Shown: one piece after another, positions 1 to 64,000 of the stretch
How the letters are laid out: each line of letters opens with the position of its first letter
Numbering within the stretch: the stretch's first letter is position 1
DNA from: an uncultured Actinomycetes bacterium
Lineage (GTDB): Bacteria; Actinomycetota; Thermoleophilia; RBG-16-64-13
Assembly: GCA_963814365.1 (NCBI GenBank)
Contig: CAWFCL010000005.1
Coordinates: forward strand, 68,219-132,218
Reading direction: 5' to 3'
Length of the DNA stretch: 64,000 nucleotides
The notes under the pieces: model-generated
Seen by the model: the letters and a program-made list of their open reading frames with translations, nothing else
Told to the model about the DNA's origin: nothing
Database searches by the model: none
Program-made: the position numbers and the translations under genes

Positions 1-291
1 CGTGACACCTTCCGGCAAGCGCACATACAGCGCAGAGACGCCCTTACAGCTGTCTTGGAGCAGCACCGCGATGAGATCAATCACCCCGATCCAGATATGG
101 CCATCCACCACGCCTACCATCTGTACCTGGCCACCATTCACGGTAGGCTCGCCTTCATGCGACCCGGCGCAGGCCCAATATTCGGCGTCAGCAATGACAT
201 CTTCTTCGATCAGCTGAGACGGTCCATCCGAAACTTCCTCCTTGGAAACGACGGCAGCGGCCTTGCGCGGGCAGAGCCACGTCGGGCGTGA
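1..291 (+). CDS. 3' end of an unidentified CDS entering from upstream (partial)
   Basis: Frame 1 is open from nt 1 to the TGA at 289-291 and has G/C-rich third positions. The antisense frame (333 down to 1) is also open, so the strand is tentative. No family recognised. Confidence 0.3.
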   Translation, partial: RDTFRQAHIQRRDALTAVLEQHRDEINHPDPDMAIHHAYHLYLATIHGRLAFMRPGAGPIFGVSNDIFFDQLRRSIRNFLLGNDGSGLARAEPRRA

Positions 292-353
292 CCTCAACTC
301 CGATGAATACGCGGCCGAACGAGGGTGGTTCATTCGATGGCAGGAGGTATGAC

Positions 354-983
354 ATGACCCACAAATGGCGACTCAAAGGCACTTTCTACGAATCCTGCAG
401 ACAATCGGGCCACTGCGCACTGTGGTTCGGTAGAGACCTCACTGAAGGTCCGTGCACATCATTCGCCACCTTCCAGATCAGAGAAGGGCACATCGATGAT
501 GTGCCGATGAGCGGAATCACCGTAATCAACTGTGGTGACGGCATCGGTCCCACGCAGAAGGACCTCGACAAGTCGCTAGGTGGGGGGATAGAAGAAGGCA
601 CGGTCTACATGAGTGACAACGCGAGTGAAGAGCAGAGATCGATTCTGAAGGATTTCGTGCAGAACCATCTCGGTACCGAACTCTGGAAGAAGGTGCTCGA
701 CACCAAATTCTGCAATATCAACATCGAATATGACCCCGAGCAGGGGCACTGCCACATCGTCTACCCGTACGGTGAGACCACAATCGACTACGCGAGGGGA
801 ATCGGGGGCAAACCCGTCATGCTTGAGAACTGCGATGCCTACAATCAGTCCGTACCCATATTGGACTATCACGTCTGCAACAGTTGGCACTGGTGGTACA
901 GGGATGACGACGTGGGCAAAGACTACGAGTTCAAGCACACTAGTGGCACGATTGGCGACTTCGACGTCGTCGGTCACGAATAG
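354..983 (+). CDS. DUF1326-like protein
   Basis: ATG at 354 is preceded by AGGAGG. The N-terminus reads WRLKGTFYESC...C, and an internal DNASEEQRSILKDFV..G segment resembles the DUF1326 layout. The ORF track starts earlier, at 288. Confidence 0.55.
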   Translation: MTHKWRLKGTFYESCRQSGHCALWFGRDLTEGPCTSFATFQIREGHIDDVPMSGITVINCGDGIGPTQKDLDKSLGGGIEEGTVYMSDNASEEQRSILKDFVQNHLGTELWKKVLDTKFCNINIEYDPEQGHCHIVYPYGETTIDYARGIGGKPVMLENCDAYNQSVPILDYHVCNSWHWWYRDDDVGKDYEFKHTSGTIGDFDVVGHE

Positions 984-1023
984 GCAAACATCAGAATCCT
1001 GTTCGTCGCCCAAGAGGAGAGCC

Positions 1024-2031
1024 ATGAAGAAGCTGATCAATGACCCGATGGCAGTCGTGGACGATACGCTGGCTGGCATCCTCAAGGCCTATCCGTTCCA
1101 CCTGCGTATGACGCGAGACAGCCGCCGCGCCCTGGTCCGAGCCGATGCTCCCGTCAAGGGCAAGGTCGGTGTATGCACCGGTGGAGGCTCAGGCCATATG
1201 CCGGTCTTTTTGGGCTATGTAGGCCCAGGCTTGTTAGATGGCGTCAGCGTAGGCAACGTTTTCTCCTCACCCAGCGCAGAGGACATGTTGGCGGCCACCA
1301 AGGAAGTCGACGGTGGCGCCGGAGTCCTCTATCTCTATGGCAACTACCAGGGCGACATCATGAACTTCGACATGGCAGCCGAGATGGCAGAGCTCGAAGC
1401 CGTCACCGTGAAGACCTGTATCGCCAGAGACGACGTCGCCTCGGCACCCCGCGCGGACGCACAGCACAGGCGCGGGGTCGCCGGTATCTTCTTCGCCTAC
1501 AAGGTAGCCGGCGCGAAGGCAGACACCGGCGCCAGCCTCGGTGTGGTCAAGGCCGTGACCGACCGAGCGATCGAGAACACCTGCACCATGGGATTCTCGC
1601 TGACTCCTTGCATCATCCCGGCCGTGGGCAAACCCACTTTCACCATCGCCGAGGATGAGATGGAACTGGGCATGGGCATCCACGGGGAGCCGGGAGTCGA
1701 GCGCACCAAGATAAAGACCGCCGATGAGGTGGCCACCATAGTCACCGAGAAGATCATCAGTGACCTGCCCTTCAATTCGGGCGATCGAGTCGCCGTTCTG
1801 ATCAACGGCCTGGGTGCCACCCCGCCCGAGGAATTGTTCATCATCAATAACAAGGTCAATGACATCCTCACGGAACATAGTCTCAGCGTCCATCGGACGT
1901 ATGTTGGGGAATACGCCACGTCCATGGAGATGGCAGGAGCCTCGGTGTCTCTGTGCCGGCTGGATGACGAATTGGCCGCGCTGCTTGATGCCCCCGCGTA
2001 TTCACCCTTCTTGCTTCAATGGCCCAAGTGA
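1024..2031 (+). CDS. dhaK: Dihydroxyacetone kinase, DhaK (substrate-binding) subunit
   Basis: MKKLINDP...GVCTGGGSGHMPVFLGYVG...LYLYGNYQGDIMNFDMA is typical DhaK. A GAGGAG RBS precedes ATG 1024. Confidence 0.9.
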   Translation: MKKLINDPMAVVDDTLAGILKAYPFHLRMTRDSRRALVRADAPVKGKVGVCTGGGSGHMPVFLGYVGPGLLDGVSVGNVFSSPSAEDMLAATKEVDGGAGVLYLYGNYQGDIMNFDMAAEMAELEAVTVKTCIARDDVASAPRADAQHRRGVAGIFFAYKVAGAKADTGASLGVVKAVTDRAIENTCTMGFSLTPCIIPAVGKPTFTIAEDEMELGMGIHGEPGVERTKIKTADEVATIVTEKIISDLPFNSGDRVAVLINGLGATPPEELFIINNKVNDILTEHSLSVHRTYVGEYATSMEMAGASVSLCRLDDELAALLDAPAYSPFLLQWPK

Positions 2032-2681
2032 CCAGCGCTGGCCTCGTTCTCGATAGCGGCACCCTCTCCGAGATCCTCCGCCGCATGGCGGCAGCTTTGC
2101 GGCAGAACAGCGAAGAGATACGCCTGCTCGACGCTGCCATAGGCGATGGTGATCTGGGCGTGACCGTGGAGTTGATGGCCGAAGCCATGCGCCAGTTTGC
2201 CGACTCCACCGAAGAGACTGACATAGGCAAGTTGCTCGCCCAGTGCGGCATCGCCATCAACCGAGCTAACCCATCCACTTTCGGCACTCTCATGGCGGCC
2301 GGCTTCATGGGAGCCGGAAAGACCGTGACGGGCAAGACCACCATAGACCTTGCCGACCTTGTGACCATGGGCAGGGCATCGATCGAAAGCATCATGGCCA
2401 GAGGCAAGGCCTCCGTGGGCTACAAGACCATGCTTGACGCGCTGGTCCCTGCCGTGGACGCACTGGCAGAAGGCCAAACCAAGGACGAACCCCTGCCCGT
2501 GGCAGTGCGGGCTGCGGCCCTCGCTTGCGAGCGGGGCATGAAGGCCACCGCAGAAATGGTAGCCATGTGCGGCAAGGCCAGGGTCTTTCGGGAGAAGAGC
2601 ATCGGCGTACAGGATGGCGGTGCGACGGTTGTCCACCACATGATCGACGCGTCTGCTGAGTACATAGATGGACTGGGCTGA
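2019..2681 (+). CDS. dhaL: Dihydroxyacetone kinase, DhaL (nucleotide-binding) subunit
   Basis: LDAAIGDGDLGVT motif in an all-helical protein of about 220 aa. The start overlaps the dhaK stop; an alternative GTG lies at 2028. Confidence 0.85.
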   Translation: MAQVTSAGLVLDSGTLSEILRRMAAALRQNSEEIRLLDAAIGDGDLGVTVELMAEAMRQFADSTEETDIGKLLAQCGIAINRANPSTFGTLMAAGFMGAGKTVTGKTTIDLADLVTMGRASIESIMARGKASVGYKTMLDALVPAVDALAEGQTKDEPLPVAVRAAALACERGMKATAEMVAMCGKARVFREKSIGVQDGGATVVHHMIDASAEYIDGLG

Positions 2682-2716
2682 CCGCGGGAGGCAGGGGAGA
2701 CACCGCCAAGAGGTGT

Positions 2717-4384
2717 CTACGGCAGCGGCAACCAGCCTGGCGGCTGCATTACTGTGACCCCGGACGGGGAGAACCCATACAGAGTCGAGTTGTAGTAGAG
2801 CGTCCCAGCACCATACTTGCCCGTCACTAGGTACCTGGGGGATGCTGTGGAGGAGTCGAGGGCTATGGCCCTGTCGGGCTCTTCGGGCTGGACGTCAGCC
2901 GGCTCAAAGGGCTTGTTGAGCTCAAGCTTGCCGCGCCGCATCTCGGATTCGCGAGTCTGGCTCAGCAGCCACTCGTAGGCAGCAAGAAGGCCGTGGCTGT
3001 AGATCCAGGTGGCGCCGTGGTTGCCGCCTTCAAACGCCGCCCAGTAGATACCCAGTCCGTTGGGCCGTTCGAACAGTGCTCTTAGTGCGGCATTCTGATC
3101 CGCCCTGGAAGTCGTCAGTGGATCAAAGGACGCATAGGGGATCTCTGCGCCGGCAAGATCTTTGTAGAGATACTTGAGCTCCTTCCACACGTTGGTGGAA
3201 AAGCCGTCGCCTTCGCAGTTGCTGATGAGGATGTTGTCGTCACAGACCAGGTAGTACCAGTTCCTGTAGTCGACTGGGTTGCCATCCGCGTCATGGGTCC
3301 AGATGACGTCGCCATCCGCCGGGGCCTGATAGTACGGCCTTCCATTGTATGTGGGGTCGTCCAGGTTGAAGTTGCTACCCCACTGGCAGCCGTTTGCCCA
3401 CCAGGCTGCGAAGTAGTTGTCCCGCTGGGCGGCCATGGCCGCGATCTGCATGCCGCCCATGGACTGGCCTTCACCATAGATACGGTTCACATCGATGGTG
3501 TACGTCTCTGTTAGATAGTCCATCAGTTGCCAGGTGGCAGGCACCGCGGCACTCAGTGAATAGTCATCGCGTGTGGAACGCAGCGCATCCTCGATCTGCG
3601 GGCAGACGACGATCGCACCTCCAAGCCCCTGATCCTTTGCCACCCGCTGGACCTCGTCAGAGGCGAAGTTGACCGGACCTTGGCTCTCGGTGAGGGCGAT
3701 CATCGGGTCGTCACCCATGAAGCCCGCATCGTGGATATGCAGCACCAAAGCGTACTTCAGTCGTGGGTCGTAGTCCTCCGGGACGTAGAGGGCGTACGGC
3801 AGATCGACGTCCACTCGTTGTCCCGTAGCCTCTTCCCAGCAGTCGGTGGCACGGAAGGCTGTCCCGGCCTCTTTGGTGAAGAGCTCGAATGCTTCTGTGC
3901 CTGCGATGGTGTATTTGCCTTCAATCGCATAGTTGCGGTGCTGAGTGGTACCGTCGCGGCCGGGCACCGCGACCGCTTCGTAGTTCTTAGCTTCTGCCGC
4001 GCCTGGAGTGATGATGTTGGTGCGGGTGCTGATGGTGCCCGTTTGCGTGACGCCCGCCATCATGGCCCACCTGTAGGACTCTGCAACGGCGCCCAATCGA
4101 TAGTCCGTATTGACTTCGATGATGACGTGCGTCCTATGCTCCACGTATGCCTTGGTGGCAACACCAGGATCCGAACCGATTTCGCACATGGGCGAGGTGC
4201 TGATCGCATAGTCATTGATTGTGTACTTGTCCAGACTGACATCGGAACCATCCAATTCGACACTGTACTCGATGTCAATAGCCGAAAGCTTGGCCCCATC
4301 GGAAGCGACGAATCCGATCGCGCGGACAGAGACGATAGCATTATCCGCCGAGATCTCCGGCTTGGCGGTCGAGGCGATCGCCAT
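2717..4384 (-). CDS. Alpha/beta-hydrolase (COG4099-like esterase/peptidase); the lipoprotein signal is cut off by an in-frame TGA
   Basis: YALYVPEDYDPRLKYALVLHIHDAG and a GEGQSMGG nucleophile elbow (GxSxG). The same frame upstream (4391-4450) encodes MEERLVPPFVLVTLLAILAA and then TGA at 4388-4390. Confidence 0.8.
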   Translation of the reverse strand: MAIASTAKPEISADNAIVSVRAIGFVASDGAKLSAIDIEYSVELDGSDVSLDKYTINDYAISTSPMCEIGSDPGVATKAYVEHRTHVIIEVNTDYRLGAVAESYRWAMMAGVTQTGTISTRTNIITPGAAEAKNYEAVAVPGRDGTTQHRNYAIEGKYTIAGTEAFELFTKEAGTAFRATDCWEEATGQRVDVDLPYALYVPEDYDPRLKYALVLHIHDAGFMGDDPMIALTESQGPVNFASDEVQRVAKDQGLGGAIVVCPQIEDALRSTRDDYSLSAAVPATWQLMDYLTETYTIDVNRIYGEGQSMGGMQIAAMAAQRDNYFAAWWANGCQWGSNFNLDDPTYNGRPYYQAPADGDVIWTHDADGNPVDYRNWYYLVCDDNILISNCEGDGFSTNVWKELKYLYKDLAGAEIPYASFDPLTTSRADQNAALRALFERPNGLGIYWAAFEGGNHGATWIYSHGLLAAYEWLLSQTRESEMRRGKLELNKPFEPADVQPEEPDRAIALDSSTASPRYLVTGKYGAGTLYYNSTLYGFSPSGVTVMQPPGWLPLP

Positions 4385-4390
4385 AGTTCA

Positions 4391-4450
4391 GGCAGCCAAG
4401 ATGGCGAGGAGTGTGACAAGTACAAAGGGCGGCACCAAACGTTCCTCCAT
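4391..4450 (-). other. Detached signal-peptide segment of the esterase (lipobox L-A-A followed by TGA)
   Basis: An in-frame 20-codon hydrophobic leader ends ILAA, then TGA sits exactly where a lipobox Cys (TGC/TGT) is expected. Confidence 0.6.
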
Positions 4451-4698
4451 GCTCCATTGATCCCGGTGATACGCCGATGGCTTTGCGTCCCAACCTCGCG
4501 GCCTTTTGGAACGCACTTTCCGAATCTAGACCATCGCGCTACCTTCTGTCAAGAACTTCGGAACGTGCGTTCCGCATGTGGAGCGGGAAGACGACTTCAC
4601 GCATGCCTATCGTCTAGTCTCACCCGCCAGCTGTCTTTTGAGGAATACTCCGAGAGCCGTTGCTTGTAAACCACCCAGGCCTGGACTAGGATACCTAC

Positions 4699-4724
4699 GA
4701 TATTGCTGGGCAATATCGCGATAT
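4699..4724. promoter_or_regulatory. Overlapping dyad-symmetry elements, a candidate operator upstream of the hydrogenase operon
   Basis: cgatattgc-tgg-gcaatatcg (a perfect 9-3-9 inverted repeat, 4699-4719) overlaps the 12-nt palindrome atatcgcgatat (4713-4724). The site lies about 90 nt upstream of the receiver gene. Confidence 0.35.
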
Positions 4725-4810
4725 CGCAAATGCCTATCAAGACTGGTCCATTTCGACGGTTTCCGTGCTCTGCAAGCTGGTTTTCGCGCCTACAGTAAGG
4801 GAGTGATGGA

Positions 4811-5197
4811 GTGGCAAAGATCCTTATCGTTGATGACGACCCCGACATGGTCGAAGCCAGCAGGATAGTACTCGAACGAGACGGTCATTCGGTGGAGAGC
4901 GCCTCAGGAGTAGACGAGGGTCTGCAAAAGATGGAGACGGTCGCGCCCGACCTGCTGATATTGGACGTGATGATGCAGGAGCAAGACGATGGCCTCAGGT
5001 TTGCCCGTCAGGTGCGCCGCGACGGCAACACGCTCCCCATCCTGATGCTCACCAGCGTCAATCGCGCGCTGGGCATCCAGATCGGCAAGGACAAAGAGAT
5101 GGTGCCGGTCGACGAGTTCGTGGAGAAGCCACTCGACCCGGCAGTCCTCTCGAGCAAGGTCAAAGAGCTGCTCGCCGCGAGAGGAGCCGCCTCATGA
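4811..5197 (+). CDS. Stand-alone response-regulator receiver (CheY-like) protein
   Basis: ILIVDDD, LLILDVMM (phospho-acceptor Asp), LMLTS and EKP motifs, with no output domain. GTG start after AAGGGAG. Its stop overlaps the next start (ATGA at 5194-5197). Confidence 0.9.
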   Translation: MAKILIVDDDPDMVEASRIVLERDGHSVESASGVDEGLQKMETVAPDLLILDVMMQEQDDGLRFARQVRRDGNTLPILMLTSVNRALGIQIGKDKEMVPVDEFVEKPLDPAVLSSKVKELLAARGAAS

Positions 5198-6894
5198 CCA
5201 CCGCCGAGCAGCAGTCGCTCCGCGACGAGATCGTCGGTATCGCAGAGCACACCAACTTCAGCCGCGCCTCCCTAGTACCTATCCTGCGCTTCATCAAAGA
5301 GAAGTATCGGGGTATAGATGGCGAAGCCATGCAGATAACGGCCGACGTGCTTAGCATCCATCCGGTCGAAGTGGATGCGGTGTCCACTTTCTACTCTTTC
5401 TTGAACCCCGAGAAACAGGGACAGTTCGTCTTCCGCCTCTGCCAGACTTACTCCTGCGAGTTGGCAGGCAAACAGGAGATCGTGTCGCAATTGGAGCGCG
5501 ATCTGGGCATCAAGTTCGGTGAAACCTCCACCGACGGAGCCTTCACCCTAGAATTCGCCAACTGCATGGGCATGTGCGACCAAGGCCCGGCCATGCTGGT
5601 GAACGAGAACATCTACACCAGGCTGACACCCAACAAGGTGCACGAGATCGTCCAGGACTATCGCAAGCGTGTAGCCGACGGTGGCAGTTCCGAGCCCATC
5701 ACGAGCGAGGCGGTCGCTTCGCTGTCCCAGGCGGCCAACGAGATGTGTTTCACTTACGCAGACTTGGGTGACGGTCTGCGGAAGGCCTTGGCCATGTCAC
5801 GCGGCGACCTAGTGGATCTCGTTCGCGACTCGAAGCTCAAGGGCCGTGGCGGCGCCGGCTTTCCCACCGGAGTCAAGTGGGACTTGGCGGCGGCGGAGAT
5901 GCGGGGCCCCAAGTACATAATGTGTAACGCCGACGAGGGCGAGCCGGGCACCTTCAAGGACCGTCTGATACTCAGCCAGTTTCCCGACTTGGTTATGGAG
6001 GGCATGACCATAGGCGCGCGGGCGATCGGCGCGCCACTCGGCCTCATATACCTTCGGGCCGAATACGGCTACCTCAAACCGCTCCTGCTGGAAGTGATAG
6101 AGAGGCGCCGCAAGGAAGGCCTCCTGGGCCAGGATATCGGCGGTATCGAGGGTTTCAACTTCAATATCATGGTGGCCATGGGCGCCGGAGCATATGTCTG
6201 CGGCGAAGAGACAGCCCTCATCGAGTCGCTCGAGGGCTTCCGCGGTGAGCCCCGCAATCGGCCACCCTTCCCTGTGGTCTCCGGTTTCCTCAACCGCCCC
6301 TCTGTGGTCAACAACGTCGAGACCCTGGCCTGGGTGCCCTGCATCCTCAGCAGAGGGATCGAGTGGTTCAAGAGCGCCGGCACCGAGACTTCCGCGGGCC
6401 ACAAGCTGTTCAGTGTGTCCGGCGACTGTGATCGCCCAGGCGTCTACCAGTTCCCGTTCGGCATCACCATCGCCGAGTTGCTCAAGGAGGTCGGCGGCGA
6501 GAACGCTAAGGCCGTACAGATCGGCGGCGCTTCCGGGCGTTGCGTGCCCCGCAAAGACTTCGAACGTCAGTTGGCCTTTGAAGACATCCCCACCGGCGGT
6601 TCAGTGATCGTGGTCGGGCCTGCCCGGGACATGCTGTCCCTGGCCCGGAATCTCATGGAGTTCTTCGTAGAAGAGTCGTGCGGACAATGTACCCCTTGCC
6701 GTCTGGGCAACAGTAAGTTGCTGGAAGGCGTAGAGATGCTCCAGGCCGGCACCTGCTCAGACGAGTACCTGGTGGAACTGAAGGCACTCGCCAACACCAT
6801 GCAGGTGGCCTCCAAGTGCGGCTTGGGGCAGGCCAGTTCGGTGGCGCTACTTTCTATACTTGAGCACTTTGGAGATGAGATCCATGCCCGATAA
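5194..6894 (+). CDS. Fused NuoE-like [2Fe-2S] + NuoF-like (FMN/NADH, [4Fe-4S]) diaphorase subunit of a multimeric [FeFe]-hydrogenase (HydC-HydB fusion)
   Basis: N-terminal half: C..YSC...CMGMCDQGPA (NuoE/HydC). C-terminal half: GRGGAGFPTG.KW, NADEGEPGTFKDR, ESCGQCTPCR and KCGLG (NuoF/HydB). Confidence 0.9.
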   Translation: MTTAEQQSLRDEIVGIAEHTNFSRASLVPILRFIKEKYRGIDGEAMQITADVLSIHPVEVDAVSTFYSFLNPEKQGQFVFRLCQTYSCELAGKQEIVSQLERDLGIKFGETSTDGAFTLEFANCMGMCDQGPAMLVNENIYTRLTPNKVHEIVQDYRKRVADGGSSEPITSEAVASLSQAANEMCFTYADLGDGLRKALAMSRGDLVDLVRDSKLKGRGGAGFPTGVKWDLAAAEMRGPKYIMCNADEGEPGTFKDRLILSQFPDLVMEGMTIGARAIGAPLGLIYLRAEYGYLKPLLLEVIERRRKEGLLGQDIGGIEGFNFNIMVAMGAGAYVCGEETALIESLEGFRGEPRNRPPFPVVSGFLNRPSVVNNVETLAWVPCILSRGIEWFKSAGTETSAGHKLFSVSGDCDRPGVYQFPFGITIAELLKEVGGENAKAVQIGGASGRCVPRKDFERQLAFEDIPTGGSVIVVGPARDMLSLARNLMEFFVEESCGQCTPCRLGNSKLLEGVEMLQAGTCSDEYLVELKALANTMQVASKCGLGQASSVALLSILEHFGDEIHAR

Positions 6895-8812
6895 GTCCAC
6901 TCTCCCAACCAGGCGCGCTCCGCTCAGCCAACTCTTCCAGCCGGATCTTGAGCCGGAAGCTCCGGCCGCGGGCGCTATCGGCGCAAACATAGCGGTGACT
7001 ATCGATGGCATCGAGGCTAAGGTGCCCATGGGGACCACCATCCTGGAAGCTGCGAAGAATCTGGGCATACGCATCCCCACCCTCTGCTACCACCCAGACC
7101 TCGAGGTAGCCGGTATCTGCCGCATCTGCGTGGTGGAGGTCGAAGGACAGCGCAACCTGCAGGCGGCCTGCGCCTACCCCATCACCGCCCCCTTGAGCGT
7201 GAAGACCTACTCCAAAGCGGTGCGCATCGCCCGCCGACACATCCTGGAACTCCTGCTGTCCGAGCATTGCGGCGAGTGTTACTCGTGCATCCGCAACGGC
7301 CATTGCGAACTCCAGGCTCTGGCCGAGGAGTACGGCATCGTAGAACTCACGTACGGCCGGTGCGACACCCCCGTACCTGTGGACGATTCCAGTTACTCGG
7401 TCGTCCGCGACATGAACAAGTGCATCCGCTGCCGGCGCTGCGTGCGCACCTGCATCGACATGCAAGAGGTCGGCGTGCTAGAGGCCACCGGACGCTCCAA
7501 CAAAGTGGACGTCTCGACCTTCAACCACATGCCGCTGGCTGAGGTCGTGTGCATCAACTGCGGCCAGTGCATCAACCGTTGTCCAACCGCCGCGTTGTAC
7601 GCACACCCTGCCCTCGCTCCCGTGTGGCAGGCTATCGACGACCCCACCAAGCACGTGGTGGTCCAGACCGCACCCTCACCACGCGCCGCCATGGGCGAGA
7701 TGTTCGGTCTAGAGCCGGGCACAACGGTCACCTATCAGATGAACACCGCGCTCCGGCGCATGGGCTTCGACCACGTCTTTGACACCAACTTCACCGCCGA
7801 CCTCACCATCATCGAGGAAGGCACGGAGTTGATCCTGCGCCTCTACAAGGCCTTGGTCGAAGGCGACAAGTCGATCGCACTGCCGCAGTTCACCAGCTGC
7901 TCGCCGGGATGGGTCAAGTACTGCGAGCACTTCTACCCCGAGTACATCCCCAATCTCTCTTCGGCCAAGTCGCCGCAGCAGATGTTCGGGGCGCTGATCA
8001 AGACCTTCTACGCTGACAAGATGGGTGTCGATCCCAAAGACATCGTCAGCGTGGCCATCATGCCCTGCTCGGCCAAGAAGTTCGAGTGCAACCGTCCCGA
8101 GATGAACGACAGCGGGTATCAGGATGTCGACTTCGGTCTCACCACCCGCGAGCTGGGCGCCATGTTCCATCAGGCGGGTCTTCACCTGCCCACCCTGCCC
8201 AAGTCCGATTTCGACGATCCGTTCGGCGGCGCGACGGGCTCCGGCCTGATCTTCGGCGCTACCGGTGGTGTCATGGAGTCGGCCCTGCGTACAGTCATCG
8301 AGCTGGTGACCGGCGAAAAGGTAGAGTCGATCTACGAGCACGGCGACATCACGCCTGTCCGTGGGTTCGAAGGCGTCCGCTACGCTGAGCTCAAGATAGA
8401 CAAGGTCGGCCCTGTACCTGCGCTGCTCGCGCACCTGGTGCCAAACTGGGATTGGCTAAAGGGTGCGACCCTAAAGGTGGCTATAGCCCACGGCACCGCC
8501 AACGCCCACAAGGTGATGGAAGACATCAAGGCCGGCGGCAAGTTCAGCGAGTGTCACTTCATCGAGTTCATGGCCTGCCCCGGCGGTTGCCTGGGTGGTG
8601 GCGGACAGCCCATGCCCACGAGCGCAGAGATCCGCGCCGCCCGCGCCAATGCCATCTACGGCGAGGACCGCAAGCTTACCGTGCGCAAGTCGTACGAAAA
8701 CCCGGCCGTGCTACGTGTGTACGAAGAGTTTCTTACCGACGGACCCTGCGGACACAAGAGCCACGAGCTGCTGCATACGCACTACGTAGAGCGCGGCAAG
8801 CATATCGGTTGA
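6884..8812 (+). CDS. hydA: [FeFe]-hydrogenase catalytic subunit, M3-type (2Fe-2S + His-ligated 4Fe-4S + 2x[4Fe-4S] + H-domain)
   Basis: H-cluster motifs are FTSCSPGW (L1 variant), MPCSAKKFE (L2) and EFMACPGGCLGGGGQP (L3). N-terminal CYHPDL..GICRIC and two CxxCxxCxxxCP motifs are present. ATG 6884 lies 9 nt after GGAG and overlaps the upstream stop. The ORF track begins at TTG 6860. Confidence 0.9.
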   Translation: MPDKSTLPTRRAPLSQLFQPDLEPEAPAAGAIGANIAVTIDGIEAKVPMGTTILEAAKNLGIRIPTLCYHPDLEVAGICRICVVEVEGQRNLQAACAYPITAPLSVKTYSKAVRIARRHILELLLSEHCGECYSCIRNGHCELQALAEEYGIVELTYGRCDTPVPVDDSSYSVVRDMNKCIRCRRCVRTCIDMQEVGVLEATGRSNKVDVSTFNHMPLAEVVCINCGQCINRCPTAALYAHPALAPVWQAIDDPTKHVVVQTAPSPRAAMGEMFGLEPGTTVTYQMNTALRRMGFDHVFDTNFTADLTIIEEGTELILRLYKALVEGDKSIALPQFTSCSPGWVKYCEHFYPEYIPNLSSAKSPQQMFGALIKTFYADKMGVDPKDIVSVAIMPCSAKKFECNRPEMNDSGYQDVDFGLTTRELGAMFHQAGLHLPTLPKSDFDDPFGGATGSGLIFGATGGVMESALRTVIELVTGEKVESIYEHGDITPVRGFEGVRYAELKIDKVGPVPALLAHLVPNWDWLKGATLKVAIAHGTANAHKVMEDIKAGGKFSECHFIEFMACPGGCLGGGGQPMPTSAEIRAARANAIYGEDRKLTVRKSYENPAVLRVYEEFLTDGPCGHKSHELLHTHYVERGKHIG

Positions 8813-8882
8813 AGTGTCGGACCCCCTTCGCTCAAACTGCGTTCGAGTACTCTCGACCATTCGCGAAGGGGGTCCGACACTT
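8812..8882. terminator. Long perfect hairpin between convergent genes (probable bidirectional terminator)
   Basis: gtgtcggacccccttcgc (8814-8831) pairs perfectly with gcgaagggggtccgacac (8863-8880). The stem extends to about 20 bp. The 31-nt loop contains a nested tcgag/ctcga stem. Confidence 0.55.
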
Positions 8883-8906
8883 TCCAAGCTGGAGACTGCT
8901 CGGTAG

Positions 8907-9521
8907 TTACTTCTTGGCTTCTGGCTCCTTGGTGGCGGACTCCTCGGAGACAGGCTCCTCAGCAGTGGAGTCTTTGACCACCTCTGGGGCCTGTCCAGCA
9001 TCGCGAGCACCCGCCTCGTACACCTCAACCGGCGGTGCAACGGGCTCAGGAGCCTGAAGAATCGGAGTCTCCTGAAGCACCGCTGTGGTCTGCGCTGCCA
9101 CCGCTTCAGCGGTGGTGACCGTCGAGACGGTCCTCATGGCCCTCATAGCCCGGTCGCTTAGAATCGCTCGCGTCACCAGGGCCGCCACCGAAGCCACGAA
9201 GACCACACCTATGGACACCCACAGGAAGTCCGACTGAAATGGCGTGAGTAGCGGGGTGCGCAGGCTAGAGAGACCCGGCCCTTCGCCGAACAGGCCCCTA
9301 AGCACCCCCAGACTGATCAGCAACAACAGCGCCTGCCAGTAGCGGCGCATCAGAGGCCAGGCAAGACCCACCAAAGCAGTTCCGGCGACCGTCACCCAAT
9401 TAAGCGCGGCCTTCGCTTCTTCCGGCATGCTCACGCTGTGAGTCAAGTAGAAGATGATGGCCACGAAAGCGCCTATCACCACGACGACGACCACTCTGCA
9501 CAACCACACCAAGAAACGCAT
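8907..9521 (-). CDS. Hypothetical integral membrane protein with an Ala/Glu/Pro-rich tail
   Basis: About four hydrophobic helices; GAGGAGG RBS upstream of ATG 9521. No family recognised. Confidence 0.6.
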   Translation of the reverse strand: MRFLVWLCRVVVVVVIGAFVAIIFYLTHSVSMPEEAKAALNWVTVAGTALVGLAWPLMRRYWQALLLLISLGVLRGLFGEGPGLSSLRTPLLTPFQSDFLWVSIGVVFVASVAALVTRAILSDRAMRAMRTVSTVTTAEAVAAQTTAVLQETPILQAPEPVAPPVEVYEAGARDAGQAPEVVKDSTAEEPVSEESATKEPEAKK

Positions 9522-9696
9522 CTTCTACCTCCTCGTCACGCTGTCGCGCCCACCAACGCAGGTCTTTCCATGAGTCTCTCATACTTCTGCGTGCTCTTCT
9601 TCCAGCACTGGGGAGTAGACTCCAATAGTCAAGTTCCCCGAAACGAGGGCCGATACTCAATCTCAGAGAAGACACCTACCTGGCGGCGCGATAGTC

Positions 9697-10353
9697 ATGC
9701 AAGAAAAGTCCGTTCTTCTCAATCCCGGGCGGGGTCACGAAGTGGTGCTCTTGCGGAGCGCACACGCCTTCTTGATCCGCATGTTGGCCATCGATCCCAC
9801 GCGACCGGTGCTAGTCACATTGCGCGCCAAGCAGGATCGCAAGGGCAAGCAGCGGGTCGGCGTCTTTGTAGACTCTAAGCACATCGGCTACCTGTCTGAG
9901 GGCTCTGACGACGAAGTACTGGTGGCAATCACAGCGTGTGCGCGCAAGGGAGCGGCAGCACGAGCCAGAGGCACACTGTCGGCATTGTCATGGGCGCCTA
10001 TCAAGGTCCTGCTCACCGTGAGTCTTGCAGACTCCGGTCACCTGCTCTCGGCCCCGCAAGGACGAATCGAGGAACCCAACCAGGCGGAGACCATCGCACC
10101 CGCGGTCCCGGACGAAGTCGCCCCGCCGGACGAAGTCGCCCCGCTCCACGAAACGCCCGAGCCCGAACCGGAGCCCGAGCCCGAACCGGAGCCCGAGCCC
10201 GAACCGGAGCCCGAGCCCGAACCGGAGCCCGAGCCCGAACCGGAGCCCGAGCCCGAACCGGAGCCCGAGAAAGCCCCTTCCCTAGCACAGCGTCTCCGTC
10301 ATCTCGGCCAGCCGAGTAAGCCCCCCGAGCCCGACGAGTTCGATCCCGCCTGA
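9697..10353 (+). CDS. Hypothetical protein, module part A (copy 1): conserved ~120-aa N-domain plus a (PE)n tail
   Basis: [17 protein letters not shown]...[17 protein letters not shown]...HLLSAP is paralogous to 11652-12050. No family recognised with confidence. Confidence 0.65.
10159..10266. repeat. Perfect tandem repeat, 6 x 18 bp (gagcccgaaccggagccc), encoding Pro-Glu dipeptides
   Basis: Read directly from the sequence. The repeat is in-frame inside CDS 9697-10353. Confidence 0.95.
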
Positions 10354-10420
10354 CGAAGCCTCCATTGACGACACCTACGAATCGGCCGAGGAACCCTTCT
10401 CAGATGACGAAGAGGAGTCG

Positions 10421-11539
10421 GTGGCTACCAGCGACCCCACCGCAGAACAGGACGCACTCAGACCCACTCCCTCGACCGATCCTGCAACGACCTCAGCTCT
10501 GTCGGCTGGCTACGAAGAGGACTATCCCGAGTGGTCCCCGCTCAAGCCTCTGCCCGCTGTGACACCGCGTCCTCCTGCTTCTGATCAGCCACCAGGCGAA
10601 CCTGCCGCACAGCCCCCTAGGTCGAAGCCATCCCTCGAGACCTTCCTAAACACTCGGTCGGCATGGATGCCTGACATGAGCAGTCAGAAGAACCAGCCGC
10701 AGCCAGGTTGGCTGGGGTACTCAGCACATACTGCCGAGCAGCCGTCCAGTCCGAAGGCGGCCCCAGATGCTTCGACGGACTCGGGTCGCAGAGCGACCGG
10801 GTTCCTCACCTCTGGCAGGGATGAGCCGAGTCGGGAACGCAGCAACATCCGTGACCTTGACAGCGAGATCGCCGATGCCTGGAAATCTTCGAAGGCGTCT
10901 ACTCGATCGGATATCGAGCGGTCGCCGGCCGAGCGGATCCGTCGGCGTCGCCGCAGCGGCAGTTGGGTGACGCCGCTGGTAGCGCTGCTGATACTCGGGT
11001 CTATCGCCTTCTTGGTATGGAGGTTCGTCTTTGGCCCGACCACCTTCACCGACCCTGAACACGGCTACTCGTTCTCACATCCGGCCCGCTGGAAGGTGAT
11101 TGACGAAGATCCAATAGCTTCTCAGTTCGAGTACCTTGTCAATATCGTGCATATGCCCGGTCCGGTGATAGTCGGCAAGCGACTCGACTCCGATAGTCCC
11201 GACGAGGCGGCGATGTTGGTAGTGGCAAGGCAAGAGATCCTCTCGTCTACAGATGGATATCGCATCCTCAACCAGATCCAGCAAGAGCTCTACCTGACAA
11301 CGAGTTCAGAGACCAAGCTCTCGGTGACCGAACCCGCCCACACCACCACTGTCGCAGGCCTGGATGCGTGGAGGGCGACCATCTTGATCGACATCGGGTC
11401 GTATTCCGTCACCGTGACCTACTGCGCGTTTCTTGATGGAAACACCGCTTACGTCCTGGTGGCCGCGGCCACCAGTGGCGCCTGGGCCAAGAGTCGGGAG
11501 ACCTTCGTCCGCTTCTTCGACAGCTTCAACCCAGGCTAG
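10421..11539 (+). CDS. Hypothetical single-pass membrane protein, module part B (copy 1): Pro/Ser-rich cytoplasmic region, one TM, PsbP/DcrB-like ectodomain
   Basis: WVTPLVALLILGSIAFLVWRFVF is the TM segment, followed by GYSFSHPARWKV.... It is paralogous to 12184-13125. The same frame is open upstream to 10286. Confidence 0.7.
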   Translation: MATSDPTAEQDALRPTPSTDPATTSALSAGYEEDYPEWSPLKPLPAVTPRPPASDQPPGEPAAQPPRSKPSLETFLNTRSAWMPDMSSQKNQPQPGWLGYSAHTAEQPSSPKAAPDASTDSGRRATGFLTSGRDEPSRERSNIRDLDSEIADAWKSSKASTRSDIERSPAERIRRRRRSGSWVTPLVALLILGSIAFLVWRFVFGPTTFTDPEHGYSFSHPARWKVIDEDPIASQFEYLVNIVHMPGPVIVGKRLDSDSPDEAAMLVVARQEILSSTDGYRILNQIQQELYLTTSSETKLSVTEPAHTTTVAGLDAWRATILIDIGSYSVTVTYCAFLDGNTAYVLVAAATSGAWAKSRETFVRFFDSFNPG

Positions 11540-11651
11540 AGAAACCCACCTCTCACACTCGTCGCGGATACAGGCGACTGTAGTTCAAGTTCCCCCGCTC
11601 TGGGCCGATACAGAGGTTACTGGGTCAAGCACGGCTACCATCGCGAGGGGC

Positions 11652-12060
11652 ATGGAAGAGAAGTTCATCCTTCTTAACGGAGGAACCTATCACGACGTAG
11701 TTCCATTGCCAGACTCGCACGCCTTCTTGACGCGTTTGTTGGGAGGCGAGGCCGAGCAGCGGGCCGTACCGATACTGCGCTCGATGCATGATCAGGAAGG
11801 AAGACAGCGCGTCGCCGTCTTTGTGGGCGCTCAGCATATCGGCTACCTGCCTGCAGATACCGATGCCGGATTGCTGGCCACAGTCAAAGCCTGTGAACTC
11901 AACGGGGCGCTGCCGCGAGTGAGAGGCAGCCTACTCTCTTCTTGGGAAGAACCCGGCAAAGTCCAAGTGCGGGTGAGCCTCGCCGCCTCTGATCACCTGC
12001 TTTCGGTCCCAGAAGAGCAGCCTGAGGAGGATCCAGTCGACGACAACGCCGACTGTCGCC
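11652..12060 (+). CDS. Module part A (copy 2); the 3' boundary is undefined because the frame runs on without a stop
   Basis: MEEKFILLNGGTYHDVV...RVAVFVGAQHIGYLPAD...HLLSVP matches copy 1. After about nt 12055 the translation becomes Arg-rich nonsense while the +1 frame becomes protein-like. Confidence 0.55.
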
Positions 12061-12183
12061 CCAGACGCCCCGGCTCTCTCGGCCGGCTGGACGGAGGACT
12101 ACCCAGAGTGGCCCCCGCCAAAGCCGAAACCTGCCGCCGAACAGCAGCCGACAGAGGGCCCATCGACGATACAGCCGTCAGCT

Positions 12184-13125
12184 ATGGAATCATCACAACA
12201 AGAAACACCCGCTCTGCAGAATGCCAAGGCGCCATCGCTGGAGGCCGTCATGGCCACCCGCTCCGCGTGGACCGGAGAAGTGGCCGGGCGGTCACAAACT
12301 CGGGACTCAGGCTGGCTAGGCGCATCCGCTCGCTCCGAAAGCCAGCCATCGCGTCCCTCGGAAGGGGCAGAGCCTTCGCCAGGTGCGGGCGCAGCCAACG
12401 CCGCAGCTTTGAGCCAGAGTTCATCGAGCGGAGCCGCCCAGGATATCGACAGCGAGATCGTCGCCGCTTGGACGTCTTCGACTTCACCCACTCAGGAGGT
12501 CCCACAGACCCTCCCGCCAGAGAGGCGTCATAGGAACGCCAATTGGGTGCTGCCGACCGTGGGCGTGCTTGTCCTGGTGTTCGCCGCCTTCTTGGTCTGG
12601 AAGTTCGTGTTCGCCCCCAAGACCTATACAGACTCTGAGTACGGCTACTCCTTCTCTTACCCGGCCCGGTGGGAGCTGATCGCTGACAGCTCCATGTTCG
12701 CCCAGTTCGCATATCTAGCCGAGGGTCAACAGATGCCCAGTATGGCGCTCGCCGGCAAAGGCTTCGACTCCGACAGCCCCGATGAGGCCGCAATGGTGGC
12801 CGTGGCAAGGGCTGAGTTACCCGCCGATGTCGACCGGTCACAGTTCGCAGCTGACATGAAGTCGGGTGTGACCGACGACCAGATAGCGTCCTCGGGTGTC
12901 GGTTTCTCTATTGTCGAACCGGTATACGCCACCACCATCGGAGGACTCGACGGCTGGAGAATGACCATGTCTATCGGCATCGGCTTCTACTCCATGACCA
13001 TGACCTACTGCGTCTTGCTCGACGATAGAACCGCTTACGTCCTCATAGCAGCCGCGACCGGCGACACCTGGGACGACAACCAGAAGAACTTCGACCGCTT
13101 CTTCAGGAGTTTCCGACCAGACTGA
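12184..13125 (+). CDS. Module part B (copy 2): TM plus PsbP/DcrB-like ectodomain protein
   Basis: WVLPTVGVLVLVFAAFLVWKFVF is the TM segment, followed by GYSFSYPARWEL.... Homology to copy 1 (ALSAGWTEDYPEW vs ALSAGYEEDYPEW) continues upstream of ATG 12184 in the same frame, back to about 12050. Confidence 0.65.
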   Translation: MESSQQETPALQNAKAPSLEAVMATRSAWTGEVAGRSQTRDSGWLGASARSESQPSRPSEGAEPSPGAGAANAAALSQSSSSGAAQDIDSEIVAAWTSSTSPTQEVPQTLPPERRHRNANWVLPTVGVLVLVFAAFLVWKFVFAPKTYTDSEYGYSFSYPARWELIADSSMFAQFAYLAEGQQMPSMALAGKGFDSDSPDEAAMVAVARAELPADVDRSQFAADMKSGVTDDQIASSGVGFSIVEPVYATTIGGLDGWRMTMSIGIGFYSMTMTYCVLLDDRTAYVLIAAATGDTWDDNQKNFDRFFRSFRPD

Positions 13126-13230
13126 CACTCGGTCCTTGCGCGTCCCTTGTGTGCTTCCCGAGAGTGCGTTCTGGGTATATCGTGGTCCGCAGCTATCGTT
13201 CGGTACCAGATCGAAGGGAAAGGATCTGCC

Positions 13231-13632
13231 ATGGGACTGATGAAGGACCTCAAGAACATGAAGGAGACTGTCGCAGCCGCCCCCGGAATGGTAGAAGAAG
13301 CCCAGAAGATGGCCGCTAACGCCCAAGCCATGGCCGCCCAACAGCAGCAGGCCGCCGCCGCGATGATGGCTCAACAGCAAGCCGCCGCTGCGGGCCCAGC
13401 AGTCGGACCAGACTTCGAGCCGGTGCAGGGTGTCACGCTTGAGCAGTTCGCCGAAGTAGCCAAGGGGCTTGCTGAGTACAACTACGATCAGACCATGGCC
13501 GTGCAGGTGGCGGGAATGAAGGGCATCGCCCCGAACGCATGGCAGGCAGCCGCAGACACCTGGAATGAGCGCATCAAGTCGAATCCCGCGGTAGCGCAGC
13601 GCTTCAATGCTCTCTACACCGGACGTGCGTGA
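13231..13632 (+). CDS. Hypothetical small protein with a Gln/Ala-rich linker
   Basis: ATG 13231 follows GAAGGGAAAGGA. The N-terminus MGLMKDLKNMKE is similar to the next gene's. Confidence 0.6.
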   Translation: MGLMKDLKNMKETVAAAPGMVEEAQKMAANAQAMAAQQQQAAAAMMAQQQAAAAGPAVGPDFEPVQGVTLEQFAEVAKGLAEYNYDQTMAVQVAGMKGIAPNAWQAAADTWNERIKSNPAVAQRFNALYTGRA

Positions 13633-14030
13633 TGGGACTACTGGGCGACATGAACAAGCTCAACAAGCAGGCGAAGGAGATGAGGAAGGACTGGGACCCG
13701 GGCGCGCAGATGCAGGACGCGATGGCGAAGATGAAGGCCGTGAACGAGTCGATGGCCGAAGCTACCCAGGCCATGACGGATGGGGCACCGGCGACCGCAC
13801 AGGTAGTCGCCGTCGGAGCCACCACCGGGATGATGAACATGAACCCCATGATGCAGATTGACCTGTTGGTCACTGCACAAGGAGGCATGCCGCGGCCCAT
13901 CTCCAAGCAGTTCGTCGTGCCCATGCAGCACCTGGGCAGATTGCAGGCTGGAGCTACTCTGCCTGTCATGGTCAGCCAATCCGACCCTGATGGGGTGGCG
14001 ATAATGTGGGATCAGCCTCTGGTCAGTTGA
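13632..14030 (+). CDS. Hypothetical small protein, N-terminal paralog of the preceding gene
   Basis: MGLLGDMNKLNKQAKEM.... ATG 13632 overlaps the upstream TGA by 1 nt (gTGATGg). Confidence 0.6.
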   Translation: MGLLGDMNKLNKQAKEMRKDWDPGAQMQDAMAKMKAVNESMAEATQAMTDGAPATAQVVAVGATTGMMNMNPMMQIDLLVTAQGGMPRPISKQFVVPMQHLGRLQAGATLPVMVSQSDPDGVAIMWDQPLVS

Positions 14031-15464
14031 GCGACGCGAAGCCGCCTGCCAAGACCGGTCGGCACACCGGCCGGATCTTCGTCTGGACGATACTGGCTCT
14101 GGTGGTCGCGGTCCTGGTCGCGGCAGGCGGCTTCTATCTCTGGTACCGGAGCGAGGTTCAGGCGTCCAACGCACGTGTAGATCCCGAGGTCATAGCGGCG
14201 CTTGGAGAACATGCCACTGCCACCACTGTGGCCCAGATCACACCCCCGGACAGCATGAATATCGTCTTGTTGGGATCGGACACCCGGTCCGTGAACGGCA
14301 AAGGCGGTCGCTCCGACACGATCATCCTGGTGCATGTGGACACGCAGAACGACTTCCTCTCGATGCTCTCCCTGCCCCGTGATCTTAGAGTCAAGATCCC
14401 CGGTCACGGCTACAACAAGATCAACGCCGCCTATGCGTACGGCGGCGCGGCGCTGCTGATACGGACGGTCCAGTCGGTCGCAGGAGTCGATCTGGACCAT
14501 TATGTCGAGACGGATTTCAACGGGTTCAAGGCGATCACCGACTCTCTGGGCGGTGTCTACTTGGATGTCGACCGGACCTACGACGACGGCAAGATCCAAC
14601 TCGAGCCGGGCTACCAACTCTTGAATGGGCAGGATGCGCTGCGTTTCTGCCGCACGCGGCACGACAAGAACATCGACTTCGGACGCATGCAGAGACAGCA
14701 GAGGTACATCTCCGCCGTGAGGGAGCAGGCACTTGGTTGGAATCTGGCCTTCAAGATGCCCACCCTCATAAGTTCCACCTTCGAGAATGTGGACACGGAC
14801 CTCTCGGCCGACCAAGTCATCAAACTCGCTTGGTGGGGCATAGGACTCGAAGGAAGCCGCATGAAGATGGCCACCCTGGTGACCCGGACCGGCACCCTGA
14901 ACGGGATCTCGTTCGTGCTGGCCACCGACAAGCAGATAGCCGACGCGGTCCACGACTTCTTGACCCCGCCTCAAGAGACATCGGTCGACACCGACGCGAA
15001 GTCTGCGGACGAGTTGCTGGCGGCCGCGCAGGTCCTTGTTGCAGAAACCGACAAGACGCCGCTCGACAGCTCCTACTGGGTCAAGCTGGCCGAGGCTACG
15101 GACTTCTCTCTGGTGGCACCCACCTATCTGCCGCCCAAGTGCAAGTACTCGTACCGGCGGAGCTACGCCATCCAAGTGGACGGCGCGGGCATGCCCGCCA
15201 TCAGAGTCGGCTACAGACTCGGGACCAAGGATCAGTACCTAGGTATAGGCGAGACCACTTGGTTGGACGCTCCCCTGGCGGTTTCGGGCACCCAGATCGT
15301 CGTGAACGACACCGTCTTCACTGTCGTGGGCACCAGCACCAAGAACCGACCATGTCTGGTGGATCGAGGGCGGCGTCCTCTGCTGGGTCGCCAACACCCT
15401 CATGTACGAAATGCCTGCAGAGCAACTCTTGGCCGTGGCCATCTCCGCCATCCCGGTGCGCTAG
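14006..15464 (+). CDS. LytR-CpsA-Psr (LCP) family cell-envelope phosphotransferase; frame-disrupted near 15347
   Basis: LLGSDTR...GRSDTIILVHVD...SLPRDL...INAAYAYGG...DFNGF...LRFCRTRH. After ...GTSTKN the listed frame turns to nonsense. The +1 frame reads HVWWIEGGVLCWVANTLMYEMPAEQLLAVAISAIPVR and stops at 15462-15464. Confidence 0.8.
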
Positions 15465-15549
15465 GCATCTCGTCCGTATCGCCCGCTCTCCTGTCCGGAC
15501 GGGCAGGTAGCATACCTGGATACCGCGCGAAGAGACCTGGAGGTGGCCT

Positions 15550-16539
15550 GTGGACGCGACGGCGGTGATCTTGGTGGTGCTTGTGGTCATGGTGGCCTTC
15601 ATGAGCGTCTTTGCAGTGGTGGCCGTGCTTGGTATGACGCGCCTGCGCTCACAGATCGGAGTTGTGTCCGAGCGGCTCCCCGATTCTCAGGATCTCACCT
15701 CCCTGGCTCAACGTATCTGGGACGCGGAACAGCACAACCGCGCGTCGTACGCTCATATATCGCAGACCCTGGGCGGACTGGCGGTGGCCGCGCAGCAGAT
15801 GGTCGACGTAGGCAACAAGGTGTCCGGATTGGAGGATCTACTCCGCCCTCCCAAGCTCAGAGGCGGCCTGGGCGAAACCTTGCTGGCAGAACTGCTCGCT
15901 CAGATACTTCCGGCGAAGGCCTACAGGCTGCAGCACCGTTTCAGGTCGGGGGAGCGAGTCGATGCGGTCATCTGCCTGGGAGACTCTCTGGTCCCGGTGG
16001 ACGCGAAGTTCCCCCTGGAATCATTCCGTCGCCTCACAGCCGCCACCGATGAGGCCGAGGCCACCAGAGAGCGCAAGGTCTTCATGCGAGCGGTCAAGTC
16101 CCATATCGACCAGATCGCTTGGAAGTACATCTTGCCCGACGAGCATACGTACGATTTCGCTCTCATGTACATACCCGCCGAGAATGTCTACTATGAGACC
16201 ATCCTCAAGGACGACGGCGAAGATGGCCTCTTCCCCTTCGCCCTAGAAAAGCGAGTCATACCGGTGAGCCCCAATTCCTTCTATGCATATCTGCAGGTAG
16301 TCATCCACGGACTGAAGGGTCTGCAGATCGAGGAGCGCGCCAAGGAGATCATGGACCACCTCAACCGTCTCCGCGTGGACCAGGACAGGTTCCGACAAGA
16401 ATTCGACGTCTTGGGCAGCCACCTTCAGAACGCCCGCAAGAAGTACGAGGACGCGCAGCGCAGCCTAGACCACTTCGAGGACAAGCTCCTGATCACCACC
16501 GACCTAGACCGGCCGGCAAGTCTATCGCCCGAGCGCTAG
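15550..16539 (+). CDS. rmuC: DNA recombination protein RmuC
   Basis: N-terminal TM, then LRGGLGETLLAELL...RVDAVI...VPVDAKFPLE...MYIPAENVYYE. GTG start after GGAGG. Confidence 0.85.
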   Translation: MDATAVILVVLVVMVAFMSVFAVVAVLGMTRLRSQIGVVSERLPDSQDLTSLAQRIWDAEQHNRASYAHISQTLGGLAVAAQQMVDVGNKVSGLEDLLRPPKLRGGLGETLLAELLAQILPAKAYRLQHRFRSGERVDAVICLGDSLVPVDAKFPLESFRRLTAATDEAEATRERKVFMRAVKSHIDQIAWKYILPDEHTYDFALMYIPAENVYYETILKDDGEDGLFPFALEKRVIPVSPNSFYAYLQVVIHGLKGLQIEERAKEIMDHLNRLRVDQDRFRQEFDVLGSHLQNARKKYEDAQRSLDHFEDKLLITTDLDRPASLSPER

Positions 16540-16590
16540 GCCGAGCGCCAGAGCTTCCTCTGCAGGCTCAGCGGAGCGGGGCGGAGCCCC

Positions 16591-17499
16591 TCAGCGCGGC
16601 TGGGCGGATCCCCCAGGGCCGACGCCGCCTGCGCCACCGGATGGTACAGGGTCGGTGCCGCCTTGGCCACCGTCAGTGCCGCCGCCGCCCGAAGAGTCTC
16701 CCTGTCCTTGACCGGCGTCGTTGCCGGTACCGCCGGAGCCTCCTGCCCCGCCAGACCCATCCTTGGACTGCAGACTACCTGCCAAATCTTCGACAGCCCG
16801 TCCAAGCTCCTCCGCCGACTTCTCGCCCGAAGCCATCAAGCGCAGTTTTTCCGCGATCTGCTTCAGCTCCTCTGGCGTACGCGCACCTTGGTTCTTCGCT
16901 GCCGCCTGAGCAGCCACGCGCAATGACTCGGCAACCATCAGCATGGCTCGGTCTCCGGTCGCAGACTTCGAGATTGCGTTTCCGGCCAGGTCTAGACCGT
17001 CTTGGGTCCGTCCTCTCGCCACCAGTTGGCTGGCTTCGGTCAGGCGCTCTTTCAGACCGCCGTCGCCTATGCCGACCTTCTCAAGAGCAAGGTCGACACC
17101 ATACAAGGTGTCTCCGGGCACGGCCCCGTCGGCTGCGTAAGCCACGCCCGCCGAGGCCGACATCACTACCACCACCGCCGCGGCAGTCGCCGCAAGTGCC
17201 GGCCGCAAACGGCGACGACGAGCACGTGCCGCTCCGGCCGTCCCTCCGGCTGCCGCGCCAAACCGTGCGGGCCGCCGGCCTTCGACCGGTACCGACCTCG
17301 CTGCCTGCGCCGCAAACCTCTGGACATCGTCCTCCACGGGGACGGACTCCGCCAGCCGCCCAAGGGCCTCCATCGCCAAGCAGAGCTGCTCCAGACCTTC
17401 GCCCTCGGGAGCCCGCCGCGACAACAAACGTTCAGCGTCAGCCCTGGAGAGGGCTGTGCGCGCGTCTTTGCCTGTGTTCATTCTGTTCCTCTTCACCAC
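16591..17499 (-). CDS. DUF5667-like membrane protein, candidate anti-sigma partner of the upstream ECF sigma; Gly/Ser-rich tail
   Basis: Cytoplasmic N-region, one TM (ATAAAVVVVMSASAGVAYA), then PGDTLYGVDLALEKVGI. Alternative ATG start at 17481. Confidence 0.7.
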   Translation of the reverse strand: MVKRNRMNTGKDARTALSRADAERLLSRRAPEGEGLEQLCLAMEALGRLAESVPVEDDVQRFAAQAARSVPVEGRRPARFGAAAGGTAGAARARRRRLRPALAATAAAVVVVMSASAGVAYAADGAVPGDTLYGVDLALEKVGIGDGGLKERLTEASQLVARGRTQDGLDLAGNAISKSATGDRAMLMVAESLRVAAQAAAKNQGARTPEELKQIAEKLRLMASGEKSAEELGRAVEDLAGSLQSKDGSGGAGGSGGTGNDAGQGQGDSSGGGGTDGGQGGTDPVPSGGAGGVGPGGSAQPR

Positions 17500-17564
17500 T
17501 CCACCCCCGCGGTGGCACGCGATCTCATCTCACGTATCAGTAAGCGTCTCATAGCCCGATTTCG

Positions 17565-18110
17565 TTACTCCTCGCCCTTAATGATCTTCTGAAGAGCGAG
17601 CAGGCCACGATGCTGCAGGGCCCGCACCGCGCCCGCTCGCCGACCCAAGACTTCGGCCGTCTGTTCAGCGCTCAGTCCGCCTATGACGCGTAAAGTCAGC
17701 ACCGCTCGTTGATCCTCGGTCAAGCGCCCCAAGGCCGAGAGGACCTCCGCTGTAGAGATGCTGTCAATGGCCTCAGTCTCACTGTTGCCGCCCTCGAGTT
17801 CGTGGACAGCGTCATCGAGCGGCTTCTCCGCAGGACGCCTGCCCGCTGCTCGCCAAGAATCTATCAGCCGCCTATGGGCGATCACGAACACCCATGACCT
17901 AAAACCTGACTCATCGCCCTCGAACGTCTGAATGTCCCTTGAAACCTGCAGGAAGGTCTCGCTGGCAAGATCCTCGGCTTCCGCGGACCCGCGAGCCGCC
18001 AAGTAGCCTTTGACCGAGCCCACCAGATCACGGTAGAGGGCGGCCCAAGCCCATTCAGCGCCGGTCTTGGCTGCCATGATAGTGCGGCTGAATTCGGGAC
18101 CTAGGACCAT
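17565..18110 (-). CDS. ECF-type RNA polymerase sigma factor (sigma-70 family, regions 2 and 4)
   Basis: EDLASETFLQV...FRSWVFVIAHRRLIDSWR is region 2. LSAEQTAEVLGRRAGAVRALQHRGL is the region 4 HTH. Confidence 0.9.
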   Translation of the reverse strand: MVLGPEFSRTIMAAKTGAEWAWAALYRDLVGSVKGYLAARGSAEAEDLASETFLQVSRDIQTFEGDESGFRSWVFVIAHRRLIDSWRAAGRRPAEKPLDDAVHELEGGNSETEAIDSISTAEVLSALGRLTEDQRAVLTLRVIGGLSAEQTAEVLGRRAGAVRALQHRGLLALQKIIKGEE

Positions 18111-18170
18111 GCTACTCCGCAGATTTCAGGGACTTGTCAGACCCGTATGGTACCCCCCTTCGAGTCATGT

Positions 18171-18208
18171 GTAGGCGCCACAACCGCCGGAGCGGCTATG
18201 GCGCCTAC
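18171..18208. terminator. Perfect 10-bp stem hairpin between the DUF5667 gene and the ECF sigma gene
   Basis: gtaggcgcca (18171-18180) pairs with tggcgcctac (18199-18208). The 18-nt loop contains a ccgc/gcgg sub-stem. Confidence 0.45.
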
Positions 18209-18264
18209 TGTCCCGTGGTGGGACCGGGGAGATCGGCACTGCCAAGTGCCAGATCGTGGGTCGA

Positions 18265-18948
18265 TCAGTTGCCGTTCTTGTTGGCCTCGCCGCTCTGGTT
18301 CTGATAAGTCGGGCCGTTCTGGTTCTGGTACTGATAGGCTTCGCCGTCCTGCACTGGCTCGCCATCCTGGTCTCTGCTCTGGGTCTGCAACTGGGTCTGG
18401 GTCTGGGTCTGGGTCTGCGATTGAGTGTGTGTGCGCAGTTGCTCGGCCTCGTCCGCGATCAACCGAGCACGTTCAGCCACACCTTGCCCGAACTCACCGT
18501 TCTGACCAGTGGCACCTTGAGCCATTTTCTGCGCCATATTCTGGGTCATCCACTGCAACATCTCCGCCACTCGAGCGCGAATCTGGTCGGATTCACCCTG
18601 GTTGCTGGTCTGCACGGCGTTCTGGACAGCGTTGGCAGCCTGCACCAGCGCGCCGTTGGCCTGGCCGTTCTCATCCAGACCGGCTTGGTTCTGAAACGCT
18701 TCGGCAGCGTGCCTCAGCCCATTCTCTACCTCGCCTCGTTGAACCAGCTTAGCTGCTTCTTGCACCCGCTCTTGGGCGCCACCATCGCCGAGACCGATCT
18801 GTTCCATGGCGCAGTCAAGCCCGTAGAGCGTATCTCCAGGCGCCGCATTGTTAGCCGCGACACCCACTCCTGCGAGGCTACCCGCCGCCACGACTGCGGA
18901 CGCGATCACCGCGGCCACCTTGGTGCTCAATATTGTAGACAAGATCAT
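18265..18948 (-). CDS. Secreted/anchored DUF5667-like protein with a (TQ)n low-complexity tail
   Basis: MILSTILSTKVAAVIASAVVAAG signal/anchor, then PGDTLYGLDCAMEQIGL, paralogous to 16591-17499. GGAGG lies 8 nt before ATG 18948. Confidence 0.7.
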   Translation of the reverse strand: MILSTILSTKVAAVIASAVVAAGSLAGVGVAANNAAPGDTLYGLDCAMEQIGLGDGGAQERVQEAAKLVQRGEVENGLRHAAEAFQNQAGLDENGQANGALVQAANAVQNAVQTSNQGESDQIRARVAEMLQWMTQNMAQKMAQGATGQNGEFGQGVAERARLIADEAEQLRTHTQSQTQTQTQTQLQTQSRDQDGEPVQDGEAYQYQNQNGPTYQNQSGEANKNGN

Positions 18949-19085
18949 CTTGTCGACCTCCAAAGATAGAGTTACCTATATGCCCGTCATCGCGGAGGGG
19001 GCAAGAAGTGTTACGCACCAGTCTGAGAACCAGTGGACTCGTGGCTATAATGCACAACAAGATGAGATGCGATGGAGGTGATCGG

Positions 19086-19484
19086 ATGATCGTAGCCATG
19101 CCCTACCTGAACGGAGAGGTGAACGCCCACTTCGGCAGCACGCAGGCGTTCCTGTTGGCCGAGACTTCCGATGGTACGGTGACACGCACCTCGGTCTTCG
19201 AATTGCAGGGGATGCAGCACAACCACGCGGGCATCGCCGGCTTCTTGAAGGAGCAAGGTGCTCAAGCCATCATCGCCGGAGGCATGGGCCATCCTATGCA
19301 GCAGGCTCTCAAGGCCCAAGGTTTCGAATTGTACTGCGGCGTGAGTGGTCCCGCGATCGAGGCCGTCGAAGCCTTGCTGCGCGGCGATATCGAGCAGTCC
19401 GAGACCACATGCGGCCACCACCACGGCGAGCACGCCCCCTCTGAGCGCGGCCAAGGAGACCATCACCACCCAGAGCGACGCTAG
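19086..19484 (+). CDS. NifB/NifX-family (dinitrogenase FeMo-cofactor-binding fold) protein with a His-rich tail
   Basis: HFG....F.L.E...G......AGIAGFLKEQGAQAIIAGGMG layout. The tail is CGHHHGEH...GDHHHPERR. GGAGG precedes ATG 19086. Confidence 0.75.
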   Translation: MIVAMPYLNGEVNAHFGSTQAFLLAETSDGTVTRTSVFELQGMQHNHAGIAGFLKEQGAQAIIAGGMGHPMQQALKAQGFELYCGVSGPAIEAVEALLRGDIEQSETTCGHHHGEHAPSERGQGDHHHPERR

Positions 19485-19517
19485 ACACTCGGTGGATGCG
19501 GCGATGAGGAGAGGCGC

Positions 19518-20723
19518 ATGAAGCGCAGACAACCAGCCCCCGTCCAATGGGTACGCTACACAGTCCAGGTCGCGGTGGCGGCCTTCGTGCTGCTGTTGGT
19601 TGTCGCCAACACAGCAGGTAAGAGCTGGGCGGGGAACATCCACACCGTCTGCCCGTTCGGAGGTGTGGTCAACCTCTACACGTACTTCTCGGACGGGGGA
19701 TACGTAGCCAAGCTGCATTCGGCCGTATTCATCATGCTTATCGCTCTTCTGTTAGGGCTGGTGCTGACGGGCAAGTCGTTCTGCGGGTGGATATGCCCGC
19801 TTGGCTCAGCGCAGCAGGCACTCGGCTGGGTAGGCCAACGGCTCTGGCGACGCGCCTACAACAAGGTGCCGCGCTGGCTTGAGCGGGTGCTGCAATACCT
19901 CAAGTGGGCAGTCCTCGTCTGGGTGTTAGTCCAGACGGCACGGAGCGCCACACTGGTCTTTCAAGACTGGGATCCCTACTACAATCTCTACCACATCTGG
20001 ACCGACGAGGTCGCCATATCCGGCTACGTGGTGACCGGGGTCACCCTGGTGTTAGCGCTGTTCGTACCTCGGCCCTTCTGTAGATACGCCTGCCCCTTGG
20101 GAGCCTTCAACGGGCTGTTCAACTCGTTCTCTCTCATCAGCATCAAGCGCGACGCCCAGACCTGCAATGACTGCGGCCGCTGCTCAAGAGTCTGCCCAGT
20201 CAACATCGACCTATGCGCGAGCACGAACATCCGCAGCATCGAGTGCACCCGTTGCCTCAAGTGCGTGGATGTCTGCCCGCAGAATACTGCGGCCGGCGAC
20301 ACCTTGAAGCTCCACACCTGGTTCGGGGGCGCGGGTAAGACTCGGCGCTCAGTCTCCACTTGGCTCTTTGCCGGCATCGCCGTGATGGCCTTCGCTCTGC
20401 CCATCCTCATCACCACCCTCAGCGGTGACTTCCAGATCACCGGTGGCCACGGTGGCGGTGGCGGTGGTGGCGGCGGTGGTGGTGGCCGGGGGGGCGACCA
20501 GAGCTACGAGTCGCTCGAGCAGGCACCCCTTGATGGCATCAGCGTCAGAGGCAGCACGAGCTTAGACGATCTCGAGGGTCAAGGAGTGGACATCGCCGGG
20601 TTCCTGCGCGAGTTCGGCGTTCCCACAGAGATTTCAATGGAGACCCGCCTGCGAGAACTCACCGACCTCTACGGATTCACCATGGAGGAGGTCCGTGCCT
20701 ATTTGGAGAACGGGGAAAACTGA
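19518..20723 (+). CDS. NapH/MauN-like membrane polyferredoxin (4Fe-4S binding) with a poly-Gly linker and an extra C-terminal domain
   Basis: CPFGG, FCGWICPLG, FCRYACPLG, CNDCGRCSRVCP and CTRCLKCVDVCP motifs, with several TM helices. A run of about 14 Gly (20449-20495) precedes a ~75-aa acidic domain. Confidence 0.8.
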   Translation: MKRRQPAPVQWVRYTVQVAVAAFVLLLVVANTAGKSWAGNIHTVCPFGGVVNLYTYFSDGGYVAKLHSAVFIMLIALLLGLVLTGKSFCGWICPLGSAQQALGWVGQRLWRRAYNKVPRWLERVLQYLKWAVLVWVLVQTARSATLVFQDWDPYYNLYHIWTDEVAISGYVVTGVTLVLALFVPRPFCRYACPLGAFNGLFNSFSLISIKRDAQTCNDCGRCSRVCPVNIDLCASTNIRSIECTRCLKCVDVCPQNTAAGDTLKLHTWFGGAGKTRRSVSTWLFAGIAVMAFALPILITTLSGDFQITGGHGGGGGGGGGGGGRGGDQSYESLEQAPLDGISVRGSTSLDDLEGQGVDIAGFLREFGVPTEISMETRLRELTDLYGFTMEEVRAYLENGEN

Positions 20724-20764
20724 CGATACTAGGCGTGTCGGCTACAACGTGCAAAGGGGACATC

Positions 20765-21019
20765 GTGGAAGAATCCAACAGCATCGCCCGCATAGCCGTA
20801 TACATCGGCGACTTTCGCCTGGAGGGCGACCTGCATGTCGGCACAGAAGTGGGGGGCCGAAAGCGGCGAGTCTCTGACGTACTCAACGGGGAGTCTGCTT
20901 TTGTGTCGCTCACTGATGTCGCTATGACGGAGGCGAACTTCATGGCAGATGAACCTGAACGCCACGAGATCATCATCATTAGAAAGGGAGAGATCAGTTT
21001 CGTCGTCCCTCTGGCCTAG
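20765..21019 (+). CDS. Hypothetical small protein
   Basis: GTG 20765 follows AAGGGGA (the ORF track starts at 20735). G/C-rich third positions. No family recognised. Confidence 0.45.
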   Translation: MEESNSIARIAVYIGDFRLEGDLHVGTEVGGRKRRVSDVLNGESAFVSLTDVAMTEANFMADEPERHEIIIIRKGEISFVVPLA

Positions 21020-21066
21020 TATGGTGATGTTGACAAAATGACGGGTGCCTACTGAGAGGAGACCTT

Positions 21067-21282
21067 GTGAAACTGAACTGTCGCGATTGCCGATTCTTCG
21101 CAGCCTTTGGCGGTCAACAGCAGGGAAGCGGACAATGCAGGCGCTACCCTCCCACCATACCTGCCTCAGCGAGAGCGGATGAAGTCGATGTTTCCCTGAG
21201 GGCAGGGGTATGGCCGATAGTAGCGGGTGAGTCTTGGTGCGGGGAATACCAGACCCGAGAGCCAGCCCAAGAAGGTTCCTGA
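21067..21282 (+). CDS. Hypothetical small Cys-containing protein (CxxC...C...WCGE)
   Basis: GTG start after GAGGAG; 71 aa. Confidence 0.45.
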   Translation: MKLNCRDCRFFAAFGGQQQGSGQCRRYPPTIPASARADEVDVSLRAGVWPIVAGESWCGEYQTREPAQEGS

Positions 21283-21312
21283 GTCAAGCCGATCGAGGCC
21301 CCCGTCAAAGGG

Positions 21313-21711
21313 CTACAACATGAACTTCTCGGTGTCGATGGTGAAGCCGCTTATCTCGACCTCCGCATCCTTGAGATAGAAGCAGGCGTGCTCAAACTCG
21401 GAGTCTTCGCCGTACCGAATCTTGAGCATGGGCATCACAACGAAGGCTTTCTCGTTGAGCTCTGGTCGCTCGTCCAGAACCGCGGTAGCCTTGATGCGTA
21501 GCCACCTGCGGTCGCTTGCCAAGGCGCAAATCTCGATGTCCGGCTTCGCCATCAGTTGCTTGTAGCACTGCTTGTGCGTGCCCATGCCTATGTAGAGCTT
21601 CCCCTCGTGCTCCATGTAGAAGCTGAAGGGCCGCACCCTTGGCTTGCCCTCTTCTGTCGTCGCGCAAAAGAAGACTGCGGCATCCCTCAAGAACTCCAGC
21701 ACTCTCTCCAT
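21313..21711 (-). CDS. Pyridoxamine 5'-phosphate oxidase-like FMN-binding protein
   Basis: FFCATTEEGKPRVRPFSFYMEHEGKLYIGMGTHKQCYKQL; about 130 aa with a split-barrel pattern. Confidence 0.8.
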   Translation of the reverse strand: MERVLEFLRDAAVFFCATTEEGKPRVRPFSFYMEHEGKLYIGMGTHKQCYKQLMAKPDIEICALASDRRWLRIKATAVLDERPELNEKAFVVMPMLKIRYGEDSEFEHACFYLKDAEVEISGFTIDTEKFML

Positions 21712-21893
21712 CCCGATGCCTCCTCGTCGCGGGGCCGCCTGTTCTGCTTCCTGTAAGCGTACACCCGCGGCATGACGCGCGAAACTGTTGTGGGCAGGTA
21801 CCGCAGACCCCCCCGGGTGCGCTTATGCAAGCCTTACGACCCCTCCGTTGGGCTGAATGACATTACTAGAGGTCGATCCGGGAGATAACCCCA

Positions 21894-22969
21894 ATGAAAC
21901 ATAGACTCGTAGCATTGTCCATCGGCCTGGCTGCGGTTGGGTCAGTGACAGCGGGCGCGGCTGGCTGTGCAACGGAGACCGTCGCCGTCGCACAGACGGC
22001 AGTTCAGGAGACAGCTACGGACTCAAGCGTGACCTTGACCAGTATCCCGTCCTCAGCCGAAGGCTCGTTTCTTGACGTGACCGAGTTGTTCACTGACAGG
22101 GATATGGAGCAGTCGGCTGATATCGATGGCGCAACAATCATCACCGTGACAAACGAGACCGATGTGGTCATCGACGAAGAAGGCGTGTACATCCTTAGTG
22201 GCGACGCCAGCAATGTCACGGTCGAGGTCGATGCCGGCGACGAGGCAAGAGTGCAACTGGTGCTGGATGGCGTCAGCATCGTCAACGAATCAGCGCCTAT
22301 GCGGAAGCCAGTCTGGAAGCGGTCATCTTCTCCAGATCAGACCTGACCTTGAACGGCACGGGTTCTCTTGAGGTCGTCTCGGCCGAAGGCAACGGCATCA
22401 CCTGTAAAGATGATCTGAAGATCACCGGAGGCACCTTCAGCCTCGAATCCACGGCGGATGCCATAGAGGCGAATGACTCCATCTGCATCTCTGACGGTTC
22501 GATCACCATCGTCATCCTAAAGGATGCGCTTCACTGCGAGAATTCCGAAGATCCTTCCTTGGGATACATCTACGTAGCAGACGCGACGTTGAGCATCTCG
22601 GCTGCCGATGACGGCATCCAAGGAAACGCCATAGTGTAGATCGACAGTGGTGTAATAGACATCAAGACCTGCGCGGAGGGTATTGAGGGCACGCGGGTTC
22701 AGATCAACGGCGGCGACATAGACATCAACGCGACGGACGATGGCATCAACACGGCAGCCAAGAGTACCTATGACGTGGTGCTCGAGATCAACGGCGGCAC
22801 GATCGATGTGAACATGGCCAGCGGAGATACCGATGCCGTTGATTCAGACGGAGACCTCTACATCAACGGAGGCACCGTCAACATAGTCGGGAACTCGGCT
22901 TTCGATTACATGGGTGTGGGTGAATTCAACGGCGGCGATGTCACAGTCAACGCCGCGGCGGTGACATAA
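21894..22969 (+). pseudogene. Lipoprotein with carbohydrate-binding/beta-helix repeats (Cthe_2159-like), broken by one frameshift and one in-frame TAG
   Basis: Signal plus lipobox AAGC. There are repeated INGG..D...DDGI units. The frame changes at about 22287-22289 (gaa|atc A-run). TAG at 22637-22639 interrupts AIV*IDSG. Confidence 0.7.
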
Positions 22970-23053
22970 CTGACCCAATCCCAGAGGGGCCGTCCCGGCG
23001 GGAGATGATCTGAGAGGCCCTGCACGTAGGCAACGTCAGAGATATGGTGACGC

Positions 23054-23082
23054 TTGACCAGCCATGAAGTGCCACGTACAGT
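23054..23082 (+). promoter_or_regulatory. Candidate sigma-70-type promoter
   Basis: TTGACC-N17-TACAGT, about 55 nt upstream of ATG 23137. Confidence 0.35.
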
Positions 23083-23136
23083 CTGTTGAGCGCCCCAGTG
23101 TTTTTTAGGAGAGCCGTCAGTTGGGATGTGAGTGCC

Positions 23137-23523
23137 ATGGGCTTCACAGTGACGTTCGACCAGGACAAGAACTGCATCTTGGTCGCATGCTCAGGCAATC
23201 TCGATCTGCCCATGGTGCAGACCGTAGCCACAGAGGTGTCACGGACTATCGCACGTACGGGTTGCCTGCTGATAATGAATGACCTGCGAGACGCGCATCT
23301 TACTGATCACGCTGTTGACGTATATCGCATCCCGAGGATCATGACAGAGATCGGCATCTCACCTCTGGTCAAACGCGCCCTTGTCGTTGGCGACCGCCAA
23401 GAAGAGTTCCGCTTCCTTGAGACGGTGTTCGTGAACTACGGAAACGAAGTGCACATGTTTGCGGACACCGCCGATGCCGAAGCGTGGCTCTTTGGCGCGG
23501 GCCGGAAGACGCTCAAGCCGTAG
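23137..23523 (+). CDS. Hypothetical protein (STAS/SpoIIAA-like size and pattern; weak call)
   Basis: ATG 23137; 128 aa; coherent composition. Confidence 0.5.
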   Translation: MGFTVTFDQDKNCILVACSGNLDLPMVQTVATEVSRTIARTGCLLIMNDLRDAHLTDHAVDVYRIPRIMTEIGISPLVKRALVVGDRQEEFRFLETVFVNYGNEVHMFADTADAEAWLFGAGRKTLKP

Positions 23524-23545
23524 CATCTTGGGGGGGGTATGCGGT

Positions 23546-23976
23546 ATGACACCGACAGAGAAGCACACATGGCATCAGCGGCACCGGCAGCAGATGACTC
23601 TAGGTCAACGTATCGCGGACGGCACCGCACACACCATCGGTTCTTGGCCCTTCATCATCGGCCAGACAGTGATCGTATCGCTGTGGGTGCTGCTCAACGT
23701 CACTGCGTGGGCGCGGGATTGGGATCCTATCCTTTCATCCTGCTGAACCTCATGTTCTCCGTGCAGGCGGCGTACTCGGCACCTTTCATCATGATGAGCC
23801 AGAATCGCCAGGCCGAACGCGACCGCCTGCAGGCGCAGGCCGACCTTGACACCGACGTGAAGGCGGAGCTTGAGATCAAGGACATGCTTGGCCGACTCGA
23901 GAGCATCGAGCACTCGCTCGGCCGGATCGAGGCTGACCTGGCCAGGGTGCTGAGGCCGGCAGAATCGACTGATTGA
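23546..23976 (+). CDS. DUF1003 family membrane protein; frame-disrupted at about 23726-23728
   Basis: The WDPYPFILLNL..S..AA..AP.IMMSQNRQ signature is split: ...ARDWDP in one frame and (S)YPFILLNLMFSVQAAYSAPFIMMSQNRQ in the next. One C appears to be missing from gat-cc(c)-tat. Confidence 0.75.
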
Positions 23977-24031
23977 CCCCGCGGAAGAACTCGACAGGTC
24001 CGTTATATGCTGCCCGCGGGGTGACGTGAGG

Positions 24032-24060
24032 GTATGGGTCGTACTTGATGCTCTTCGAAC
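24032..24060 (+). repeat. tRNA-Val-3'-end-like dispersed repeat, copy 1
   Basis: gtatgggtcgtacttgatgctcttcgaac. A 28-nt stretch is identical to copy 3. Confidence 0.8.
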
Positions 24061-24082
24061 GCAGCCGTGTCGCGGTCAGCGG

Positions 24083-24796
24083 TCAGTCTCTGGTGCCAAG
24101 CAAAGGCCTGAGATCTGCCACGGGGTGAAGGACCAGACCCATCTCCAGGTCGGGGCTAGGAGAGACGAGCCGGCCACTGATGTCCCGCACCTTTCGGGAC
24201 CCAACCATCCACTCCTCGCGCACTCGGAGTCCTGATTCCCTCTCGACATAGACGAGGGCAAAGTCCGCAATGATCTCGCCTGGAGAAGGATCGGGAAACT
24301 CTGCCCTGTAGACGTCAGTCGCCTTGCCATCCACGACCTCTTCCCCAACCTTCTTTGCCGAGAATCCGCCAAGCGTGTCAATCCCCAAACGAGAGGAGTC
24401 TCCCCCCACAAAGTTCTCGAAGCTCGCTTGTGTGATGCCGGACTCAGCGCCCAGCGTAGAGAAGGTGAGCATCTCACCACCCTCCAGTACGGCACCGAAG
24501 TGGAGACTCCCCTGGTAGTAGATCTCGGTCCGCGCTCGCTCCTGGTCGAAGTCGATCAGGTTGTAGTTCTCCGTTTGTGGGTTCGCAGCGTCGGGCATGC
24601 TGTCGATCTGTTCCAGCCAGAACCCGGAGGGAACACCCGTCGAGAGGGGAGGGAGAGTAGGCAGCGCTGGCTCAGTGCTCGTAGGCTTGAGGTCGGCAGC
24701 AGGCGCAGTTGAACCGCAACCCGCGAGCTGCCCGCTGAGCAGAATCGCTTCAGCTAGTAGGATGCAGATGAGAGGTCGCCTGTAGTTGATCCTCAC
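24083..24796 (-). CDS. Hypothetical lipoprotein
   Basis: ICILLAEAILLSGQLAGC lipobox. GTG 24796 follows GGGGGTG (the ORF track starts at TTG 24811). Confidence 0.65.
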   Translation of the reverse strand: MRINYRRPLICILLAEAILLSGQLAGCGSTAPAADLKPTSTEPALPTLPPLSTGVPSGFWLEQIDSMPDAANPQTENYNLIDFDQERARTEIYYQGSLHFGAVLEGGEMLTFSTLGAESGITQASFENFVGGDSSRLGIDTLGGFSAKKVGEEVVDGKATDVYRAEFPDPSPGEIIADFALVYVERESGLRVREEWMVGSRKVRDISGRLVSPSPDLEMGLVLHPVADLRPLLGTRD

Positions 24797-24969
24797 GAAT
24801 ACACCCCCCAAACATAGAACCCAGCGACGGCTTCTCGTGGGTCAAGTCATGTCGCCTAGAGATTGGTATCGGCCAAAGTATGGACGGCAGTCAAACAATC
24901 GTCTTGGTCGCCGTGAGGCTTGCCAGTAGCACGCACTGTGTCGGCCGCTCTTCGTATCTGAGAGTCGGG

Positions 24970-24999
24970 GTACGGACGATACTTGATGCTCTTCGAGCC
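24970..24999 (+). repeat. tRNA-Val-3'-end-like dispersed repeat, copy 2
   Basis: gtacggacgatacttgatgctcttcgagcc. Confidence 0.8.
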
Positions 25000-25062
25000 T
25001 GAAGCGCAGCCGATCTGAATCAGTCGACCGGCTTGCGCACCTACGGCAGCTCGTTATACTCT

Positions 25063-25079
25063 ATAGCGTATTACGCTAT
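25063..25079. promoter_or_regulatory. Perfect 8-1-8 palindrome overlapping the MFS start codon (candidate operator)
   Basis: atagcgta-t-tacgctat. The ATG lies at 25078-25080. Confidence 0.4.
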
Positions 25080-26331
25080 GGAACGCCCTGATACAGACAC
25101 CGAGACCCCTCCTGAAGAGGCCCTGACCAGGGGGCGCTGGCTGACTCCGGGTGTCAGAGGCATCGGGGCCGCCAGCTTCCTGTCTGATCTCGGTCACGAG
25201 GTGGCCACCTCCCTCTTACCTCGTTTCGTGACTTCCACGCTTGGTGGCTCCGCGGCCGCCCTGGGAGCTATCGAGGGGATAGCGGATGGTATCGCTGGGG
25301 TGGCCCGTTTGGCGGGAGGAGCGCTTGCTGACGACCCCGAGAGGCGGCGCCGTGCTGCCATAGGCGGCTACACGAGCACTGCTGTTCTCACCAGCATCAT
25401 CGGCGTCGTGCAGGCGGTCTGGCAAGTGGGATTCCTGCGCGCTGGGGCGTGGGCCGCTCGGGGTCTGCGCGTTCCGGCGCGTAACGCTCTGCTCGCGGAT
25501 GCCGTCCCCAAGGACTACTACGGGCGAGCCTACGGCTTCGAGCGTGCGATGGACAACCTGGGCGCCATAGGTGGGCCCTTGCTGGCGCTTGGACTTGTCG
25601 CGCTCTTCTCGGTGCGCACGGCCATACTGATCTCGGTCGTTCCTGGTCTGTTCGCTGTTCTTGCCATCGTCTACGCCATTCGTCACATCCCGAAGCTGAC
25701 CGCCACCGAACGACAGCGGATACGACTGCGCGTACGCCCGGTGATGAAAGGTCGACTGGGCAGACTGATTCTGTCGGTATCTGCCTTCGAAATGGGAAAC
25801 GTGGCTGCCACTCTGCTCATCTTGCGAGCCACCCAACTCTTCACGCCGTCACGGGGAGTCGCAGCCGCCACCAGCCTTGGCGTGCTCCTCTATCTTGCGT
25901 ACAACGTCGCGGCGACAATATTCAGCATCCCGGCGGGGCACGCCATCGATCGAGTCGGTCCCGCGCCGTTGTTCGGCTTGGGCGCTGGCGTGTTTTTGGC
26001 GAGCTATCTCATGTTCGGTCTCTCCGGCCCCAACATCGGGATCCTGTTGGCCGCCTTCATACTCGCCGGATTCGGCATCGCCTGCGCCGAGACTTCCCAG
26101 CATGCCGCCGTTGCCGCTCATGCCCCCACCGAGGTCCGGGGCTCGGCTTTTGGGTTGCTTGCGGCCGTTCAGAGCTTCGGCAACCTGGCGGCAAGTGGCA
26201 TTGCTGGGGTGCTCTGGGCCGCCGTCTCTCCGAGAGCCGCCTTCATCTATTCTGCTGCCTGGATGTTCCTTGCTTTGATAGGCCTAGGCTTTCTTCGTGG
26301 TATTCCACCAGTGCCGGAGGCGAATCAGTGA
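25078..26331 (+). CDS. MFS transporter
   Basis: About 12 TM helices with an MFS-like loop (ADDPERRRRAAIGGY). ATG 25078; the ORF track starts at TTG 25033. Confidence 0.85.
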   Translation: MERPDTDTETPPEEALTRGRWLTPGVRGIGAASFLSDLGHEVATSLLPRFVTSTLGGSAAALGAIEGIADGIAGVARLAGGALADDPERRRRAAIGGYTSTAVLTSIIGVVQAVWQVGFLRAGAWAARGLRVPARNALLADAVPKDYYGRAYGFERAMDNLGAIGGPLLALGLVALFSVRTAILISVVPGLFAVLAIVYAIRHIPKLTATERQRIRLRVRPVMKGRLGRLILSVSAFEMGNVAATLLILRATQLFTPSRGVAAATSLGVLLYLAYNVAATIFSIPAGHAIDRVGPAPLFGLGAGVFLASYLMFGLSGPNIGILLAAFILAGFGIACAETSQHAAVAAHAPTEVRGSAFGLLAAVQSFGNLAASGIAGVLWAAVSPRAAFIYSAAWMFLALIGLGFLRGIPPVPEANQ

Positions 26332-26555
26332 GGCTGACCGCCCGCAACGTCCTAGGCGGTACGGTGGAGAAGATCACGCATGACACTGTGGTGTCTGAGA
26401 TCCAGCTTCGGCTTGACGGCGGGTTGAAGTTGGTCTCGGTGATCACCCGATGGTCTGTCGATCACCTTGGACTCGCGGTCGGACAGTACGCATATGCGGT
26501 CATACCCGGAGAAGACATTTCAATCGGAAACCCACAAGGAGGAATCTATGAGTAA
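26328..26555 (+). CDS. TOBE/Mop (molybdate/tungstate-binding) single-domain protein
   Basis: RLTARNVLGGTVEKI......EI.L.L.GG..L.SVIT..S...LGL..G......I. The GTG start overlaps the MFS stop (GTGA). Confidence 0.7.
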   Translation: MRLTARNVLGGTVEKITHDTVVSEIQLRLDGGLKLVSVITRWSVDHLGLAVGQYAYAVIPGEDISIGNPQGGIYE

Positions 26556-26913
26556 CTCGCGTCCATCGATAGACGCATGGCTAGAGGAGATCAAGCGTGA
26601 GCCGGGAAGCGAGAACATCGGCATAGTGTTCCTTCATGTGGGTGTTGCCCGTGGGACGACCAAGGACGGGAATCCTGTGGCCGGAGTAGAGATGACTCAT
26701 GACCCGGACAAGGTGGCGGAGGCGGTTGCCGAGGCCGAGGCAATCCCCGGCGTACTGGCTGCTCGTGCCTGGATCAACGAAGGCCTCCTAGACGTGGGCG
26801 ATGACATGGTGTGCGCTTTGGTGGCGGGCAACGTGCGGTCGAATGCATTCGGTGCTTGGGAGAAGCTGGCACGTCGCCTCAAATCGGAAGCTATGAACTA
26901 TCACGAGCGATAG
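26548..26913 (+). CDS. MoaE-like (molybdopterin synthase large-subunit fold) protein
   Basis: G.VF.HVG.AR....G..V..V....D......A.AEA......L.A.AW...G.L.VGDD.V...VAG..R..AF.A.E.L...LK.E parallels the MoaE pattern. AAGGAGG precedes ATG 26548. Confidence 0.5.
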   Translation: MSNSRPSIDAWLEEIKREPGSENIGIVFLHVGVARGTTKDGNPVAGVEMTHDPDKVAEAVAEAEAIPGVLAARAWINEGLLDVGDDMVCALVAGNVRSNAFGAWEKLARRLKSEAMNYHER

Positions 26914-26963
26914 GGCTGGCCGGTCGCACAGAGGATAGCCATGGTGATGCCGCTAGAGCTTAG

Positions 26964-26993
26964 GTATGGGCGATACTGGATACCCTTCGAACC
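26964..26993 (+). repeat. tRNA-Val-3'-end-like dispersed repeat, copy 4
   Basis: gtatgggcgatactggatacccttcgaacc. Positions 26967-26981 (tgggcgatactggat) are identical to 28711-28725, the 3' end of tRNA-Val. Confidence 0.85.
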
Positions 26994-27053
26994 TAGGCTG
27001 GACAGATGGGCGCTATTGGACAGACTCCAAACGCGATGATCGCGACCGACTGG

Positions 27054-27923
27054 CTACAGACTATCGACCAGGCGCTGAGAGACCACGACCAAGTCCACCG
27101 GCAAAGCCCCTGTCAGCAGCAAGAGGGCAAGGTTTCTAGCTTCCTGGAGACTGAATGTGCCGGCGATTTCTACAAGGCCTCCAGATATCTCATCATGGAC
27201 ACTCGGCGCCGATATCACTTCGCCGTCGAGCACAATTGCCAGTTGCTGGCTTGCGCCGGTCGCGACGCCTATCAATGCTAGTTCCCTGGTGGTCGTGGCA
27301 AGCGCTTGAGCACCATCGTCGTCGAACTGCATGGTGACCCTGTGGCTCCCGTTGGGACCCAAGCTGTCGTAGCCGACATCCATGAGCATGGAGCCGTCAA
27401 GCGGGGGTTCTGTCTCGGCAATGTAGTACTGGTCGAACGGGTTAGCCGTGCTCTGACCGGCCGGCCAGCAGACCAATTCCTTCTCAAAGGGAAGATCGTT
27501 GACGGTTGGCACACCTGCCGCGGCCAAGGCCTCCGCCTCAGAATCATAGCTTTGTCCGAAGTCGCATACGGGGAAGAAGAGCAAGACTCCGGCAGTCTCG
27601 ATGATCTCCAGAACTTCCGTCCGATCCTCGTCACCCGGAAGCCTCACGCATATCTGCCGCTGGCCTTCGCGCCAGACCTCGGAACCGACTATGCCGATGC
27701 GGTCCAGTCTGTCTTCGATGACCCACACCGCGACATCCATCCTGCCGCTCGTGACAGTCTCGTCTTCAGGGTCAGCCTCCAGAACCACTTCTCGGTAAGG
27801 GGCCGCGGGGAGGCCGTCAGTCGACGTAGGAGCTTCAGATTGAGACCCTGCCCCGCAGCCAGAGGGGCCTGCGATCACGACCGACACGACTACAAACGCG
27901 AGAGCGAGCTGCACCTTCCTCAC
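27054..27923 (-). CDS. Lipoprotein made only of a SecD-like periplasmic (P1-head) domain
   Basis: VVSVVIAGPSGC lipobox. The C-terminus LAIVLDGEVISAPSVHDEISGGLVEIAGTFSLQEARNLALLLLTGALPV is the SecD signature, but there is no TM bundle. GTG 27923 follows AAGGAGGAGGGG. Confidence 0.7.
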   Translation of the reverse strand: MRKVQLALAFVVVSVVIAGPSGCGAGSQSEAPTSTDGLPAAPYREVVLEADPEDETVTSGRMDVAVWVIEDRLDRIGIVGSEVWREGQRQICVRLPGDEDRTEVLEIIETAGVLLFFPVCDFGQSYDSEAEALAAAGVPTVNDLPFEKELVCWPAGQSTANPFDQYYIAETEPPLDGSMLMDVGYDSLGPNGSHRVTMQFDDDGAQALATTTRELALIGVATGASQQLAIVLDGEVISAPSVHDEISGGLVEIAGTFSLQEARNLALLLLTGALPVDLVVVSQRLVDSL

Positions 27924-28062
27924 GACCCCTCCTCCTTGGTTGGGCCTGCCTTCGCGGTCTAGGTTCGTGAGCAATCTTAGCTGAGTCGAGTCCCCTGCGT
28001 GACGCTCTCGGGCGATTGCCGACGGACGACGGAGCAGACGTCACTCGACGACGAAAGCATGA

Positions 28063-28092
28063 GTATGGGTCGTACTTGATGCTCTTCGAACC
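28063..28092 (+). repeat. tRNA-Val-3'-end-like dispersed repeat, copy 3
   Basis: gtatgggtcgtacttgatgctcttcgaacc. Confidence 0.8.
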
Positions 28093-28195
28093 TGAGAGGA
28101 TGTGGTTCGGAACGGAACGGTTGAGTCTGTAGTCTTTCTAGTGTTTGTACATGCCTTGGCGCTTGGGTAGCATGTTGGAAACTGACTAGGGGAAT

Positions 28196-28576
28196 ATGAT
28201 GACTGTGAGAAGAGTGATGTTCCTGCTGATCCCTGTCTTGGTGTTCAGTTGTGTCGCTCTCGCGGGATGCGGCGACCAAGAACCCTCGTCTGCCGCCGAT
28301 CAGCAGACTGCGACTACTACGCCTGTCGAGGCGGCGGTTCCTCAGGACCTGGTCGGCAAATGGGTGAGCGTCAAGGGCTTCGAGCAAGGCGGCATGCTTG
28401 AGTTCAATCCCGATGGCACATGCACTCAGACGGTCGCCGTGGGTGGCGAGAACACATTCGATATCATCGTAGAAGGTGACCAGATCGACCTAATGGGCCA
28501 GTTCACCATCGAGGGCGATACTCTCACACTGAGTGACGGCATTCATCCGCCAGACATCTACAATCGCATGGAGTAG
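28196..28576 (+). CDS. Small lipoprotein (lipocalin-like pattern)
   Basis: LIPVLVFSCVALAGC lipobox, then LVGKWVS...LEFNPDGT...TLTLSDG. Confidence 0.65.
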   Translation: MMTVRRVMFLLIPVLVFSCVALAGCGDQEPSSAADQQTATTTPVEAAVPQDLVGKWVSVKGFEQGGMLEFNPDGTCTQTVAVGGENTFDIIVEGDQIDLMGQFTIEGDTLTLSDGIHPPDIYNRME

Positions 28577-28710
28577 GCGAGCCAGGCGCTGGACGAATCA
28601 AGCAGGCACCTACCTGTTGAGGCAGAGAAGAGGATCGGATCCCCGGACCGCTTGCACCGTCGGTGGTTTTCTATACCACCACAACTGTGTCACGAGTGGC
28701 TACGATTTCA

Positions 28711-28782
28711 TGGGCGATACTGGATTTGAACCAGTGACCTCTGCAGTGTGAATGCAGCGCTCTCCCACTGAGCTAATCGCCC
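28711..28782 (-). tRNA. tRNA-Val (anticodon CAC)
   Basis: The reverse complement folds as GGGCGAT-TA-GCTC-AGTGGGA-GAGC-G-CTGCA-TTCACAC-TGCAG-AGGTC-ACTGG-TTCAAAT-CCAGT-ATCGCCC-A. It is 72 nt and CCA is not encoded. Confidence 0.95.
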
Positions 28783-28851
28783 CAAGGTGAGGGCAGAGAA
28801 TGATAGCAGTAGCGGCTTGGCCGCGCCAACGCTGCGCGCTTGCTCACTTGG

Positions 28852-29238
28852 CTAGACCACACGGGCCGTGGCCAGTCCTCCGACTACCATCGCGATACCC
28901 AGGACAGCGTTCAGCACGATGTGCGTTATCGCCAGCCCCCAACTGCCGTTGCGCAGAAACGAAGTCGTCTCCACCGAGAAAGCCGATAGGGTGGTCAGCG
29001 CCCCCAAGAAGCCGGTGAACACCGCCAGTTGCACAGTTGGCGACAGCACCAAGCGACGCTCCAGCAGACCCACCAGCAGCCCCGCGAGAAAGCAGCCCAC
29101 CAGATTGGCCACCACGGTACCTACTGGGAACTTGTCGCCAAACAACCGCACCCCTATGACAGCCGTAAGGTAGCGGGCTGTCGCTCCAAGACCGCCGCCC
29201 GTGGCCACGGCGATGACACTCACTAATGATTCTCGCAC
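28852..29238 (-). CDS. crcB: Fluoride ion channel CrcB/FluC
   Basis: GGGLGATARY...GT..ANL.G.F..G...TGF.G.LTT.S.F. GTG start after AAGGAG. Confidence 0.9.
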   Translation of the reverse strand: MRESLVSVIAVATGGGLGATARYLTAVIGVRLFGDKFPVGTVVANLVGCFLAGLLVGLLERRLVLSPTVQLAVFTGFLGALTTLSAFSVETTSFLRNGSWGLAITHIVLNAVLGIAMVVGGLATARVV

Positions 29239-29284
29239 TGCGCACTCCTTGCATGCGGGCAGGGTGAACCCCGCCAGGTGTTAC

Positions 29285-29335
29285 GGAGTAGGCGTTATCA
29301 GCGCGTGAACACGGTTAAGGCGAACGCCATCGCCC
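29285..29335 (-). promoter_or_regulatory. Fluoride riboswitch (crcB RNA motif)
   Basis: The minus strand reads GGGCGATGGCGTTCGCCTTAACCGTGTTCACGCGCTGATAACGCCTACTCC. This matches the conserved GGCGAUGG..UUCGCC..AACCG...GCUGAU.A..CCUAC core, and GGCGUU pairs with AACGCC. It lies directly 5' of crcB. Confidence 0.85.
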
Positions 29336-29359
29336 GCGGCCAGAAGGACCGCGTCAGGA

Positions 29360-32003
29360 TTATACCCGGAACCTCCGCAGCCTTAGTGAGTTGGATAGCA
29401 CGCTAACAGACGAAAGCGCCATGGCCACCGCCGCATACATCGGGTCCAGCAAGATGCCGAAGGCCGGGTAGAGAACCCCTGCTGCCACCGGGATGAGGGC
29501 GACGTTGTAGCCAAAAGCCCAGCCCAGGTTCTGCTTGATGACACGCATCGTCGCTCGGCTCAGGCTCACTGCCGTCGCTATGGGCGCTAGGTCACCACGG
29601 ATGAGGGTCACGTCGGCTGTCTCCATGGCCACGTCAGTACCGGTGCCGATGGCGATACCGATATCCGCCTGAGCCAGCGCCGGGGCATCGTTGATGCCAT
29701 CGCCTACCATGGCCACCACCTTGTCGGCTGCCTGCAACCGCTTCACCTCTTCGGCCTTTCGGTCGGGCAGGATTTCCGCCAAGACGGTCGTTATCCCGGC
29801 CTCGCGGGCGATCGCTTCGGCGGTCTGGCGGTTATCGCCCGTCAGCATGAGTACCTCTAGGCCTATGCTCTGTAGCTGACGGACGGCAGCCACAGAGTCA
29901 GCCTTGAGCACGTCGGCCACGCCTATCAGGCCGGCCACCTCGCCATCCACCACCACGAACATGGGAGTCTTGCCCTCTGCGGCCATACTATCCGCAGCCG
30001 TCGCCAGCTCTCCCGGTGAGTAACCCCGCTCATCCAGTAAACGGCGGTTGCCGAGTGAGACCTTCACCGGCTTGGACTCGATCTGCAGAAGTGTGGCGTC
30101 TACCCCCTGGCCAGGGGTCGCCAAGAAATCAGTGGCCTCCAACAGATCCACCCCTCGCGCCCGCGCCGCCTCCACGATGGCTTCACCCAGGGGGTGCTCC
30201 GACCCTCGTTCGGCCGAAGCCGCGAAGAGCAGCAGCTCGGCCTCTCGTTTACCCGCGTCGGCATTGCTCGCCCCGAAGTCGTCCGACCCGGGGTCACGCC
30301 CCGCGGGCGAGTCGCCGCCGACCACGACGATATCCGTGACCTCGGGCTTACCCCGGGTGAGAGTGCCGGTCTTGTCGAGCACCACGGTGTCGAGCCTGTG
30401 AGCCCGCTCCAGAGCCTCGCCTGAGCGGATTAGTATGCCGTTCTCAGCGCCCTTGCCCGTTCCCACCACTATGGCCGTGGGTGTGGCCAGACCCATGGCG
30501 CACGGGCAGGCGATCACCACCACCGAGACGAATGCCAGCATGGCCAGAGTGAACGCGGGTTCCGGACCCACGAAATACCAGATCAAGAAGGTGATCACCG
30601 CGACGCCCAGCACCACCGGCACGAAGATACTTGCGATGTAGTCCGCGAGCCGCTGGATAGGAGCTTTGGAACCCTGCGCCTCCTCGACCAGACGGACTAT
30701 CTGAGCAAGGGCGGTGTCGCGTCCCACCTTGGTCGCACGGAAGCGGAACGAGCCGGTGTGGTTGATGGTGGCCCCGATCACCTCATCGCCGGGGTCCTTC
30801 TCCACCGGTATGGACTCACCGGTGAGCATGGACTCGTCAACAGCCGAGCGTCCTTCGGTGACCTCGCCGTCCACGGGTATCTTCTCCCCCGGGCGTACGA
30901 TCACGACGTCGCCAACCACCACTTGGTCGACGGGTATGTCGATCTCTTGGCCCTCCCGCATCACGCGGGCGGTCTTGGCCTGCAGCCCTATCAGCCGCCT
31001 CATGGCCGCCCCCGTCCGGCCCTTCGCCCGCGCCTCCAGATAGCGCCCCAGCAGGATGAGCCCGATGATCATCACCGCCGAGTCGTAGTAGACCGCGGCT
31101 TCGAAGCCGGCGTTCTGAGCGCTTTCGAAGGCTCTCGAGAAGAACGTGACAGCAACCGAATACAGATAGGCCACAGTAGTGCCCACCGCTATCAGGGTGT
31201 TCATGTCGCTGGTACGGTGGCGCAGGGCAGCCCAGGCTCCCCGGTAGAACTGACCGCCGGCCCACACTCTGGATCGGGGTGGCCAAGACGAACATGATCA
31301 GCCATTGCCACTTCATGGCCAACACCGACTCGGGGATCAGCATCATGAGCATCAGCACGACGCCAACGGCTAGGGCCGCGATAAACTTGATCATCAGCAG
31401 GCGGGTCTTCCTGCTACGGGCCGCTTCGGCGATCGCGGTGGGATCCGTCGCCTGGTCCGCACCCGGGACACCGCCGGCCCCCGCGTTCGCCCCGACGGTC
31501 ACGACGAGCTCATACCCGGCGCTCTTGACGACGTCGGCAAGCTCGGTAGGCGTGGCGGCTCCGGGAAGATAGGTGACGGTGAGCTTCTCGGTGGCAAGGT
31601 TCACTGTCGCTTCGGCCACCCCCGGCACCCTCTGCACCACGCGGCCGACCCTCGCAGCGCAGTTGGCGCAATCCATGCCCAACACAGGGAAGGTGGCCGT
31701 GACATCCGCCACGCTATAACCTGCGTCTCTGATCGCGGCGACGATCTCACCGGTGGAGGTGCGGTGGGGGTTGTAGGTGACGGCCGCCCGCTCGGTCGCC
31801 AGGTTGACGGCGGTCTTGGTGACACCCTCTACCGCGGCAACGGCCTTCTCGACCCGAGCCACGCAGGCCGCGCAGTTCATCCCGTCTACCGGGATCTGGA
31901 CGGTGTAGCTGCCCGGCAGCCGGTGAGAGGCGCTTTCTTCCTGCGAATCCTCGTGCGGCTGTTCGGGCGACTTCATGTGCCCGCTGTGCTCGTGCTCGTC
32001 CAC
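29360..32003 (-). CDS. copA: Copper-translocating P1B-type ATPase (two N-terminal HMA domains); frame-disrupted at about 31264-31270
   Basis: GMNCAACV and GMDCANCA (HMA domains), CPC ([11 protein letters not shown]), DKTGTLT and GDGINDAP. The N-part ORF ends ...FVLATPIQ and the C-part begins [12 protein letters not shown] in a frame offset by 1 nt. Confidence 0.85.
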
Positions 32004-32146
32004 CTACTCGCCCTTCTTGTCTGACAGACGTCCTAGTCGGAGGCTCCTAGGCACGTTGCCCCAGAGCGCAGACGGTCAAACCCACGGGGCACCGCCGTGA
32101 TCGACAGACCTCGAACGCGGGCGACGCGGACGCGCCCTGGCGTTCC

Positions 32147-33271
32147 TCAGTGAGCCTTGGTGCGTAGGTTCCGAGTCTTGTCGATGGCTTGCAGCTTAGC
32201 TAGGGCCTTCGCCTCTATCTGGCGAATACGCTCACGGGTCACGCCGAAGCGCTTTGCCACCTCTTCCAGTGTGCGCGGGTGCTCACCCTTCAGGCCGAAG
32301 CGCAACTCGATGACCTTGCGCTCCCTGTAGGGCAGCATGGCCAGAGCGTCATTCACCCCGTCACGCTCCAACTGCGACGCCACTGCGTCGAAGGAACGCA
32401 CGGCGTCCTCGTCCTCGATGAAGTCGCCCAGTTCAGAGTCTTCTTCTTCGCCGATGGGAGTCTCCAGAGAGACCGTCGTCTGACTGATGCGCAGTATCTC
32501 GCGGATCTCCACTTCGGTCATGCTCATCTGGGTAGCAATCTCTTCGGGCTGAGGTTCGCGGCCCATGTTCTGCAACAGCTGACGCTGGACGCGGATGAGC
32601 TTGTTGATCTTCTCGACCATGTGCACGGGAATGCGTATCGTGCGCGCCTTATCGGCGATGGCACGGGTTATGGCTTGCCGGATCCACCAGGTGGCGTAAG
32701 TGCTGAACTTGTGTCCCTTGCGGTAGTCGAACTTCTCCACGGCACGTATGAGACCTAGGTTGCCTTCTTGGATGAGGTCTAAGAAGCCCATGCCATCCGT
32801 GTGGTACCTCTTGGCGATCGACACCACCAGCCGCAGGTTGGCTTCTGTAAGCTCATGCTTCGCCCTAATGTCACCACGCTCGATGCGCTTGGCCAGCGAG
32901 ACTTCCTGTTGGGCGGTCAGAAGCTTGACCCGGCCTATCTCCTTTAGATACATGCGGACAGGGTCGGTGGTAGGAACATCGACGCTCAGGTTGAGGTCGT
33001 TAGTCCCGCGCCGCCACTCGCCCTTTGCGCTCTTGCCGTCGATCTCCAGATCTTCCTCGGAGTCCATAGCGCTGTCGTCCACGACCTCTATACCTTGGTC
33101 TAGTATCGTCGTGTACAAGTACTCGATCTGCTCGGTGGTGAGGTCCAACTCCGAGAGCACTTCGGCGATGTCCTCAGCAGTGACGAAGCCTCGGCCACGC
33201 CCGAGCTCCAAGAGCCCGTCGATTTCTTCCAGGTTGGCTACCCAGCCTTCAGGAACAGGGGCATCAGCCAC
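32147..33271 (-). CDS. Sigma-70 family sigma factor, group 1/2 (RpoD paralog)
   Basis: [57 protein letters not shown], and the region 4 motif [23 protein letters not shown] start after GGAGG. Confidence 0.9.
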
Positions 33272-33327
33272 CGTCTACCTCCTCGCCTTGGCAGCGGCTG
33301 AAGAGCAAGCGCCTCGGATCCGTCATC

Positions 33328-33675
33328 TCATAGGGCCCGCGGCTCTGGACAACGATCCGCAAGCCATTTGGTGCCGTAGTCGCGCATGTGCTCGATCAGG
33401 GGTATAAGGTCCAAGCCCATGGGCGTAAGCGAGTACTCCACTCTTGGTGGGACTTCTGCGTAGCTCTTGCGCGTCAACACTCCGGCCCTCTCCAGGCTCT
33501 TGAGACGCTCAGAAAGAGTCTTGGGGCTGATGCCGGTGAGCGAGCGCTCGAGCGCGCTGAAGCGGTTGATGCCGTCGGCAAGGTCGCGAAGGATGAGCAG
33601 AGTCCACTTGCCGGAGATGATGTCTGCAGTCTTAAGGACAGGGCACGACTCTGGGTGCGCAACTTGGGATTGCAC
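33328..33675 (-). CDS. HxlR-family transcriptional regulator
   Basis: CPV......I.GKWTLLILRDL..G..RF..L.R.L.GISPKTLSERLK.LE..G...R......PPRVEYSLT..G. Confidence 0.85.
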   Translation of the reverse strand: MQSQVAHPESCPVLKTADIISGKWTLLILRDLADGINRFSALERSLTGISPKTLSERLKSLERAGVLTRKSYAEVPPRVEYSLTPMGLDLIPLIEHMRDYGTKWLADRCPEPRAL

Positions 33676-33861
33676 GACGCCGGCACCTCTCTCAACTGGC
33701 TGAGCATTACTTGACTACCTTGGAGCCGTATCACGCGGGTCCGGAAGGTAAGGCAAGGTACCAGAGATGCGGCGGGTTTTCAACCTTGTAAAGGGCATTT
33801 TGGCCAGTTTTGCTGGGTGTTCGCGACGTGGCATTCTCCGCCGCGAGACGTGCCACCAACA

Positions 33862-35319
33862 CTATGCCCTGAGGTGTTTGCGCAGGAGTTCGTTTACCAT
33901 CTGCGGGTTGGCCTGGCCTCTGGTCTCTTTCATCACTTGGCCGACAAAGAAGCCTAGGGCTTTCTCTTTGCCCTGCCGGAATTCTTCGGCAGGCCCGGGG
34001 TTGGCCTCGACCACCCGAGCCACTACGGACTCCAACTCACCGGCATCTGATATCTGACCAAGCCCCTTGTCGGCCACGATGTCCGCTGCGCTCTTGCCGG
34101 TGTCGATCATGGCCTCGAAGACCTCTTTGGCCATTTTGTTCGACAGGGTGCCGTCGGACACCAACCCCAACATCTCGGCCAGTGCCGATACGCCCAGCGG
34201 GAAACGATCGGCTTCGCCATCAGTGGCGTTCAAGTAGGCGCAGACTTCGCCTAGGACCCAGTTGGCCGCGAGGCGGGAATCGCTCGTCGCTCCGGCCAGT
34301 GACTCGAAGTAGTCACCCAGGGGCTTGTTTGTGGACAGCAGGGCGGCGTCTTTGGCCGAGAGACCGTGATCGCGAACCAACCTCTCCTTGCGAGCGGCGG
34401 GTAGCTCGGGCAGACTCGCCCGTACTCGCTCCACGTACGCTCGATCTAACTCCAAAGGTGTCAGGTCCGGCTCGGGAAAGTAGCGGTAGTCGTGCGCCTC
34501 TTCTTTGCTGCGCAGGGTATGCACGGTGCCCGTCGCTGGGTCGAAATGGACCGTTTCTTGGATGATCCTTTCACCCATCTCTAGAGCGTCTATCTGCCTC
34601 TCTATCTCCGCTTCCAGTCCGCGCTGCAAGAAGCGGAACGAGTTCATGTTCTTGAGCTCTGTCTTGGTGCCCAATGGCCCACCCGGCTTGCGAATAGAAA
34701 CATTGGCGTCACACCTTATCGAGCCCTCTTCCATATTCACGTCCGAGACACCAAGTTGCTGGACGATGTCGCGGAGCTGCTGCGCATAGGCCCTGGCCTG
34801 TTGGGGAGTCCGCATGTCAGGCTCGCTGACTATCTCGATCAGCGGGGTACCGCACCGGTTGAAGTCGGCCAGAGAATAGTCCGCCCCGTCGATACGCCCT
34901 GACGCTCCACCCGCGTGAACCAGCTTGCCGGCATCCTCTTCCATATGCACCCGGGTGATGCCCACTGGATAGGTGCTCCCGTCACCCAGGTCGATGTCCA
35001 GGTGACCTCCAATGCCCAACGGTAGGTCGTACTGCGAGATCTGATAGGCCTTGGGCATATCAGGATAGAAGTAGTTCTTGCGATGGAAGATAGTGCGTTC
35101 GGCTATTCGGCAGTCCAGGGCCAGAGCAATTCGGGTAGCGTGCTCCACGGCCTTCTCGTTCACCACCGGCAGCACGCCCGGGTGTCCAAGACAGAGAGGA
35201 CAGACTTGAGTGTTGGGCGGCTCCCCGAAAGTCACCTGACAGCCACAGAACATCTTGGTGCGGGTGTTCAGTTGAACGTGTATCTCCAGACCGATCACGG
35301 CTTCCCAGTCGCCTCTCAT
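33862..35319 (-). CDS. gatB: Asp-tRNA(Asn)/Glu-tRNA(Gln) amidotransferase subunit B
   Basis: WEAVIGLEIHVQLNT.TKMFCGC...; full length, 485 aa. Confidence 0.95.
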   Translation of the reverse strand: MRGDWEAVIGLEIHVQLNTRTKMFCGCQVTFGEPPNTQVCPLCLGHPGVLPVVNEKAVEHATRIALALDCRIAERTIFHRKNYFYPDMPKAYQISQYDLPLGIGGHLDIDLGDGSTYPVGITRVHMEEDAGKLVHAGGASGRIDGADYSLADFNRCGTPLIEIVSEPDMRTPQQARAYAQQLRDIVQQLGVSDVNMEEGSIRCDANVSIRKPGGPLGTKTELKNMNSFRFLQRGLEAEIERQIDALEMGERIIQETVHFDPATGTVHTLRSKEEAHDYRYFPEPDLTPLELDRAYVERVRASLPELPAARKERLVRDHGLSAKDAALLSTNKPLGDYFESLAGATSDSRLAANWVLGEVCAYLNATDGEADRFPLGVSALAEMLGLVSDGTLSNKMAKEVFEAMIDTGKSAADIVADKGLGQISDAGELESVVARVVEANPGPAEEFRQGKEKALGFFVGQVMKETRGQANPQMVNELLRKHLRA

Positions 35320-36770
35320 AGCGATGCCACCACCTCTACGCCGAGCGCCTGCTCGGTAGCGTGCGCCGCCTCCAGCAACAATCGCTCAGAGAAGTGCGGT
35401 CCGACCAGCTGCAGACCGACGGGCATACCCTCGGAGAATCCCGCGGGGATGCTGATACCTGGCAGACCGGCCAGGTTCACAGGGATGGTGCAGAGATCCG
35501 ACAGGTACATGGCCAGGGGGTCGGCGGTGCGCTCCCCGAGCCTGAAGGCCACCGACGGCGACGTGGGCGAGATCAGGAAGTCGAAGTCGTGGAAGGCCTT
35601 GGCGAAGTCTTGGATGATGAGCGTGCGGGTCCGTTGGGCCTGAGCGTAGTAGGCGTCGTAGTACCCGGCTGAGAGAGCATAGGTACCTATCATGATGCGC
35701 CGCTTGACCTCGGGGCCGAAGCCCTCGCTGCGGGTGCGCACGTACATGTCGTAGAGATCCTTGGGCTCGGCGGCGCGGTGACCGTAACGAACCCCGTCGA
35801 ACCGGGCCAGGTTGGAACTAGCCTCCGACGGCGCGATGAGGTAGTAGGCGGCCACGCCGCGCTCCACGCTGGGCAGGCTGACCTCTTCGCAGACGCCACC
35901 CAACGCCTCGATGGCCTTGACCGCCGAAGCGAAGACTTCGCGCACCCCAGGCTCGCTGGCGTCGCCCAAGTACTCCTTGATGATGCCAAACCGCAGTCCC
36001 TTGAGTTCTCTACGCGCGGGCATGCCCGCCGGCTCGGGGAGGCCGGTGCTGGTGGAGTCGCGGGGGTCTTTGCCGGCGATGAGATCCAAGAGAGCCGCTG
36101 TGTCTTTGACGTCGCGGGTCAGTGGACCGATCTGATCCAGTGAGCTGGCGAAGGCTATCAGGCCGTAACGGCTGACCGCCCCGTAGGTGGGCTTCATGCC
36201 CACCACGCCGCAAAGTGACGCAGGCTGCCGTATCGAACCACCGGTGTCGCTACCCAGAGCCCAGGGAGCCATGGAGGCGGCGACGCAGGCAGCGGAGCCG
36301 CCACTGGAGCCGCCCGGCACCCGGTCGAGGTCCCAGGGGTTGCGGGTCACCTGATAGGCCGAATTCTCGGTGGAGCTGCCCATGGCGAACTCGTCCATGT
36401 TGAGTTTGCCTAAGAAGATGAGTCCGGCTTCACGCAGCTTCGCCACCACGGTGGCGTCGTAGGGAGGCACGTACCCTTTGAGAATGCGAGAGGCCGCCGT
36501 CGTCTCCATGCCCTTCACACACAGGACGTCTTTGAGACCTATCGGCACCCCCTCCCAGGGGCGCCGGTCACCTTTCGACTTGGCATCCACCGCGCGGGCG
36601 GCGCGCAGCGCCCCCGCCTCATCCACCGACAGGTACGCCCCCACCGATCCGTCCACGGCAGCTATCCGGTCCAGATAAGCCTGCGTCAGCTCTGCCGCTG
36701 AGACCTCGCCATCGGCCAGCAAATCCCTGCACTGGCAAGCCGTCAGCTTGGTGACATCCAAGACAGACAC
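35316..36770 (-). CDS. gatA: Glu-tRNA(Gln) amidotransferase subunit A
   Basis: Amidase signature GGSSGGSAA.VA...LGSDTGGSIRQPA. Overlaps gatB by 4 nt. Confidence 0.95.
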   Translation of the reverse strand: MSVLDVTKLTACQCRDLLADGEVSAAELTQAYLDRIAAVDGSVGAYLSVDEAGALRAARAVDAKSKGDRRPWEGVPIGLKDVLCVKGMETTAASRILKGYVPPYDATVVAKLREAGLIFLGKLNMDEFAMGSSTENSAYQVTRNPWDLDRVPGGSSGGSAACVAASMAPWALGSDTGGSIRQPASLCGVVGMKPTYGAVSRYGLIAFASSLDQIGPLTRDVKDTAALLDLIAGKDPRDSTSTGLPEPAGMPARRELKGLRFGIIKEYLGDASEPGVREVFASAVKAIEALGGVCEEVSLPSVERGVAAYYLIAPSEASSNLARFDGVRYGHRAAEPKDLYDMYVRTRSEGFGPEVKRRIMIGTYALSAGYYDAYYAQAQRTRTLIIQDFAKAFHDFDFLISPTSPSVAFRLGERTADPLAMYLSDLCTIPVNLAGLPGISIPAGFSEGMPVGLQLVGPHFSERLLLEAAHATEQALGVEVVASL

Positions 36771-37052
36771 CTAGCCTATCCGGGGCACCACGAACTGCCC
36801 CCGTTCTACCAACGGACCGTTGCCCACCGCTTCTTCGTGTGTCAGACCGGGCACGGGCTCGTCGGCGCGCACCACGTTATTGAGCGGCACAGCACGGGAG
36901 GTGGGTTCTAAGCCTGAGAGGTCCAACTCGGACAACTGCTCCACGTAAGAGATGATCTTCTCTAGTTCGGGCTGGAGACGAGCAAGCTCGTCCTCATCAA
37001 AGCGGAGGCGCGCCAAGCGCGCGACATGTTGGACTTCTTCGCGGGAGATCAT
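36771..37052 (-). CDS. gatC: Glu-tRNA(Gln) amidotransferase subunit C
   Basis: MISREEVQHVARLARL.F.E.E; 93 aa; abuts gatA. Confidence 0.9.
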   Translation of the reverse strand: MISREEVQHVARLARLRFDEDELARLQPELEKIISYVEQLSELDLSGLEPTSRAVPLNNVVRADEPVPGLTHEEAVGNGPLVERGQFVVPRIG

Positions 37053-37192
37053 GGTCCCTGGATTATAGCCAAAAAAGAAGGGCGCCCTGGCCAGGCGCCC
37101 GAGAGGAGAAAGGAGAGTCTCTATGATGGGACTCTCGCCCCCCTTATCGGCACCCGGCCATAATGCTTTAGCCCACCAGGTCCCTGAAAACG

Positions 37193-37218
37193 AAGAGCCC
37201 CGCCGGAGCGGGGCTCTT
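37193..37218. terminator. Rho-independent terminator downstream of the csp gene
   Basis: aagagccccgc-cgga-gcggggctctt is a perfect 11-bp stem with T/A-rich flanks on both strands. Confidence 0.6.
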
Positions 37219-37248
37219 TCTTTCGCTAGAGATACTTCTCTGCTTGGG

Positions 37249-37464
37249 TCAAACGGGCGAAACGTTAGCCGCCTGAAGGCCCTTGGGACCCTGGACTACC
37301 TCAAACTTGACAGCCTGTCCTTCCGAAAGCGTCTTGAACCCCTCTACCTGGACTTCACTGAAATGGACGAAGAGATCTTCACCCTCCGGCTGCTCAATGA
37401 ATCCGTAGCCCTTTTCGGGACTAAACCACTTGACAGTCCCCTCAGCCAACCCTACAACCTCCAT
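37249..37464 (-). CDS. Cold-shock protein (CspA family)
   Basis: [15 protein letters not shown]....[11 protein letters not shown]; ATG at 37464. An intergenic leader of about 125 nt lies upstream. Confidence 0.85.
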
Positions 37465-37591
37465 GTACTCGGGGCGACGTTCGGCCCACCCCACTCAAAA
37501 CACGCGGTCCGGCACAAACCGGACACGCGGCGCCACAATAGCTGAACCTGAGTGCTTGGTCAAGCCTTGAAGCGAGAATATCGAAAACTCC

Positions 37592-38707
37592 TCAACCGTC
37601 GATGTCGCGCAGCCCTTGGGCATCACGGAAATGCTTCAGACGATTAAGGGTCTTTGCCTCCACCTGCCGGATGCGTTCCCTGGTGACGCCGAAACGCTCC
37701 CCCACTTCCTCCAAGGTCCTGGGCCGCTCACCCTTCAGCCCGAAGCGCAACTCTAGGACCTTGCGGTCGCGGGCCGGGAGGCAATCGAGCACCTTGAAGA
37801 GCTCCTCTCTGCGTAGCTCACGGAACACGACCTCCAGAGGTTGATCGGAGTCGGCGCCGGCTATGAAGTCACCAAGTTCGGAGTCCTCTTCATCGCCCAC
37901 CGGCGTTTCCAGAGAAACGGGCTCCTGCGCCGCCTTCTGTATCTCTCTTACCTTGTTCGGACTGATGCCCAGCGCTTCGGCCATCTCCGGAACGGTGGGC
38001 TCTCGTCCGCTCTTCTGCAGCAACTCCCTCTGCACCCGGTTGAGCTTGTTCATGGTCTCCACTGCGTGCACTGGCACACGGATGGTCCTGGCCTGATCGG
38101 CGATGGCTCGAGTCACCGCCTGCCGTATCCACCATGTGGCGTAGGTAGAGAACTTGTATCCCAAGCGGTAGTCGAACTTCTCGACCGCCCGGATGAGCCC
38201 CAGATTCCCCTCCTGTATCAGATCCAAGAACAGCAGCCCCCGCCCCATGTACCGTTTGGCTATCGACACCACCAGGCGCAGGTTGGCTTCGGTCAGCTTG
38301 CGCTTCGCCTCTAGGTCTTGCTGCTCCACCCGCTTGGCCAGCTCCACCTCCTGCTGAGAAGTCAACAGGGGCACCTTGCCTATCTCGCGCAAGTACATGC
38401 GTACGGGGTCGTCTACGGTGTGGTCTATCGTCACGTCCAGCAGACTCAGGAATTCCTCTCCTTCGGAAAGGTCTTCTAGGTCTTCTGACTCTTCGTCCAC
38501 CACCTCGACGCCCATGTCACCCAAGAGCGAGTACACGAACTCAACATCTTCGGGAGTCAGGTCGGCTTCGTGTATGAGCGCGTTGACTTCCTCCAGCGTC
38601 AGAGAGCCTTGCTCCTTCGCCCGCTCGAGCGCACCCTGCAACACTTCGACGGTGACGTCGCCTCCGTGTACGGTCGCATCCTTGGGATTGTCGGTATCGT
38701 CAGACAT
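37592..38707 (-). CDS. rpoD: Principal-type sigma-70 factor in the dnaG-rpoD arrangement
   Basis: Regions 1.2-4 are present ([46 protein letters not shown]). ATG 38707 overlaps the dnaG stop by 8 nt. Confidence 0.9.
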
Positions 38708-40520
38708 CCACTTCCAACTTCATAAGACTTGCACGAACGCTCTGCAGACGCCGCTCCAACTCCACCATGCGGAGTTGAGTCGCGGCCACATCGCCATCTC
38801 CCTCCAGTTGAGGCCGCAGCTGACCTATGGCCGCAACGAAAAACCGCTCCAGCAGACGCAAGTGTAGTTCCCGCAGCACGGCCGGACCATAGTCGCCCTG
38901 GTCGGCCTCCATCACAAGACGGGTGAAAAGCGGAGCAGACTCAGACCCTTCACGAGCCCGAGCCTCCAGGGCAGCCAGCACTGCCGGTCGGTCGCCTTCG
39001 CCGGCACCAAGAGCCTGCTTCAGCACGACGAACACCTCGCGTTTGCCCGGATCGGCGAAATGCTCGGGAGTGAGCGACTCGATAAAGTCCGCCGCTGTCT
39101 CCAGATTGCAGACGGCAGCCACCAGAAAGTCCCTCTCCATGGAGGCCTCACTGCCAAGCAAACGCGAAGCGGGCAAGGTGCCTCTGCCCCCGACCCCCGT
39201 CGGCTTCGCCCGTCCAGACGTGGGTGAGGGGTCGCCCTGCAGAAGAAGACTCGTGCTCTCTTCGGTGAGCCGGAGCGAGTCAGCGACCAGTGGGATCTGT
39301 TCCTCGCGCTCCTTGCGCGATTCCACCGCGCTCATGATCGTTCGCACTTCTTCGAATACCTTGAGCCTACCGTTGGCAGTGGAGGTGTTCCCCACGGCCA
39401 GCGCTTGGCGCAACTCAAACTCCAGTAGAGGCATCTTGTCCGCGGTGAGCTTGTCAACAGCCTCTTGGCCACCGGCAACGGCGACGTCGGCGGGATCTTT
39501 CCCGGTCGGCAGCACAGCGCACATGGGCCTCAACGCGTGTCCGCGGGCCAAGCGACCAGAGCGCAGCATCGCCTCGGTGCCTGCCCGGTCGGCATCGAAC
39601 ATGAAGGTGACATTCTTGGCGAAACGCATCATCAGACCTATCTGGGCGTCGGTCAGCGCGGTACCCATGGAGGCCACCACGTTGCCCGCACCCGCTTGGG
39701 CTAGAGCAAGCACGTCTGTGTATCCTTCGACCACGATCACCTCATCTGAGTCCGCTACTGCCCTTCTGGCCTGATACAGCCCGTAAAGCAATTGTCCCTT
39801 CCTGTACAGGGGCCCCTCGGGTGAGTTCAGATACTTGGGAGTCTCGTCTGCCAGTGTCCTGCCGCCGAATCCCACCACCCTGCCCCGGTGGTCGACCAGG
39901 GGGAACATGAGTCTTCCCCTGAAGCGGTCGTAGGTCTTGCCGTTCTGCCGCACCAGCAGGCCGGCATCCTCCAACTCCCGGTCGGTGTAACCCTCTTTGA
40001 TGGCGCGCCCGTGCAGACCCCTCCAACCCGGCGGCGCCAGACCCACTCGGTAGGTCTCACAGATCTCCTTGCCCAGCCCGCGCGTTTCCAGGTAGTCTCT
40101 CGCCCCCTGGCTCTCCTTCGATTCCCACAGCAACTTCTGGTAAAACTTGGCCGCTCGGTCGAGCAGCTGCAGGAGTCGCGCGTCACGCTCCTTGCGACCG
40201 GCATCGGGACCGCTGCCCTCTTGATACTGGACGGGCACACCAAAGCGCTCACCCAACTGCTCGATGACTTCCGAGAAGGTGAGATTCTCGGCGCGCTCCA
40301 AGAAACGGACGATGTCGCCGCCTTCTCCGCAGCCAAAGCAGTAGTAGAGCCCCTTGTCGGCGCTGACAGTGAACGACGGCGTCTTCTCCTGATGAAAGGG
40401 GCAGAGTCCAGAGTGGGTGGCGCCACGCTTGCGCAGGCTCGTATACCCAGAGACCACCTCTACGATATTGGCGGCCGCCAACACCGCCTGGACGCTCTCG
40501 TCCTTGATGAAGGGACTCAT
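38700..40520 (-). CDS. dnaG: DNA primase
   Basis: Zinc finger [11 protein letters not shown]......YYCFGCG..GD; TOPRIM motif [11 protein letters not shown] 40520 (MSPFIKDE). The ORF-track N-extension to 40667 looks non-coding. Confidence 0.9.
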
Positions 40521-40611
40521 GGCCGCCCGGCCGGCCGATAGCCCGCCACAGTGCCGCCCGCCACGCGATGCGGCGCGGTGCGGTGTTGCGCCACGCTGTA
40601 CTGCGCCCCAC

Positions 40612-41730
40612 TCACAGATCGCCCCAACACCTGGGCATGAACAGCTCCAGGTAGAGCCGCTGGGCATAGCGGTCGGTCATGCCCGCGACATGGTCGGTGA
40701 CAGCCCGCACGAGTCCCGTGCGGCCCGTGTCATGGCCGCTGTCCCACTCCGGTGGAGCTGGCAGCGCCTCGGGATGCTGCAAGAAGTACTCCATGAGTTC
40801 GGTCAGCAACTGCCGTATCTTCCCGCCCCCGGACTGCTCCTGGGCCCGCACGTAGACCGTCGCGAAGAGGAACTCCCGCAGCTCGGTCATGGCCTGTCCG
40901 ATCTCAGGCGTCTGCAATATACCGGGCGCCTCCACCGCCTCGTCTGCCCACGCCTCGGCGCTGGCGTCGACCAAGTCATGAACCAAAGTGTCGATGCGGT
41001 CGCTGCCGGTCTCTCCCAGGAGTCCGACCGGGCGTCTGGGTAGATCGTCCGGAGTTATGAGTCCGGCACGGAGCGCATCATCAATGTCGTGATTGACGTA
41101 GGCGATGCGGTCGGCCAGATGGACTATCTCGGCCTCCAGCGTGGCCGGGCTGGCATCGTCGCCCGAGTGGTGCCGGATGCCGTCGATGACCTCCCAGGTG
41201 AGGTTCAGACCCTGCCCCTCGTTCTCTAACACCTCGACCACGCGGACACTCTGCTCGTTGTGCTGGAACCCACCCATGCCCATCTTGCGTAGCATCTCGT
41301 CGAGCACGCTCTCGCCAGCATGTCCAAACGGAGTGTGACCCAGATCGTGGCCGAGCGCGATAGCCTCGGTCAGGTCTTCGTTGAGTCGCAGCGCCCGTGC
41401 CGCTGTCCGAGCGATGCCGGACACCTCCAAGGTGTGAGTCAGACGAGTGCGATAATGATCGCCTTCAGGAGAGATGAACACCTGGGTCTTGTGCTTCAAC
41501 CGTCGGAACGATTTGCTGTGGACTATGCGATCGCGGTCGCGCTGGTAGGCAGTGCGGAGGGAGCAGGGTTCGTCGGTACGTGCGCGGCCGCGCGACTGGG
41601 ACGAGCGCTGAGCGCGCGGAGAGAGTCCCGCCTCGTACAGGTCGGCGGACAACTCGATTCTTCCTGGCCGCTCCCTTTTCACCGTACGCACCCTCCCGGC
41701 ACTCTGCCCCGGCACCTGTGACGCTGGCAA
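40612..41730 (-). CDS. dGTP triphosphohydrolase-like HD-domain protein
   Basis: YQRDRDRI.HS..FRRL..KTQVF......HYRTRLTHTLEV..IAR......L.EAIALGHDLGHTPFGH. The start is uncertain. Confidence 0.85.
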   Translation of the reverse strand: MPASQVPGQSAGRVRTVKRERPGRIELSADLYEAGLSPRAQRSSQSRGRARTDEPCSLRTAYQRDRDRIVHSKSFRRLKHKTQVFISPEGDHYRTRLTHTLEVSGIARTAARALRLNEDLTEAIALGHDLGHTPFGHAGESVLDEMLRKMGMGGFQHNEQSVRVVEVLENEGQGLNLTWEVIDGIRHHSGDDASPATLEAEIVHLADRIAYVNHDIDDALRAGLITPDDLPRRPVGLLGETGSDRIDTLVHDLVDASAEAWADEAVEAPGILQTPEIGQAMTELREFLFATVYVRAQEQSGGGKIRQLLTELMEYFLQHPEALPAPPEWDSGHDTGRTGLVRAVTDHVAGMTDRYAQRLYLELFMPRCWGDL

Positions 41731-41897
41731 GCGCCCGACGACGACAAGCGTGGGACGCCAAGTCTACAACTTACTCCGGATGGTTTCGCAACGGCCGAGC
41801 CCCTCGATCTGCACCGCATCCCGCGCGAGGCATGCGGCAGCAAACCGTGTGAGGCCAGCAGCACCTGCGACATCTCACGACGCCTGCGACACCCCGC

Positions 41898-41931
41898 GGA
41901 GGGAGCGGCGCCTTGCGGCGACGCGCCCTCC
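41898..41931. terminator. Imperfect GC-rich hairpin immediately after the ppdK stop
   Basis: A 15-bp stem with 2 mismatches and a ttgc loop. There is no clear U-tract. Confidence 0.35.
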
Positions 41932-41933
41932 GG

Positions 41934-44600
41934 TCAGTCGCCGGTCTTGGCCGCGGTCTTCTCTTCGAGCACCGCCTGCGCCGCCGCCAGGCGCGCCAAC
42001 GGTACCCGATAGGGCGAGCAGCTCACGTAGTTGAGCCCCGTCCGGTGGCAGAACTTCACGCTCGTCGGCTCGCCGCCGTGCTCGCCGCAGATACCCGTCT
42101 TGAGCTCGGGCTTGACCGAGCGGCCCTTCTGCACGGCCATGGCGACAAGCTGGCCCACGCCGTTCTGATCGAGCTTCTCGAAAGGATTCGCCTTGAGAAG
42201 ATCGGTAGCTAGGTAGTGGGTCAAGAACTTGCCCTCGGCGTCGTCACGCGAGAAGGCCAGGGTCATCTGAGTGAGGTCGTTAGTGCCGAAGCTGAAGAAG
42301 TCTGCGTACTCGGCGATCTCGTTGGCCGTCAGGGCGGCACGCGGTACCTCGATCATGGTGCCCACGGTGTAGTCGATCTTGACGCCCCTCTCCTTGAGCA
42401 CGGCGCCGGCCGTCTCCACGGTGAGAGTGCGCATCCGCTTGAGCTCTTCCTGGAAGCCCACCAGCGGGATCATGATCTCCACATGCGGCTGCTTGCCCGT
42501 AGAAGCCATGACGTCGGCGGCCGCCTCGATGATGGCGCGCACCTGCATCGCGTAGATCTCCGGCCACTGGATGCCCAGACGGCAACCACGGGTACCCAGC
42601 ATCGGGTTCGACTCAGCCAACGACTTCACGATGGCCACCAGCTTCTCCTGCGCCTCTATCTCCTTGGCGGAAGCCTTGGTCAGTCGCAGCCTTTCCAGCT
42701 CCACCACGACCTCGGTGTAGTTGGGCAGGAACTCGTGCAGCGGCGGGTCGAGCAAACGGATGGTCACCGGCAGCCCCTCCATGGCCCGAAAGATGCCGTC
42801 GAAGTCCTCACGCTGGAAAGGCAACAGCTTGGCCAGATGCTGCTCGCGCTCGGCGGTGTCGGCGGCCATGATCATGCTCTGCACGTGCGGCAGGCGGTCC
42901 TGCTGCATGAACATGTGCTCGGTACGGCAGAGGCCGATACCCTCGGCGCCGAACTCGCGGGCCTGCTTCGCGTCCTCGGGCGTGTCGGCGTTGGTGCGCA
43001 CCTTCAGACGGCGAACCTCGTCGGCCCAGCCGAGCACTGCATTGATATTCTCGTTGAGTCCGGCCGGCACCAGCTTCGCTTGCCCCATGATCACCCGGCC
43101 GGTGGCTCCGTCCATGGAGATCCACTCACCCGACTTGATGACCTTGCCACCGATACTGAACTGACCGGCCTTCTCATCGATCTTCATCTCCTGCACACCG
43201 GCGATGCACGGCTTGCCCATGCCGCGGGCTACGACCGCCGCGTGGGAGGTCATGCCGCCGTGGCTGGTGATGACGCCCTGAGCATGCATCAGGCCGTGTA
43301 TGTCGTCGGGGTTGGTCTCCCAACGCACCAGGATGACAGGCTCGCCCTTGGTGCCCTTCTCCTCGGCCTCGTCGGCAGTGAAGACCACCTGGCCCACGCC
43401 GGCGCCTGGCGACGCGCCCAGGCCGGTCGCCAGCACGTTCAGCTCCTGGTTGGGATCCAGGCGCGGGTGCAGCAGTTGGTCGAGTTGCGCAGGATCGACG
43501 CGCAGAAGCGCCTCATCCTTGCTGATCATTCCCTCGGCCACCATGTCCACGGCCATCTTAAGAGCGGCCGGGGCAGTGCGCTTGCCACTGCGAGTCTGCA
43601 GCATGTAGAGCTTGCTGTCCTCGATGGTGAACTCCACATCCTGCATATCACGATAATGCTTCTCGAGCGTGTCGCGGATGGCGTACAACTGTTCCAGCGC
43701 GGTCGGCATCACCTCGCGCAGTTCCTCCAGAGGACGGGGCACACGAACGCCGGCCACGACGTCCTCACCTTGAGCGTTCATCAAGAACTCGCCGTAGAAG
43801 AAGTTCTCTCCGGTCGACGGGTCGCGGGTGAAGGCCACGCCGGTACCTGACGTCTCGCCCTTGTTGCCGAACACCATGCTCTGCAGGTTGACGGCAGTGC
43901 CCAGATCATCAGGGATGCCCTGGGTGCGGCGGTAGATCTTGGCGCGGTTGTTGTCCCAACTCTTGAACACGGCGATCGTAGACATGTGCATCTGCTTGAT
44001 GGCGTCGTCAGGGAACTGCTCGCCGGCCTCGTCCGCCAGGATCTTCTTGAAACGGACGGTCAGGTCGCGCAGGTCATCGGCCGAAAGGTCGGTGTCGAGC
44101 TTGGCGCCCACCTCGGCCTTCTTGGCGGTCAGCGCATCTTCGAAGGCCTGCGACTCGACGCCCATGACCACGTCGCCGAACATGCTGATGAATCTACGGT
44201 AGGAGTCGTATGCGAACCGGGGGTTGTCGGTGAGCTTGGCCATGCCCTCGACCGTCTCATCGTTGAGGCCCAGGTTGAGGACGGTGTCCATCATGCCCGG
44301 CATACTGAAGACGGCGCCGGAGCGCACAGACAACAGCAGGGGGTTCTTGGGATCGCCCAGCTTCTTGCCCGTGAGCTTCTCCAGAGCGCAAAGATGGTCT
44401 TCCATCTCCTTCTCGAGGCCGTCGGGATACTTGCCGTTGGCGGAGTAGTAGATACAAGCGGCGGTCGTTACTGTAAAACCTTGGGGCACGGGTATGCCGA
44501 GCCCAGTCATCTCCGCAAGGTTGGCGCCTTTGCCCCCCAAGAGAGGCTTCATGGAGGCATTGCCCTCAGAGAAATCGTACACGTACTTGGTCGGAGTCAT
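41934..44600 (-). CDS. ppdK: Pyruvate, phosphate dikinase
   Basis: YVYDFSEGNASMKPLLGGKGANLAEM...GGMTSHAAVVARG...CGEHGG; 888 aa. Confidence 0.95.
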   Translation of the reverse strand: MTPTKYVYDFSEGNASMKPLLGGKGANLAEMTGLGIPVPQGFTVTTAACIYYSANGKYPDGLEKEMEDHLCALEKLTGKKLGDPKNPLLLSVRSGAVFSMPGMMDTVLNLGLNDETVEGMAKLTDNPRFAYDSYRRFISMFGDVVMGVESQAFEDALTAKKAEVGAKLDTDLSADDLRDLTVRFKKILADEAGEQFPDDAIKQMHMSTIAVFKSWDNNRAKIYRRTQGIPDDLGTAVNLQSMVFGNKGETSGTGVAFTRDPSTGENFFYGEFLMNAQGEDVVAGVRVPRPLEELREVMPTALEQLYAIRDTLEKHYRDMQDVEFTIEDSKLYMLQTRSGKRTAPAALKMAVDMVAEGMISKDEALLRVDPAQLDQLLHPRLDPNQELNVLATGLGASPGAGVGQVVFTADEAEEKGTKGEPVILVRWETNPDDIHGLMHAQGVITSHGGMTSHAAVVARGMGKPCIAGVQEMKIDEKAGQFSIGGKVIKSGEWISMDGATGRVIMGQAKLVPAGLNENINAVLGWADEVRRLKVRTNADTPEDAKQAREFGAEGIGLCRTEHMFMQQDRLPHVQSMIMAADTAEREQHLAKLLPFQREDFDGIFRAMEGLPVTIRLLDPPLHEFLPNYTEVVVELERLRLTKASAKEIEAQEKLVAIVKSLAESNPMLGTRGCRLGIQWPEIYAMQVRAIIEAAADVMASTGKQPHVEIMIPLVGFQEELKRMRTLTVETAGAVLKERGVKIDYTVGTMIEVPRAALTANEIAEYADFFSFGTNDLTQMTLAFSRDDAEGKFLTHYLATDLLKANPFEKLDQNGVGQLVAMAVQKGRSVKPELKTGICGEHGGEPTSVKFCHRTGLNYVSCSPYRVPLARLAAAQAVLEEKTAAKTGD

Positions 44601-44716
44601 CGGTCCAGGCTCCCTTCGAGACGGCTAGAGGACGGGAGCGGAATATCGCTCCCAAAGACTTCGCATTTTAGCGAAGCCGCCCCGCTATGGGAAGCGGCTG
44701 GTGCCGGACCAGATCA

Positions 44717-45133
44717 TCATCGGTGGCGGGCCTCCACAAGTGCATCGGCTGCAGAGACCATCACTCCCACATCGCCATCCCACACATCAAAGATCTGGAT
44801 GATCACGCCCCCAATCAGAACCTTGAGCAGGGGCGTGCCATTCGGTGCGGCGTCATAGAGGTTGTACGTACCCCGGCCTCCCCGCACCTCCCTGGGATCG
44901 GTCAACTGCGCCTCGATGTTCGCCAAGATCTCGGGATCGATATTGTAAGGGTCGTACTCGGCAAGCTTCACCACGGGTGAAGAGCCCGGCACAAACGGCT
45001 CGGCAGGATCTGCTCCGTACTGCAAGGTCGCTACCCCTGTACCGCCCACACTCGATTCCGTCAGTGGCCGCTCTTCGAAGTTTTCGCCTACCCAGTACAC
45101 CTTGTGCTCCGCAAGACTGACAAGCTCTTGCAT
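44717..45133 (-). CDS. Hypothetical protein, possibly the distal fragment of a decayed lipoprotein gene extending to about 45535
   Basis: The ORF has coherent composition. Protein-like segments, including a lipobox, lie upstream in shifting frames (see findings). Confidence 0.4.
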   Translation of the reverse strand: MQELVSLAEHKVYWVGENFEERPLTESSVGGTGVATLQYGADPAEPFVPGSSPVVKLAEYDPYNIDPEILANIEAQLTDPREVRGGRGTYNLYDAAPNGTPLLKVLIGGVIIQIFDVWDGDVGVMVSAADALVEARHR

Positions 45134-45572
45134 ATTCAGACTTAGCTCTTTCGGAGGCTCCCACTACCCGTACGCTCTAAGGAGTTCTCTCACTGCATTC
45201 TCCAGTCCGGGCGCCCTGAGTTGCATGAACGTCTATCGGATCAAGTGTTCCGGAGTGGTATCAGTGCTGAGCGAGGCTGGTGATACGCCATTGTACGCAG
45301 AGACAATGGCGTCGATATGCTGCTGTGCGTCCTGGTAGCTCAGAGGTTGTCGGTCTCGATCTCGATGCCAGTCACGTCCTTGGCATCGATCTGGGGCAGA
45401 CCGTCTGACCCGCAGCCCACCGCACCCGCCACCACAAGGACTGACCACCGAGATGGAATGCGATGCCACCCCCGGACCAGACGGTCTCCGTGGGTCCCTT
45501 GCGCCCAAGTTTCATGGTGTTATGCTGGGGCATATCGGAAAAGCTGGCTACCGAACCAGAAAGGGGGTCCGA

Positions 45573-47057
45573 ATGCCCGAGCCCACACTGGAACGTGCTC
45601 GGGAGCGACGAGACTACGAAAGGAGTGCCTCCATCGTATCGGCGGCGCTCGGCGTAGTCGGCAGTTCTGATCTGGCTATGCGAGGTCTGGCCGCGGCCGT
45701 CAAGCGAGTGGTCAAGACCGACCAGCAGACCATGACTGCTGAGTGGCTGAAGAACTACGTAGCACCAGGCAATCCCGGCAATACTTTCTTCAAGAACGTC
45801 TGTCATCTTCATCCTAATGTACGTAAACGCTACGTCGCCGGGACCATCGCCAACCTCTTCTATAGAGACCCAGAGTTCAGCGAGTCGCTCCTGAAGGAGA
45901 GAGGGGTCCAGTCGCCGATCTGCATGCTGATCAGCCCCTCCATGCGCTGCAACCTCAAGTGTGTGGGTTGCTACGCCTCCGAGTACGACAACGAAGACGA
46001 ACTGACCGAAGAACAAGTAGAGAGCATCATCACCCAAGGCGAAGATATCGGCTGCCGGTTCTTCATCATGTTGGGCGGCGAGCCCTTCGTGTGGAGACCG
46101 CTTCTGGATGTCGCCGAGCGGCACCACCAGTCGCAGTTCATGGTGTTCACCAACGCCACCATGATCAATGACCGAGTGGCCGATCGCATCGTTGAACTGG
46201 GCAACGTGTCTCCGGTCATCAGCATCGAAGGCTCCAAGGAGTCCACCGATGCCCGCCGGGGCGAAGGCACCTACGACCGCATCATGGCGGCCATGGACCG
46301 TCTGCGTGAGCGCGGCGCCTTCTTCGCCTACTCCTGCACGGGCACCAGCATGAACATCGACGAGATCGTGTCCGACGAGTTCGCCGACCTCATGGTGGAG
46401 AAGGGCGCGTTCTACGGCTGGTACTTCTTGTACATGCCGGTGGGACGCGACCCCGACCTCAAGCTGATGCCCAGCCCCGAACAGCGCAAGCAGCTGCATG
46501 ACGGTGTGGTGCGCATCCGCGGCACCCGCCCGCTGTTGTCCGTTGACTTCTGGGGCGACGGACCGCTCACCGGCGGCTGCCTGTCCGCGGGACGAAAGTA
46601 CCTACATATCAACAACAAGGGCGATGTGGAGCCCTGCATCTTCGCGCACTTCGCCGTGGACAACATCAAGGAGAAGTCGCTGGTCGACTGCCTCTGCTCA
46701 GACTTCTTCGGTGGTCTGCGCCGGTTGCAGCCCTTCGGCAAGAACCTGATGAGACCTTGCCCCATCATCGACCATCCGGAAGTGCTCAAGTATGCGGTAG
46801 AGCACGGAGGCGCCTACCCCACCCACGACGGTGCAGAGAGCCTATTTGATGAGCTCAAGCCCGGTCTGCACGAGTATGCTGCCGCGGTGAAAGAAGTCAT
46901 GGACCCGGTGTGGGATAACGACATGCCCTGGGTCCACAAGTGGCTCACCACCGACCCGCAGTATCAGGCGGCCCTGGACCGTCCTGGTGATGCTGAAGAC
47001 ATCATCGCGATGGAGGCCGAAGACTTGGACGCCGACGCGGTGGGTGCCCGCGACTAG
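45573..47057 (+). CDS. Radical SAM enzyme with a Cys-rich (SPASM/twitch-like) C-terminal domain
   Basis: CNLKCVGCY (CxxxCxxC), GGEPF, and later GGC...C....C..C...C cysteines. ATG 45573 follows AAAGGGGG. Confidence 0.85.
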   Translation: MPEPTLERARERRDYERSASIVSAALGVVGSSDLAMRGLAAAVKRVVKTDQQTMTAEWLKNYVAPGNPGNTFFKNVCHLHPNVRKRYVAGTIANLFYRDPEFSESLLKERGVQSPICMLISPSMRCNLKCVGCYASEYDNEDELTEEQVESIITQGEDIGCRFFIMLGGEPFVWRPLLDVAERHHQSQFMVFTNATMINDRVADRIVELGNVSPVISIEGSKESTDARRGEGTYDRIMAAMDRLRERGAFFAYSCTGTSMNIDEIVSDEFADLMVEKGAFYGWYFLYMPVGRDPDLKLMPSPEQRKQLHDGVVRIRGTRPLLSVDFWGDGPLTGGCLSAGRKYLHINNKGDVEPCIFAHFAVDNIKEKSLVDCLCSDFFGGLRRLQPFGKNLMRPCPIIDHPEVLKYAVEHGGAYPTHDGAESLFDELKPGLHEYAAAVKEVMDPVWDNDMPWVHKWLTTDPQYQAALDRPGDAEDIIAMEAEDLDADAVGARD

Positions 47058-47108
47058 CGGGATGGGCTTGCGAGAGACGCGACCGCTGCGCGGTCACCTA
47101 GTAGGTAG

Positions 47109-47134
47109 AGAGGGCCGGGGAAACCCGGCCCTCT
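47109..47134. terminator. Hairpin between the convergent radical-SAM and glyQS genes
   Basis: agagggccggg-gaaa-cccggccctct is a perfect 11-bp stem. Confidence 0.55.
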
Positions 47135-47174
47135 TCCGTTGTCCGCCCGCCTGGGCGTCACCCAACGGAAGCAT

Positions 47175-50100
47175 CTACGCCTGGATGAGCTCCAAGACTG
47201 CTACTTTGCGAACCAGTCCGGCTATCGCTGCCAATTGGCGCATCCGATTGAGCTTGACCTCTTCTTCTTTGGCCACGACCAACACCTCGTCGAAGTACCG
47301 GTCCACCGCCGGGCGCAGCGCCGCCAGGGCAGTGAGCGCCTCACCATACCGCCCAGCCGCTGTGGCCGGCGTCACCTTGGCCGTGGCCGCTGTGTATGCC
47401 GCAAACAACGCCTCTTCGGCCTCCACCTGGAACAGCTTCGGGTGGACGCCCCCGTCGGGCTTGATGGCCGCCTCTGCCGCATCGTCACCCGGCAGCTTCT
47501 TGGCCAGGTTGGCCGGGCGATTGAAGATGGTCACCAAATCTTCCCACTGATCCCCGGCGCGAAACTCCTGCAGCGCTTGAGCGCGCGCCTTCAAGTCTAG
47601 GAAGTCACGAGAGGTGGGCAGCACGGCGTCCACAGTGTCACGAGCCAGGCCGTCGTCAGTGAGGCTCTTGGCAAGTCGTTCCAGGACAAAGGCCGTCGCC
47701 TCCGCCACCACTGTTGTGCGGTCGACCAACTGGGGGAAGCGCTCCAGCTGCTCGTAGGCCTTGTCCAGGAGCGCCTGCACGTCGTAGCGCAGACCGTGCT
47801 CCATGGCGATGGCCACCATGCCCGCCGCGGCGCGGCGCAGGCCGTGTGGGTCCTTGGAGCCCGATGGGGGTTCGCCGCAGGCGAACCCCGCGACGATATT
47901 GTCCACCTTCTCGGCCGTCGCCAGCAACGCGCCCGGCAACGTCTTGGGTACGACGCCGCCGGCGGCGTCGGGGAGAAACTGCTCGCGGATAGCCTGGGCG
48001 ACCTCTGGCTCATGCCCTTCCATCAGGGCATACGTCTCGCCCATGACGCCCTCCAGGTCGGCGAACTCGCGCACCATCACCGACACCTGGTCGGCCTTGC
48101 TGAGTCGGGCGGCTTCGAGCACGCGCTCCCGGGCTTTGCCGGGAGCGCCGGCCACCTCGGCCAAGTACCCTGTCAGGGCCACCAGCCGGTCGGTCTTGTC
48201 CTTCATGGTCCCGGCCTTGATGTGGAAGACGATCTTATCCAGCTGCGAGACCATCTGCTCCAGGCCCATGGCCTTGTCCTTCTCGAACGAGAACTCGGCG
48301 TCCTCTATCCGCCCTTCGAGCACCCGCAGGTTGCCCGCCGTGATCTGCTCCAAGTGATCGGGGTCACCGTTTGTGACGAACAGGAACTTGTTGGAGAGCT
48401 TCCCCTTGTCGTCCAGGAGGGGGAAGTAGCGCTGATGCGACTGCATGGCTGTCTCGAGGACCTCGGCCGGCAGGCTGAGATGGTGCCCCTCGAACTGAGC
48501 GCAGGCCACCGTAGGCCACTCGTTCAGAAAGAGGACCTCCTCCAGCTTGCCCTTGGGGTCGATCCACTCAAGGCCCTGCTCACCGGCCAGCCTGTCCAGT
48601 TCGGAGCGTATGAGCTGTTCTCGCTTCGCATGGTCGACCACCACGCTCGCCATCGCCATGTCCTCAACGTAGTCGGTAGGACGCTTGACCTCGACAGACT
48701 TGCCCAGCCACCGGTGTCCCTGACTCACCCGACCCGAGACAAGACCGGCGATGCCAAACGGCAGTACCGTATCGCCCCACAGGGCGACCAGCCAGCGGAT
48801 GGGCCGCGAAAAGCGCACCCCACGCTCCTCCCAGCGCATGTTCTTGGGAAAGTACATGTCACGAACGATCTTGTGGCATATAGCGGGCAGCAGCCCGGCC
48901 GTGGGACGACTCTCGCTCAGAGTGACGTAATAGACGAAGCTACGGCCGCCTTCTTCTCGCACCTGCAGATCCTCGACCGCGATCCCCTTGGCTCGGGCAA
49001 AACCTTCGCAGGCCTTGGTGGGCTTGCCGTCTGCGTCAAAGGCTGCCTCTACCGCCGGTCCGCGCTGCGCGATCTCGCGCGGGGCTTGGGACCCAGGCAC
49101 GTCCTTGATCAGGACAGCTATTCTCCGTGGCGAGACCATGACCTTGACGTCAGAGGCCGCTACATCCACCCCCTCGGCCGCCAAGAGACCGGACACCCGC
49201 TCAGGCAGCAGGTCTATCGCTGCACGACAGGCCGACGCCGGCATCTCCTCCACGCCTATCTCCAGCAAGAAGTCGCGGTCCTCGTCGTGATGCGGCCAGA
49301 CCCAGTCACTCTCTATCGCCGACTCTTCAGCGACAGAAACGGCCGGTTGGGAGGCCGCATCGGCAGCCACTGCCTCTTCCGCGGTCAGTTCGGACACATA
49401 TGCCTCGGCCACCTTGCGGGCGATGTTGCGCACCCGGGCTATGTAACCGGTGCGCTCGGTGACACTGATGGCGCCCCGAGCGTCGAGCAGGTTGAACATG
49501 TGTGAGGTCTTAAGTACGAAGTCGTACGCAGGCCTGGTCAGCCCCAAAGCCAAGCAGCGCTCACACTCACTCTCATAGTCGGTGAACGACTTCTGCAAGA
49601 GCGGTATGTCGGCCAACTCGAAGTTGTAGACCGACCACTGGGCCTCGCTCCGCTTGTACACATCACCATAAGAGACGCCCGGCACCCACTCCAGGTCGTA
49701 GACATTGTCCTTGCCCTGCAGGTACATGGCCAGCCGTTCGGTGCCATAAGTGAGCTCAACACTGGTGGGGTTGAGATCGATGCCGCCCACCTGCTGAAAG
49801 TAGGTGAACTGGGTGCACTCCATGCCGTCTATCCAGACCTCCCAGCCAAGCCCCCAGGCCCCCAGTGTGGGCGACTCCCAATCGTCTTCTACGAAGCGCA
49901 CGTCATGTTTGCTGAGGTCTATGCCCAAGTGCTCCAGCGAGGCCAGATACAAGTCCTGCACGTCGTCCGGACAGGGCTTGAGTATCACCTGGTACTGATA
50001 GTAGTGACCCAGACGGTAGGGGTTCTCGCCGTAACGCCCATCGGTCGGGCGGATGGACGGCTCTACGTACGCTACCTTCCACGAATCCGGGCCCAGCACC

Positions 50101-50240
50101 TTGAGAAAGGTGGCCGGGTTGAAGGTACCTGCCCCCACCTCAGTGTGGTGCGGCTGCCATATTATGCAGCCCTGCTTGGCCCAGAACTCCTGCAGGCCCA
50201 GCAGCACGTCTTGAAAGGTGGGCGGCTTCTTGGCACTCAC
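47175..50240 (-). CDS. glyQS: Glycine--tRNA ligase, fused alpha+beta subunits
   Basis: N-terminus [17 protein letters not shown]...[18 protein letters not shown] is the alpha subunit. It is joined by a short linker to a full beta subunit; 1021 aa in one frame. Confidence 0.95.
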
Positions 50241-50270
50241 TTGGTCTCCAGGTCTAGGGTAGAGGGATTA

Positions 50271-52268
50271 TCACGGCCCAACAGTAGTAGTCGTCGGCGC
50301 CACGGTAGTCGAGGTCGTGGGGGGCGCGGTGGTCGTAGTCGGCGCCCTAGCCACGGTCAGCTTCACCGTAGTACCTTGCGGCACCAAAGTACCCGCCACT
50401 GGATCCTGCTGGATGACTATGTCCGGCGAGAAGTCCTTGGTCTCGTAGTACTCCACGATCACCTTGAGGTTGTACTCGGCCAGCAGGCTCGTGGCCTGGT
50501 CGAGTTTCATGCCCACCTGAGCGACCGGCGGCACCCTGACCATGTTCACTACCGGGGCGTTGCTCACTTCGAGCGCCACCTCGCTACCTGCCTGCACCGG
50601 AGTGCCGGTCGGCGGATCCTGCTTTAGAACCGTGCCACCGGGCAGATCGGAGTCAACTTCTGTGACCTTGGGAACGAGGCCCAGTTGGATCAGAACGTTC
50701 TCGGCGGCCGCACGGCTGAGGCCCAACAAGCTGGGGACCAAGACCATGTTGTTTGGCACAGCCACCCAGATGGTGACCGTGGTACCGGGGTCGACTATGT
50801 TGCCCGAGGCCGGTTCCTGCCTCTGTACGTAGTTGACCTTGGCGGTATCGTCGGTGGGCTCCTCTTCTACGAGCACCTCCAAGCCAAGGGCTTCGAGCTT
50901 GTCGATGGCCGTATAGCGGTCCAGCCCCACGACAACAGGTATCTGCACCGGACCTCCGCCTGACGATATGTAGACGGTGACGCTCTGGCCCTTCCTCATG
51001 GGCGTGCCCGCCTCAGGCGCCTGATCACCCACGAGGTTCTCGGCGACGTCAGCCGAAGGACGGGTGCCCCCATTCTCCATCTTGAAGCCGGCGTCGGACA
51101 GAGTCCTCTCCGCCTCCTCCAAGCTCAGTCCGACCACGTTGGGCACCGCGCCCAGTTCCCCGGGACCACCCCACGTGACGATGATGACCGCGGTGACCAC
51201 CAAGGCCACCAACAGTGCCGCCACAGCCCCCCAAAGCGCCCAGTTCCGTTTCTTGCCCGAGTCGTTCCCGAAGTACTCCTCGGGGAGCGGATCCCCCTCT
51301 ATCGGACCCCGGGGGGCCCCGGCGTCCCTCATCGTGGAGCGCGCGCCCCACTCAGCAGCATCGGAGGCGTCGGACCCGACACCGAAGAGTCTCGTACCTT
51401 GACCCCCGGAAACCCCGGGCGCGTCCACCGGTTCGCCTTCTTGCACCTTCCATAGATCGTCGAGCATAGCTTGAGCCGTCAGGTAGCGCGCGATGGGCTC
51501 CTTGGCCATGGCCCGCAAGATCACGGCTTCCAGGTTCTCAGGGATGTCGGGCACGAAAGCACTCGGAGGACGGGGAGCGTCGTTGACGTGCTGCATGGCT
51601 ATGCCGACCGAGTTCTCACCATCGAAGGGGAGTCTCCCCGTCGCCATCTCGTACATCACCACGCCGAGTGAGTAGAGGTCGGAGGCCGCCTCCACCGGTA
51701 GACCCTGAGCCTGCTCTGGCGAGATGTAGTGGGCGGTGCCTATGCTGGTGCCCACCTCAGTGAGCGACGCCCCGCCGCGAGCGCGGGCGATGCCGAAGTC
51801 GGTTACCTTCACCCTGCCTTCGTCATCGATGATTATGTTCTGAGGCTTGATGTCGCGGTGGATGATGTCGCGTCGATGCACGTAGCGGAGGGCTTCGACT
51901 ATCTGTCTGGCCACCGACACGATCAACTCGGAGTCGAGCGGAGCATATTTCAGGATTATGTCCTTGAGCGACCGCCCCGGCAGGTACTCCATCGCGATGT
52001 AGTAGGTTCCCTCGGCCTCTCCCTTGTCGTACACCTGCACGATGTTGGGATGGTTGAGGCTGGCAGCCGCAGCCGCCTCGCGCCTGAAGCGCTCGATGAA
52101 CTCACGATCGTTCGTGAACTGGGCCGAGAGGACCTTGAGCGCCACTTGCCTGCCCAAGACACGGTCTTTAGCCAGGTAGACATCGGCCATGCCGCCGCTG
52201 CCGACCTTTCTGATAACCTCGTAGCGTTCGTCGAACACTCGCCCTATCACTGCCCTATCACCATCCAA
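50271..52268 (-). CDS. pknB: Ser/Thr protein kinase with four PASTA domains
   Basis: GSGGMADVYLA...ALKVL, HRDIKPQN, DFG and a single TM, then 4 PASTA-like repeats. The start codon is uncertain (TTG 52268). Confidence 0.9.
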   Translation of the reverse strand: MDGDRAVIGRVFDERYEVIRKVGSGGMADVYLAKDRVLGRQVALKVLSAQFTNDREFIERFRREAAAAASLNHPNIVQVYDKGEAEGTYYIAMEYLPGRSLKDIILKYAPLDSELIVSVARQIVEALRYVHRRDIIHRDIKPQNIIIDDEGRVKVTDFGIARARGGASLTEVGTSIGTAHYISPEQAQGLPVEAASDLYSLGVVMYEMATGRLPFDGENSVGIAMQHVNDAPRPPSAFVPDIPENLEAVILRAMAKEPIARYLTAQAMLDDLWKVQEGEPVDAPGVSGGQGTRLFGVGSDASDAAEWGARSTMRDAGAPRGPIEGDPLPEEYFGNDSGKKRNWALWGAVAALLVALVVTAVIIVTWGGPGELGAVPNVVGLSLEEAERTLSDAGFKMENGGTRPSADVAENLVGDQAPEAGTPMRKGQSVTVYISSGGGPVQIPVVVGLDRYTAIDKLEALGLEVLVEEEPTDDTAKVNYVQRQEPASGNIVDPGTTVTIWVAVPNNMVLVPSLLGLSRAAAENVLIQLGLVPKVTEVDSDLPGGTVLKQDPPTGTPVQAGSEVALEVSNAPVVNMVRVPPVAQVGMKLDQATSLLAEYNLKVIVEYYETKDFSPDIVIQQDPVAGTLVPQGTTVKLTVARAPTTTTAPPTTSTTVAPTTTTVGP

Positions 52269-52329
52269 CGCGCTCCTGCTCTTGCCCGCCCCTGCGGCCT
52301 GAATCCAGATAGTATCTCACCCAAGACGC

Positions 52330-53713
52330 TCATCGCTCCAGAGCTGCCGCCATCACCTTGCGCGCAATGGGAGCGGCGACGCTGCCTCCGGTGCCCGCGT
52401 TCTCCACTATCACAGCCACCACTACGCTCGGATCTTCAGCCGACGCGAAGCTGACGAACCAGGCGTGGGATTCAGCGTCGGCGACTTCCGCGGTGCCCGT
52501 CTTGCCCGCAACCTGGACGCCGCCCAGAGCCGCGGCGGTTCCCGTGCCGCTCCTGACCACCCGCAGCATCAGATCCTTCAACGTGGCTGCGGTAGCACCG
52601 GAGATGGGTTGCGACCAGACGGCCGGGTCGGCCGTTCGTATGACTGTGCCTTTGGCGCTGGTGACCTTTGCGACTATGTAGGGCTTCATCATCTTCCCGT
52701 CGTTGGCCACCGCGGCCGTGACCAGAGCCATCCCCAAGGGCGAGGCCAGCACTTCTCCTTGCCCGAAAGCCGCTTGGGCGACGTGAGCCACATCCATACT
52801 GGCCGGGTCGGGGAAACGGCCGTCCGCGCCGCCCAGGGGCCAAGGCGGTACCTGCCCGAAACCGAATGACTTGGCGTAGCCTGACAGAGATCTCGGCCCC
52901 AAGCTCCACGCCCAGTTTGGCGAAGGTGGTGTTGATACTGCTGGCGAAGGCCTTGGCGAAGTCGTGCTTGCCGTAGACCTTGTCATCGTAGTTGGACACC
53001 TCGTAGCCACCGGCGGTGTAGGTACCCGTGTCATCAAACTCTGTGTCCGCCGTCACCTTGCCGGTCTCGAGCGCGGCCGCGGCGACGATGATCTTGAACA
53101 CCGACCCCGGTGGGTAGAGACCAAGCGTCGCCCGATTCAACAAGGGCCTGCCCTCGTCCACGCTGATGTCAGCCCAGATGTCCTCCAGCCGGTTGGGATC
53201 GTAGCGCGGATACGAGACCATCGCGATGACGGCTCCGGTCCGTGGATCGAGGGCGACGACGGCGCCCTTGCGCTCACCCAAGGCGTTGATAGCCGCCGCC
53301 TGCACGCCCATGTCGATAGTGAGTTCCAGGTCAGCGCCCTGCCGCGCGCCGGTTATCTGGTTGATGACGCCCAAGGTGCCCGATTGGCCCGTGAGGTCCT
53401 GGTTGTAGACCCTCTCGATACCGGCCCGTCCGTAGATAAGGCTGTTGTAGCCCAGCCAGGGCGCCGTAGAGGTACCCTTGGGATAGGTGCGCTCGTAGTC
53501 TTCGCCCATCTTGATGTTGTCGGCCAGCAAGACCCCGTCCGCCGAGTAGATCTTGCCTCGCTCTATCTGCATCTCCTCTTCGATAGCCCGAGTGTTGGTG
53601 GGCTCGATCTTGAGCTTGGGCGCATCGATCACCTGCACGTACGTGAGCTGCAGCACCAGAGCCACAAACAGCAGCGAGAAGAATAGAAAGAGGCGGCGCA
53701 CCGGCTTATCCAT
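52330..53713 (-). CDS. pbpA: Penicillin-binding protein A-type transpeptidase; frame-disrupted at about 52886-52892
   Basis: SVFK (SxxK), SSIN (SxN) and KTGT motifs. The N-part ends ...KLGVELGAEI and the C-part continues LSGYAKSFGFGQ in the adjacent frame. Confidence 0.85.
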
Positions 53714-55003
53714 CTATACCGCCTTTTTGACGACCGGGTCAGACCGGTCGCTGATGCGCAGCAGAAGAGCCACCAGGACGAAGTTGGCCACCACGGAGCT
53801 GCCACCGTAGCTGACAAAAGGCAGGGTGATGCCGGTCAGCGGGATGAGTTTGGTCACTCCACCCATGATCAAGAAGGCCTGTAGGGCGAAGATGCTGGTG
53901 AGCCCGGTCGCCAGCAACCGTCTGAAGTCGTCCCCGGCCTTGGTGGCAATGCGGAAGCCTCGATACGCGAACAGCAAGAAGAGCAGGATGATAGCCACTG
54001 CACCAACAAGCCCCAGCTCCTCCCCGATGGCCGAGAAGATAAAGTCGGTCTCTACATAGGGTATACGCGGTCGGCCAGAGGGAAGCATAAGGTAGCCCTG
54101 GCCTAACCCCCTGCCAAGCAGCCCTCCCGAGGCCAACGCAAACAGCGATTGGACGATCTGATACCCCTTGTTCTCGGCGTCGGCCCAAGGGTCCAGCCAA
54201 ATGTCCACCCGGGTCTGAACGTGAGGGAAGACCAAGTACAGAAACACTCCGCCCACCGCGACCAAGACCAGTCCGATGAGCACGTAGAAGACGCGTCCGG
54301 TGGCCGCGTAAAGCAATGCAAGCAGCGCGCCGAAGAAGAGCATGCTCGTCCCCAGGTCTTTCATGAACACCATGAGGGCCATGGAGATAGCCCAGACTAT
54401 CAACAGGGGAGCCAGGTACCGCAGCGGCGGTAAGGGCACACCCAGTATGCGTCTTGTGCTCACCGTCAGCACCTCGCGGATATCCACCAGGTATCCGGCG
54501 AAGAAGATGACTAACAGTATCTTGGCAAACTCACCGGGCTGGAAGCCCACCGGTCCGATGTTGACCCAGAGCCTGGCGCCGTTGATCTCTTGGCCCAAGA
54601 AAGCGGTCAGCAGAAGAGTCAGCAAGCCAAGTATGCCCACCGGGAACCGCAACTTGCAGAGCACCCTCATGTCGCGAAATACTGCCAAGACCAGCAGAAA
54701 CGCCCCTATGCCGGCCACGAACCACAGCGACTGTTTGAAGGCCAGTGATTCCCTCAGCCTGAAGATAAAGACCATGCCCACAGTGGAGAGCAGAGCAGCG
54801 AGCGGCAAGAGATACGGGTCTGAGTTGCGCGCCAGGAAGCGAGTGCCCAGATGGGCTACCGCGAACAGGATCACAAAGATCGCCGCGTACAGAAGAGGCC
54901 CTACCCCAGACCACCCCATCTGAAAGTAGACAAGCACGAACCCCAAGACGGTCAGTAATAGGGCCGGCGTCAGAAGCAGGAATTCGCGGTTGCGCAGCCT
55001 CAA
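53714..55003 (-). CDS. rodA: FtsW/RodA/SpoVE family peptidoglycan polymerase
   Basis: About 10 TM helices, with QPGEFAKI and ETDFIFSAIGEELG motifs. Overlaps the pstP stop by 4 nt. Confidence 0.9.
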   Translation of the reverse strand: MRLRNREFLLLTPALLLTVLGFVLVYFQMGWSGVGPLLYAAIFVILFAVAHLGTRFLARNSDPYLLPLAALLSTVGMVFIFRLRESLAFKQSLWFVAGIGAFLLVLAVFRDMRVLCKLRFPVGILGLLTLLLTAFLGQEINGARLWVNIGPVGFQPGEFAKILLVIFFAGYLVDIREVLTVSTRRILGVPLPPLRYLAPLLIVWAISMALMVFMKDLGTSMLFFGALLALLYAATGRVFYVLIGLVLVAVGGVFLYLVFPHVQTRVDIWLDPWADAENKGYQIVQSLFALASGGLLGRGLGQGYLMLPSGRPRIPYVETDFIFSAIGEELGLVGAVAIILLFLLFAYRGFRIATKAGDDFRRLLATGLTSIFALQAFLIMGGVTKLIPLTGITLPFVSYGGSSVVANFVLVALLLRISDRSDPVVKKAV

Positions 55004-56388
55004 AGCCCCGTACTCAACCCATCCAGGAACTGCTCACCCTCTTCCTTGCTGAGCAGTTCGTGCGAATCCACCCGTGTCTTGTCGAACGGACTCAACTCGC
55101 CGTAGTCGACCGGAGCCACCCTGTATACCGAAGAGAAATCGATCCCCAATGGCTCCCAGGGTAGGCCCCGGTAGAGAGCAACCTTGCCACCGTTTTCACC
55201 CACGTAGTAGACGGTCGAGTTGTACCAGGCGAATCCGCCCACCGCGACGACCAGTATCAACAGGACTATCACCGAGACCATCAACCATCTGCGCCCGCGA
55301 CGGTGCTTGGCAGAAGTGGTCTTTGGGCGCTTCTCGCCGCCTGCCTCCGCAGTGGGCAGAGGCACTGCCTCGGGGGCGAGCCCGTCTGCTCCCGCACCCG
55401 TTTCCTCGGCCGTGCCCTTAGCCGGCACACCTTCATCGGGACTGCTCTGGATCGATTCGCCTCCGCTTGGGGCTCCGTGCGGCTCCTCGGCGGCTGCTGC
55501 ATCGCCGGGACGCGAACCGGGACGCGCGACCGCATGACCTCGCCTACGCAACCGCTCCCGCGCTGCTTGGCTCAGGCGGTCCATACCGTGCGGACTCGTC
55601 GAGGCCGACGCTTCCCTGTTGTTCGGCCCCATGAGTATGCGTGAATCAGACCATGAAGACCCCTCACCGTCTTCGCCCCCCATGGCTGAGGCAAGATCCA
55701 CGACCACCACGGTCACATTGTCCTCGCCACCGTTCTCCAGCGCCGCGTCCACAAGGGCCTGCGCCGTGGCCTGAGCGTCTCTCTCTGCACTCAGTAGCTC
55801 TTGGATGGTCTCGTCATCCACCATGCCGGTGAGACCGTCGCTGCATATCAAGACACGGTCGCCCGGCTCGACGCGCAACTCCAGCAGGTCCGGCTCCAAG
55901 ATCATGTCGGTGCCCAACGCCCTTGTTATGACACTACGGTGTGGGTGCCTAGCCGCCTGCTCGGGAGTGAGTTCACCGCGACGCACCATCTCACCCACCC
56001 ACGAGTGGTCGGCTGTGACCTGCTTCAGCTCGCCATCGTGCAGCAAGTAGGCCCGCGAATCACCCACGTGGGCCACAAACAGAGCGTCGTCCACTATCAA
56101 CGCCGCCGTCATGGTGGTCCCCATGCCCAGTAGCTCGCCTTGCGTGGTGCTGCGTTGGATTATCGCGGTGTTGGCCTTGACTATCGCTTGCCGCAATTCC
56201 TCAATGCCCGCGGAAGCTGGGTCTACACTCAGCAGGCCTAGGCAGGCCATCTGCGACGCTACCTCGCCGGCCCGCGCCCCGCCCATGCCGTCACACACCG
56301 CGTAGAGTCCCGGCCGCAGAAGAAAAGAGTCCTCGTTGGCAGACCGAACGTTGCCGCAGTCACTGACTACCCCCGCCTTCAGGAGCAT
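55000..56388 (-). CDS. pstP: PP2C-family Ser/Thr phosphatase with a C-terminal TM/extracellular segment
   Basis: G.VR..NED.F......AVCDGMGG...GE.AS...; ...SDGL.... Confidence 0.9.
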   Translation of the reverse strand: MLLKAGVVSDCGNVRSANEDSFLLRPGLYAVCDGMGGARAGEVASQMACLGLLSVDPASAGIEELRQAIVKANTAIIQRSTTQGELLGMGTTMTAALIVDDALFVAHVGDSRAYLLHDGELKQVTADHSWVGEMVRRGELTPEQAARHPHRSVITRALGTDMILEPDLLELRVEPGDRVLICSDGLTGMVDDETIQELLSAERDAQATAQALVDAALENGGEDNVTVVVVDLASAMGGEDGEGSSWSDSRILMGPNNREASASTSPHGMDRLSQAARERLRRRGHAVARPGSRPGDAAAAEEPHGAPSGGESIQSSPDEGVPAKGTAEETGAGADGLAPEAVPLPTAEAGGEKRPKTTSAKHRRGRRWLMVSVIVLLILVVAVGGFAWYNSTVYYVGENGGKVALYRGLPWEPLGIDFSSVYRVAPVDYGELSPFDKTRVDSHELLSKEEGEQFLDGLSTGL

Positions 56389-56894
56389 CAGCGAACCCTT
56401 ACCTGAAATACGGTCTCGCCGATCGCCACCCGGTCCCCGACCGCCAGCAGTACGGGCTCATGGATAGACCTGCCGTTCACCAGAGTCCCATTGGTGCTGC
56501 GCAGATCCTCGATCCACAGACCCGCGTCGTCCACCTCGAACAGCGCGTGCTTTGCAGACACGAAGGTGTCGTCCAACGAGATGTCCATGTCAGACGAGCG
56601 CCCGACAAGGGCTTGAGAGTTCTCCGGTAGCGCATAGGCAGCTCCGACCGGGATACAGGAACTCTTGATCACAGCCAGAATCAGCAGGCCGCCCTCGTTT
56701 GCCGGCGACCCACCCCCGGCCTGCTCGGGCTCCTGTTCTTCTGAGGTCGCACCGGGCATGCGCCAGCGCTGGTCGGTAGCCACCGGGGCCGCGAACCGCA
56801 GATCGCGGGTGCTGGAGCGCACGACACTGAATATGAAGAGGTACAGCAATAGCAGAAACGCTATCTTGCCTACCAGGAGAAGAGTCTCGGGCAT
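56388..56894 (-). CDS. fhaB: FHA-domain protein FhaB/FipA-like
   Basis: N-terminal TM. The C-terminal FHA domain reads GRS.D.DI.LDD.FVS..HA......G.W.EDL.STNGT.VNG. Confidence 0.85.
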   Translation of the reverse strand: MPETLLLVGKIAFLLLLYLFIFSVVRSSTRDLRFAAPVATDQRWRMPGATSEEQEPEQAGGGSPANEGGLLILAVIKSSCIPVGAAYALPENSQALVGRSSDMDISLDDTFVSAKHALFEVDDAGLWIEDLRSTNGTLVNGRSIHEPVLLAVGDRVAIGETVFQVRVR

Positions 56895-56914
56895 GGGGTC
56901 TAGCTCCCCGCGCT

Positions 56915-57973
56915 TTACTTAGGCGCCGCGGTTATGTGCGCGTTTCCGATGCGGATCACGTCTGATGGCCGGACCACTGTGCTGTCGACCGGATACCCAT
57001 TGACCATGGTCCCGTTGGTGGAGCCCAAGTCTTTCACCACTATGCTTCCCTCTGACCAGTAGATCACCGCATGGCGGCGCGAGACATCTCCGCTGTCGAT
57101 CTGCAGATCGGCGTCACGCGAACGCCCCACGACGGCCTTGCCTTGAGGGAACACCCGCTCCTGCCCATTGACCTTCAGCACCAGGGGTTCGGCAGCTGGA
57201 GCGACCGGGGCGGCGGCCACCGGTGTCTGGGCCGGCGGAGTCTGGAACGCCGGAGCTACAGGCGGCACCGCGGGGGGCATCGCGGGCGGCACCGCGGGGG
57301 GCATCGCGGGAGGCTGCTGAGCCACGCGGGGCGGCATCGCGGGTGGCGTTACAGGCGGCTGTTCTGGCATCCGAGGCGGCGCCAGAGGTACCAGCGGAGT
57401 GCCGGGCAGGGGCGGCGCGCCACCGCCCACCGCGGGGACCCCAGGTACGAAAGGCCCAGGCAGAGGCGGGGCCTGCCTTGAAGGCACAGGAGGTGCGCCA
57501 TAGCCGGGCCGCTCGGGCACATAGTCCTCTTTGTAGTCGTCGTCGTAGTCGATATCCCCGGGGACGTCCCATATGCTTCGCCCCTGAGACTCACGGACGC
57601 CGACGCGCGGACCGACTGAATCCATCTCTGCCCGCTCGGCCAACACTCCGAAGTACCCCGGCTTCAGATCGGGGTCCATTGTCAACTCGACGGTGATAGC
57701 CCCAGGGGTAGCGTATCGCCGGTTCTGCACATGTCTTTCCATGTGACTCTCTAGCTTGCTCACCAGCTGGTCGAGATGGCTTCGGAAGCGCGCGAAGTCC
57801 TCCCGGCATAAGAACACCGTGTACTGGTCGCGCACCCAGGTCTGCCCGCCTTGCGATGCTTTGGTCCCCTCAAGCTCCTTGATCAGCTTGCGGGCCAACT
57901 CGGCCGGCTCGACATATAGTTTGGACACCTTCTTGCCCGATGGATCACTTTTACGTGGCGACACCATCAGCAC
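56915..57973 (-). CDS. fhaA: DUF3662 + FHA domain protein FhaA
   Basis: N-terminal DUF3662-like region (YTVFL...DF..F), a Pro-rich linker and a C-terminal FHA domain (GRSRDADLQIDSGDVSRRHA...STNGT.VNG). Confidence 0.85.
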   Translation of the reverse strand: MLMVSPRKSDPSGKKVSKLYVEPAELARKLIKELEGTKASQGGQTWVRDQYTVFLCREDFARFRSHLDQLVSKLESHMERHVQNRRYATPGAITVELTMDPDLKPGYFGVLAERAEMDSVGPRVGVRESQGRSIWDVPGDIDYDDDYKEDYVPERPGYGAPPVPSRQAPPLPGPFVPGVPAVGGGAPPLPGTPLVPLAPPRMPEQPPVTPPAMPPRVAQQPPAMPPAVPPAMPPAVPPVAPAFQTPPAQTPVAAAPVAPAAEPLVLKVNGQERVFPQGKAVVGRSRDADLQIDSGDVSRRHAVIYWSEGSIVVKDLGSTNGTMVNGYPVDSTVVRPSDVIRIGNAHITAAPK

Positions 57974-57979
57974 TGCCTC

Positions 57980-59735
57980 CTAGAGGGATGCTCCACGCAC
58001 AGATGGAGTAAGAAAGCTCAGCAAAAACGTCATTATAGCGCAAGGCACATAGGCGATAAGCAAGTGCCCTATGTGTACGGGAGCCCCGAACAGCAGGATG
58101 GGGCCTAGTACCAATGCCAGTAGCAGTAGTACAAGGTAGACACTCATGCCCCAGAGCCGGGTGCTCGGAGTCCTGCCTATCCAGGTGTACAGCGGGAGAG
58201 AGAACAATGTGAATATGCCTACCTGCAAGGCCATCTCTGGGCGAGACTCGAAGAATCGGCCTATTTCCCTGAGTACGGCGAAAGGGGACCCGACATGGCC
58301 GGAGGCTGCCAATGTCTGGCCGGGACTCGGATTGAAGGTGTAGGGCAGCGTCCCCCAACCGGCTAGATTGCTGGCTACGGCAAGAACCAGACCACTCACA
58401 AACCCCGCGAGAGCGCCCCAGCGCCGCAACAGAGCCCCTGTGAGTGGCAACAGAGCCAGGCCCAAGTAGGCGCCCACCGCCAGCGGCACCGCGCCCGGCA
58501 ACAAGGCTGCCCACTCCTTGTGTCTCCACCGCAAGAGACCCATGGTGGGTATGACGATCACCAGGTAGAGCACACCCCAGCCGGCTCCGTACGCGAATAT
58601 GGGCGGCGCCATCAGGGCAAGAGCCAGCGTGCCGCCGGCGAATGGCCAGACCAATGAGATGAAAGCCGCCCCGACTATAAGTGGGATGACTGCCGAGGGG
58701 GGATAGAACGGCACCCGCGCCAACACGTAGACCAGAGAACACAGCGTCAGCCCCGCAGAGACCATGCGCCGCCCCATGAAGGCCAGGCGACTCCCCTCTA
58801 TGGCTGCCCCTGCGCCGCGTGGCCACACCTTCGTGACGAAGCGTTCTCCCGCACCAGAGGGATGTGTCTGTTTGACGCGCGCCTCTTTGGAGCCGGACCG
58901 CGAGCGACCCCCTCTCTCCAAGGGTAGTGAGTCGGCCACCTCGGTCAGCATACTTCCGAACGTAGCCGGATCGGGCCGCCTGTAACGATCGCGAGACATC
59001 CCCTTGCGTAGGAAGTCGCTCAGCTCGCGAGGCAGGTCTGGTCGAACGGCGAAGAGGGGCGGGATGTCGGGACGCGATGCGTCCGCCAGGAGTCCACGCA
59101 GCTTCTTGGCTTCTGATGGGTCCCTCCTGACAAAACCTTCGTACAGCGTAAGAGCGAGGGAGTAGACGTCGGTACGCGAGTCCACGTTCCTACACTCGGC
59201 CTGTTCGGGTGACATGTAGCCTATGGTGCCTATCATGTCCCCGGTCATCGTAATAGAAGCCCGGTCCTCGAGTTGAGCTACCCCAAAATCCATCAGACGC
59301 ACGTCGACCCCGTCCTCGTCGGTCAACATGATGTTCTCTGGCTTGATGTCTCGATGAACGATGCCACGCTTGTGCGCATGCTCTAGGGCTCGGCACAACT
59401 GCAACCCTATCTCCACCATCTCCGCATCTCCCAGCGAGCCGTCCCGATAGAGCTCACGCAGAGTCTTGCCCTTCACGTACTCGCTGATGAGCAAGGTGCG
59501 ATCCGCCTCGCGCACCATCTCGTAAATGGTGACTATGTTGTGGTGGCTGAGCTTCGCCGCCGCTTGTGCCTCACGGAGCACCCTGTCCTCGAAGTCCACA
59601 CTGTGATGCACGATCTTGACGGCCACGGGCCGCCCCATCTGCAGAGTCCTCGGCCAGGTAGACGGCGGCGAAGGCTCCCGTCCCAAGCATGCGGACGACT
59701 TTGTAACGACGGGGAAGAGAAGGTGTTTCGGCCAT
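57980..59735 (-). CDS. Ser/Thr protein kinase fused to a ~300-aa polytopic membrane domain; frame-disrupted at about 59642
   Basis: ATG 59735: MAETPSLPRRYKVVRMLGTGAFAAVYLAEDS (G-loop). Then a 1-nt offset, followed by QMGRPVAVKIV...HRDIKPENIM...DFG...GTIGYMSPE. The C-terminal half has 8-10 hydrophobic helices. Confidence 0.8.
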
Positions 59736-59772
59736 TAGCGAAGTATAACCAGCGACCCGGCGCCGCGCGGCG

Positions 59773-60543
59773 TCAGAGAAGCCCCAGCACTGTCACACCC
59801 ACGTTCCACAAGGTGTGTGCCACGACCAAGCGAGGCACCTTGCCGTTCGCCTGGAACGAGGTGCCCAGGACCAAGCCGAAGACCAAGATCATGATGGTGC
59901 TCACCAGGGGATAACCATGCATAGCCGCGAAGACCCCGGAGGCGACAAACACCGGGAGCATACGCTTGCTGCGCAGGACCTGGGTCAAGCGCGTCTGCGC
60001 GTAGACGCGAAAGACCAGCTCCTCGTGCAGACCGATGACAGGAGTGAAAAGTAGGAAGGCCACGATCGCGCGGTTCTTCATTGGCTCCGCGAATTGCGCG
60101 GGGTCATCGATCCCGAACACCACCGCCAGGAAACCGATCACCAGATCACAGCCGACGATGGCGAGGATCAACAGCAATCCCCATGCGAACTCCTTGACCC
60201 ATTCGCGGCCACCGCGAGGAAGCTTCCAGTCGAAGACGTCTCGCCTGCTGAGCAAGAGGATCACGAGCACACACCAGCCGACCCTCATCAGACCATCCGC
60301 CAAAAAATCAAGCACGGTGAAATCGCCTAATGCCGACTCGTAACCCGCCGCGAGATAAATCAGGTTGGGCACAGAGAACAGGAAAAAGATGGCGAGTAGC
60401 TCCAGCAGACGCTCACGCCTGCCGGCCCCTTGGTGGGACTCGAAGCCCTCGTATGGCCCGTTGTTCATAGACCCCCTGCCGGCCCGCAGTTGCCCGTGTC
60501 TAGTGCGCCATGATAGCGCAGCCGATGCTATACTCTCCGACAC
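59773..60543 (-). CDS. CPBP-family intramembrane glutamic endopeptidase (CAAX protease-like)
   Basis: HEELVFRVY, FAAMH and HTLWN motifs in a multi-TM protein. Confidence 0.8.
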   Translation of the reverse strand: MSESIASAALSWRTRHGQLRAGRGSMNNGPYEGFESHQGAGRRERLLELLAIFFLFSVPNLIYLAAGYESALGDFTVLDFLADGLMRVGWCVLVILLLSRRDVFDWKLPRGGREWVKEFAWGLLLILAIVGCDLVIGFLAVVFGIDDPAQFAEPMKNRAIVAFLLFTPVIGLHEELVFRVYAQTRLTQVLRSKRMLPVFVASGVFAAMHGYPLVSTIMILVFGLVLGTSFQANGKVPRLVVAHTLWNVGVTVLGLL

Positions 60544-60546
60544 TTC

Positions 60547-60633
60547 GGGCGAGTGGCGGAATTGGCAGACGCGCTAGGTTCAGGGTCTAGTGAGCTTACG
60601 CTCATGGGGGTTCAAGTCCCCCCTCGCCCACCA
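60547..60633 (+). tRNA. tRNA-Leu (anticodon CAG), CCA encoded
   Basis: GGGCGAG...CTAGG-TTCAGGG-TCTAG, a long variable arm, GGGGG-TTCAAGT-CCCCC-CTCGCCC-A-CCA. Confidence 0.95.
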
Positions 60634-60659
60634 TCATATCCACTTCGCAGTAAGGTCTT

Positions 60660-61811
60660 ATGGACTACGAGGACAGCCGCCAGAGTCGCCCTCGGCCGAG
60701 GCCAACAGATCGGAGCCGACCGAAGAGGGGCAGACTACCTAAGCCGATATTTCGCATCGGTGGTTTTGTGCTGGCGTTGGTGGTCCTGCTGCTGATAATC
60801 ATCTTTTCGGCTCGCGCCTGTGCGCGCAGTGGGGAACAAGAGGCCTACGAGACCTACATGGCCGAGGTGCAGAGAATCGTCGCCACCTCCGACGAAGTCG
60901 GGACTCAATTGACCGAACTGCTCCTGAACCCCGGCGATATCAGCCGCGCCGACGTCCAGACCCAGCTGGAAGACTACGTCAACCGATGCGCCACTCTGGA
61001 GCAACAGGCCAGCACGCTGAGCGCGCCCAAGTCTTTGCTCGCGGGCACCGCTCAACAGATCTTCGTGATGGTGATGCACTTCCGTTCGGCAGGCGTCAAT
61101 CAACTCAAGACCTACCTCATGAGTGCGCTCGAACTGGAGGACACTAGTGGCGCCGCGATCGCTGCCACTCCTGGAGGCACCACGACCACCACGGTCCCCT
61201 TGGACACCGGCTACGCAGCGGGCTCCACCGAACAGATCATGAACTCCCTACGCTTCTTGACCACCTCTGACTTCATCTACAAAGAAGTGTTCGAGGTCAA
61301 GGTGGCTGAGTTGTTGGCCGAGAGAAGGATAGGCGGGGTCACGGTGCCTACGAGCCAATTCATAGCGGACCCCGAGATCGCGACCAGCGCGCAGGTCACC
61401 AAGATCGTCACCGTCCTCAAGACCACGGGCAACCTAGAGGCCGTCCACGGAGTGGCCCTCAAGGCTGTCTTGGCCATGCCCGATAGCAAGCAGATCGTCC
61501 AGGGTGGGACATACGACCTCACCCAGAGCCAGAGTCTGTCCTTCGTGGTGACCGTGGAAAACCAAGGCAACATGGACGAGATCGGTGTGGCCGTGCAGGT
61601 CGAACTGATATCAAGTAGCTCCTCGCAGCCACCGGTTACGGCAAGGATAGCTACACTCAAAGCCAAAGCCACCGATACAGTGACTGTGGAGGGTCTGAGC
61701 CCAGCGGCTTATGGAGAGGTGGTCACGCTGAAGGTCACCGTAGTGCCGGTCAAGGACGAGCGTTACACAGACAACAACAGCATCACGGCCACGGTCGTTT
61801 TCAAGCTCTAG
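60660..61811 (+). CDS. Single-pass membrane protein with a C-terminal CARDB-like domain
   Basis: Arg/Pro-rich N-terminus and a TM segment (GGFVLALVVLLLIIIF). The C-terminus reads VTVENQGN....V.V......E.YTDNN. Confidence 0.6.
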   Translation: MDYEDSRQSRPRPRPTDRSRPKRGRLPKPIFRIGGFVLALVVLLLIIIFSARACARSGEQEAYETYMAEVQRIVATSDEVGTQLTELLLNPGDISRADVQTQLEDYVNRCATLEQQASTLSAPKSLLAGTAQQIFVMVMHFRSAGVNQLKTYLMSALELEDTSGAAIAATPGGTTTTTVPLDTGYAAGSTEQIMNSLRFLTTSDFIYKEVFEVKVAELLAERRIGGVTVPTSQFIADPEIATSAQVTKIVTVLKTTGNLEAVHGVALKAVLAMPDSKQIVQGGTYDLTQSQSLSFVVTVENQGNMDEIGVAVQVELISSSSSQPPVTARIATLKAKATDTVTVEGLSPAAYGEVVTLKVTVVPVKDERYTDNNSITATVVFKL

Positions 61812-61826
61812 AGTCTAGGAGTATCT

Positions 61827-62747
61827 GTGCAAGCAAACGATGTCTTCGCCGTACTGGCCATAGGCCTGTCCCTTATCGCCATCGCCGGGCTGGCGGTGGT
61901 GGGCGTGATGCTCAGAAGCTATCGACGCAACCAGCGCATCATCATGGGCTCGCGCGGCACGGTGGACGTCGCGGAGCACATGGCGATCGTGGACGACAAG
62001 CTGACCAACCTGCGCCTGGCTGTCGAAGACCTAGCCCTCACGGCCAGCGACCATGGAGTGCGTATCGACGGCACTCTGTCCCACGTGGGCATAGTGAGAT
62101 TCGACGCATACCGTGATCTTGGCGGACGGCAGAGCACGGCTGTGGCCTTTCTCAATTCCCGCAACGACGGAGTCGTCATAACCACGGTCGTCAGCCGGGA
62201 GTTCGCAAGAATGTACGTGAAGCTGGTCAAGGATGGTGTGGGCGATATCCCGCTGGCGCCGGAAGAGAACGAAGCTGTTCAGCAGGCACGTCGGGCTACC
62301 CCGTTCGTGATCAAGCCCATAGCGGAGGGTGGCGAAGACGCGGAGCCGGTTGCAGCGGACGTCGACACTTTCATGGAGAGCTCACCCATGGTGGCCAGTC
62401 TGCCCGGACCGTATGAGCACGAGGACGACGCGGTATTGCAGGCCGAGAGAGAGAACCGCATGCGTAAGCGAAAGGGCATGCCGCTGGTCGAACATAAGGG
62501 CCTCATGCCGTCCACCCAGGGTTGGAAGATACCCGAGACGCCCACGCCAGAGAACGTCAGCATGGCCGACCAGTTCCTGCAGCAGCGCAAGCAAGGCAAG
62601 CAGGGTCCAGATACTGGCGAGAGCCGATCCGTGGACGACCAAAGCGACGGCCAAGGCGACGAGTGGACCGCCGCGACGCTGCAGCGCCAAGACGACGATG
62701 GCTGGGGCTTCGATGAACCGGTCGATGACGACACTCATGAGTTGTGA
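61827..62747 (+). CDS. DUF4446 family protein with a long acidic C-terminal extension
   Basis: N-terminal TM, then VGIVRFDAYRDLGGRQSTAVAFLNSRNDGVVITTV. GTG start after AGGAG. Confidence 0.75.
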   Translation: MQANDVFAVLAIGLSLIAIAGLAVVGVMLRSYRRNQRIIMGSRGTVDVAEHMAIVDDKLTNLRLAVEDLALTASDHGVRIDGTLSHVGIVRFDAYRDLGGRQSTAVAFLNSRNDGVVITTVVSREFARMYVKLVKDGVGDIPLAPEENEAVQQARRATPFVIKPIAEGGEDAEPVAADVDTFMESSPMVASLPGPYEHEDDAVLQAERENRMRKRKGMPLVEHKGLMPSTQGWKIPETPTPENVSMADQFLQQRKQGKQGPDTGESRSVDDQSDGQGDEWTAATLQRQDDDGWGFDEPVDDDTHEL

Positions 62748-62799
62748 TCCGTCCAGGCCAGGCCTGAAGTCCTGGACAATATCGTCCTTGCCCACACCC

Positions 62800-63684
62800 A
62801 TGCCCCTTGCGGCCAAGACCATCGGTTTCTTGGGTCCCCCGGGCACTTTCTGCGAAGAAGCGCTGCGCTCCTCCATCGAAGAACAAGCCGGTGACGGCGG
62901 CCGGCGTGAGTTCCTGCCGTTCCCCTCGATGGGCGAGACCATCGAGGCAGTGTCGTCGGGCAGGGTCGATTGCGCGCTGGTGCCTATAGAGAATTCCATA
63001 GAAGGCTCGGTGTCGGCCACCATCGACATGCTCACCCATGGAGTGGACAACCTACAGATAATCAGAGAGATAACGCTGCCCATCTCGCAGTGTCTTATCA
63101 CTCGCCCTGGGCTGGCACTCGGCCAGATAACCAAGGTCATATCTATCCCGCATGCCTACTCGCAATGTCGCCTCTGGCTGCGTGAACACCTGCCGGGCTG
63201 CGAGGTAGAAGCGGCCAGCTCTACGGCTGCGGCAGCCGAACGGGTGGCGTCAAGCGAAGAGCCTTGGGCGGCCATAGGCAACAAGCTGGCCGCGGTCACG
63301 TACGGCTGCGACGTGCTGGAGTCTGACATCGAGGACCACGACGAGAACGAGACAAGGTTCGTGTTCCTGGCCAGACAGCGCGAGAAACAGAACCTCTTCG
63401 AGCCCTACAAGACCTCGATAGTGTGCGAGATCATCAAGGACCAACCCGGAGCGCTGTTGCTGATACTGCAGGAGTTCGCCTTCAGGCACGTCAACCTCAC
63501 CAAGATCGAATCAAGGCCGTCCAAGCGCCGCCTGGGTGACTACGTCTTTATAGTGGACATGGAGGGCAAAGTGGACGACCCCACCATAGCCGACGCTCTG
63601 CGATGTCTGTGCTGCAAGCTGCCTCGTCTGACGGTCTTGGGCAGCTACCCTGTGGGCAGACCGATGACAGGCGCCGGAGCCTAG
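62800..63684 (+). CDS. pheA: Prephenate dehydratase (PDT + ACT domains)
   Basis: IGFLGPPGTFCEEA...VPIENSIEGSV...TRFVFL...ESRPS. ATG 62800. The long upstream part of the ORF-track entry overlaps the previous gene. Confidence 0.9.
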   Translation: MPLAAKTIGFLGPPGTFCEEALRSSIEEQAGDGGRREFLPFPSMGETIEAVSSGRVDCALVPIENSIEGSVSATIDMLTHGVDNLQIIREITLPISQCLITRPGLALGQITKVISIPHAYSQCRLWLREHLPGCEVEAASSTAAAAERVASSEEPWAAIGNKLAAVTYGCDVLESDIEDHDENETRFVFLARQREKQNLFEPYKTSIVCEIIKDQPGALLLILQEFAFRHVNLTKIESRPSKRRLGDYVFIVDMEGKVDDPTIADALRCLCCKLPRLTVLGSYPVGRPMTGAGA

Positions 63685-63687
63685 CGA

Positions 63688-64000
63688 ATGCTGGACATAA
63701 AGCTCATACGCAGCGATCCCGACCTGGTGCATAACGCCCTTCGCCGTAGAGGGCCCAGAGCGGGCGAGACGCTCCAAGAACTGTTGACCCTCGACCGCGC
63801 GCGACGCGAACTACTGGTGCAGATCGAAGAACGGCGCAAACTGCGCAACACCGTGAGCGAAGAGATAGCGCAGCTCAAACGCACCAAGCAGGATGCCGAA
63901 GCCCAAATGGCGCACATGCGCGAGGTGGGCGACGAGATCAAGGAGTCCGAGGCCAAGCTCAAGGACGTTGAGGGCTCGCTCGAAGAGATCTTGTTGCAGG
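63688..64000 (+). CDS. serS: Serine--tRNA ligase (5' part; continues beyond the window)
   Basis: MLDIKLIRSDPDLV...LLTLDRARRELLVQIEERRKLRN.VSEEI is the N-terminal coiled-coil arm. Confidence 0.9.
   Translation, partial: MLDIKLIRSDPDLVHNALRRRGPRAGETLQELLTLDRARRELLVQIEERRKLRNTVSEEIAQLKRTKQDAEAQMAHMREVGDEIKESEAKLKDVEGSLEEILLQ

Follow-up and report, generated by a model that had tools for sequence, protein, structure and literature searches.

The whole stretch of DNA that was analysed (the window, 64 kb) carries two copies of one arrangement in tandem, the features of which are collected in Table 1. Each copy encodes, in order, an N-terminal cytoplasmic domain (part A) and then, as part B, a linker, a basic patch, one transmembrane (TM) helix and an extracytoplasmic domain. 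Taken whole, the best explanation, and a likely one, is that the region comprises two tandem paralogous genes rather than four.

Pairwise protein comparison found A1 and A2 to be 47% identical over 122 aa (E 1e-31) and B1 and B2 42% identical over 380 aa (E 1e-80), while the ectodomains compared alone are 47% identical. These identities, together with a 5' element common to both copies, bear out an earlier sequence-only reading in which the region had been duplicated in tandem along with its upstream flank; the ORF positions given there are confirmed in the ORF list, and every motif that it cited, GYSFS.PARW of the ectodomain included, was found in both copies. The topology it proposed, a cytoplasmic domain leading through a linker and one TM helix to an ectodomain, is likewise supported: each copy is a single-pass membrane protein with N-in/C-out topology, as indicated in copy 1 by the basic residues N-terminal of the helix. 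The linker is long, disordered and acidic/Pro-rich, with three short conserved motifs. Both copies belong to a rare, unnamed and unannotated family from uncultured Actinomycetes, a small one of about 45 clusters. Purifying selection acts on part A and part B alike in either copy, with dN/dS of 0.17-0.36 across A1, B1, A2 and B2 (A1 against orthologues, 0.17-0.29).

Table 1. Positions in the window of the features of the two tandem copies
Feature	Position	Strand	Remark
Copy 1 upstream element	9629-9656	+	TCAA (9629-9632), N16, GCCGATAC (9649-9656); WhiG/sigma-28-type consensus
Copy 1 N-terminal cytoplasmic HIRAN-like domain (A1)	9697-10071	+	
A1 ORF as deposited	9697-10353	+	
Copy 1 cytoplasmic linker	10072-10963	+	acidic, Pro-rich
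Copy 1 18-nt tandem repeats	10155-10269	+	(PE)19 run encoded 10156-10269
Copy 1 frame break	10283-10353	+	frame 1 to frame 2; any single base dropped here gives one 613-aa ORF, 9697-11539; likeliest site GATCCCGCCTGAC (10342-10354)
B1 frame	open from 10283, stop 11539	+	first start GTG 10421
Copy 1 motif LSAG(Y/W).EDYPEW	10499-10555	+	LSAGYEEDYPEW
Copy 1 TRSAW	10652-10666	+	
Copy 1 GWLG	10706-10717	+	
Copy 1 motif D.DSEI..AW	10853-10891	+	DLDSEIADAWKSS
Copy 1 basic patch	10934-10957	+	
Copy 1 transmembrane helix	10964-11032	+	WVTPLVALLILGSIAFLVWRFVF
Copy 1 extracytoplasmic PsbP/LpqN-fold domain	11039-11539	+	with stop codon
Copy 2 upstream element	11585-11611	+	TCAA (11585-11588), N15, GCCGATAC (11604-11611); WhiG/sigma-28-type consensus
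Copy 2 N-terminal cytoplasmic HIRAN-like domain (A2)	11652-12026	+	
A2 ORF as deposited	from 11652	+	starts ATG 11652
B2 frame	open 11986 to 13125	+	first possible start ATG 12184
Copy 2 frame break	12030-12071	+	frame 0 to frame 1; any single base dropped here gives one 490-aa ORF, 11652-13125
Copy 2 cytoplasmic linker	12072-12543	+	
Copy 2 motif LSAG(Y/W).EDYPEW	12076-12132	+	LSAGWTEDYPEWPPPKPKP
Copy 2 TRSAW	12256-12270	+	
Copy 2 GWLG	12310-12321	+	
Copy 2 motif D.DSEI..AW	12442-12480	+	DIDSEIVAAWTSS
Copy 2 basic patch	12523-12537	+	
Copy 2 transmembrane helix	12544-12612	+	WVLPTVGVLVLVFAAFLVWKFVF
Copy 2 extracytoplasmic PsbP/LpqN-fold domain	12622-13125	+	with stop codon

A probable single polypeptide per copy and the origin of the frame breaks

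In the deposited sequence neither copy has A and B in the same ORF, and B1 and B2 are listed by gene callers as proteins of their own (P0001 and P0004). The sequence-only reading accordingly described a two-gene module, in which a cytoplasmic protein and a membrane sensor were duplicated as a pair. However, the relatives do not bear this out: A and B are not two genes but form a single polypeptide, A its N-terminal and B its C-terminal part. An uninterrupted A-B ORF was seen in 11 copies when nine related loci were checked at the DNA level, and roughly a dozen proteins from databases show it too. At the DNA level, the single-frame copies are those of L003, L004 and L005, copy 2 of L001, copy 1 of L011, and L006, L007 and L009 on JGI contigs; copy 2 of L002 stays in one frame up to the contig end, and copy 2 of L011 up to a scaffold gap. 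Among the database proteins, P0005 (535 aa) holds A, linker, TM helix and ectodomain within one ORF, as do P0006, P0009, P0012-15, P0021 and P0022, and P0019 and P0024 are also single ORFs, complete except for ~17 residues that the proteins as called lack at the start of A. P0006/L011, an orthologue, is unbroken and 665 aa long. A survey of how often A and B co-occur, as the earlier reading envisaged, has nothing to survey as a pair, since the relatives carry the fusion in one ORF.

Several further observations stand against separate proteins, an arrangement that we consider very improbable. The break positions vary among genomes and mark no conserved gene boundary, and no intergenic region, ribosome-binding site or promoter was found between A and B. 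Furthermore, the B2 frame has no possible start codon before ATG 12184, and the conserved LSAGW.EDYPEW motif of copy 2 sits upstream of it; B2 is therefore not an independent ORF.

It seems quite likely that each copy is broken by an assembly error that inserted a single base, and not by biology, because the same one-extra-base lesion breaks two other genes of the window, the LCP gene and pbpA. The LCP gene shifts frame at about 15343, and with one base removed it encodes a 485-aa protein with a conserved C-terminus; pbpA has SxxK and SxN in a common frame but KTG in the following one, with a break at about 52895. Related MAG loci also show frame breaks in other conserved genes (a 133-aa gene in L001; the LCP gene, twice, in L005), and copy 1 of L001 is broken by the loss of one C from the third of five 18-nt repeats, which are near-identical apart from this.

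The breaks might instead be real mutations by which one or both copies became split genes or young pseudogenes after duplication, their redundancy then relaxing selection. Part A would then be a soluble product in the cytoplasm whose tail is read out of frame, and B, if translated at all, would start internally (GTG 10421; ATG 12184 or 12250). Copy 1 is independently interrupted in three of the four genomes examined (the window, L001 and L002), in three different places, and the lesion of L002, which comes from a JGI metagenome contig, duplicates 13 nt in tandem and is atypical of basecalling error; as such, a real and recurrent disruption of copy 1 after duplication is possible. A GAGGAG also lies upstream of the GTG before B1. 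Against this, it is unlikely that the matching lesions in pbpA and LCP would all be real in a viable cell, the strongly conserved LSAGWTEDYPEWPPPKPKP of copy 2 would go untranslated, and no Shine-Dalgarno-like sequence precedes ATG 12184. In addition, the copies of L011 are unbroken (copy 2 up to the scaffold gap), and dN/dS is <0.4 throughout, although recent lesions are invisible to this measure. On balance we consider real mutation unlikely.

If a programmed +1 frameshift by the ribosome, or slippage during transcription, took place in the linker, each gene would give A alone as well as the A-B fusion. The identical +1 shift that both copies require, and the C-rich, repetitive linker DNA in which the breaks fall, are in keeping with such a mechanism. 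However, the two copies have no conserved shift site, their break positions and contexts are unlike, the frame in orthologues is unshifted or moves by -1 at another place, the same +1 lesion is present in the LCP gene and pbpA, and an Rfam search found no element or structure; we give recoding hardly any credence.

The cytoplasmic domain and its relation to HIRAN

Profile comparisons indicate that part A is a divergent, distant relative of the HIRAN domain. A search of 1.8 billion sequences with the A profile recovered 45 family proteins with A at the N-terminus and nine weak matches (E 1e-5 to 5e-4), seven of which have Pfam HIRAN hits; in four of those seven the HIRAN score is above the gathering threshold of PF08797 (24.7 bits). 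Alignment of the A profile (A3) with HIRAN domains by hhalign gave 98.3% (E 1.8e-14, 114 columns), the comparison set being proteins themselves found by the A profile, and a control against an unrelated alignment gave 0.06%. The comparison set in turn matches the HIRAN domain of HLTF at 4e-7 and 3k2y at 0.01. The window copies themselves miss the PF08797 threshold (A2, 11.6-11.8 bits, E 0.2; A1, no match), and in a Pfam scan of 36 family members HIRAN was found in four, all weak and sub-threshold (best E 0.006). HIRAN is nevertheless the Pfam family that A members weakly match most often. No curated family covers part A and every Pfam score is sub-threshold, which agrees with the earlier reading, where no characterised family was recognised for A; the vague HIRAN resemblance mentioned there is supported by the hhalign result and by the top structural match. 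The AlphaFold2 model of A2 (pLDDT 89) has nine strands and two helices, against the six strands and two capping helices of the HIRAN barrel, and its best-TM PDB match in Foldseek is 3k2y (TM 0.48/0.56, prob 0.95), with K. lactis Rad5 (6l8o) at rank 31 (TMq 0.28), although no match reaches E <= 1e-3.

The HIRAN domain of HLTF, a beta-barrel plus two helices, has a cavity flanked by Y72 and Y93 in which it binds single-stranded DNA, and N90/N91 are required (PMC4666394). If part A worked as a HIRAN domain in binding DNA 3' ends, DNA would be tethered to the membrane through the protein, be it chromosome ends, replication/repair intermediates or incoming DNA, in a manner akin to a membrane-anchored DNA-binding one-component regulator. 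The homology of A to HIRAN, the zinc ribbon that adjoins the domain in distant family members and the single-stranded DNA binding of HLTF argue for such a role. However, hhalign places the NPYD of the HIRAN set on DQEG in A2, where the family consensus reads N..G.P; of the 3'-end pocket residues, Tyr and Asp are lost in the family and Asn also in the window copies. Moreover, no DNA-metabolism gene is consistently adjacent, RmuC lying 2.4 kb off with three or four genes between. We regard DNA tethering as improbable and, given the loss of the HLTF 3'-end residues, a protein partner or another mode of nucleic-acid binding would be likelier than canonical 3'-end binding.

The upstream element and the extracytoplasmic domain

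In both window copies the upstream element ends 40 nt before the ATG (9697 and 11652). All 14 copies examined, which come from 10 loci, have the pattern TCAA-N15/16-(G/A)CCGATA(C/T) at 38-43 nt ahead of the start codon, and both blocks are kept even where the proteins are ~30% identical; the pattern AAGTT-N11-16-CCGATA has three matches against 0.03 expected. The sequence-only reading had rightly recognised a conserved 5' element, but had placed its first occurrence at 9638-9672 (cf. Table 1), and the gap from CAAGTTCCCC to GGGCCGATAC is 7 and 6 nt and not 8/9. As the element fits T(A/C)AA-N16-GCCGATAA, it may well serve as a promoter for a sigma factor of the sigma-28 family (WhiG/FliA), a reading that we favour somewhat. 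The published WhiG2 query is T(A/C)AA-N16-GCCGA and the flagellar consensus TAAA / GCCGATAA (PMC12871210, PMC8325347; sigma-28 consensus also from PMC12784957). A -35 of T(A/C)AA, a spacer of ~16 nt, a -10 of GCCGATAA with central CGA and a distance of <=200 bp from the start define WhiG/FliA promoters (PMC12871210), and these features are found in both window copies and in 14/14 copies overall. The element shares with actinobacterial WhiG/FliA targets two blocks at fixed spacing within 200 bp of the start codon, and differs from the consensus in having N15 rather than N16 in half the copies and C or T, not A, as its last base. No sigma-70-type match was found. The 64-kb window holds no sigma-28/WhiG gene; its sigma genes are one of ECF type (17565-18110) and two primary-like (32147-33271 and 37592-38707).

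The predicted ectodomain of copy 2 (AlphaFold2, pLDDT 82) has the PsbP/Mog1 alpha-beta-alpha sandwich fold. Foldseek returned 43 PDB matches at E <= 1e-3, including CyanoP (2xb3; E 1.3e-7, TM 0.71/0.76), LpqN (6e5d; TM 0.68) and PsbP, Mtc28, Apa, DcrB and SciW, each with prob 1.00. The ectodomain family profile matches the PsbP-like PDB chains 7eu3 (2.3e-6), 9grx (2.4e-4) and 2xb3 (1.5e-3), and against PF01789 (gathering threshold 23.5 bits) B1 scores 23.3 bits over positions 5-154 of 155 and B2 23.7 bits, its best stretch being short. The PsbP/DcrB-like pattern noticed in the sequence therefore holds up in both profile and model comparisons.

Proposed role and comparison with known systems

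In distant members of the family the N-terminal domain is the same but is followed by Zn-ribbons, other TM modules and other ectodomains, in keeping with a common cytoplasmic output or adaptor module combined with variable outside modules. The anti-phage defence models of PADLOC gave no match for P0005, P0006, P0012, P0031, P0055 or B1, and its sole match was a low-complexity one on the PE repeat of A1; NCBIfam and Rfam searches found nothing. The neighbours (hydrogenase, LCP, RmuC, ECF sigma) offer no specific functional clue. The most likely role, put forward tentatively, would be that of an adaptor or sensor that is anchored in the envelope and whose expression is under WhiG-type control. 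In the manner of mycobacterial LpqN/Mtc28 or DcrB, the ectodomain would have a lipid, glycan or protein of the envelope as its ligand, and a partner in the cytoplasm would be recruited by the HIRAN-like barrel together with the linker motifs. It is possible that the two genes belong to an undescribed signalling system.

Part A and HIRAN (PF08797; HLTF, Rad5, and L. plantarum lp_0118, PDB 3k2y) are both about 120 aa, both carry a central block ...AVaVfv.g.hVGYLp...A..l..., and A is predicted to form a beta-barrel with two helices as HIRAN does; a named actinobacterial HIRAN domain-containing protein for comparison is WP_206394368 of Pseudoclavibacter alba. They differ in the NPYD / Y72-Y93 pocket residues, which are not conserved in A, and in context, as A forms the N-terminus of membrane proteins whereas HIRAN occurs in helicases, nucleases and soluble proteins. 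The ectodomain shares its PsbP/Mog1 fold with CyanoP (2xb3) and plant PsbP and PnsL1, with M. tuberculosis LpqN (6e5d), Mtc28 (4pws) and Apa (5zx9), and with Salmonella DcrB (6e8a) and SciW/EagT6. Like these envelope proteins it is extracytoplasmic; unlike them, the protein is neither secreted nor a lipoprotein, the domain being anchored by an N-terminal TM helix that runs into a cytoplasmic region of 300-425 aa. Last, in contrast to one-component regulators of the ToxR/CadC type and to membrane anti-sigma factors, the protein has no wHTH or anti-sigma domain and no adjacent cognate sigma factor or target, and 250-400 aa of disordered linker separate its domain from the membrane. Its outside modules vary across the family, and its likeness to those systems is one of layout only: all have the same single-pass N-in/C-out arrangement, in which a cytoplasmic effector domain is followed by a juxtamembrane basic patch, a TM helix and a sensor-type domain outside.

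Four open reading frames that form two genes

Reading frames were taken from the ORF map together with a three-frame translation of the window (see the table). Each tandem copy comprises a part A, which holds an N-terminal domain, and a part B, which holds a linker, a transmembrane helix and an ectodomain. A1 and A2 are 47% identical (E 1e-31) and B1 and B2 42% identical across 380 residues (E 1e-80), or 47% over the ectodomain only; as such, the tandem duplication described in an earlier, sequence-only reading is real and far above chance, and every motif quoted in that reading was found in the window. The same reading took A and B to be a two-part module, and while its domains and topology stand, the division does not, as relatives encode both parts in a single ORF. 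Homology, both between the copies and to relatives, continues upstream of the B1 start codon, and the conserved copy 2 motif LSAGWTEDYPEWPPPKPKP (12076-12132) precedes the first ATG, GTG or TTG of the B2 frame (12184); both points speak against the B parts being independent genes. P0005, a database protein of 535 aa found with B1, is a single chain of A domain, linker, TM helix and ectodomain. An exhaustive profile search with A1 and A2 returned 45 family proteins (lengths up to 727 aa), the A domain being N-terminal in all 45, about 12 of which match A plus B over their whole length. At the DNA level the two parts share a single frame in related loci L001 (copy 2, 537 aa) and L003, and the same is true of two GTDB MAG loci, L004 (525 aa) and L005 (538 aa), and of the JGI contigs L006, L007 and L009. 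Copy 1 of scaffold L011 is an unbroken 665-aa ORF, its copy 2 stays in frame from A through the TM helix until a 100-N gap, and copy 2 of L002 does so up to the contig end. Removal of any one base within 10283-10353 yields a 613-aa ORF in copy 1, and within 12030-12071 a 490-aa ORF in copy 2; each copy therefore holds exactly one extra base. What is annotated as, or looks like, four ORFs is two genes; the practical outcome is their re-annotation as such.

Coordinates of features in the window
Feature	Position	Strand	Basis or remark
Divergently transcribed 204-aa membrane protein, without Pfam family	8907-9521	-	Synteny with the gene in L001, L004, L005, L011
Copy 1 element blocks	9629-9632 / 9649-9656	+	Ends 40 nt before ATG
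A1 ORF, 218 aa	9697-10353	+	ORF map
B1 ORF, 372 aa, GTG start, +1 frame relative to A1	10421-11539	+	ORF map
Copy 2 element blocks	11585-11588 / 11604-11611	+	Ends 40 nt before ATG
Second (-10-side) block of both elements			GCCGATAC
Second A-like ORF (A2), ATG start	11652	+	ORF map
Second B-like open frame (B2), +1 relative to A2	11986-13125	+	ORF map
Two small proteins, similar N-termini (MGL..D..K..K), faint DUF matches only	13228-13632, 13629-14030	+	Synteny in L001, L004, L005, L011
LCP gene; frame change at ~15336-15350, ~40 codons from its end	14006-15461	+	tblastn, intact L004 orthologues as queries, placing the change at ~15336-15343
dnaG, two primary-like sigma-70 genes, gatCAB, pyruvate phosphate dikinase, fused glycyl-tRNA synthetase	32147-40667	-	
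Actinobacterial cell-wall/division cluster: fhaA-like, PP2C phosphatase, RodA/FtsW, PbpA, PASTA kinase, second kinase	50271-59734	-	
Frame-shifted pbpA; shift at about 52885-52905	52316-53713 (profile-matched ORF given as 52475-53713)	-	Pfam coverage, motif frames

The split between A and B is very probably an indel artefact, and we infer from the assembled sequences that assembly error is the likely origin of the frame breaks. Removal of one base within AACCGACC of the LCP gene gives a 485-aa protein whose C-terminus agrees with the intact L004 orthologue, and this speaks for single-base insertion errors in the assembly. In the called pbpA ORF, the transpeptidase Pfam profile covers the first 118 of 299 positions only; the SxxK (GSVFK) and SxN (SSIN) motifs lie in one frame, and the remainder of the transpeptidase domain, including KTG, in the +1 frame. 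All four lesions of the window (copy 1, copy 2, LCP and pbpA) are +1 shifts of one extra base each, and conserved genes are likewise broken in related long MAG contigs (a 133-aa gene in L001; LCP twice in L005). The copy 1 break of L001 (7640-7730) is the loss of one C in a CCCC run, within the third of five otherwise near-identical 18-nt repeats (GCTGACGAGGTGGCCCCG). It is on these grounds that assembly error is favoured. That the breaks are instead real and recent lesions is unlikely, though copy 1 is interrupted in three of the four genomes readable there (the window, L001 and L002), by a different lesion at a different site in each. In L002 (3914-3939) the break is a 13-nt tandem duplication (GCAGACCCGAATA), which is atypical for a basecalling error. 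A biological, contingency-like split of this paralogue in three genomes is a less likely explanation, and programmed frameshifting is highly improbable. All parts of the gene are under purifying selection (dN/dS 0.17-0.36). The inserted base of LCP, and possibly that of copy 2, sits in a CCGAC context; pbpA does not fit, and the idea of a shared context was dropped. A GC3/GC2 frame screen across the window was too noisy alone; the evidence for the frameshifts comes from tblastn searches with intact orthologues and from Pfam matches that cover only part of the profile. With assembly error as the preferred reading, at least four frame errors are flagged within 64 kb, and the apparent strangeness of the finding derives largely from them.

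A HIRAN-like domain and a PsbP-type ectodomain

Part A has no family in Pfam, NCBIfam or PADLOC. Its sole Pfam signal is HIRAN, at E 0.2 and below threshold for A2, and four of 36 A-family members match that profile weakly (best E 0.006, all below threshold). A word-indexed protein search with A1 (residues 1-125) returned nothing, relatives being recovered only by exhaustive profile search, and the A-domain alignment has no conserved stretch of 7-10 columns. Among 1.8 billion representatives the A profile found nine weak matches, seven of them actinobacterial proteins with Pfam HIRAN matches (four above the gathering score), including a 'HIRAN domain-containing protein' of Pseudoclavibacter alba. 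When aligned, the HIRAN domains of these seven proteins matched structures of HLTF HIRAN (4e-7) and 3k2y (0.01), and their comparison with the A-family alignment in hhalign gave 98.3% probability (E 1.8e-14, 114 columns), as against 0.06% for a control with an unrelated ectodomain alignment. The AlphaFold2 model of A2 (pLDDT 89, pTM 0.82) had no strong Foldseek match in the PDB, the best TM-score being that of 3k2y (0.48/0.56, probability 0.95). We conclude that A is a divergent HIRAN relative outside the curated family.

Several other matches were rejected. The two remaining weak matches of the A profile, P0051 and P0053, are long tandem-repeat proteins that owe their scores to the sum of many weak repeats; the top Foldseek E-values for the A model, to the BrxL N-terminal region and KirBac, come with TM-scores of 0.2-0.3 and are non-specific; and the A profile against PDB sequences reached glutaredoxin at E about 1 only, which is chance. 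Separately, the actinobacterial HIRAN-domain proteins P0052 and P0054-P0059, some with an N-terminal TM segment, carry a second, C-terminal domain (VQVTGEE.H.DVL...VQV..DG..VG.L) matching the A profile, and apparently contain a tandem pair of HIRAN-like domains.

The linker that follows A is rich in Pro and acidic residues. That of copy 1 includes (PE)19, encoded by a perfect 18-nt tandem repeat (6.4 copies, 100% match, 10155-10269, + strand), which is the source of spurious TonB, ClfB and PARP-type matches of A1, including those in NCBIfam. Three linker motifs are family-wide (LSAGxxEDYPEWPPPKPK, TRSAW...GWLG and D.EI..AW.SS), and a basic patch lies N-terminal to the single hydrophobic helix; the positive-inside rule predicts a cytoplasmic N-terminal side and a C-terminal domain outside. 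That domain is borderline for Pfam PsbP, at 23.3 and 23.7 bits for a cut-off of 23.5. Its family profile matched PsbP-like PDB chains at 2.3e-6, 2.4e-4 and 1.5e-3, and Foldseek with its model (pLDDT 82) found CyanoP (E 1.3e-7, TM 0.71/0.76), M. tuberculosis LpqN (TM 0.68) and further Apa, Mtc28, plant PsbP, DcrB and SciW/EagT6, in agreement with the PsbP/DcrB-like pattern first read from the sequence. The structural re-annotation and these domain assignments are the firm results of the analysis.

Upstream element, gene neighbourhood and distribution

Conservation of the 5' flank of both copies, also part of the original reading, extends to the related loci. Nine aligned upstream regions hold two invariant blocks amid diverged sequence, and a pattern search of all loci placed TCAA(G)-N15/16-(G/A)CCGATA(C/T) 5' of every gene copy (14 of 14, at 10 loci), the element ending 38-43 nt from the start codon even in orthologues with ~30% protein identity. 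It agrees with the WhiG2 actinobacterial consensus, T(A/C)AA-N16-GCCGATAA (PMC12871210), and with the general flagellar sigma-28 consensus (PMC8325347, PMC12784957). A scan of region 9400-13300 found no sigma-70-type promoter and terminators only at chance level, and the region has no Rfam element. Given this consensus fit and the lack of a sigma-70 promoter, Rfam element or convincing terminator, we lean towards reading the flank as a WhiG/FliA-type promoter ahead of each paralogue. No sigma-28 gene lies within the 64-kb window. A near-perfect flagellar-type sigma-28 consensus, TAAAGCAT-N11-GCCGATAA, occurs at ~37145-37175 (- strand), ~95 nt upstream of gatCAB, between a csp-like gene (37249-37494) and gatC (36771-37052); this could be a second WhiG-type promoter, or chance, there being 33 CCGATA sites in the window.

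The tandem pair is present in the window, L001, L002 and L011, and a single copy in L004 and L005. Gene order is conserved in L001, L004 and L005 and partly in L002 and L011: bifurcating-type [FeFe]-hydrogenase genes, the divergent membrane protein, the gene in one or two copies, the two small proteins, LCP and RmuC. The three syntenic neighbours (the 204-aa protein and the two small proteins) may be functionally linked with the gene. Gene content and the MAG titles of L004 and L005 are consistent with an Actinomycetota chromosome. A full-length alignment scan of GTDB species representatives found the PsbP-type gene in two MAGs only, both 'uncultured Actinomycetes bacterium'. The A-domain family is small and unannotated, with ~45 clusters at 50% identity among the 1.8 billion representatives, all from metagenomes and mostly on short contigs; source-named members are all 'hypothetical protein', and neither PADLOC nor NCBIfam nor Rfam had a relevant match. 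In distant members the N-terminal domain is retained but continues into a zinc ribbon, different TM modules and different ectodomains (for example LTD, or DUF2569 plus PsbP-like). One such branch (P0025, P0029-P0049; start ...LLNGGR..V..V.GAD.F...LLG.APAK...LRVVKNAAG.PFVAV) couples the domain with a zinc ribbon, at least one TM helix and varied C-terminal modules (among them Lamin-tail domain and DUF2569).

Possible role and relation to known HIRAN proteins

The WhiG/sigma-28 family controls motility, pilus or developmental programmes in Actinomycetota. It is tempting, if tentative, to postulate a protein that would cross the membrane once and face the envelope with a PsbP/LpqN-like domain, a fold whose relatives bind lipids, glycoconjugates or protein partners there. 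The cytoplasmic HIRAN-like barrel and the three Trp-containing linear motifs would then be candidate partner-binding sites; the varied outside modules on one N-terminal domain may point to one shared role as a cytoplasmic adaptor or output module, and the WhiG-type promoter to expression within a motility, pilus or developmental programme. More doubtful still is the generalization that a HIRAN-derived beta-barrel might be the common cytoplasmic module of lineage-specific actinobacterial membrane proteins (with PsbP/LpqN-like, LTD, DUF2569 and other domains outside), expressed from a deeply conserved promoter of the WhiG/sigma-28 type. If true, this would be an undescribed way for a cue from the envelope to reach a nucleic-acid or protein partner in the cytoplasm during WhiG-controlled transitions (motility, pili, development).

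The finding itself is an undescribed membrane architecture combining a domain of the HIRAN superfamily with one of the PsbP fold. The conserved, predicted sigma-28-type promoter of the gene offers a concrete regulatory hypothesis for an uncharacterised protein of uncultured, hydrogenase-bearing Actinomycetes. The relevance of the finding is mainly to those who classify domains or map WhiG regulons, and it does not touch a long-standing open question. In HLTF, the DNA pocket is lined by Y72 together with N90/N91 and Y93, the latter residues belonging to the NPYD motif (PMC4666394); the positions of this motif read DQEG in A2 and N..G.P in the A-family consensus, and since NPYD is replaced, canonical 3'-end binding is not predicted. 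The A family extends the HIRAN superfamily into membrane proteins. HIRAN has been studied so far as a DNA 3'-end reader of fork-remodelling enzymes, and here the canonical DNA-end pocket is lost.

Follow-up and report, generated by a model that had tools for sequence, protein, structure and literature searches.

Integration hotspots at tRNA genes are well known, and the usual explanation for them is insertion of elements that carry their own integrase. The ssrA islands of Dehalococcoides form tandem arrays bounded by a 20-bp repeat of the 3' end of ssrA, with a conserved 15-bp motif that is not derived from ssrA just upstream of the repeat and an insertion point inferred to lie in the T-loop (PMC3146451). 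Sixteen of these islands have an integration module, and some others have no integration genes and have been discussed as cis-mobilizable elements (PMC3146451). CIME accretion in streptococci has been reviewed (PMC5704250). In Prochlorococcus, partial tRNAs are scattered through the tRNA-anchored islands in which tycheposons reside (bioRxiv 10.1101/2020.12.28.424599), and Alteromonas carries additive flexible genomic islands beside tRNAs (PMC4119200).

The locus described here lies in a 64-kb stretch of DNA (the window) from an uncultured actinobacterium. A ~32-nt motif, R, occurs there in four direct copies (24032-24060, 24970-24998, 26964-26992 and 28063-28091) that split 4.7 kb into small cassettes of 0.6-2 kb, each holding one to three genes in either orientation. 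We consider this stretch to be, more probably than not, the tRNA-proximal part of an additive genomic island that arose through serial site-specific recombination at the 3' end of a tRNA-Val(CAC) gene. As a gene-insertion hotspot the locus belongs to a known general type; what is unusual about it is that its cassettes are tiny and that no integrase is found among its scanned ORFs. The window lineage (W) was compared with lineages X (L003 and L004), Y (L006) and Z (L007), with which it has the flank copA-crcB-tRNA-Val in common. The informative relatives are these three lineages, all known from metagenome assemblies, and W, X and Y come from one assembly. The features of the locus are as follows.

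23539-23976, + strand: DUF1003 gene (Pfam), distal to R1 and within the region that varies; homology to X extends as far as 23533
24030-24064, - strand: R1, major allele, between cassette A and the DUF1003 gene
24065-24967, - strand: cassette A, ~0.9 kb, with a lipoprotein gene (24083-24796) of no Pfam family
24947-24959, - strand: second left-half box (TACGAAGAGCG in the tRNA sense), placed exactly 41 nt beyond R2's first box
24968-25002, - strand: R2, which of all copies has diverged furthest (79% to R1), separating cassettes B and A
25003-26962, + strand: cassette B, ~2.0 kb, with MFS (25078-26331), TOBE (26328-26555) and MoaE-like (26548-26913) genes (Pfam)
26963-26996, - strand: R3, hybrid allele that joins the left half GGTTCGAAGGGTA to 16 nt matching the tRNA 3' end perfectly, separating cassettes C and B
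26997-28061, - strand: cassette C, ~1.1 kb, with a lipoprotein gene (27054-27923) encoding a SecD P1 head only (Pfam SecDF_P1_head, SecD_1st); absent from X, Y and Z
27006-27021, - strand: partial core-like copy, 13/16 to the tRNA 3' 16-mer, 40 nt tRNA-proximal of R3
28062-28095, - strand: R4, major allele (CAGGTTCGAAGAGCATCAAGTACGACCCATAC in the tRNA sense), between cassettes D and C; 29/29 nt to R1 and 32/33 to L004 2011-2043
28096-28709, + strand: cassette D, ~0.6 kb, with a small lipoprotein gene (28196-28576); absent from X, Y and Z
28710-28725, - strand: attB-like core, tRNA positions 59/60-73 plus one base (ATCCAGTATCGCCCAT in the tRNA sense), identical to 26966-26981 and to L006 12454-12467
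28711-28782, - strand: intact tRNA-Val(CAC) (ARAGORN; Rfam tRNA 73.3 bits), its 3' end (28711) facing the array
28852-29343, - strand: crcB (Pfam CRCB) with a fluoride riboswitch (29282-29343; Rfam RF01734, 46 bits), syntenic in X, Y and Z

The tRNA-Val(CAC) gene serves as the island's anchor and entry point. Beyond it, at the head of the array, lie crcB, copA and rpoD, and the same tRNA-Val follows crcB in L003, L004, L006 and L007. All four copies of R are intergenic, lie downstream of the tRNA and share its orientation. Read in the tRNA sense, R consists of a 13-nt half that is not tRNA sequence, GGTTCGAAGAGCA, followed by a 15-nt copy of tRNA positions 60-73(+1). The 13-bp half resembles a T-loop, yet is 5 nt too long to be one. 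In R3, positions 26966-26981 (ATGGGCGATACTGGAT) share 16 nt with 28710-28725, which are the last 15 nt of the tRNA and one base beyond it, so that the match is 16/16, whereas the tRNA-derived half of R1, R2 and R4 has diverged to 10-12 of 14-15 nt. R1 and R4 are identical over 29 nt, and similarity between the copies is confined to ~33 nt each. A degenerate 29-mer (three mismatches or fewer) matched exactly these four copies, with 0.00 matches expected from 100 shuffles, and a profile built from them detected nothing further in the 64-kb window except the 3' end of tRNA-Val itself, as the fifth-best match (E 0.14).

Much of what the first-pass annotation of this DNA had claimed for the motif is thereby borne out. 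It had listed same-orientation copies at 24032, 24970, 26964 and 28063, all intergenic, and these are the four that the degenerate 29-mer recovers; the tRNA-Val(CAC) whose 3' end it had seen facing the array is likewise recognized by ARAGORN and Rfam (73 bits). Two copies that it had numbered 1 and 3 and called identical over 28 nt are indeed identical, over 29 nt, and are those at 24032 and 28063. The match to the tRNA in the copy that it had numbered 4 (26964) stands as well, and extends over 16 nt rather than 15. Its derivation of the motif from the tRNA-Val 3' end holds for ~15 of the 32 nt and fails for the other 13, which are an element-side half-site. Its gene calls agree with Pfam (MFS, TOBE, MoaE-like and a SecD P1-head lipoprotein), the other two lipoproteins having no reliable family. 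The partial copy at 27006-27021 and the second box at 24947-24959 had escaped it.

The relatives locate the break in synteny. By blastn, homology of the flank ends at window position 28710 (the tRNA 3' end plus 1 nt) against each of L003, L004, L006 and L007, and past the tRNA 3' end unrelated genes follow in every pairwise comparison of the four lineages. In lineage X, copies of R of its own separate a GDSL-like gene, a 266-aa gene and an NTP-transferase pair; the window has none of these genes. Module B is 93% identical to L004 4416-6369 and L003 13816-15531, and its homology between W and X spans 25000-26951, ending at the first bases of R2 and beginning 12 nt beyond R3. Cassette A together with the DUF1003 gene is 89% identical to L004 7202-8542, and the flank with rpoD, copA and crcB is 78-81% identical to that of X; since both blocks are more similar than the flank, the sharing of these modules is more recent than that of the core genome. 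W and X agree in the order B-A-DUF1003, L003 and L004 being independent contigs with the same cassette order, and no cassette was seen at two different positions. R1 has an orthologue at L004 8018-8047 (26/30 match), and a degenerate counterpart of R3 occupies the same position beside module B in L004 (~4380-4410); at the distal end of module B, no recognisable R was found in X. A homologue of module B in L008 (MFS at 77%, with a MoaE-like gene) lies beside a modABC-like transporter, with neither tRNA nor R, the one comparison with a native context that the very large MFS family yielded; L005 and L009, whose CrcB is ~71% identical, are not syntenic and have no R. Two independent Logan contigs carry the exact cassette D lipoprotein beside a 289-aa SecD-head protein, with the same 272-nt spacing across R4. 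The product of the cassette C gene is also 289 aa long; a close homologue of it was not found, the nearest proteins being full-length SecD (44-49%). Third-position G+C is 0.679 in island genes vs 0.752 elsewhere (Mann-Whitney p = 5.6e-6), and at 0.68 the DUF1003 gene is cassette-like.

The first-pass annotation had read the repeats as att-type scars of serial insertion at tRNA-Val, and had suggested that cassette presence and absence in relatives, and cassette composition, would bear on this reading. Both now agree with it: homology breaks off exactly at the tRNA 3' end, with other genes beyond it, presence and absence change at tRNA and R boundaries, and the GC3 of the island genes is shifted. 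It had also held that many copies at unrelated loci, or conservation of the whole region, would speak against insertion. The content of the region differs between relatives, and R was found nowhere outside the tRNA-Val island in the 64-kb window or in ~90 kb of related loci (L003-L009).

The alleles of R indicate how such junctions may have formed. L006 has a hybrid like R3 at 12439-12467, in which the left half of R is joined to a perfect tRNA 3' end (14-16 nt in these hybrids). To judge from their sequences, R3 and the L006 hybrid look as attR junctions formed at this tRNA should look. The major allele (29-33 nt) is identical at R1 and R4 of the window, at L004 2012 and at L003 11413, where the flanking cassettes are unrelated, and this commonest allele departs from the tRNA at four positions, which do not vary among four non-orthologous sites. 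It follows that the major allele is a copied site, and not a set of independently decayed tRNA scars. The arrangement of R with a further box at +41, as at R2, recurs at a non-orthologous site, L004 2014/2055.

If the island reading is correct, each ~32-bp R would be an att-type junction between a 13-bp element-side half and a 15-bp tRNA-derived half, and the inserted units would be small, integrase-less cassettes delimited by direct R sites, presumably with promoters of their own. New DNA would enter at the tRNA end and older cassettes would be pushed outward, and recombination between direct R sites could delete or circularise cassettes. Pfam scans of ~60 ORFs in the window detected no tyrosine or serine recombinase, as the first-pass annotation had stated of integrases; a cognate integrase for R, DsiB-like or tyrosine, was not found in the scanned ORFs, and the ~9 modules of the three lineages hold neither a recombinase nor a recognisable fragment of one. 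Because the units lack an integrase, the recombinase would have to act in trans, encoded either in another part of the genome or on a helper element. We infer that the junctions are made by a site-specific recombinase, that the mobile unit is a cassette plus one R and that the system is still active. Against the island reading stands the major allele, whose four differences would break the acceptor stem if it were placed at the tRNA 3' end, and the proximal R4, being less tRNA-like than the distal R3, does not fit a simple scheme in which the newest insertion lies nearest the tRNA and sites decay neutrally. The lack of a recombinase among the ~60 ORFs also counts against it, and neither circular nor empty-site junctions were seen.

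More speculatively, and as a possibility that we advance only tentatively, the locus could be an integron-like platform anchored at the tRNA. A trans-acting recombinase, chromosomal or supplied by a helper, would capture, excise and exchange free 0.6-2 kb cassettes by means of the single unstructured site, 32 bp of double strand, that each cassette carries (an element half joined to a sequence mimicking the tRNA-Val 3' end), and co-occurring actinobacterial lineages would thereby swap single genes.

It is rather unlikely that nothing moves, and that integrase-bearing islands or prophages inserted serially at tRNA-Val and were then cut down to 0.6-2 kb of cargo, leaving R as decaying attR remnants. 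Displaced tRNA 3' fragments have just this textbook origin (PMC4383910), no recombinase is present in the scanned ORFs, degradation is seen at the distal sites (R2 and L004 ~4380, with no R left after module B in X), and the partial copies at 27006-27021 and 24947-24959 resemble debris. Against inert scars, the ~9 modules in three lineages are all small and keep not even an integrase fragment. Moreover, four non-orthologous sites have their four mismatches to the tRNA in common, so that these were copied and did not accumulate independently; R4, although closest to the tRNA, resembles it less than R3 does; and unrelated cassettes share R alone, where related attP arms of full elements should have left more.

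We regard as improbable the view that R is a cis-acting element (a protein-binding site, a signal for RNA processing or stability, or a tRNA-like minihelix) whose likeness to the tRNA is fortuitous, with the gene differences due to ordinary indels and homologous recombination. R is always intergenic, its major allele is strikingly conserved, and a repeated binding motif could account for the second TTCGAAGAG box that two sites have at +41; nevertheless, with respect to its neighbouring genes R is fixed neither in position nor in orientation, and it lies between convergent, divergent and tandem pairs alike. Folding of R as DNA with 15-nt flanks revealed no hairpin common to the copies on either strand (z-scores of +0.1 to +1.5 for three copies, with only copy 4 beating shuffled sequence, through copy-specific flanks), and Rfam returned no match for R. 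Also against a cis-acting role, R is found only downstream of tRNA-Val and always in its orientation, the hybrid sites have a perfect tRNA end, and the module B homologue in L008 lacks R.

Several known types of site were considered for R and set aside. Mechanisms that depend on a hairpin (integron attC, REP/RAYT, IS200/IS605-type elements, intrinsic terminators) were ruled out by the folding. A primer-binding site of the LTR type, which is the complement of a tRNA 3' end, was rejected since the complement of CCA is absent and GTA precedes TGGGCG; the ends of R resemble the 3' end of an E. coli-type tRNA-Lys, which we take to be a probable coincidence. A Xer/dif site has 28 bp, with two dyad-symmetric 11-bp arms around a 6-bp spacer. 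R contains no such arm pair, its best symmetry being 6/8 (GGGTCGTA vs TTCGAACC) with a 10-nt spacer, and this symmetry is lost in R3.

The suggestion of the first-pass annotation that R belongs to a tRNA-derived MITE or REP family has not survived. A dispersed repeat of REP, MITE or SINE type, spreading by transposition, could well be short, intergenic, related to a tRNA and present in several copies within 5 kb, but R has no copy beyond the island in the window or the ~90 kb of related loci, occurs in a single orientation, and has no hairpin and no terminal or other inverted repeats by inverted-repeat search. Exact-pattern scans of three public collections (genome, metagenome and viral) gave no real match, the genome and metagenome scans yielding one chance match each, both in coding DNA of unrelated organisms, L001 (Agitococcus) and L002 (low-GC DNA), and the viral scans none. 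The first scan patterns demanded GTA at the left end, which is missing in R of some relatives, and were probably too strict; hence either the R family is narrow or the patterns missed members. We consider this reading very improbable and close to refuted. Least credible of all is an assembly artefact in which metagenome contigs were mis-joined at a short repeat and cassette differences thereby faked: all loci are metagenomic, and the split copA of the window and several split genes of L006 point to indel errors, but a 30-nt repeat is too short to mislead assemblies giving 48-520 kb contigs, the two short-read Logan contigs keep the gene pair and its spacing across R4, and L003 and L004 independently agree.

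The importance of the island reading lies in the ~9 modules of three co-occurring lineages, which are single-gene-sized, have only a 32-bp site in common and carry no recombinase. Should a trans-acting enzyme move these cassettes, it would constitute a second, integron-independent route to fine-grained cassette exchange, in the setting of poorly known, uncultured anaerobic Actinomycetota, and the conserved half-site provides a concrete means of tracking down the enzyme and of mining other genomes. Should the modules be inert, the locus would still be a clean, precisely mapped case of additive island turnover beside a tRNA between close relatives.

Compared with known systems, the locus shows three of the features on which Islander relies, namely an intact target tRNA, a displaced direct 3' fragment and a break at the tRNA in relatives; the fourth, an integrase inside each island, is lacking in all cassettes of the window and relatives. 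Each of the cassettes A-D ends at R or at the tRNA end and is free of mobility genes, which agrees with the definition of CIMEs as having direct att sites and no recombination or transfer genes. As in ssrA islands and CIMEs, an intact RNA gene stands at one end, strain-specific modules follow one another between direct repeats of its 3' end, the repeat has a conserved motif foreign to the target just upstream of it, the junction falls in or at the T-loop, some modules have no integration genes, and the site is a hotspot of variation between close relatives. Unlike in those systems, the modules measure 0.6-2 kb rather than several kb to tens of kb, and the tRNA-derived half of the commonest R allele differs from the target at four positions; the target is tRNA-Val and not ssrA, and 0 of ~9 modules have an integration module, in contrast to the ssrA islands.

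With the tycheposon and Alteromonas islands, the locus shares a conserved tRNA target, older material pushed outward, partial tRNAs within the island, and niche-type accessory cargo that varies in content between co-occurring relatives. Tycheposons have their own tyrosine or large serine recombinase and usually replication genes, whereas none is found here and the units are ~10x smaller; the host also differs from those of both island types in being an uncultured anaerobic actinobacterium. The likeness to integrons lies in a dense array of small cassettes that share only a short recombination site, with the recombinase outside the cassette, in the newest cassettes appearing nearest the entry site, and in a cargo of secreted proteins, lipoproteins, proteins of no known function and a nucleotidyltransferase pair (lineage X). 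Unlike integrons, the locus has no adjacent intI or attI, its entry site is the end of a tRNA gene and its cassette genes point both ways, and whereas attC is variable and folded, R is a conserved, unstructured 32-bp sequence.

A direct repeat of ~32 nt, here called R, occurs four times in the window, in an array of small gene cassettes that is faced by the 3' end of tRNA-Val(CAC). A degenerate 29-mer matched exactly these four copies, where shuffled sequence predicts 0.00 matches. Searching the 64 kb with a profile of the four detected no further R, the next-best match being the tRNA-Val 3' end. The four direct repeats of ~30 nt, the four gene entries between them and the orientation of the tRNA, all claimed by a first-pass annotation made from the sequence alone, were confirmed, although two partial copies were absent from its list. 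The elements of the array are as follows.

24032: R1
24083-24796: lipoprotein gene (module A)
24947-24959: partial copy, left-half box, oriented as R
24970: R2
25078-26913: MFS, TOBE and MoaE-like genes (module B)
26964: R3
27006-27021: partial copy, core-like, oriented as R
27054-27923, minus: SecD P1 head lipoprotein gene
28063: R4
28196-28576: small lipoprotein gene
28711-28782, minus: tRNA-Val(CAC) (ARAGORN; Rfam, 73 bits)

R1 and R4 are identical over 29 nt, and R3 has 16 nt in common with 28710-28725, a stretch made up of the terminal 15 nt of the tRNA and one adjoining base; the first-pass annotation had recognized both identities but gave their lengths as 28 and 15 nt. The flanks of R do not align past ~33 nt. 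Two non-orthologous sites have a further TTCGAAGAG box, exactly 41 nt past the first; this box may belong to a longer site or be left over from a deleted neighbor.

Read on the minus strand, as the tRNA is, the most frequent (major) R allele in an alignment of the copies is CAGGTTCGAAGAGCA joined to TCAAGTACGACCCATAC. Its right 15 nt are the counterpart of tRNA positions 60-73 and one further base, where the sequence of tRNA-Val itself is TCCAGTATCGCCCAT. A T-loop-like GGTTCGAA lies within the left 13 nt, yet these are 5 nt longer than the tRNA at that point, so R is more than a piece of the tRNA. In R, an element-side half (half-site GGTTCGAAGAGCA) is joined to a tRNA-derived half, and the description of R as a repeat of the tRNA 3' end is correct only for the right 15 nt. 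A perfect tRNA half was found at two hybrid sites, R3 and 12439-12467 of L006, a locus from a related genome. Four non-orthologous sites have the major allele (R1, R4, and positions 2012 of L004 and 11413 of L003, two loci of another related lineage), and in all of them it departs from the tRNA at one shared set of four positions; it is therefore a copied allele rather than the product of separate decay.

Related loci, all from related uncultured lineages, were reached through CrcB homologues. L003 and L004 were counted as one lineage (X) based on 97.5% mutual identity. The copA-crcB-tRNA-Val flank is common to lineages X, Y and Z, while L005 and L009 lack synteny with the window locus. In every pairwise blastn, flank homology (73-82%) breaks off one base past the tRNA 3' end, and gene content differs from there on; cassette turnover at repeat or tRNA boundaries, which the first-pass annotation had proposed looking for in relatives, was thereby found. 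The genes following tRNA-Val, with CrcB identity to the window, are listed here.

Window: small lipoprotein, SecD-head lipoprotein
Lineage X (L003, 87%; L004, 81%): GDSL-like gene, 266-aa gene, nucleotidyltransferase pair
Lineage Y (L006, 74%): small unknown genes, PASTA-domain genes
Lineage Z (L007, 83%): AraC-like and cupin genes

The X cassettes have their own R copies between them, all oriented as the tRNA (L004 2012, 3101, ~4380 [degenerate] and 8018; L003 11413 and 12501). One X cassette (L004 3260-4292) holds a nucleotidyltransferase gene (NTP_transf_2/Polbeta) and, downstream of and overlapping it, a gene for a 146-aa protein that belongs to no family. MNT/HEPN-like toxin-antitoxin pairs, often found as integron cassette cargo, typically have this layout. 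Separately, the non-syntenic L005 carries an orphan, near-identical tRNA-Val 3' end at 14392-14411 (CGTTCAAATCCAGTATCCCCCA; 13/14 core positions) and lacks a tRNA gene within 20 kb of it; the fragment may be what is left of an old att site at a different locus.

Module B is 93% identical between the window and X, where its homology covers window positions 25000-26951, from the first bases of R2 to a point 12 nt beyond R3, and module A with DUF1003 is 89% identical. In contrast, the core flank with rpoD, copA and crcB reaches just 78-81% identity to X. Judged by these identities, sharing of the island modules is more recent than the divergence of the genomes. Another locus, L008, has a 77% MFS homologue and a MoaE-like gene immediately behind a modABC-like transporter; neither a tRNA nor R is alongside, and this is probably the native context of the module B genes. 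There (6643-11689), the two genes are preceded by a LysR/ModE-like regulator and the modABC-like ABC transporter, neighbors that suggest a role for the MFS-TOBE-MoaE trio in molybdate or tungstate handling. The SecD-head lipoprotein is a stand-alone protein with only the periplasmic P1 domain (SecD_1st plus P1 head). Among 5.8 billion proteins there is no close homologue, the nearest being full-length SecD at 44-49% identity; a core-translocase domain excised and carried as island cargo is unusual. Island genes have a GC3 of 0.679 versus 0.752 for the rest of the window (p = 5.6e-6), and bulk G+C is flat across the window.

The rest of the window resembles a core actinobacterial chromosome (DnaG, RpoD, GatCAB, GlyRS and a PknB-PBP-RodA-PP2C-FHA cluster). 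Four features were observed around the array.

21894-22639, plus: adjacent ORFs of 150 aa (lipoprotein-like start, Cthe_2159 carbohydrate-binding match) and 96 aa
29282-29343, minus: fluoride riboswitch (Rfam RF01734, 46 bits), directly upstream of crcB and beside the tRNA-Val hotspot
29360-32003, minus: copA (copper ATPase) as two overlapping ORFs, 29360-31267 and 30837-32003 (HMA domains)
32147-33271 and 37592-38707, minus: two full-length RpoD-type sigma-70 genes, 4 kb apart and ~68% identical (DNA)

The copA of lineage X is intact (855 aa), and the split in the window copy marks either a frameshifted pseudogene or an indel from assembly. The RpoD-type pair is kept in X and Y. The ORFs at 21894-22639 look like one gene broken by a stop or frameshift, inside the variable, lower-GC3 region left of the R array. 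This region reaches past the array (20700-23540), with X homology ending at 23533 and Y homology resuming only at ~20020-20320; no R or tRNA-like fragment was found on its far side.

Taken together, these data support an additive mini-cassette island at tRNA-Val, as in the serial insertion originally proposed. An insertion hotspot at the tRNA is indicated because R is confined downstream of tRNA-Val and always oriented as the tRNA, homology breaks off at the tRNA end and at R, hybrid junctions have a perfect tRNA end, and common cassettes are more alike between lineages than the core flank. The mobile unit would be a cassette plus one R, moved by a putative recombinase acting in trans. Large elements each decayed to a stub fit less well than such trans mobilization, given four unusual traits: units measure 0.6-2 kb, ~9 modules hold no integrase trace, unrelated cassettes have R alone in common, and the major allele is identical at non-orthologous sites of genomes differing by ~20%. 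Pfam scans detected no tyrosine or serine recombinase or transposase in ~60 window ORFs, in keeping with the first-pass annotation, and no recombinase in 10 cassette ORFs from X, Y and Z. If the major allele took the place of the tRNA end, the acceptor stem would be broken; this favors exchange at the CCCAT end, or recombination mostly between R sites. R4, the copy closest to the tRNA, is less tRNA-like than R3.

Misassembly of the array is unlikely, since a 289-aa SecD-head gene and the exact same small lipoprotein occur with equal spacing across R4 on two independent short-read contigs, and the two X contigs agree with each other. A dispersed REP/MITE, an option the first-pass annotation had left standing, is likewise improbable, as no R copy occurs outside the island in the ~150 kb examined. 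It is also unlikely that R is a regulatory or RNA element, because the gene pairs around it may be convergent, divergent or tandem, following no rule, and no single-strand fold is common to its copies. Neither internal dyad symmetry nor an Rfam match was found in R.

Tandem arrays of at least three islands were rare in Islander (4/3919 islands), which required an integrase per member (PMC4383910). Additive islands adjoin tRNAs in Alteromonas (PMC4119200), and tycheposon islands are tRNA-anchored with partial tRNAs scattered inside (bioRxiv 10.1101/2020.12.28.424599). Our findings at tRNA-Val match the tandem ssrA islands of Dehalococcoides, which have a 20-bp 3' repeat at their boundaries and, immediately upstream of it, a conserved non-target motif of 15 bp. 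The insertion point of these islands is inferred in the T-loop, and some of them carry no integration genes and were discussed as cis-mobilizable (PMC3146451).
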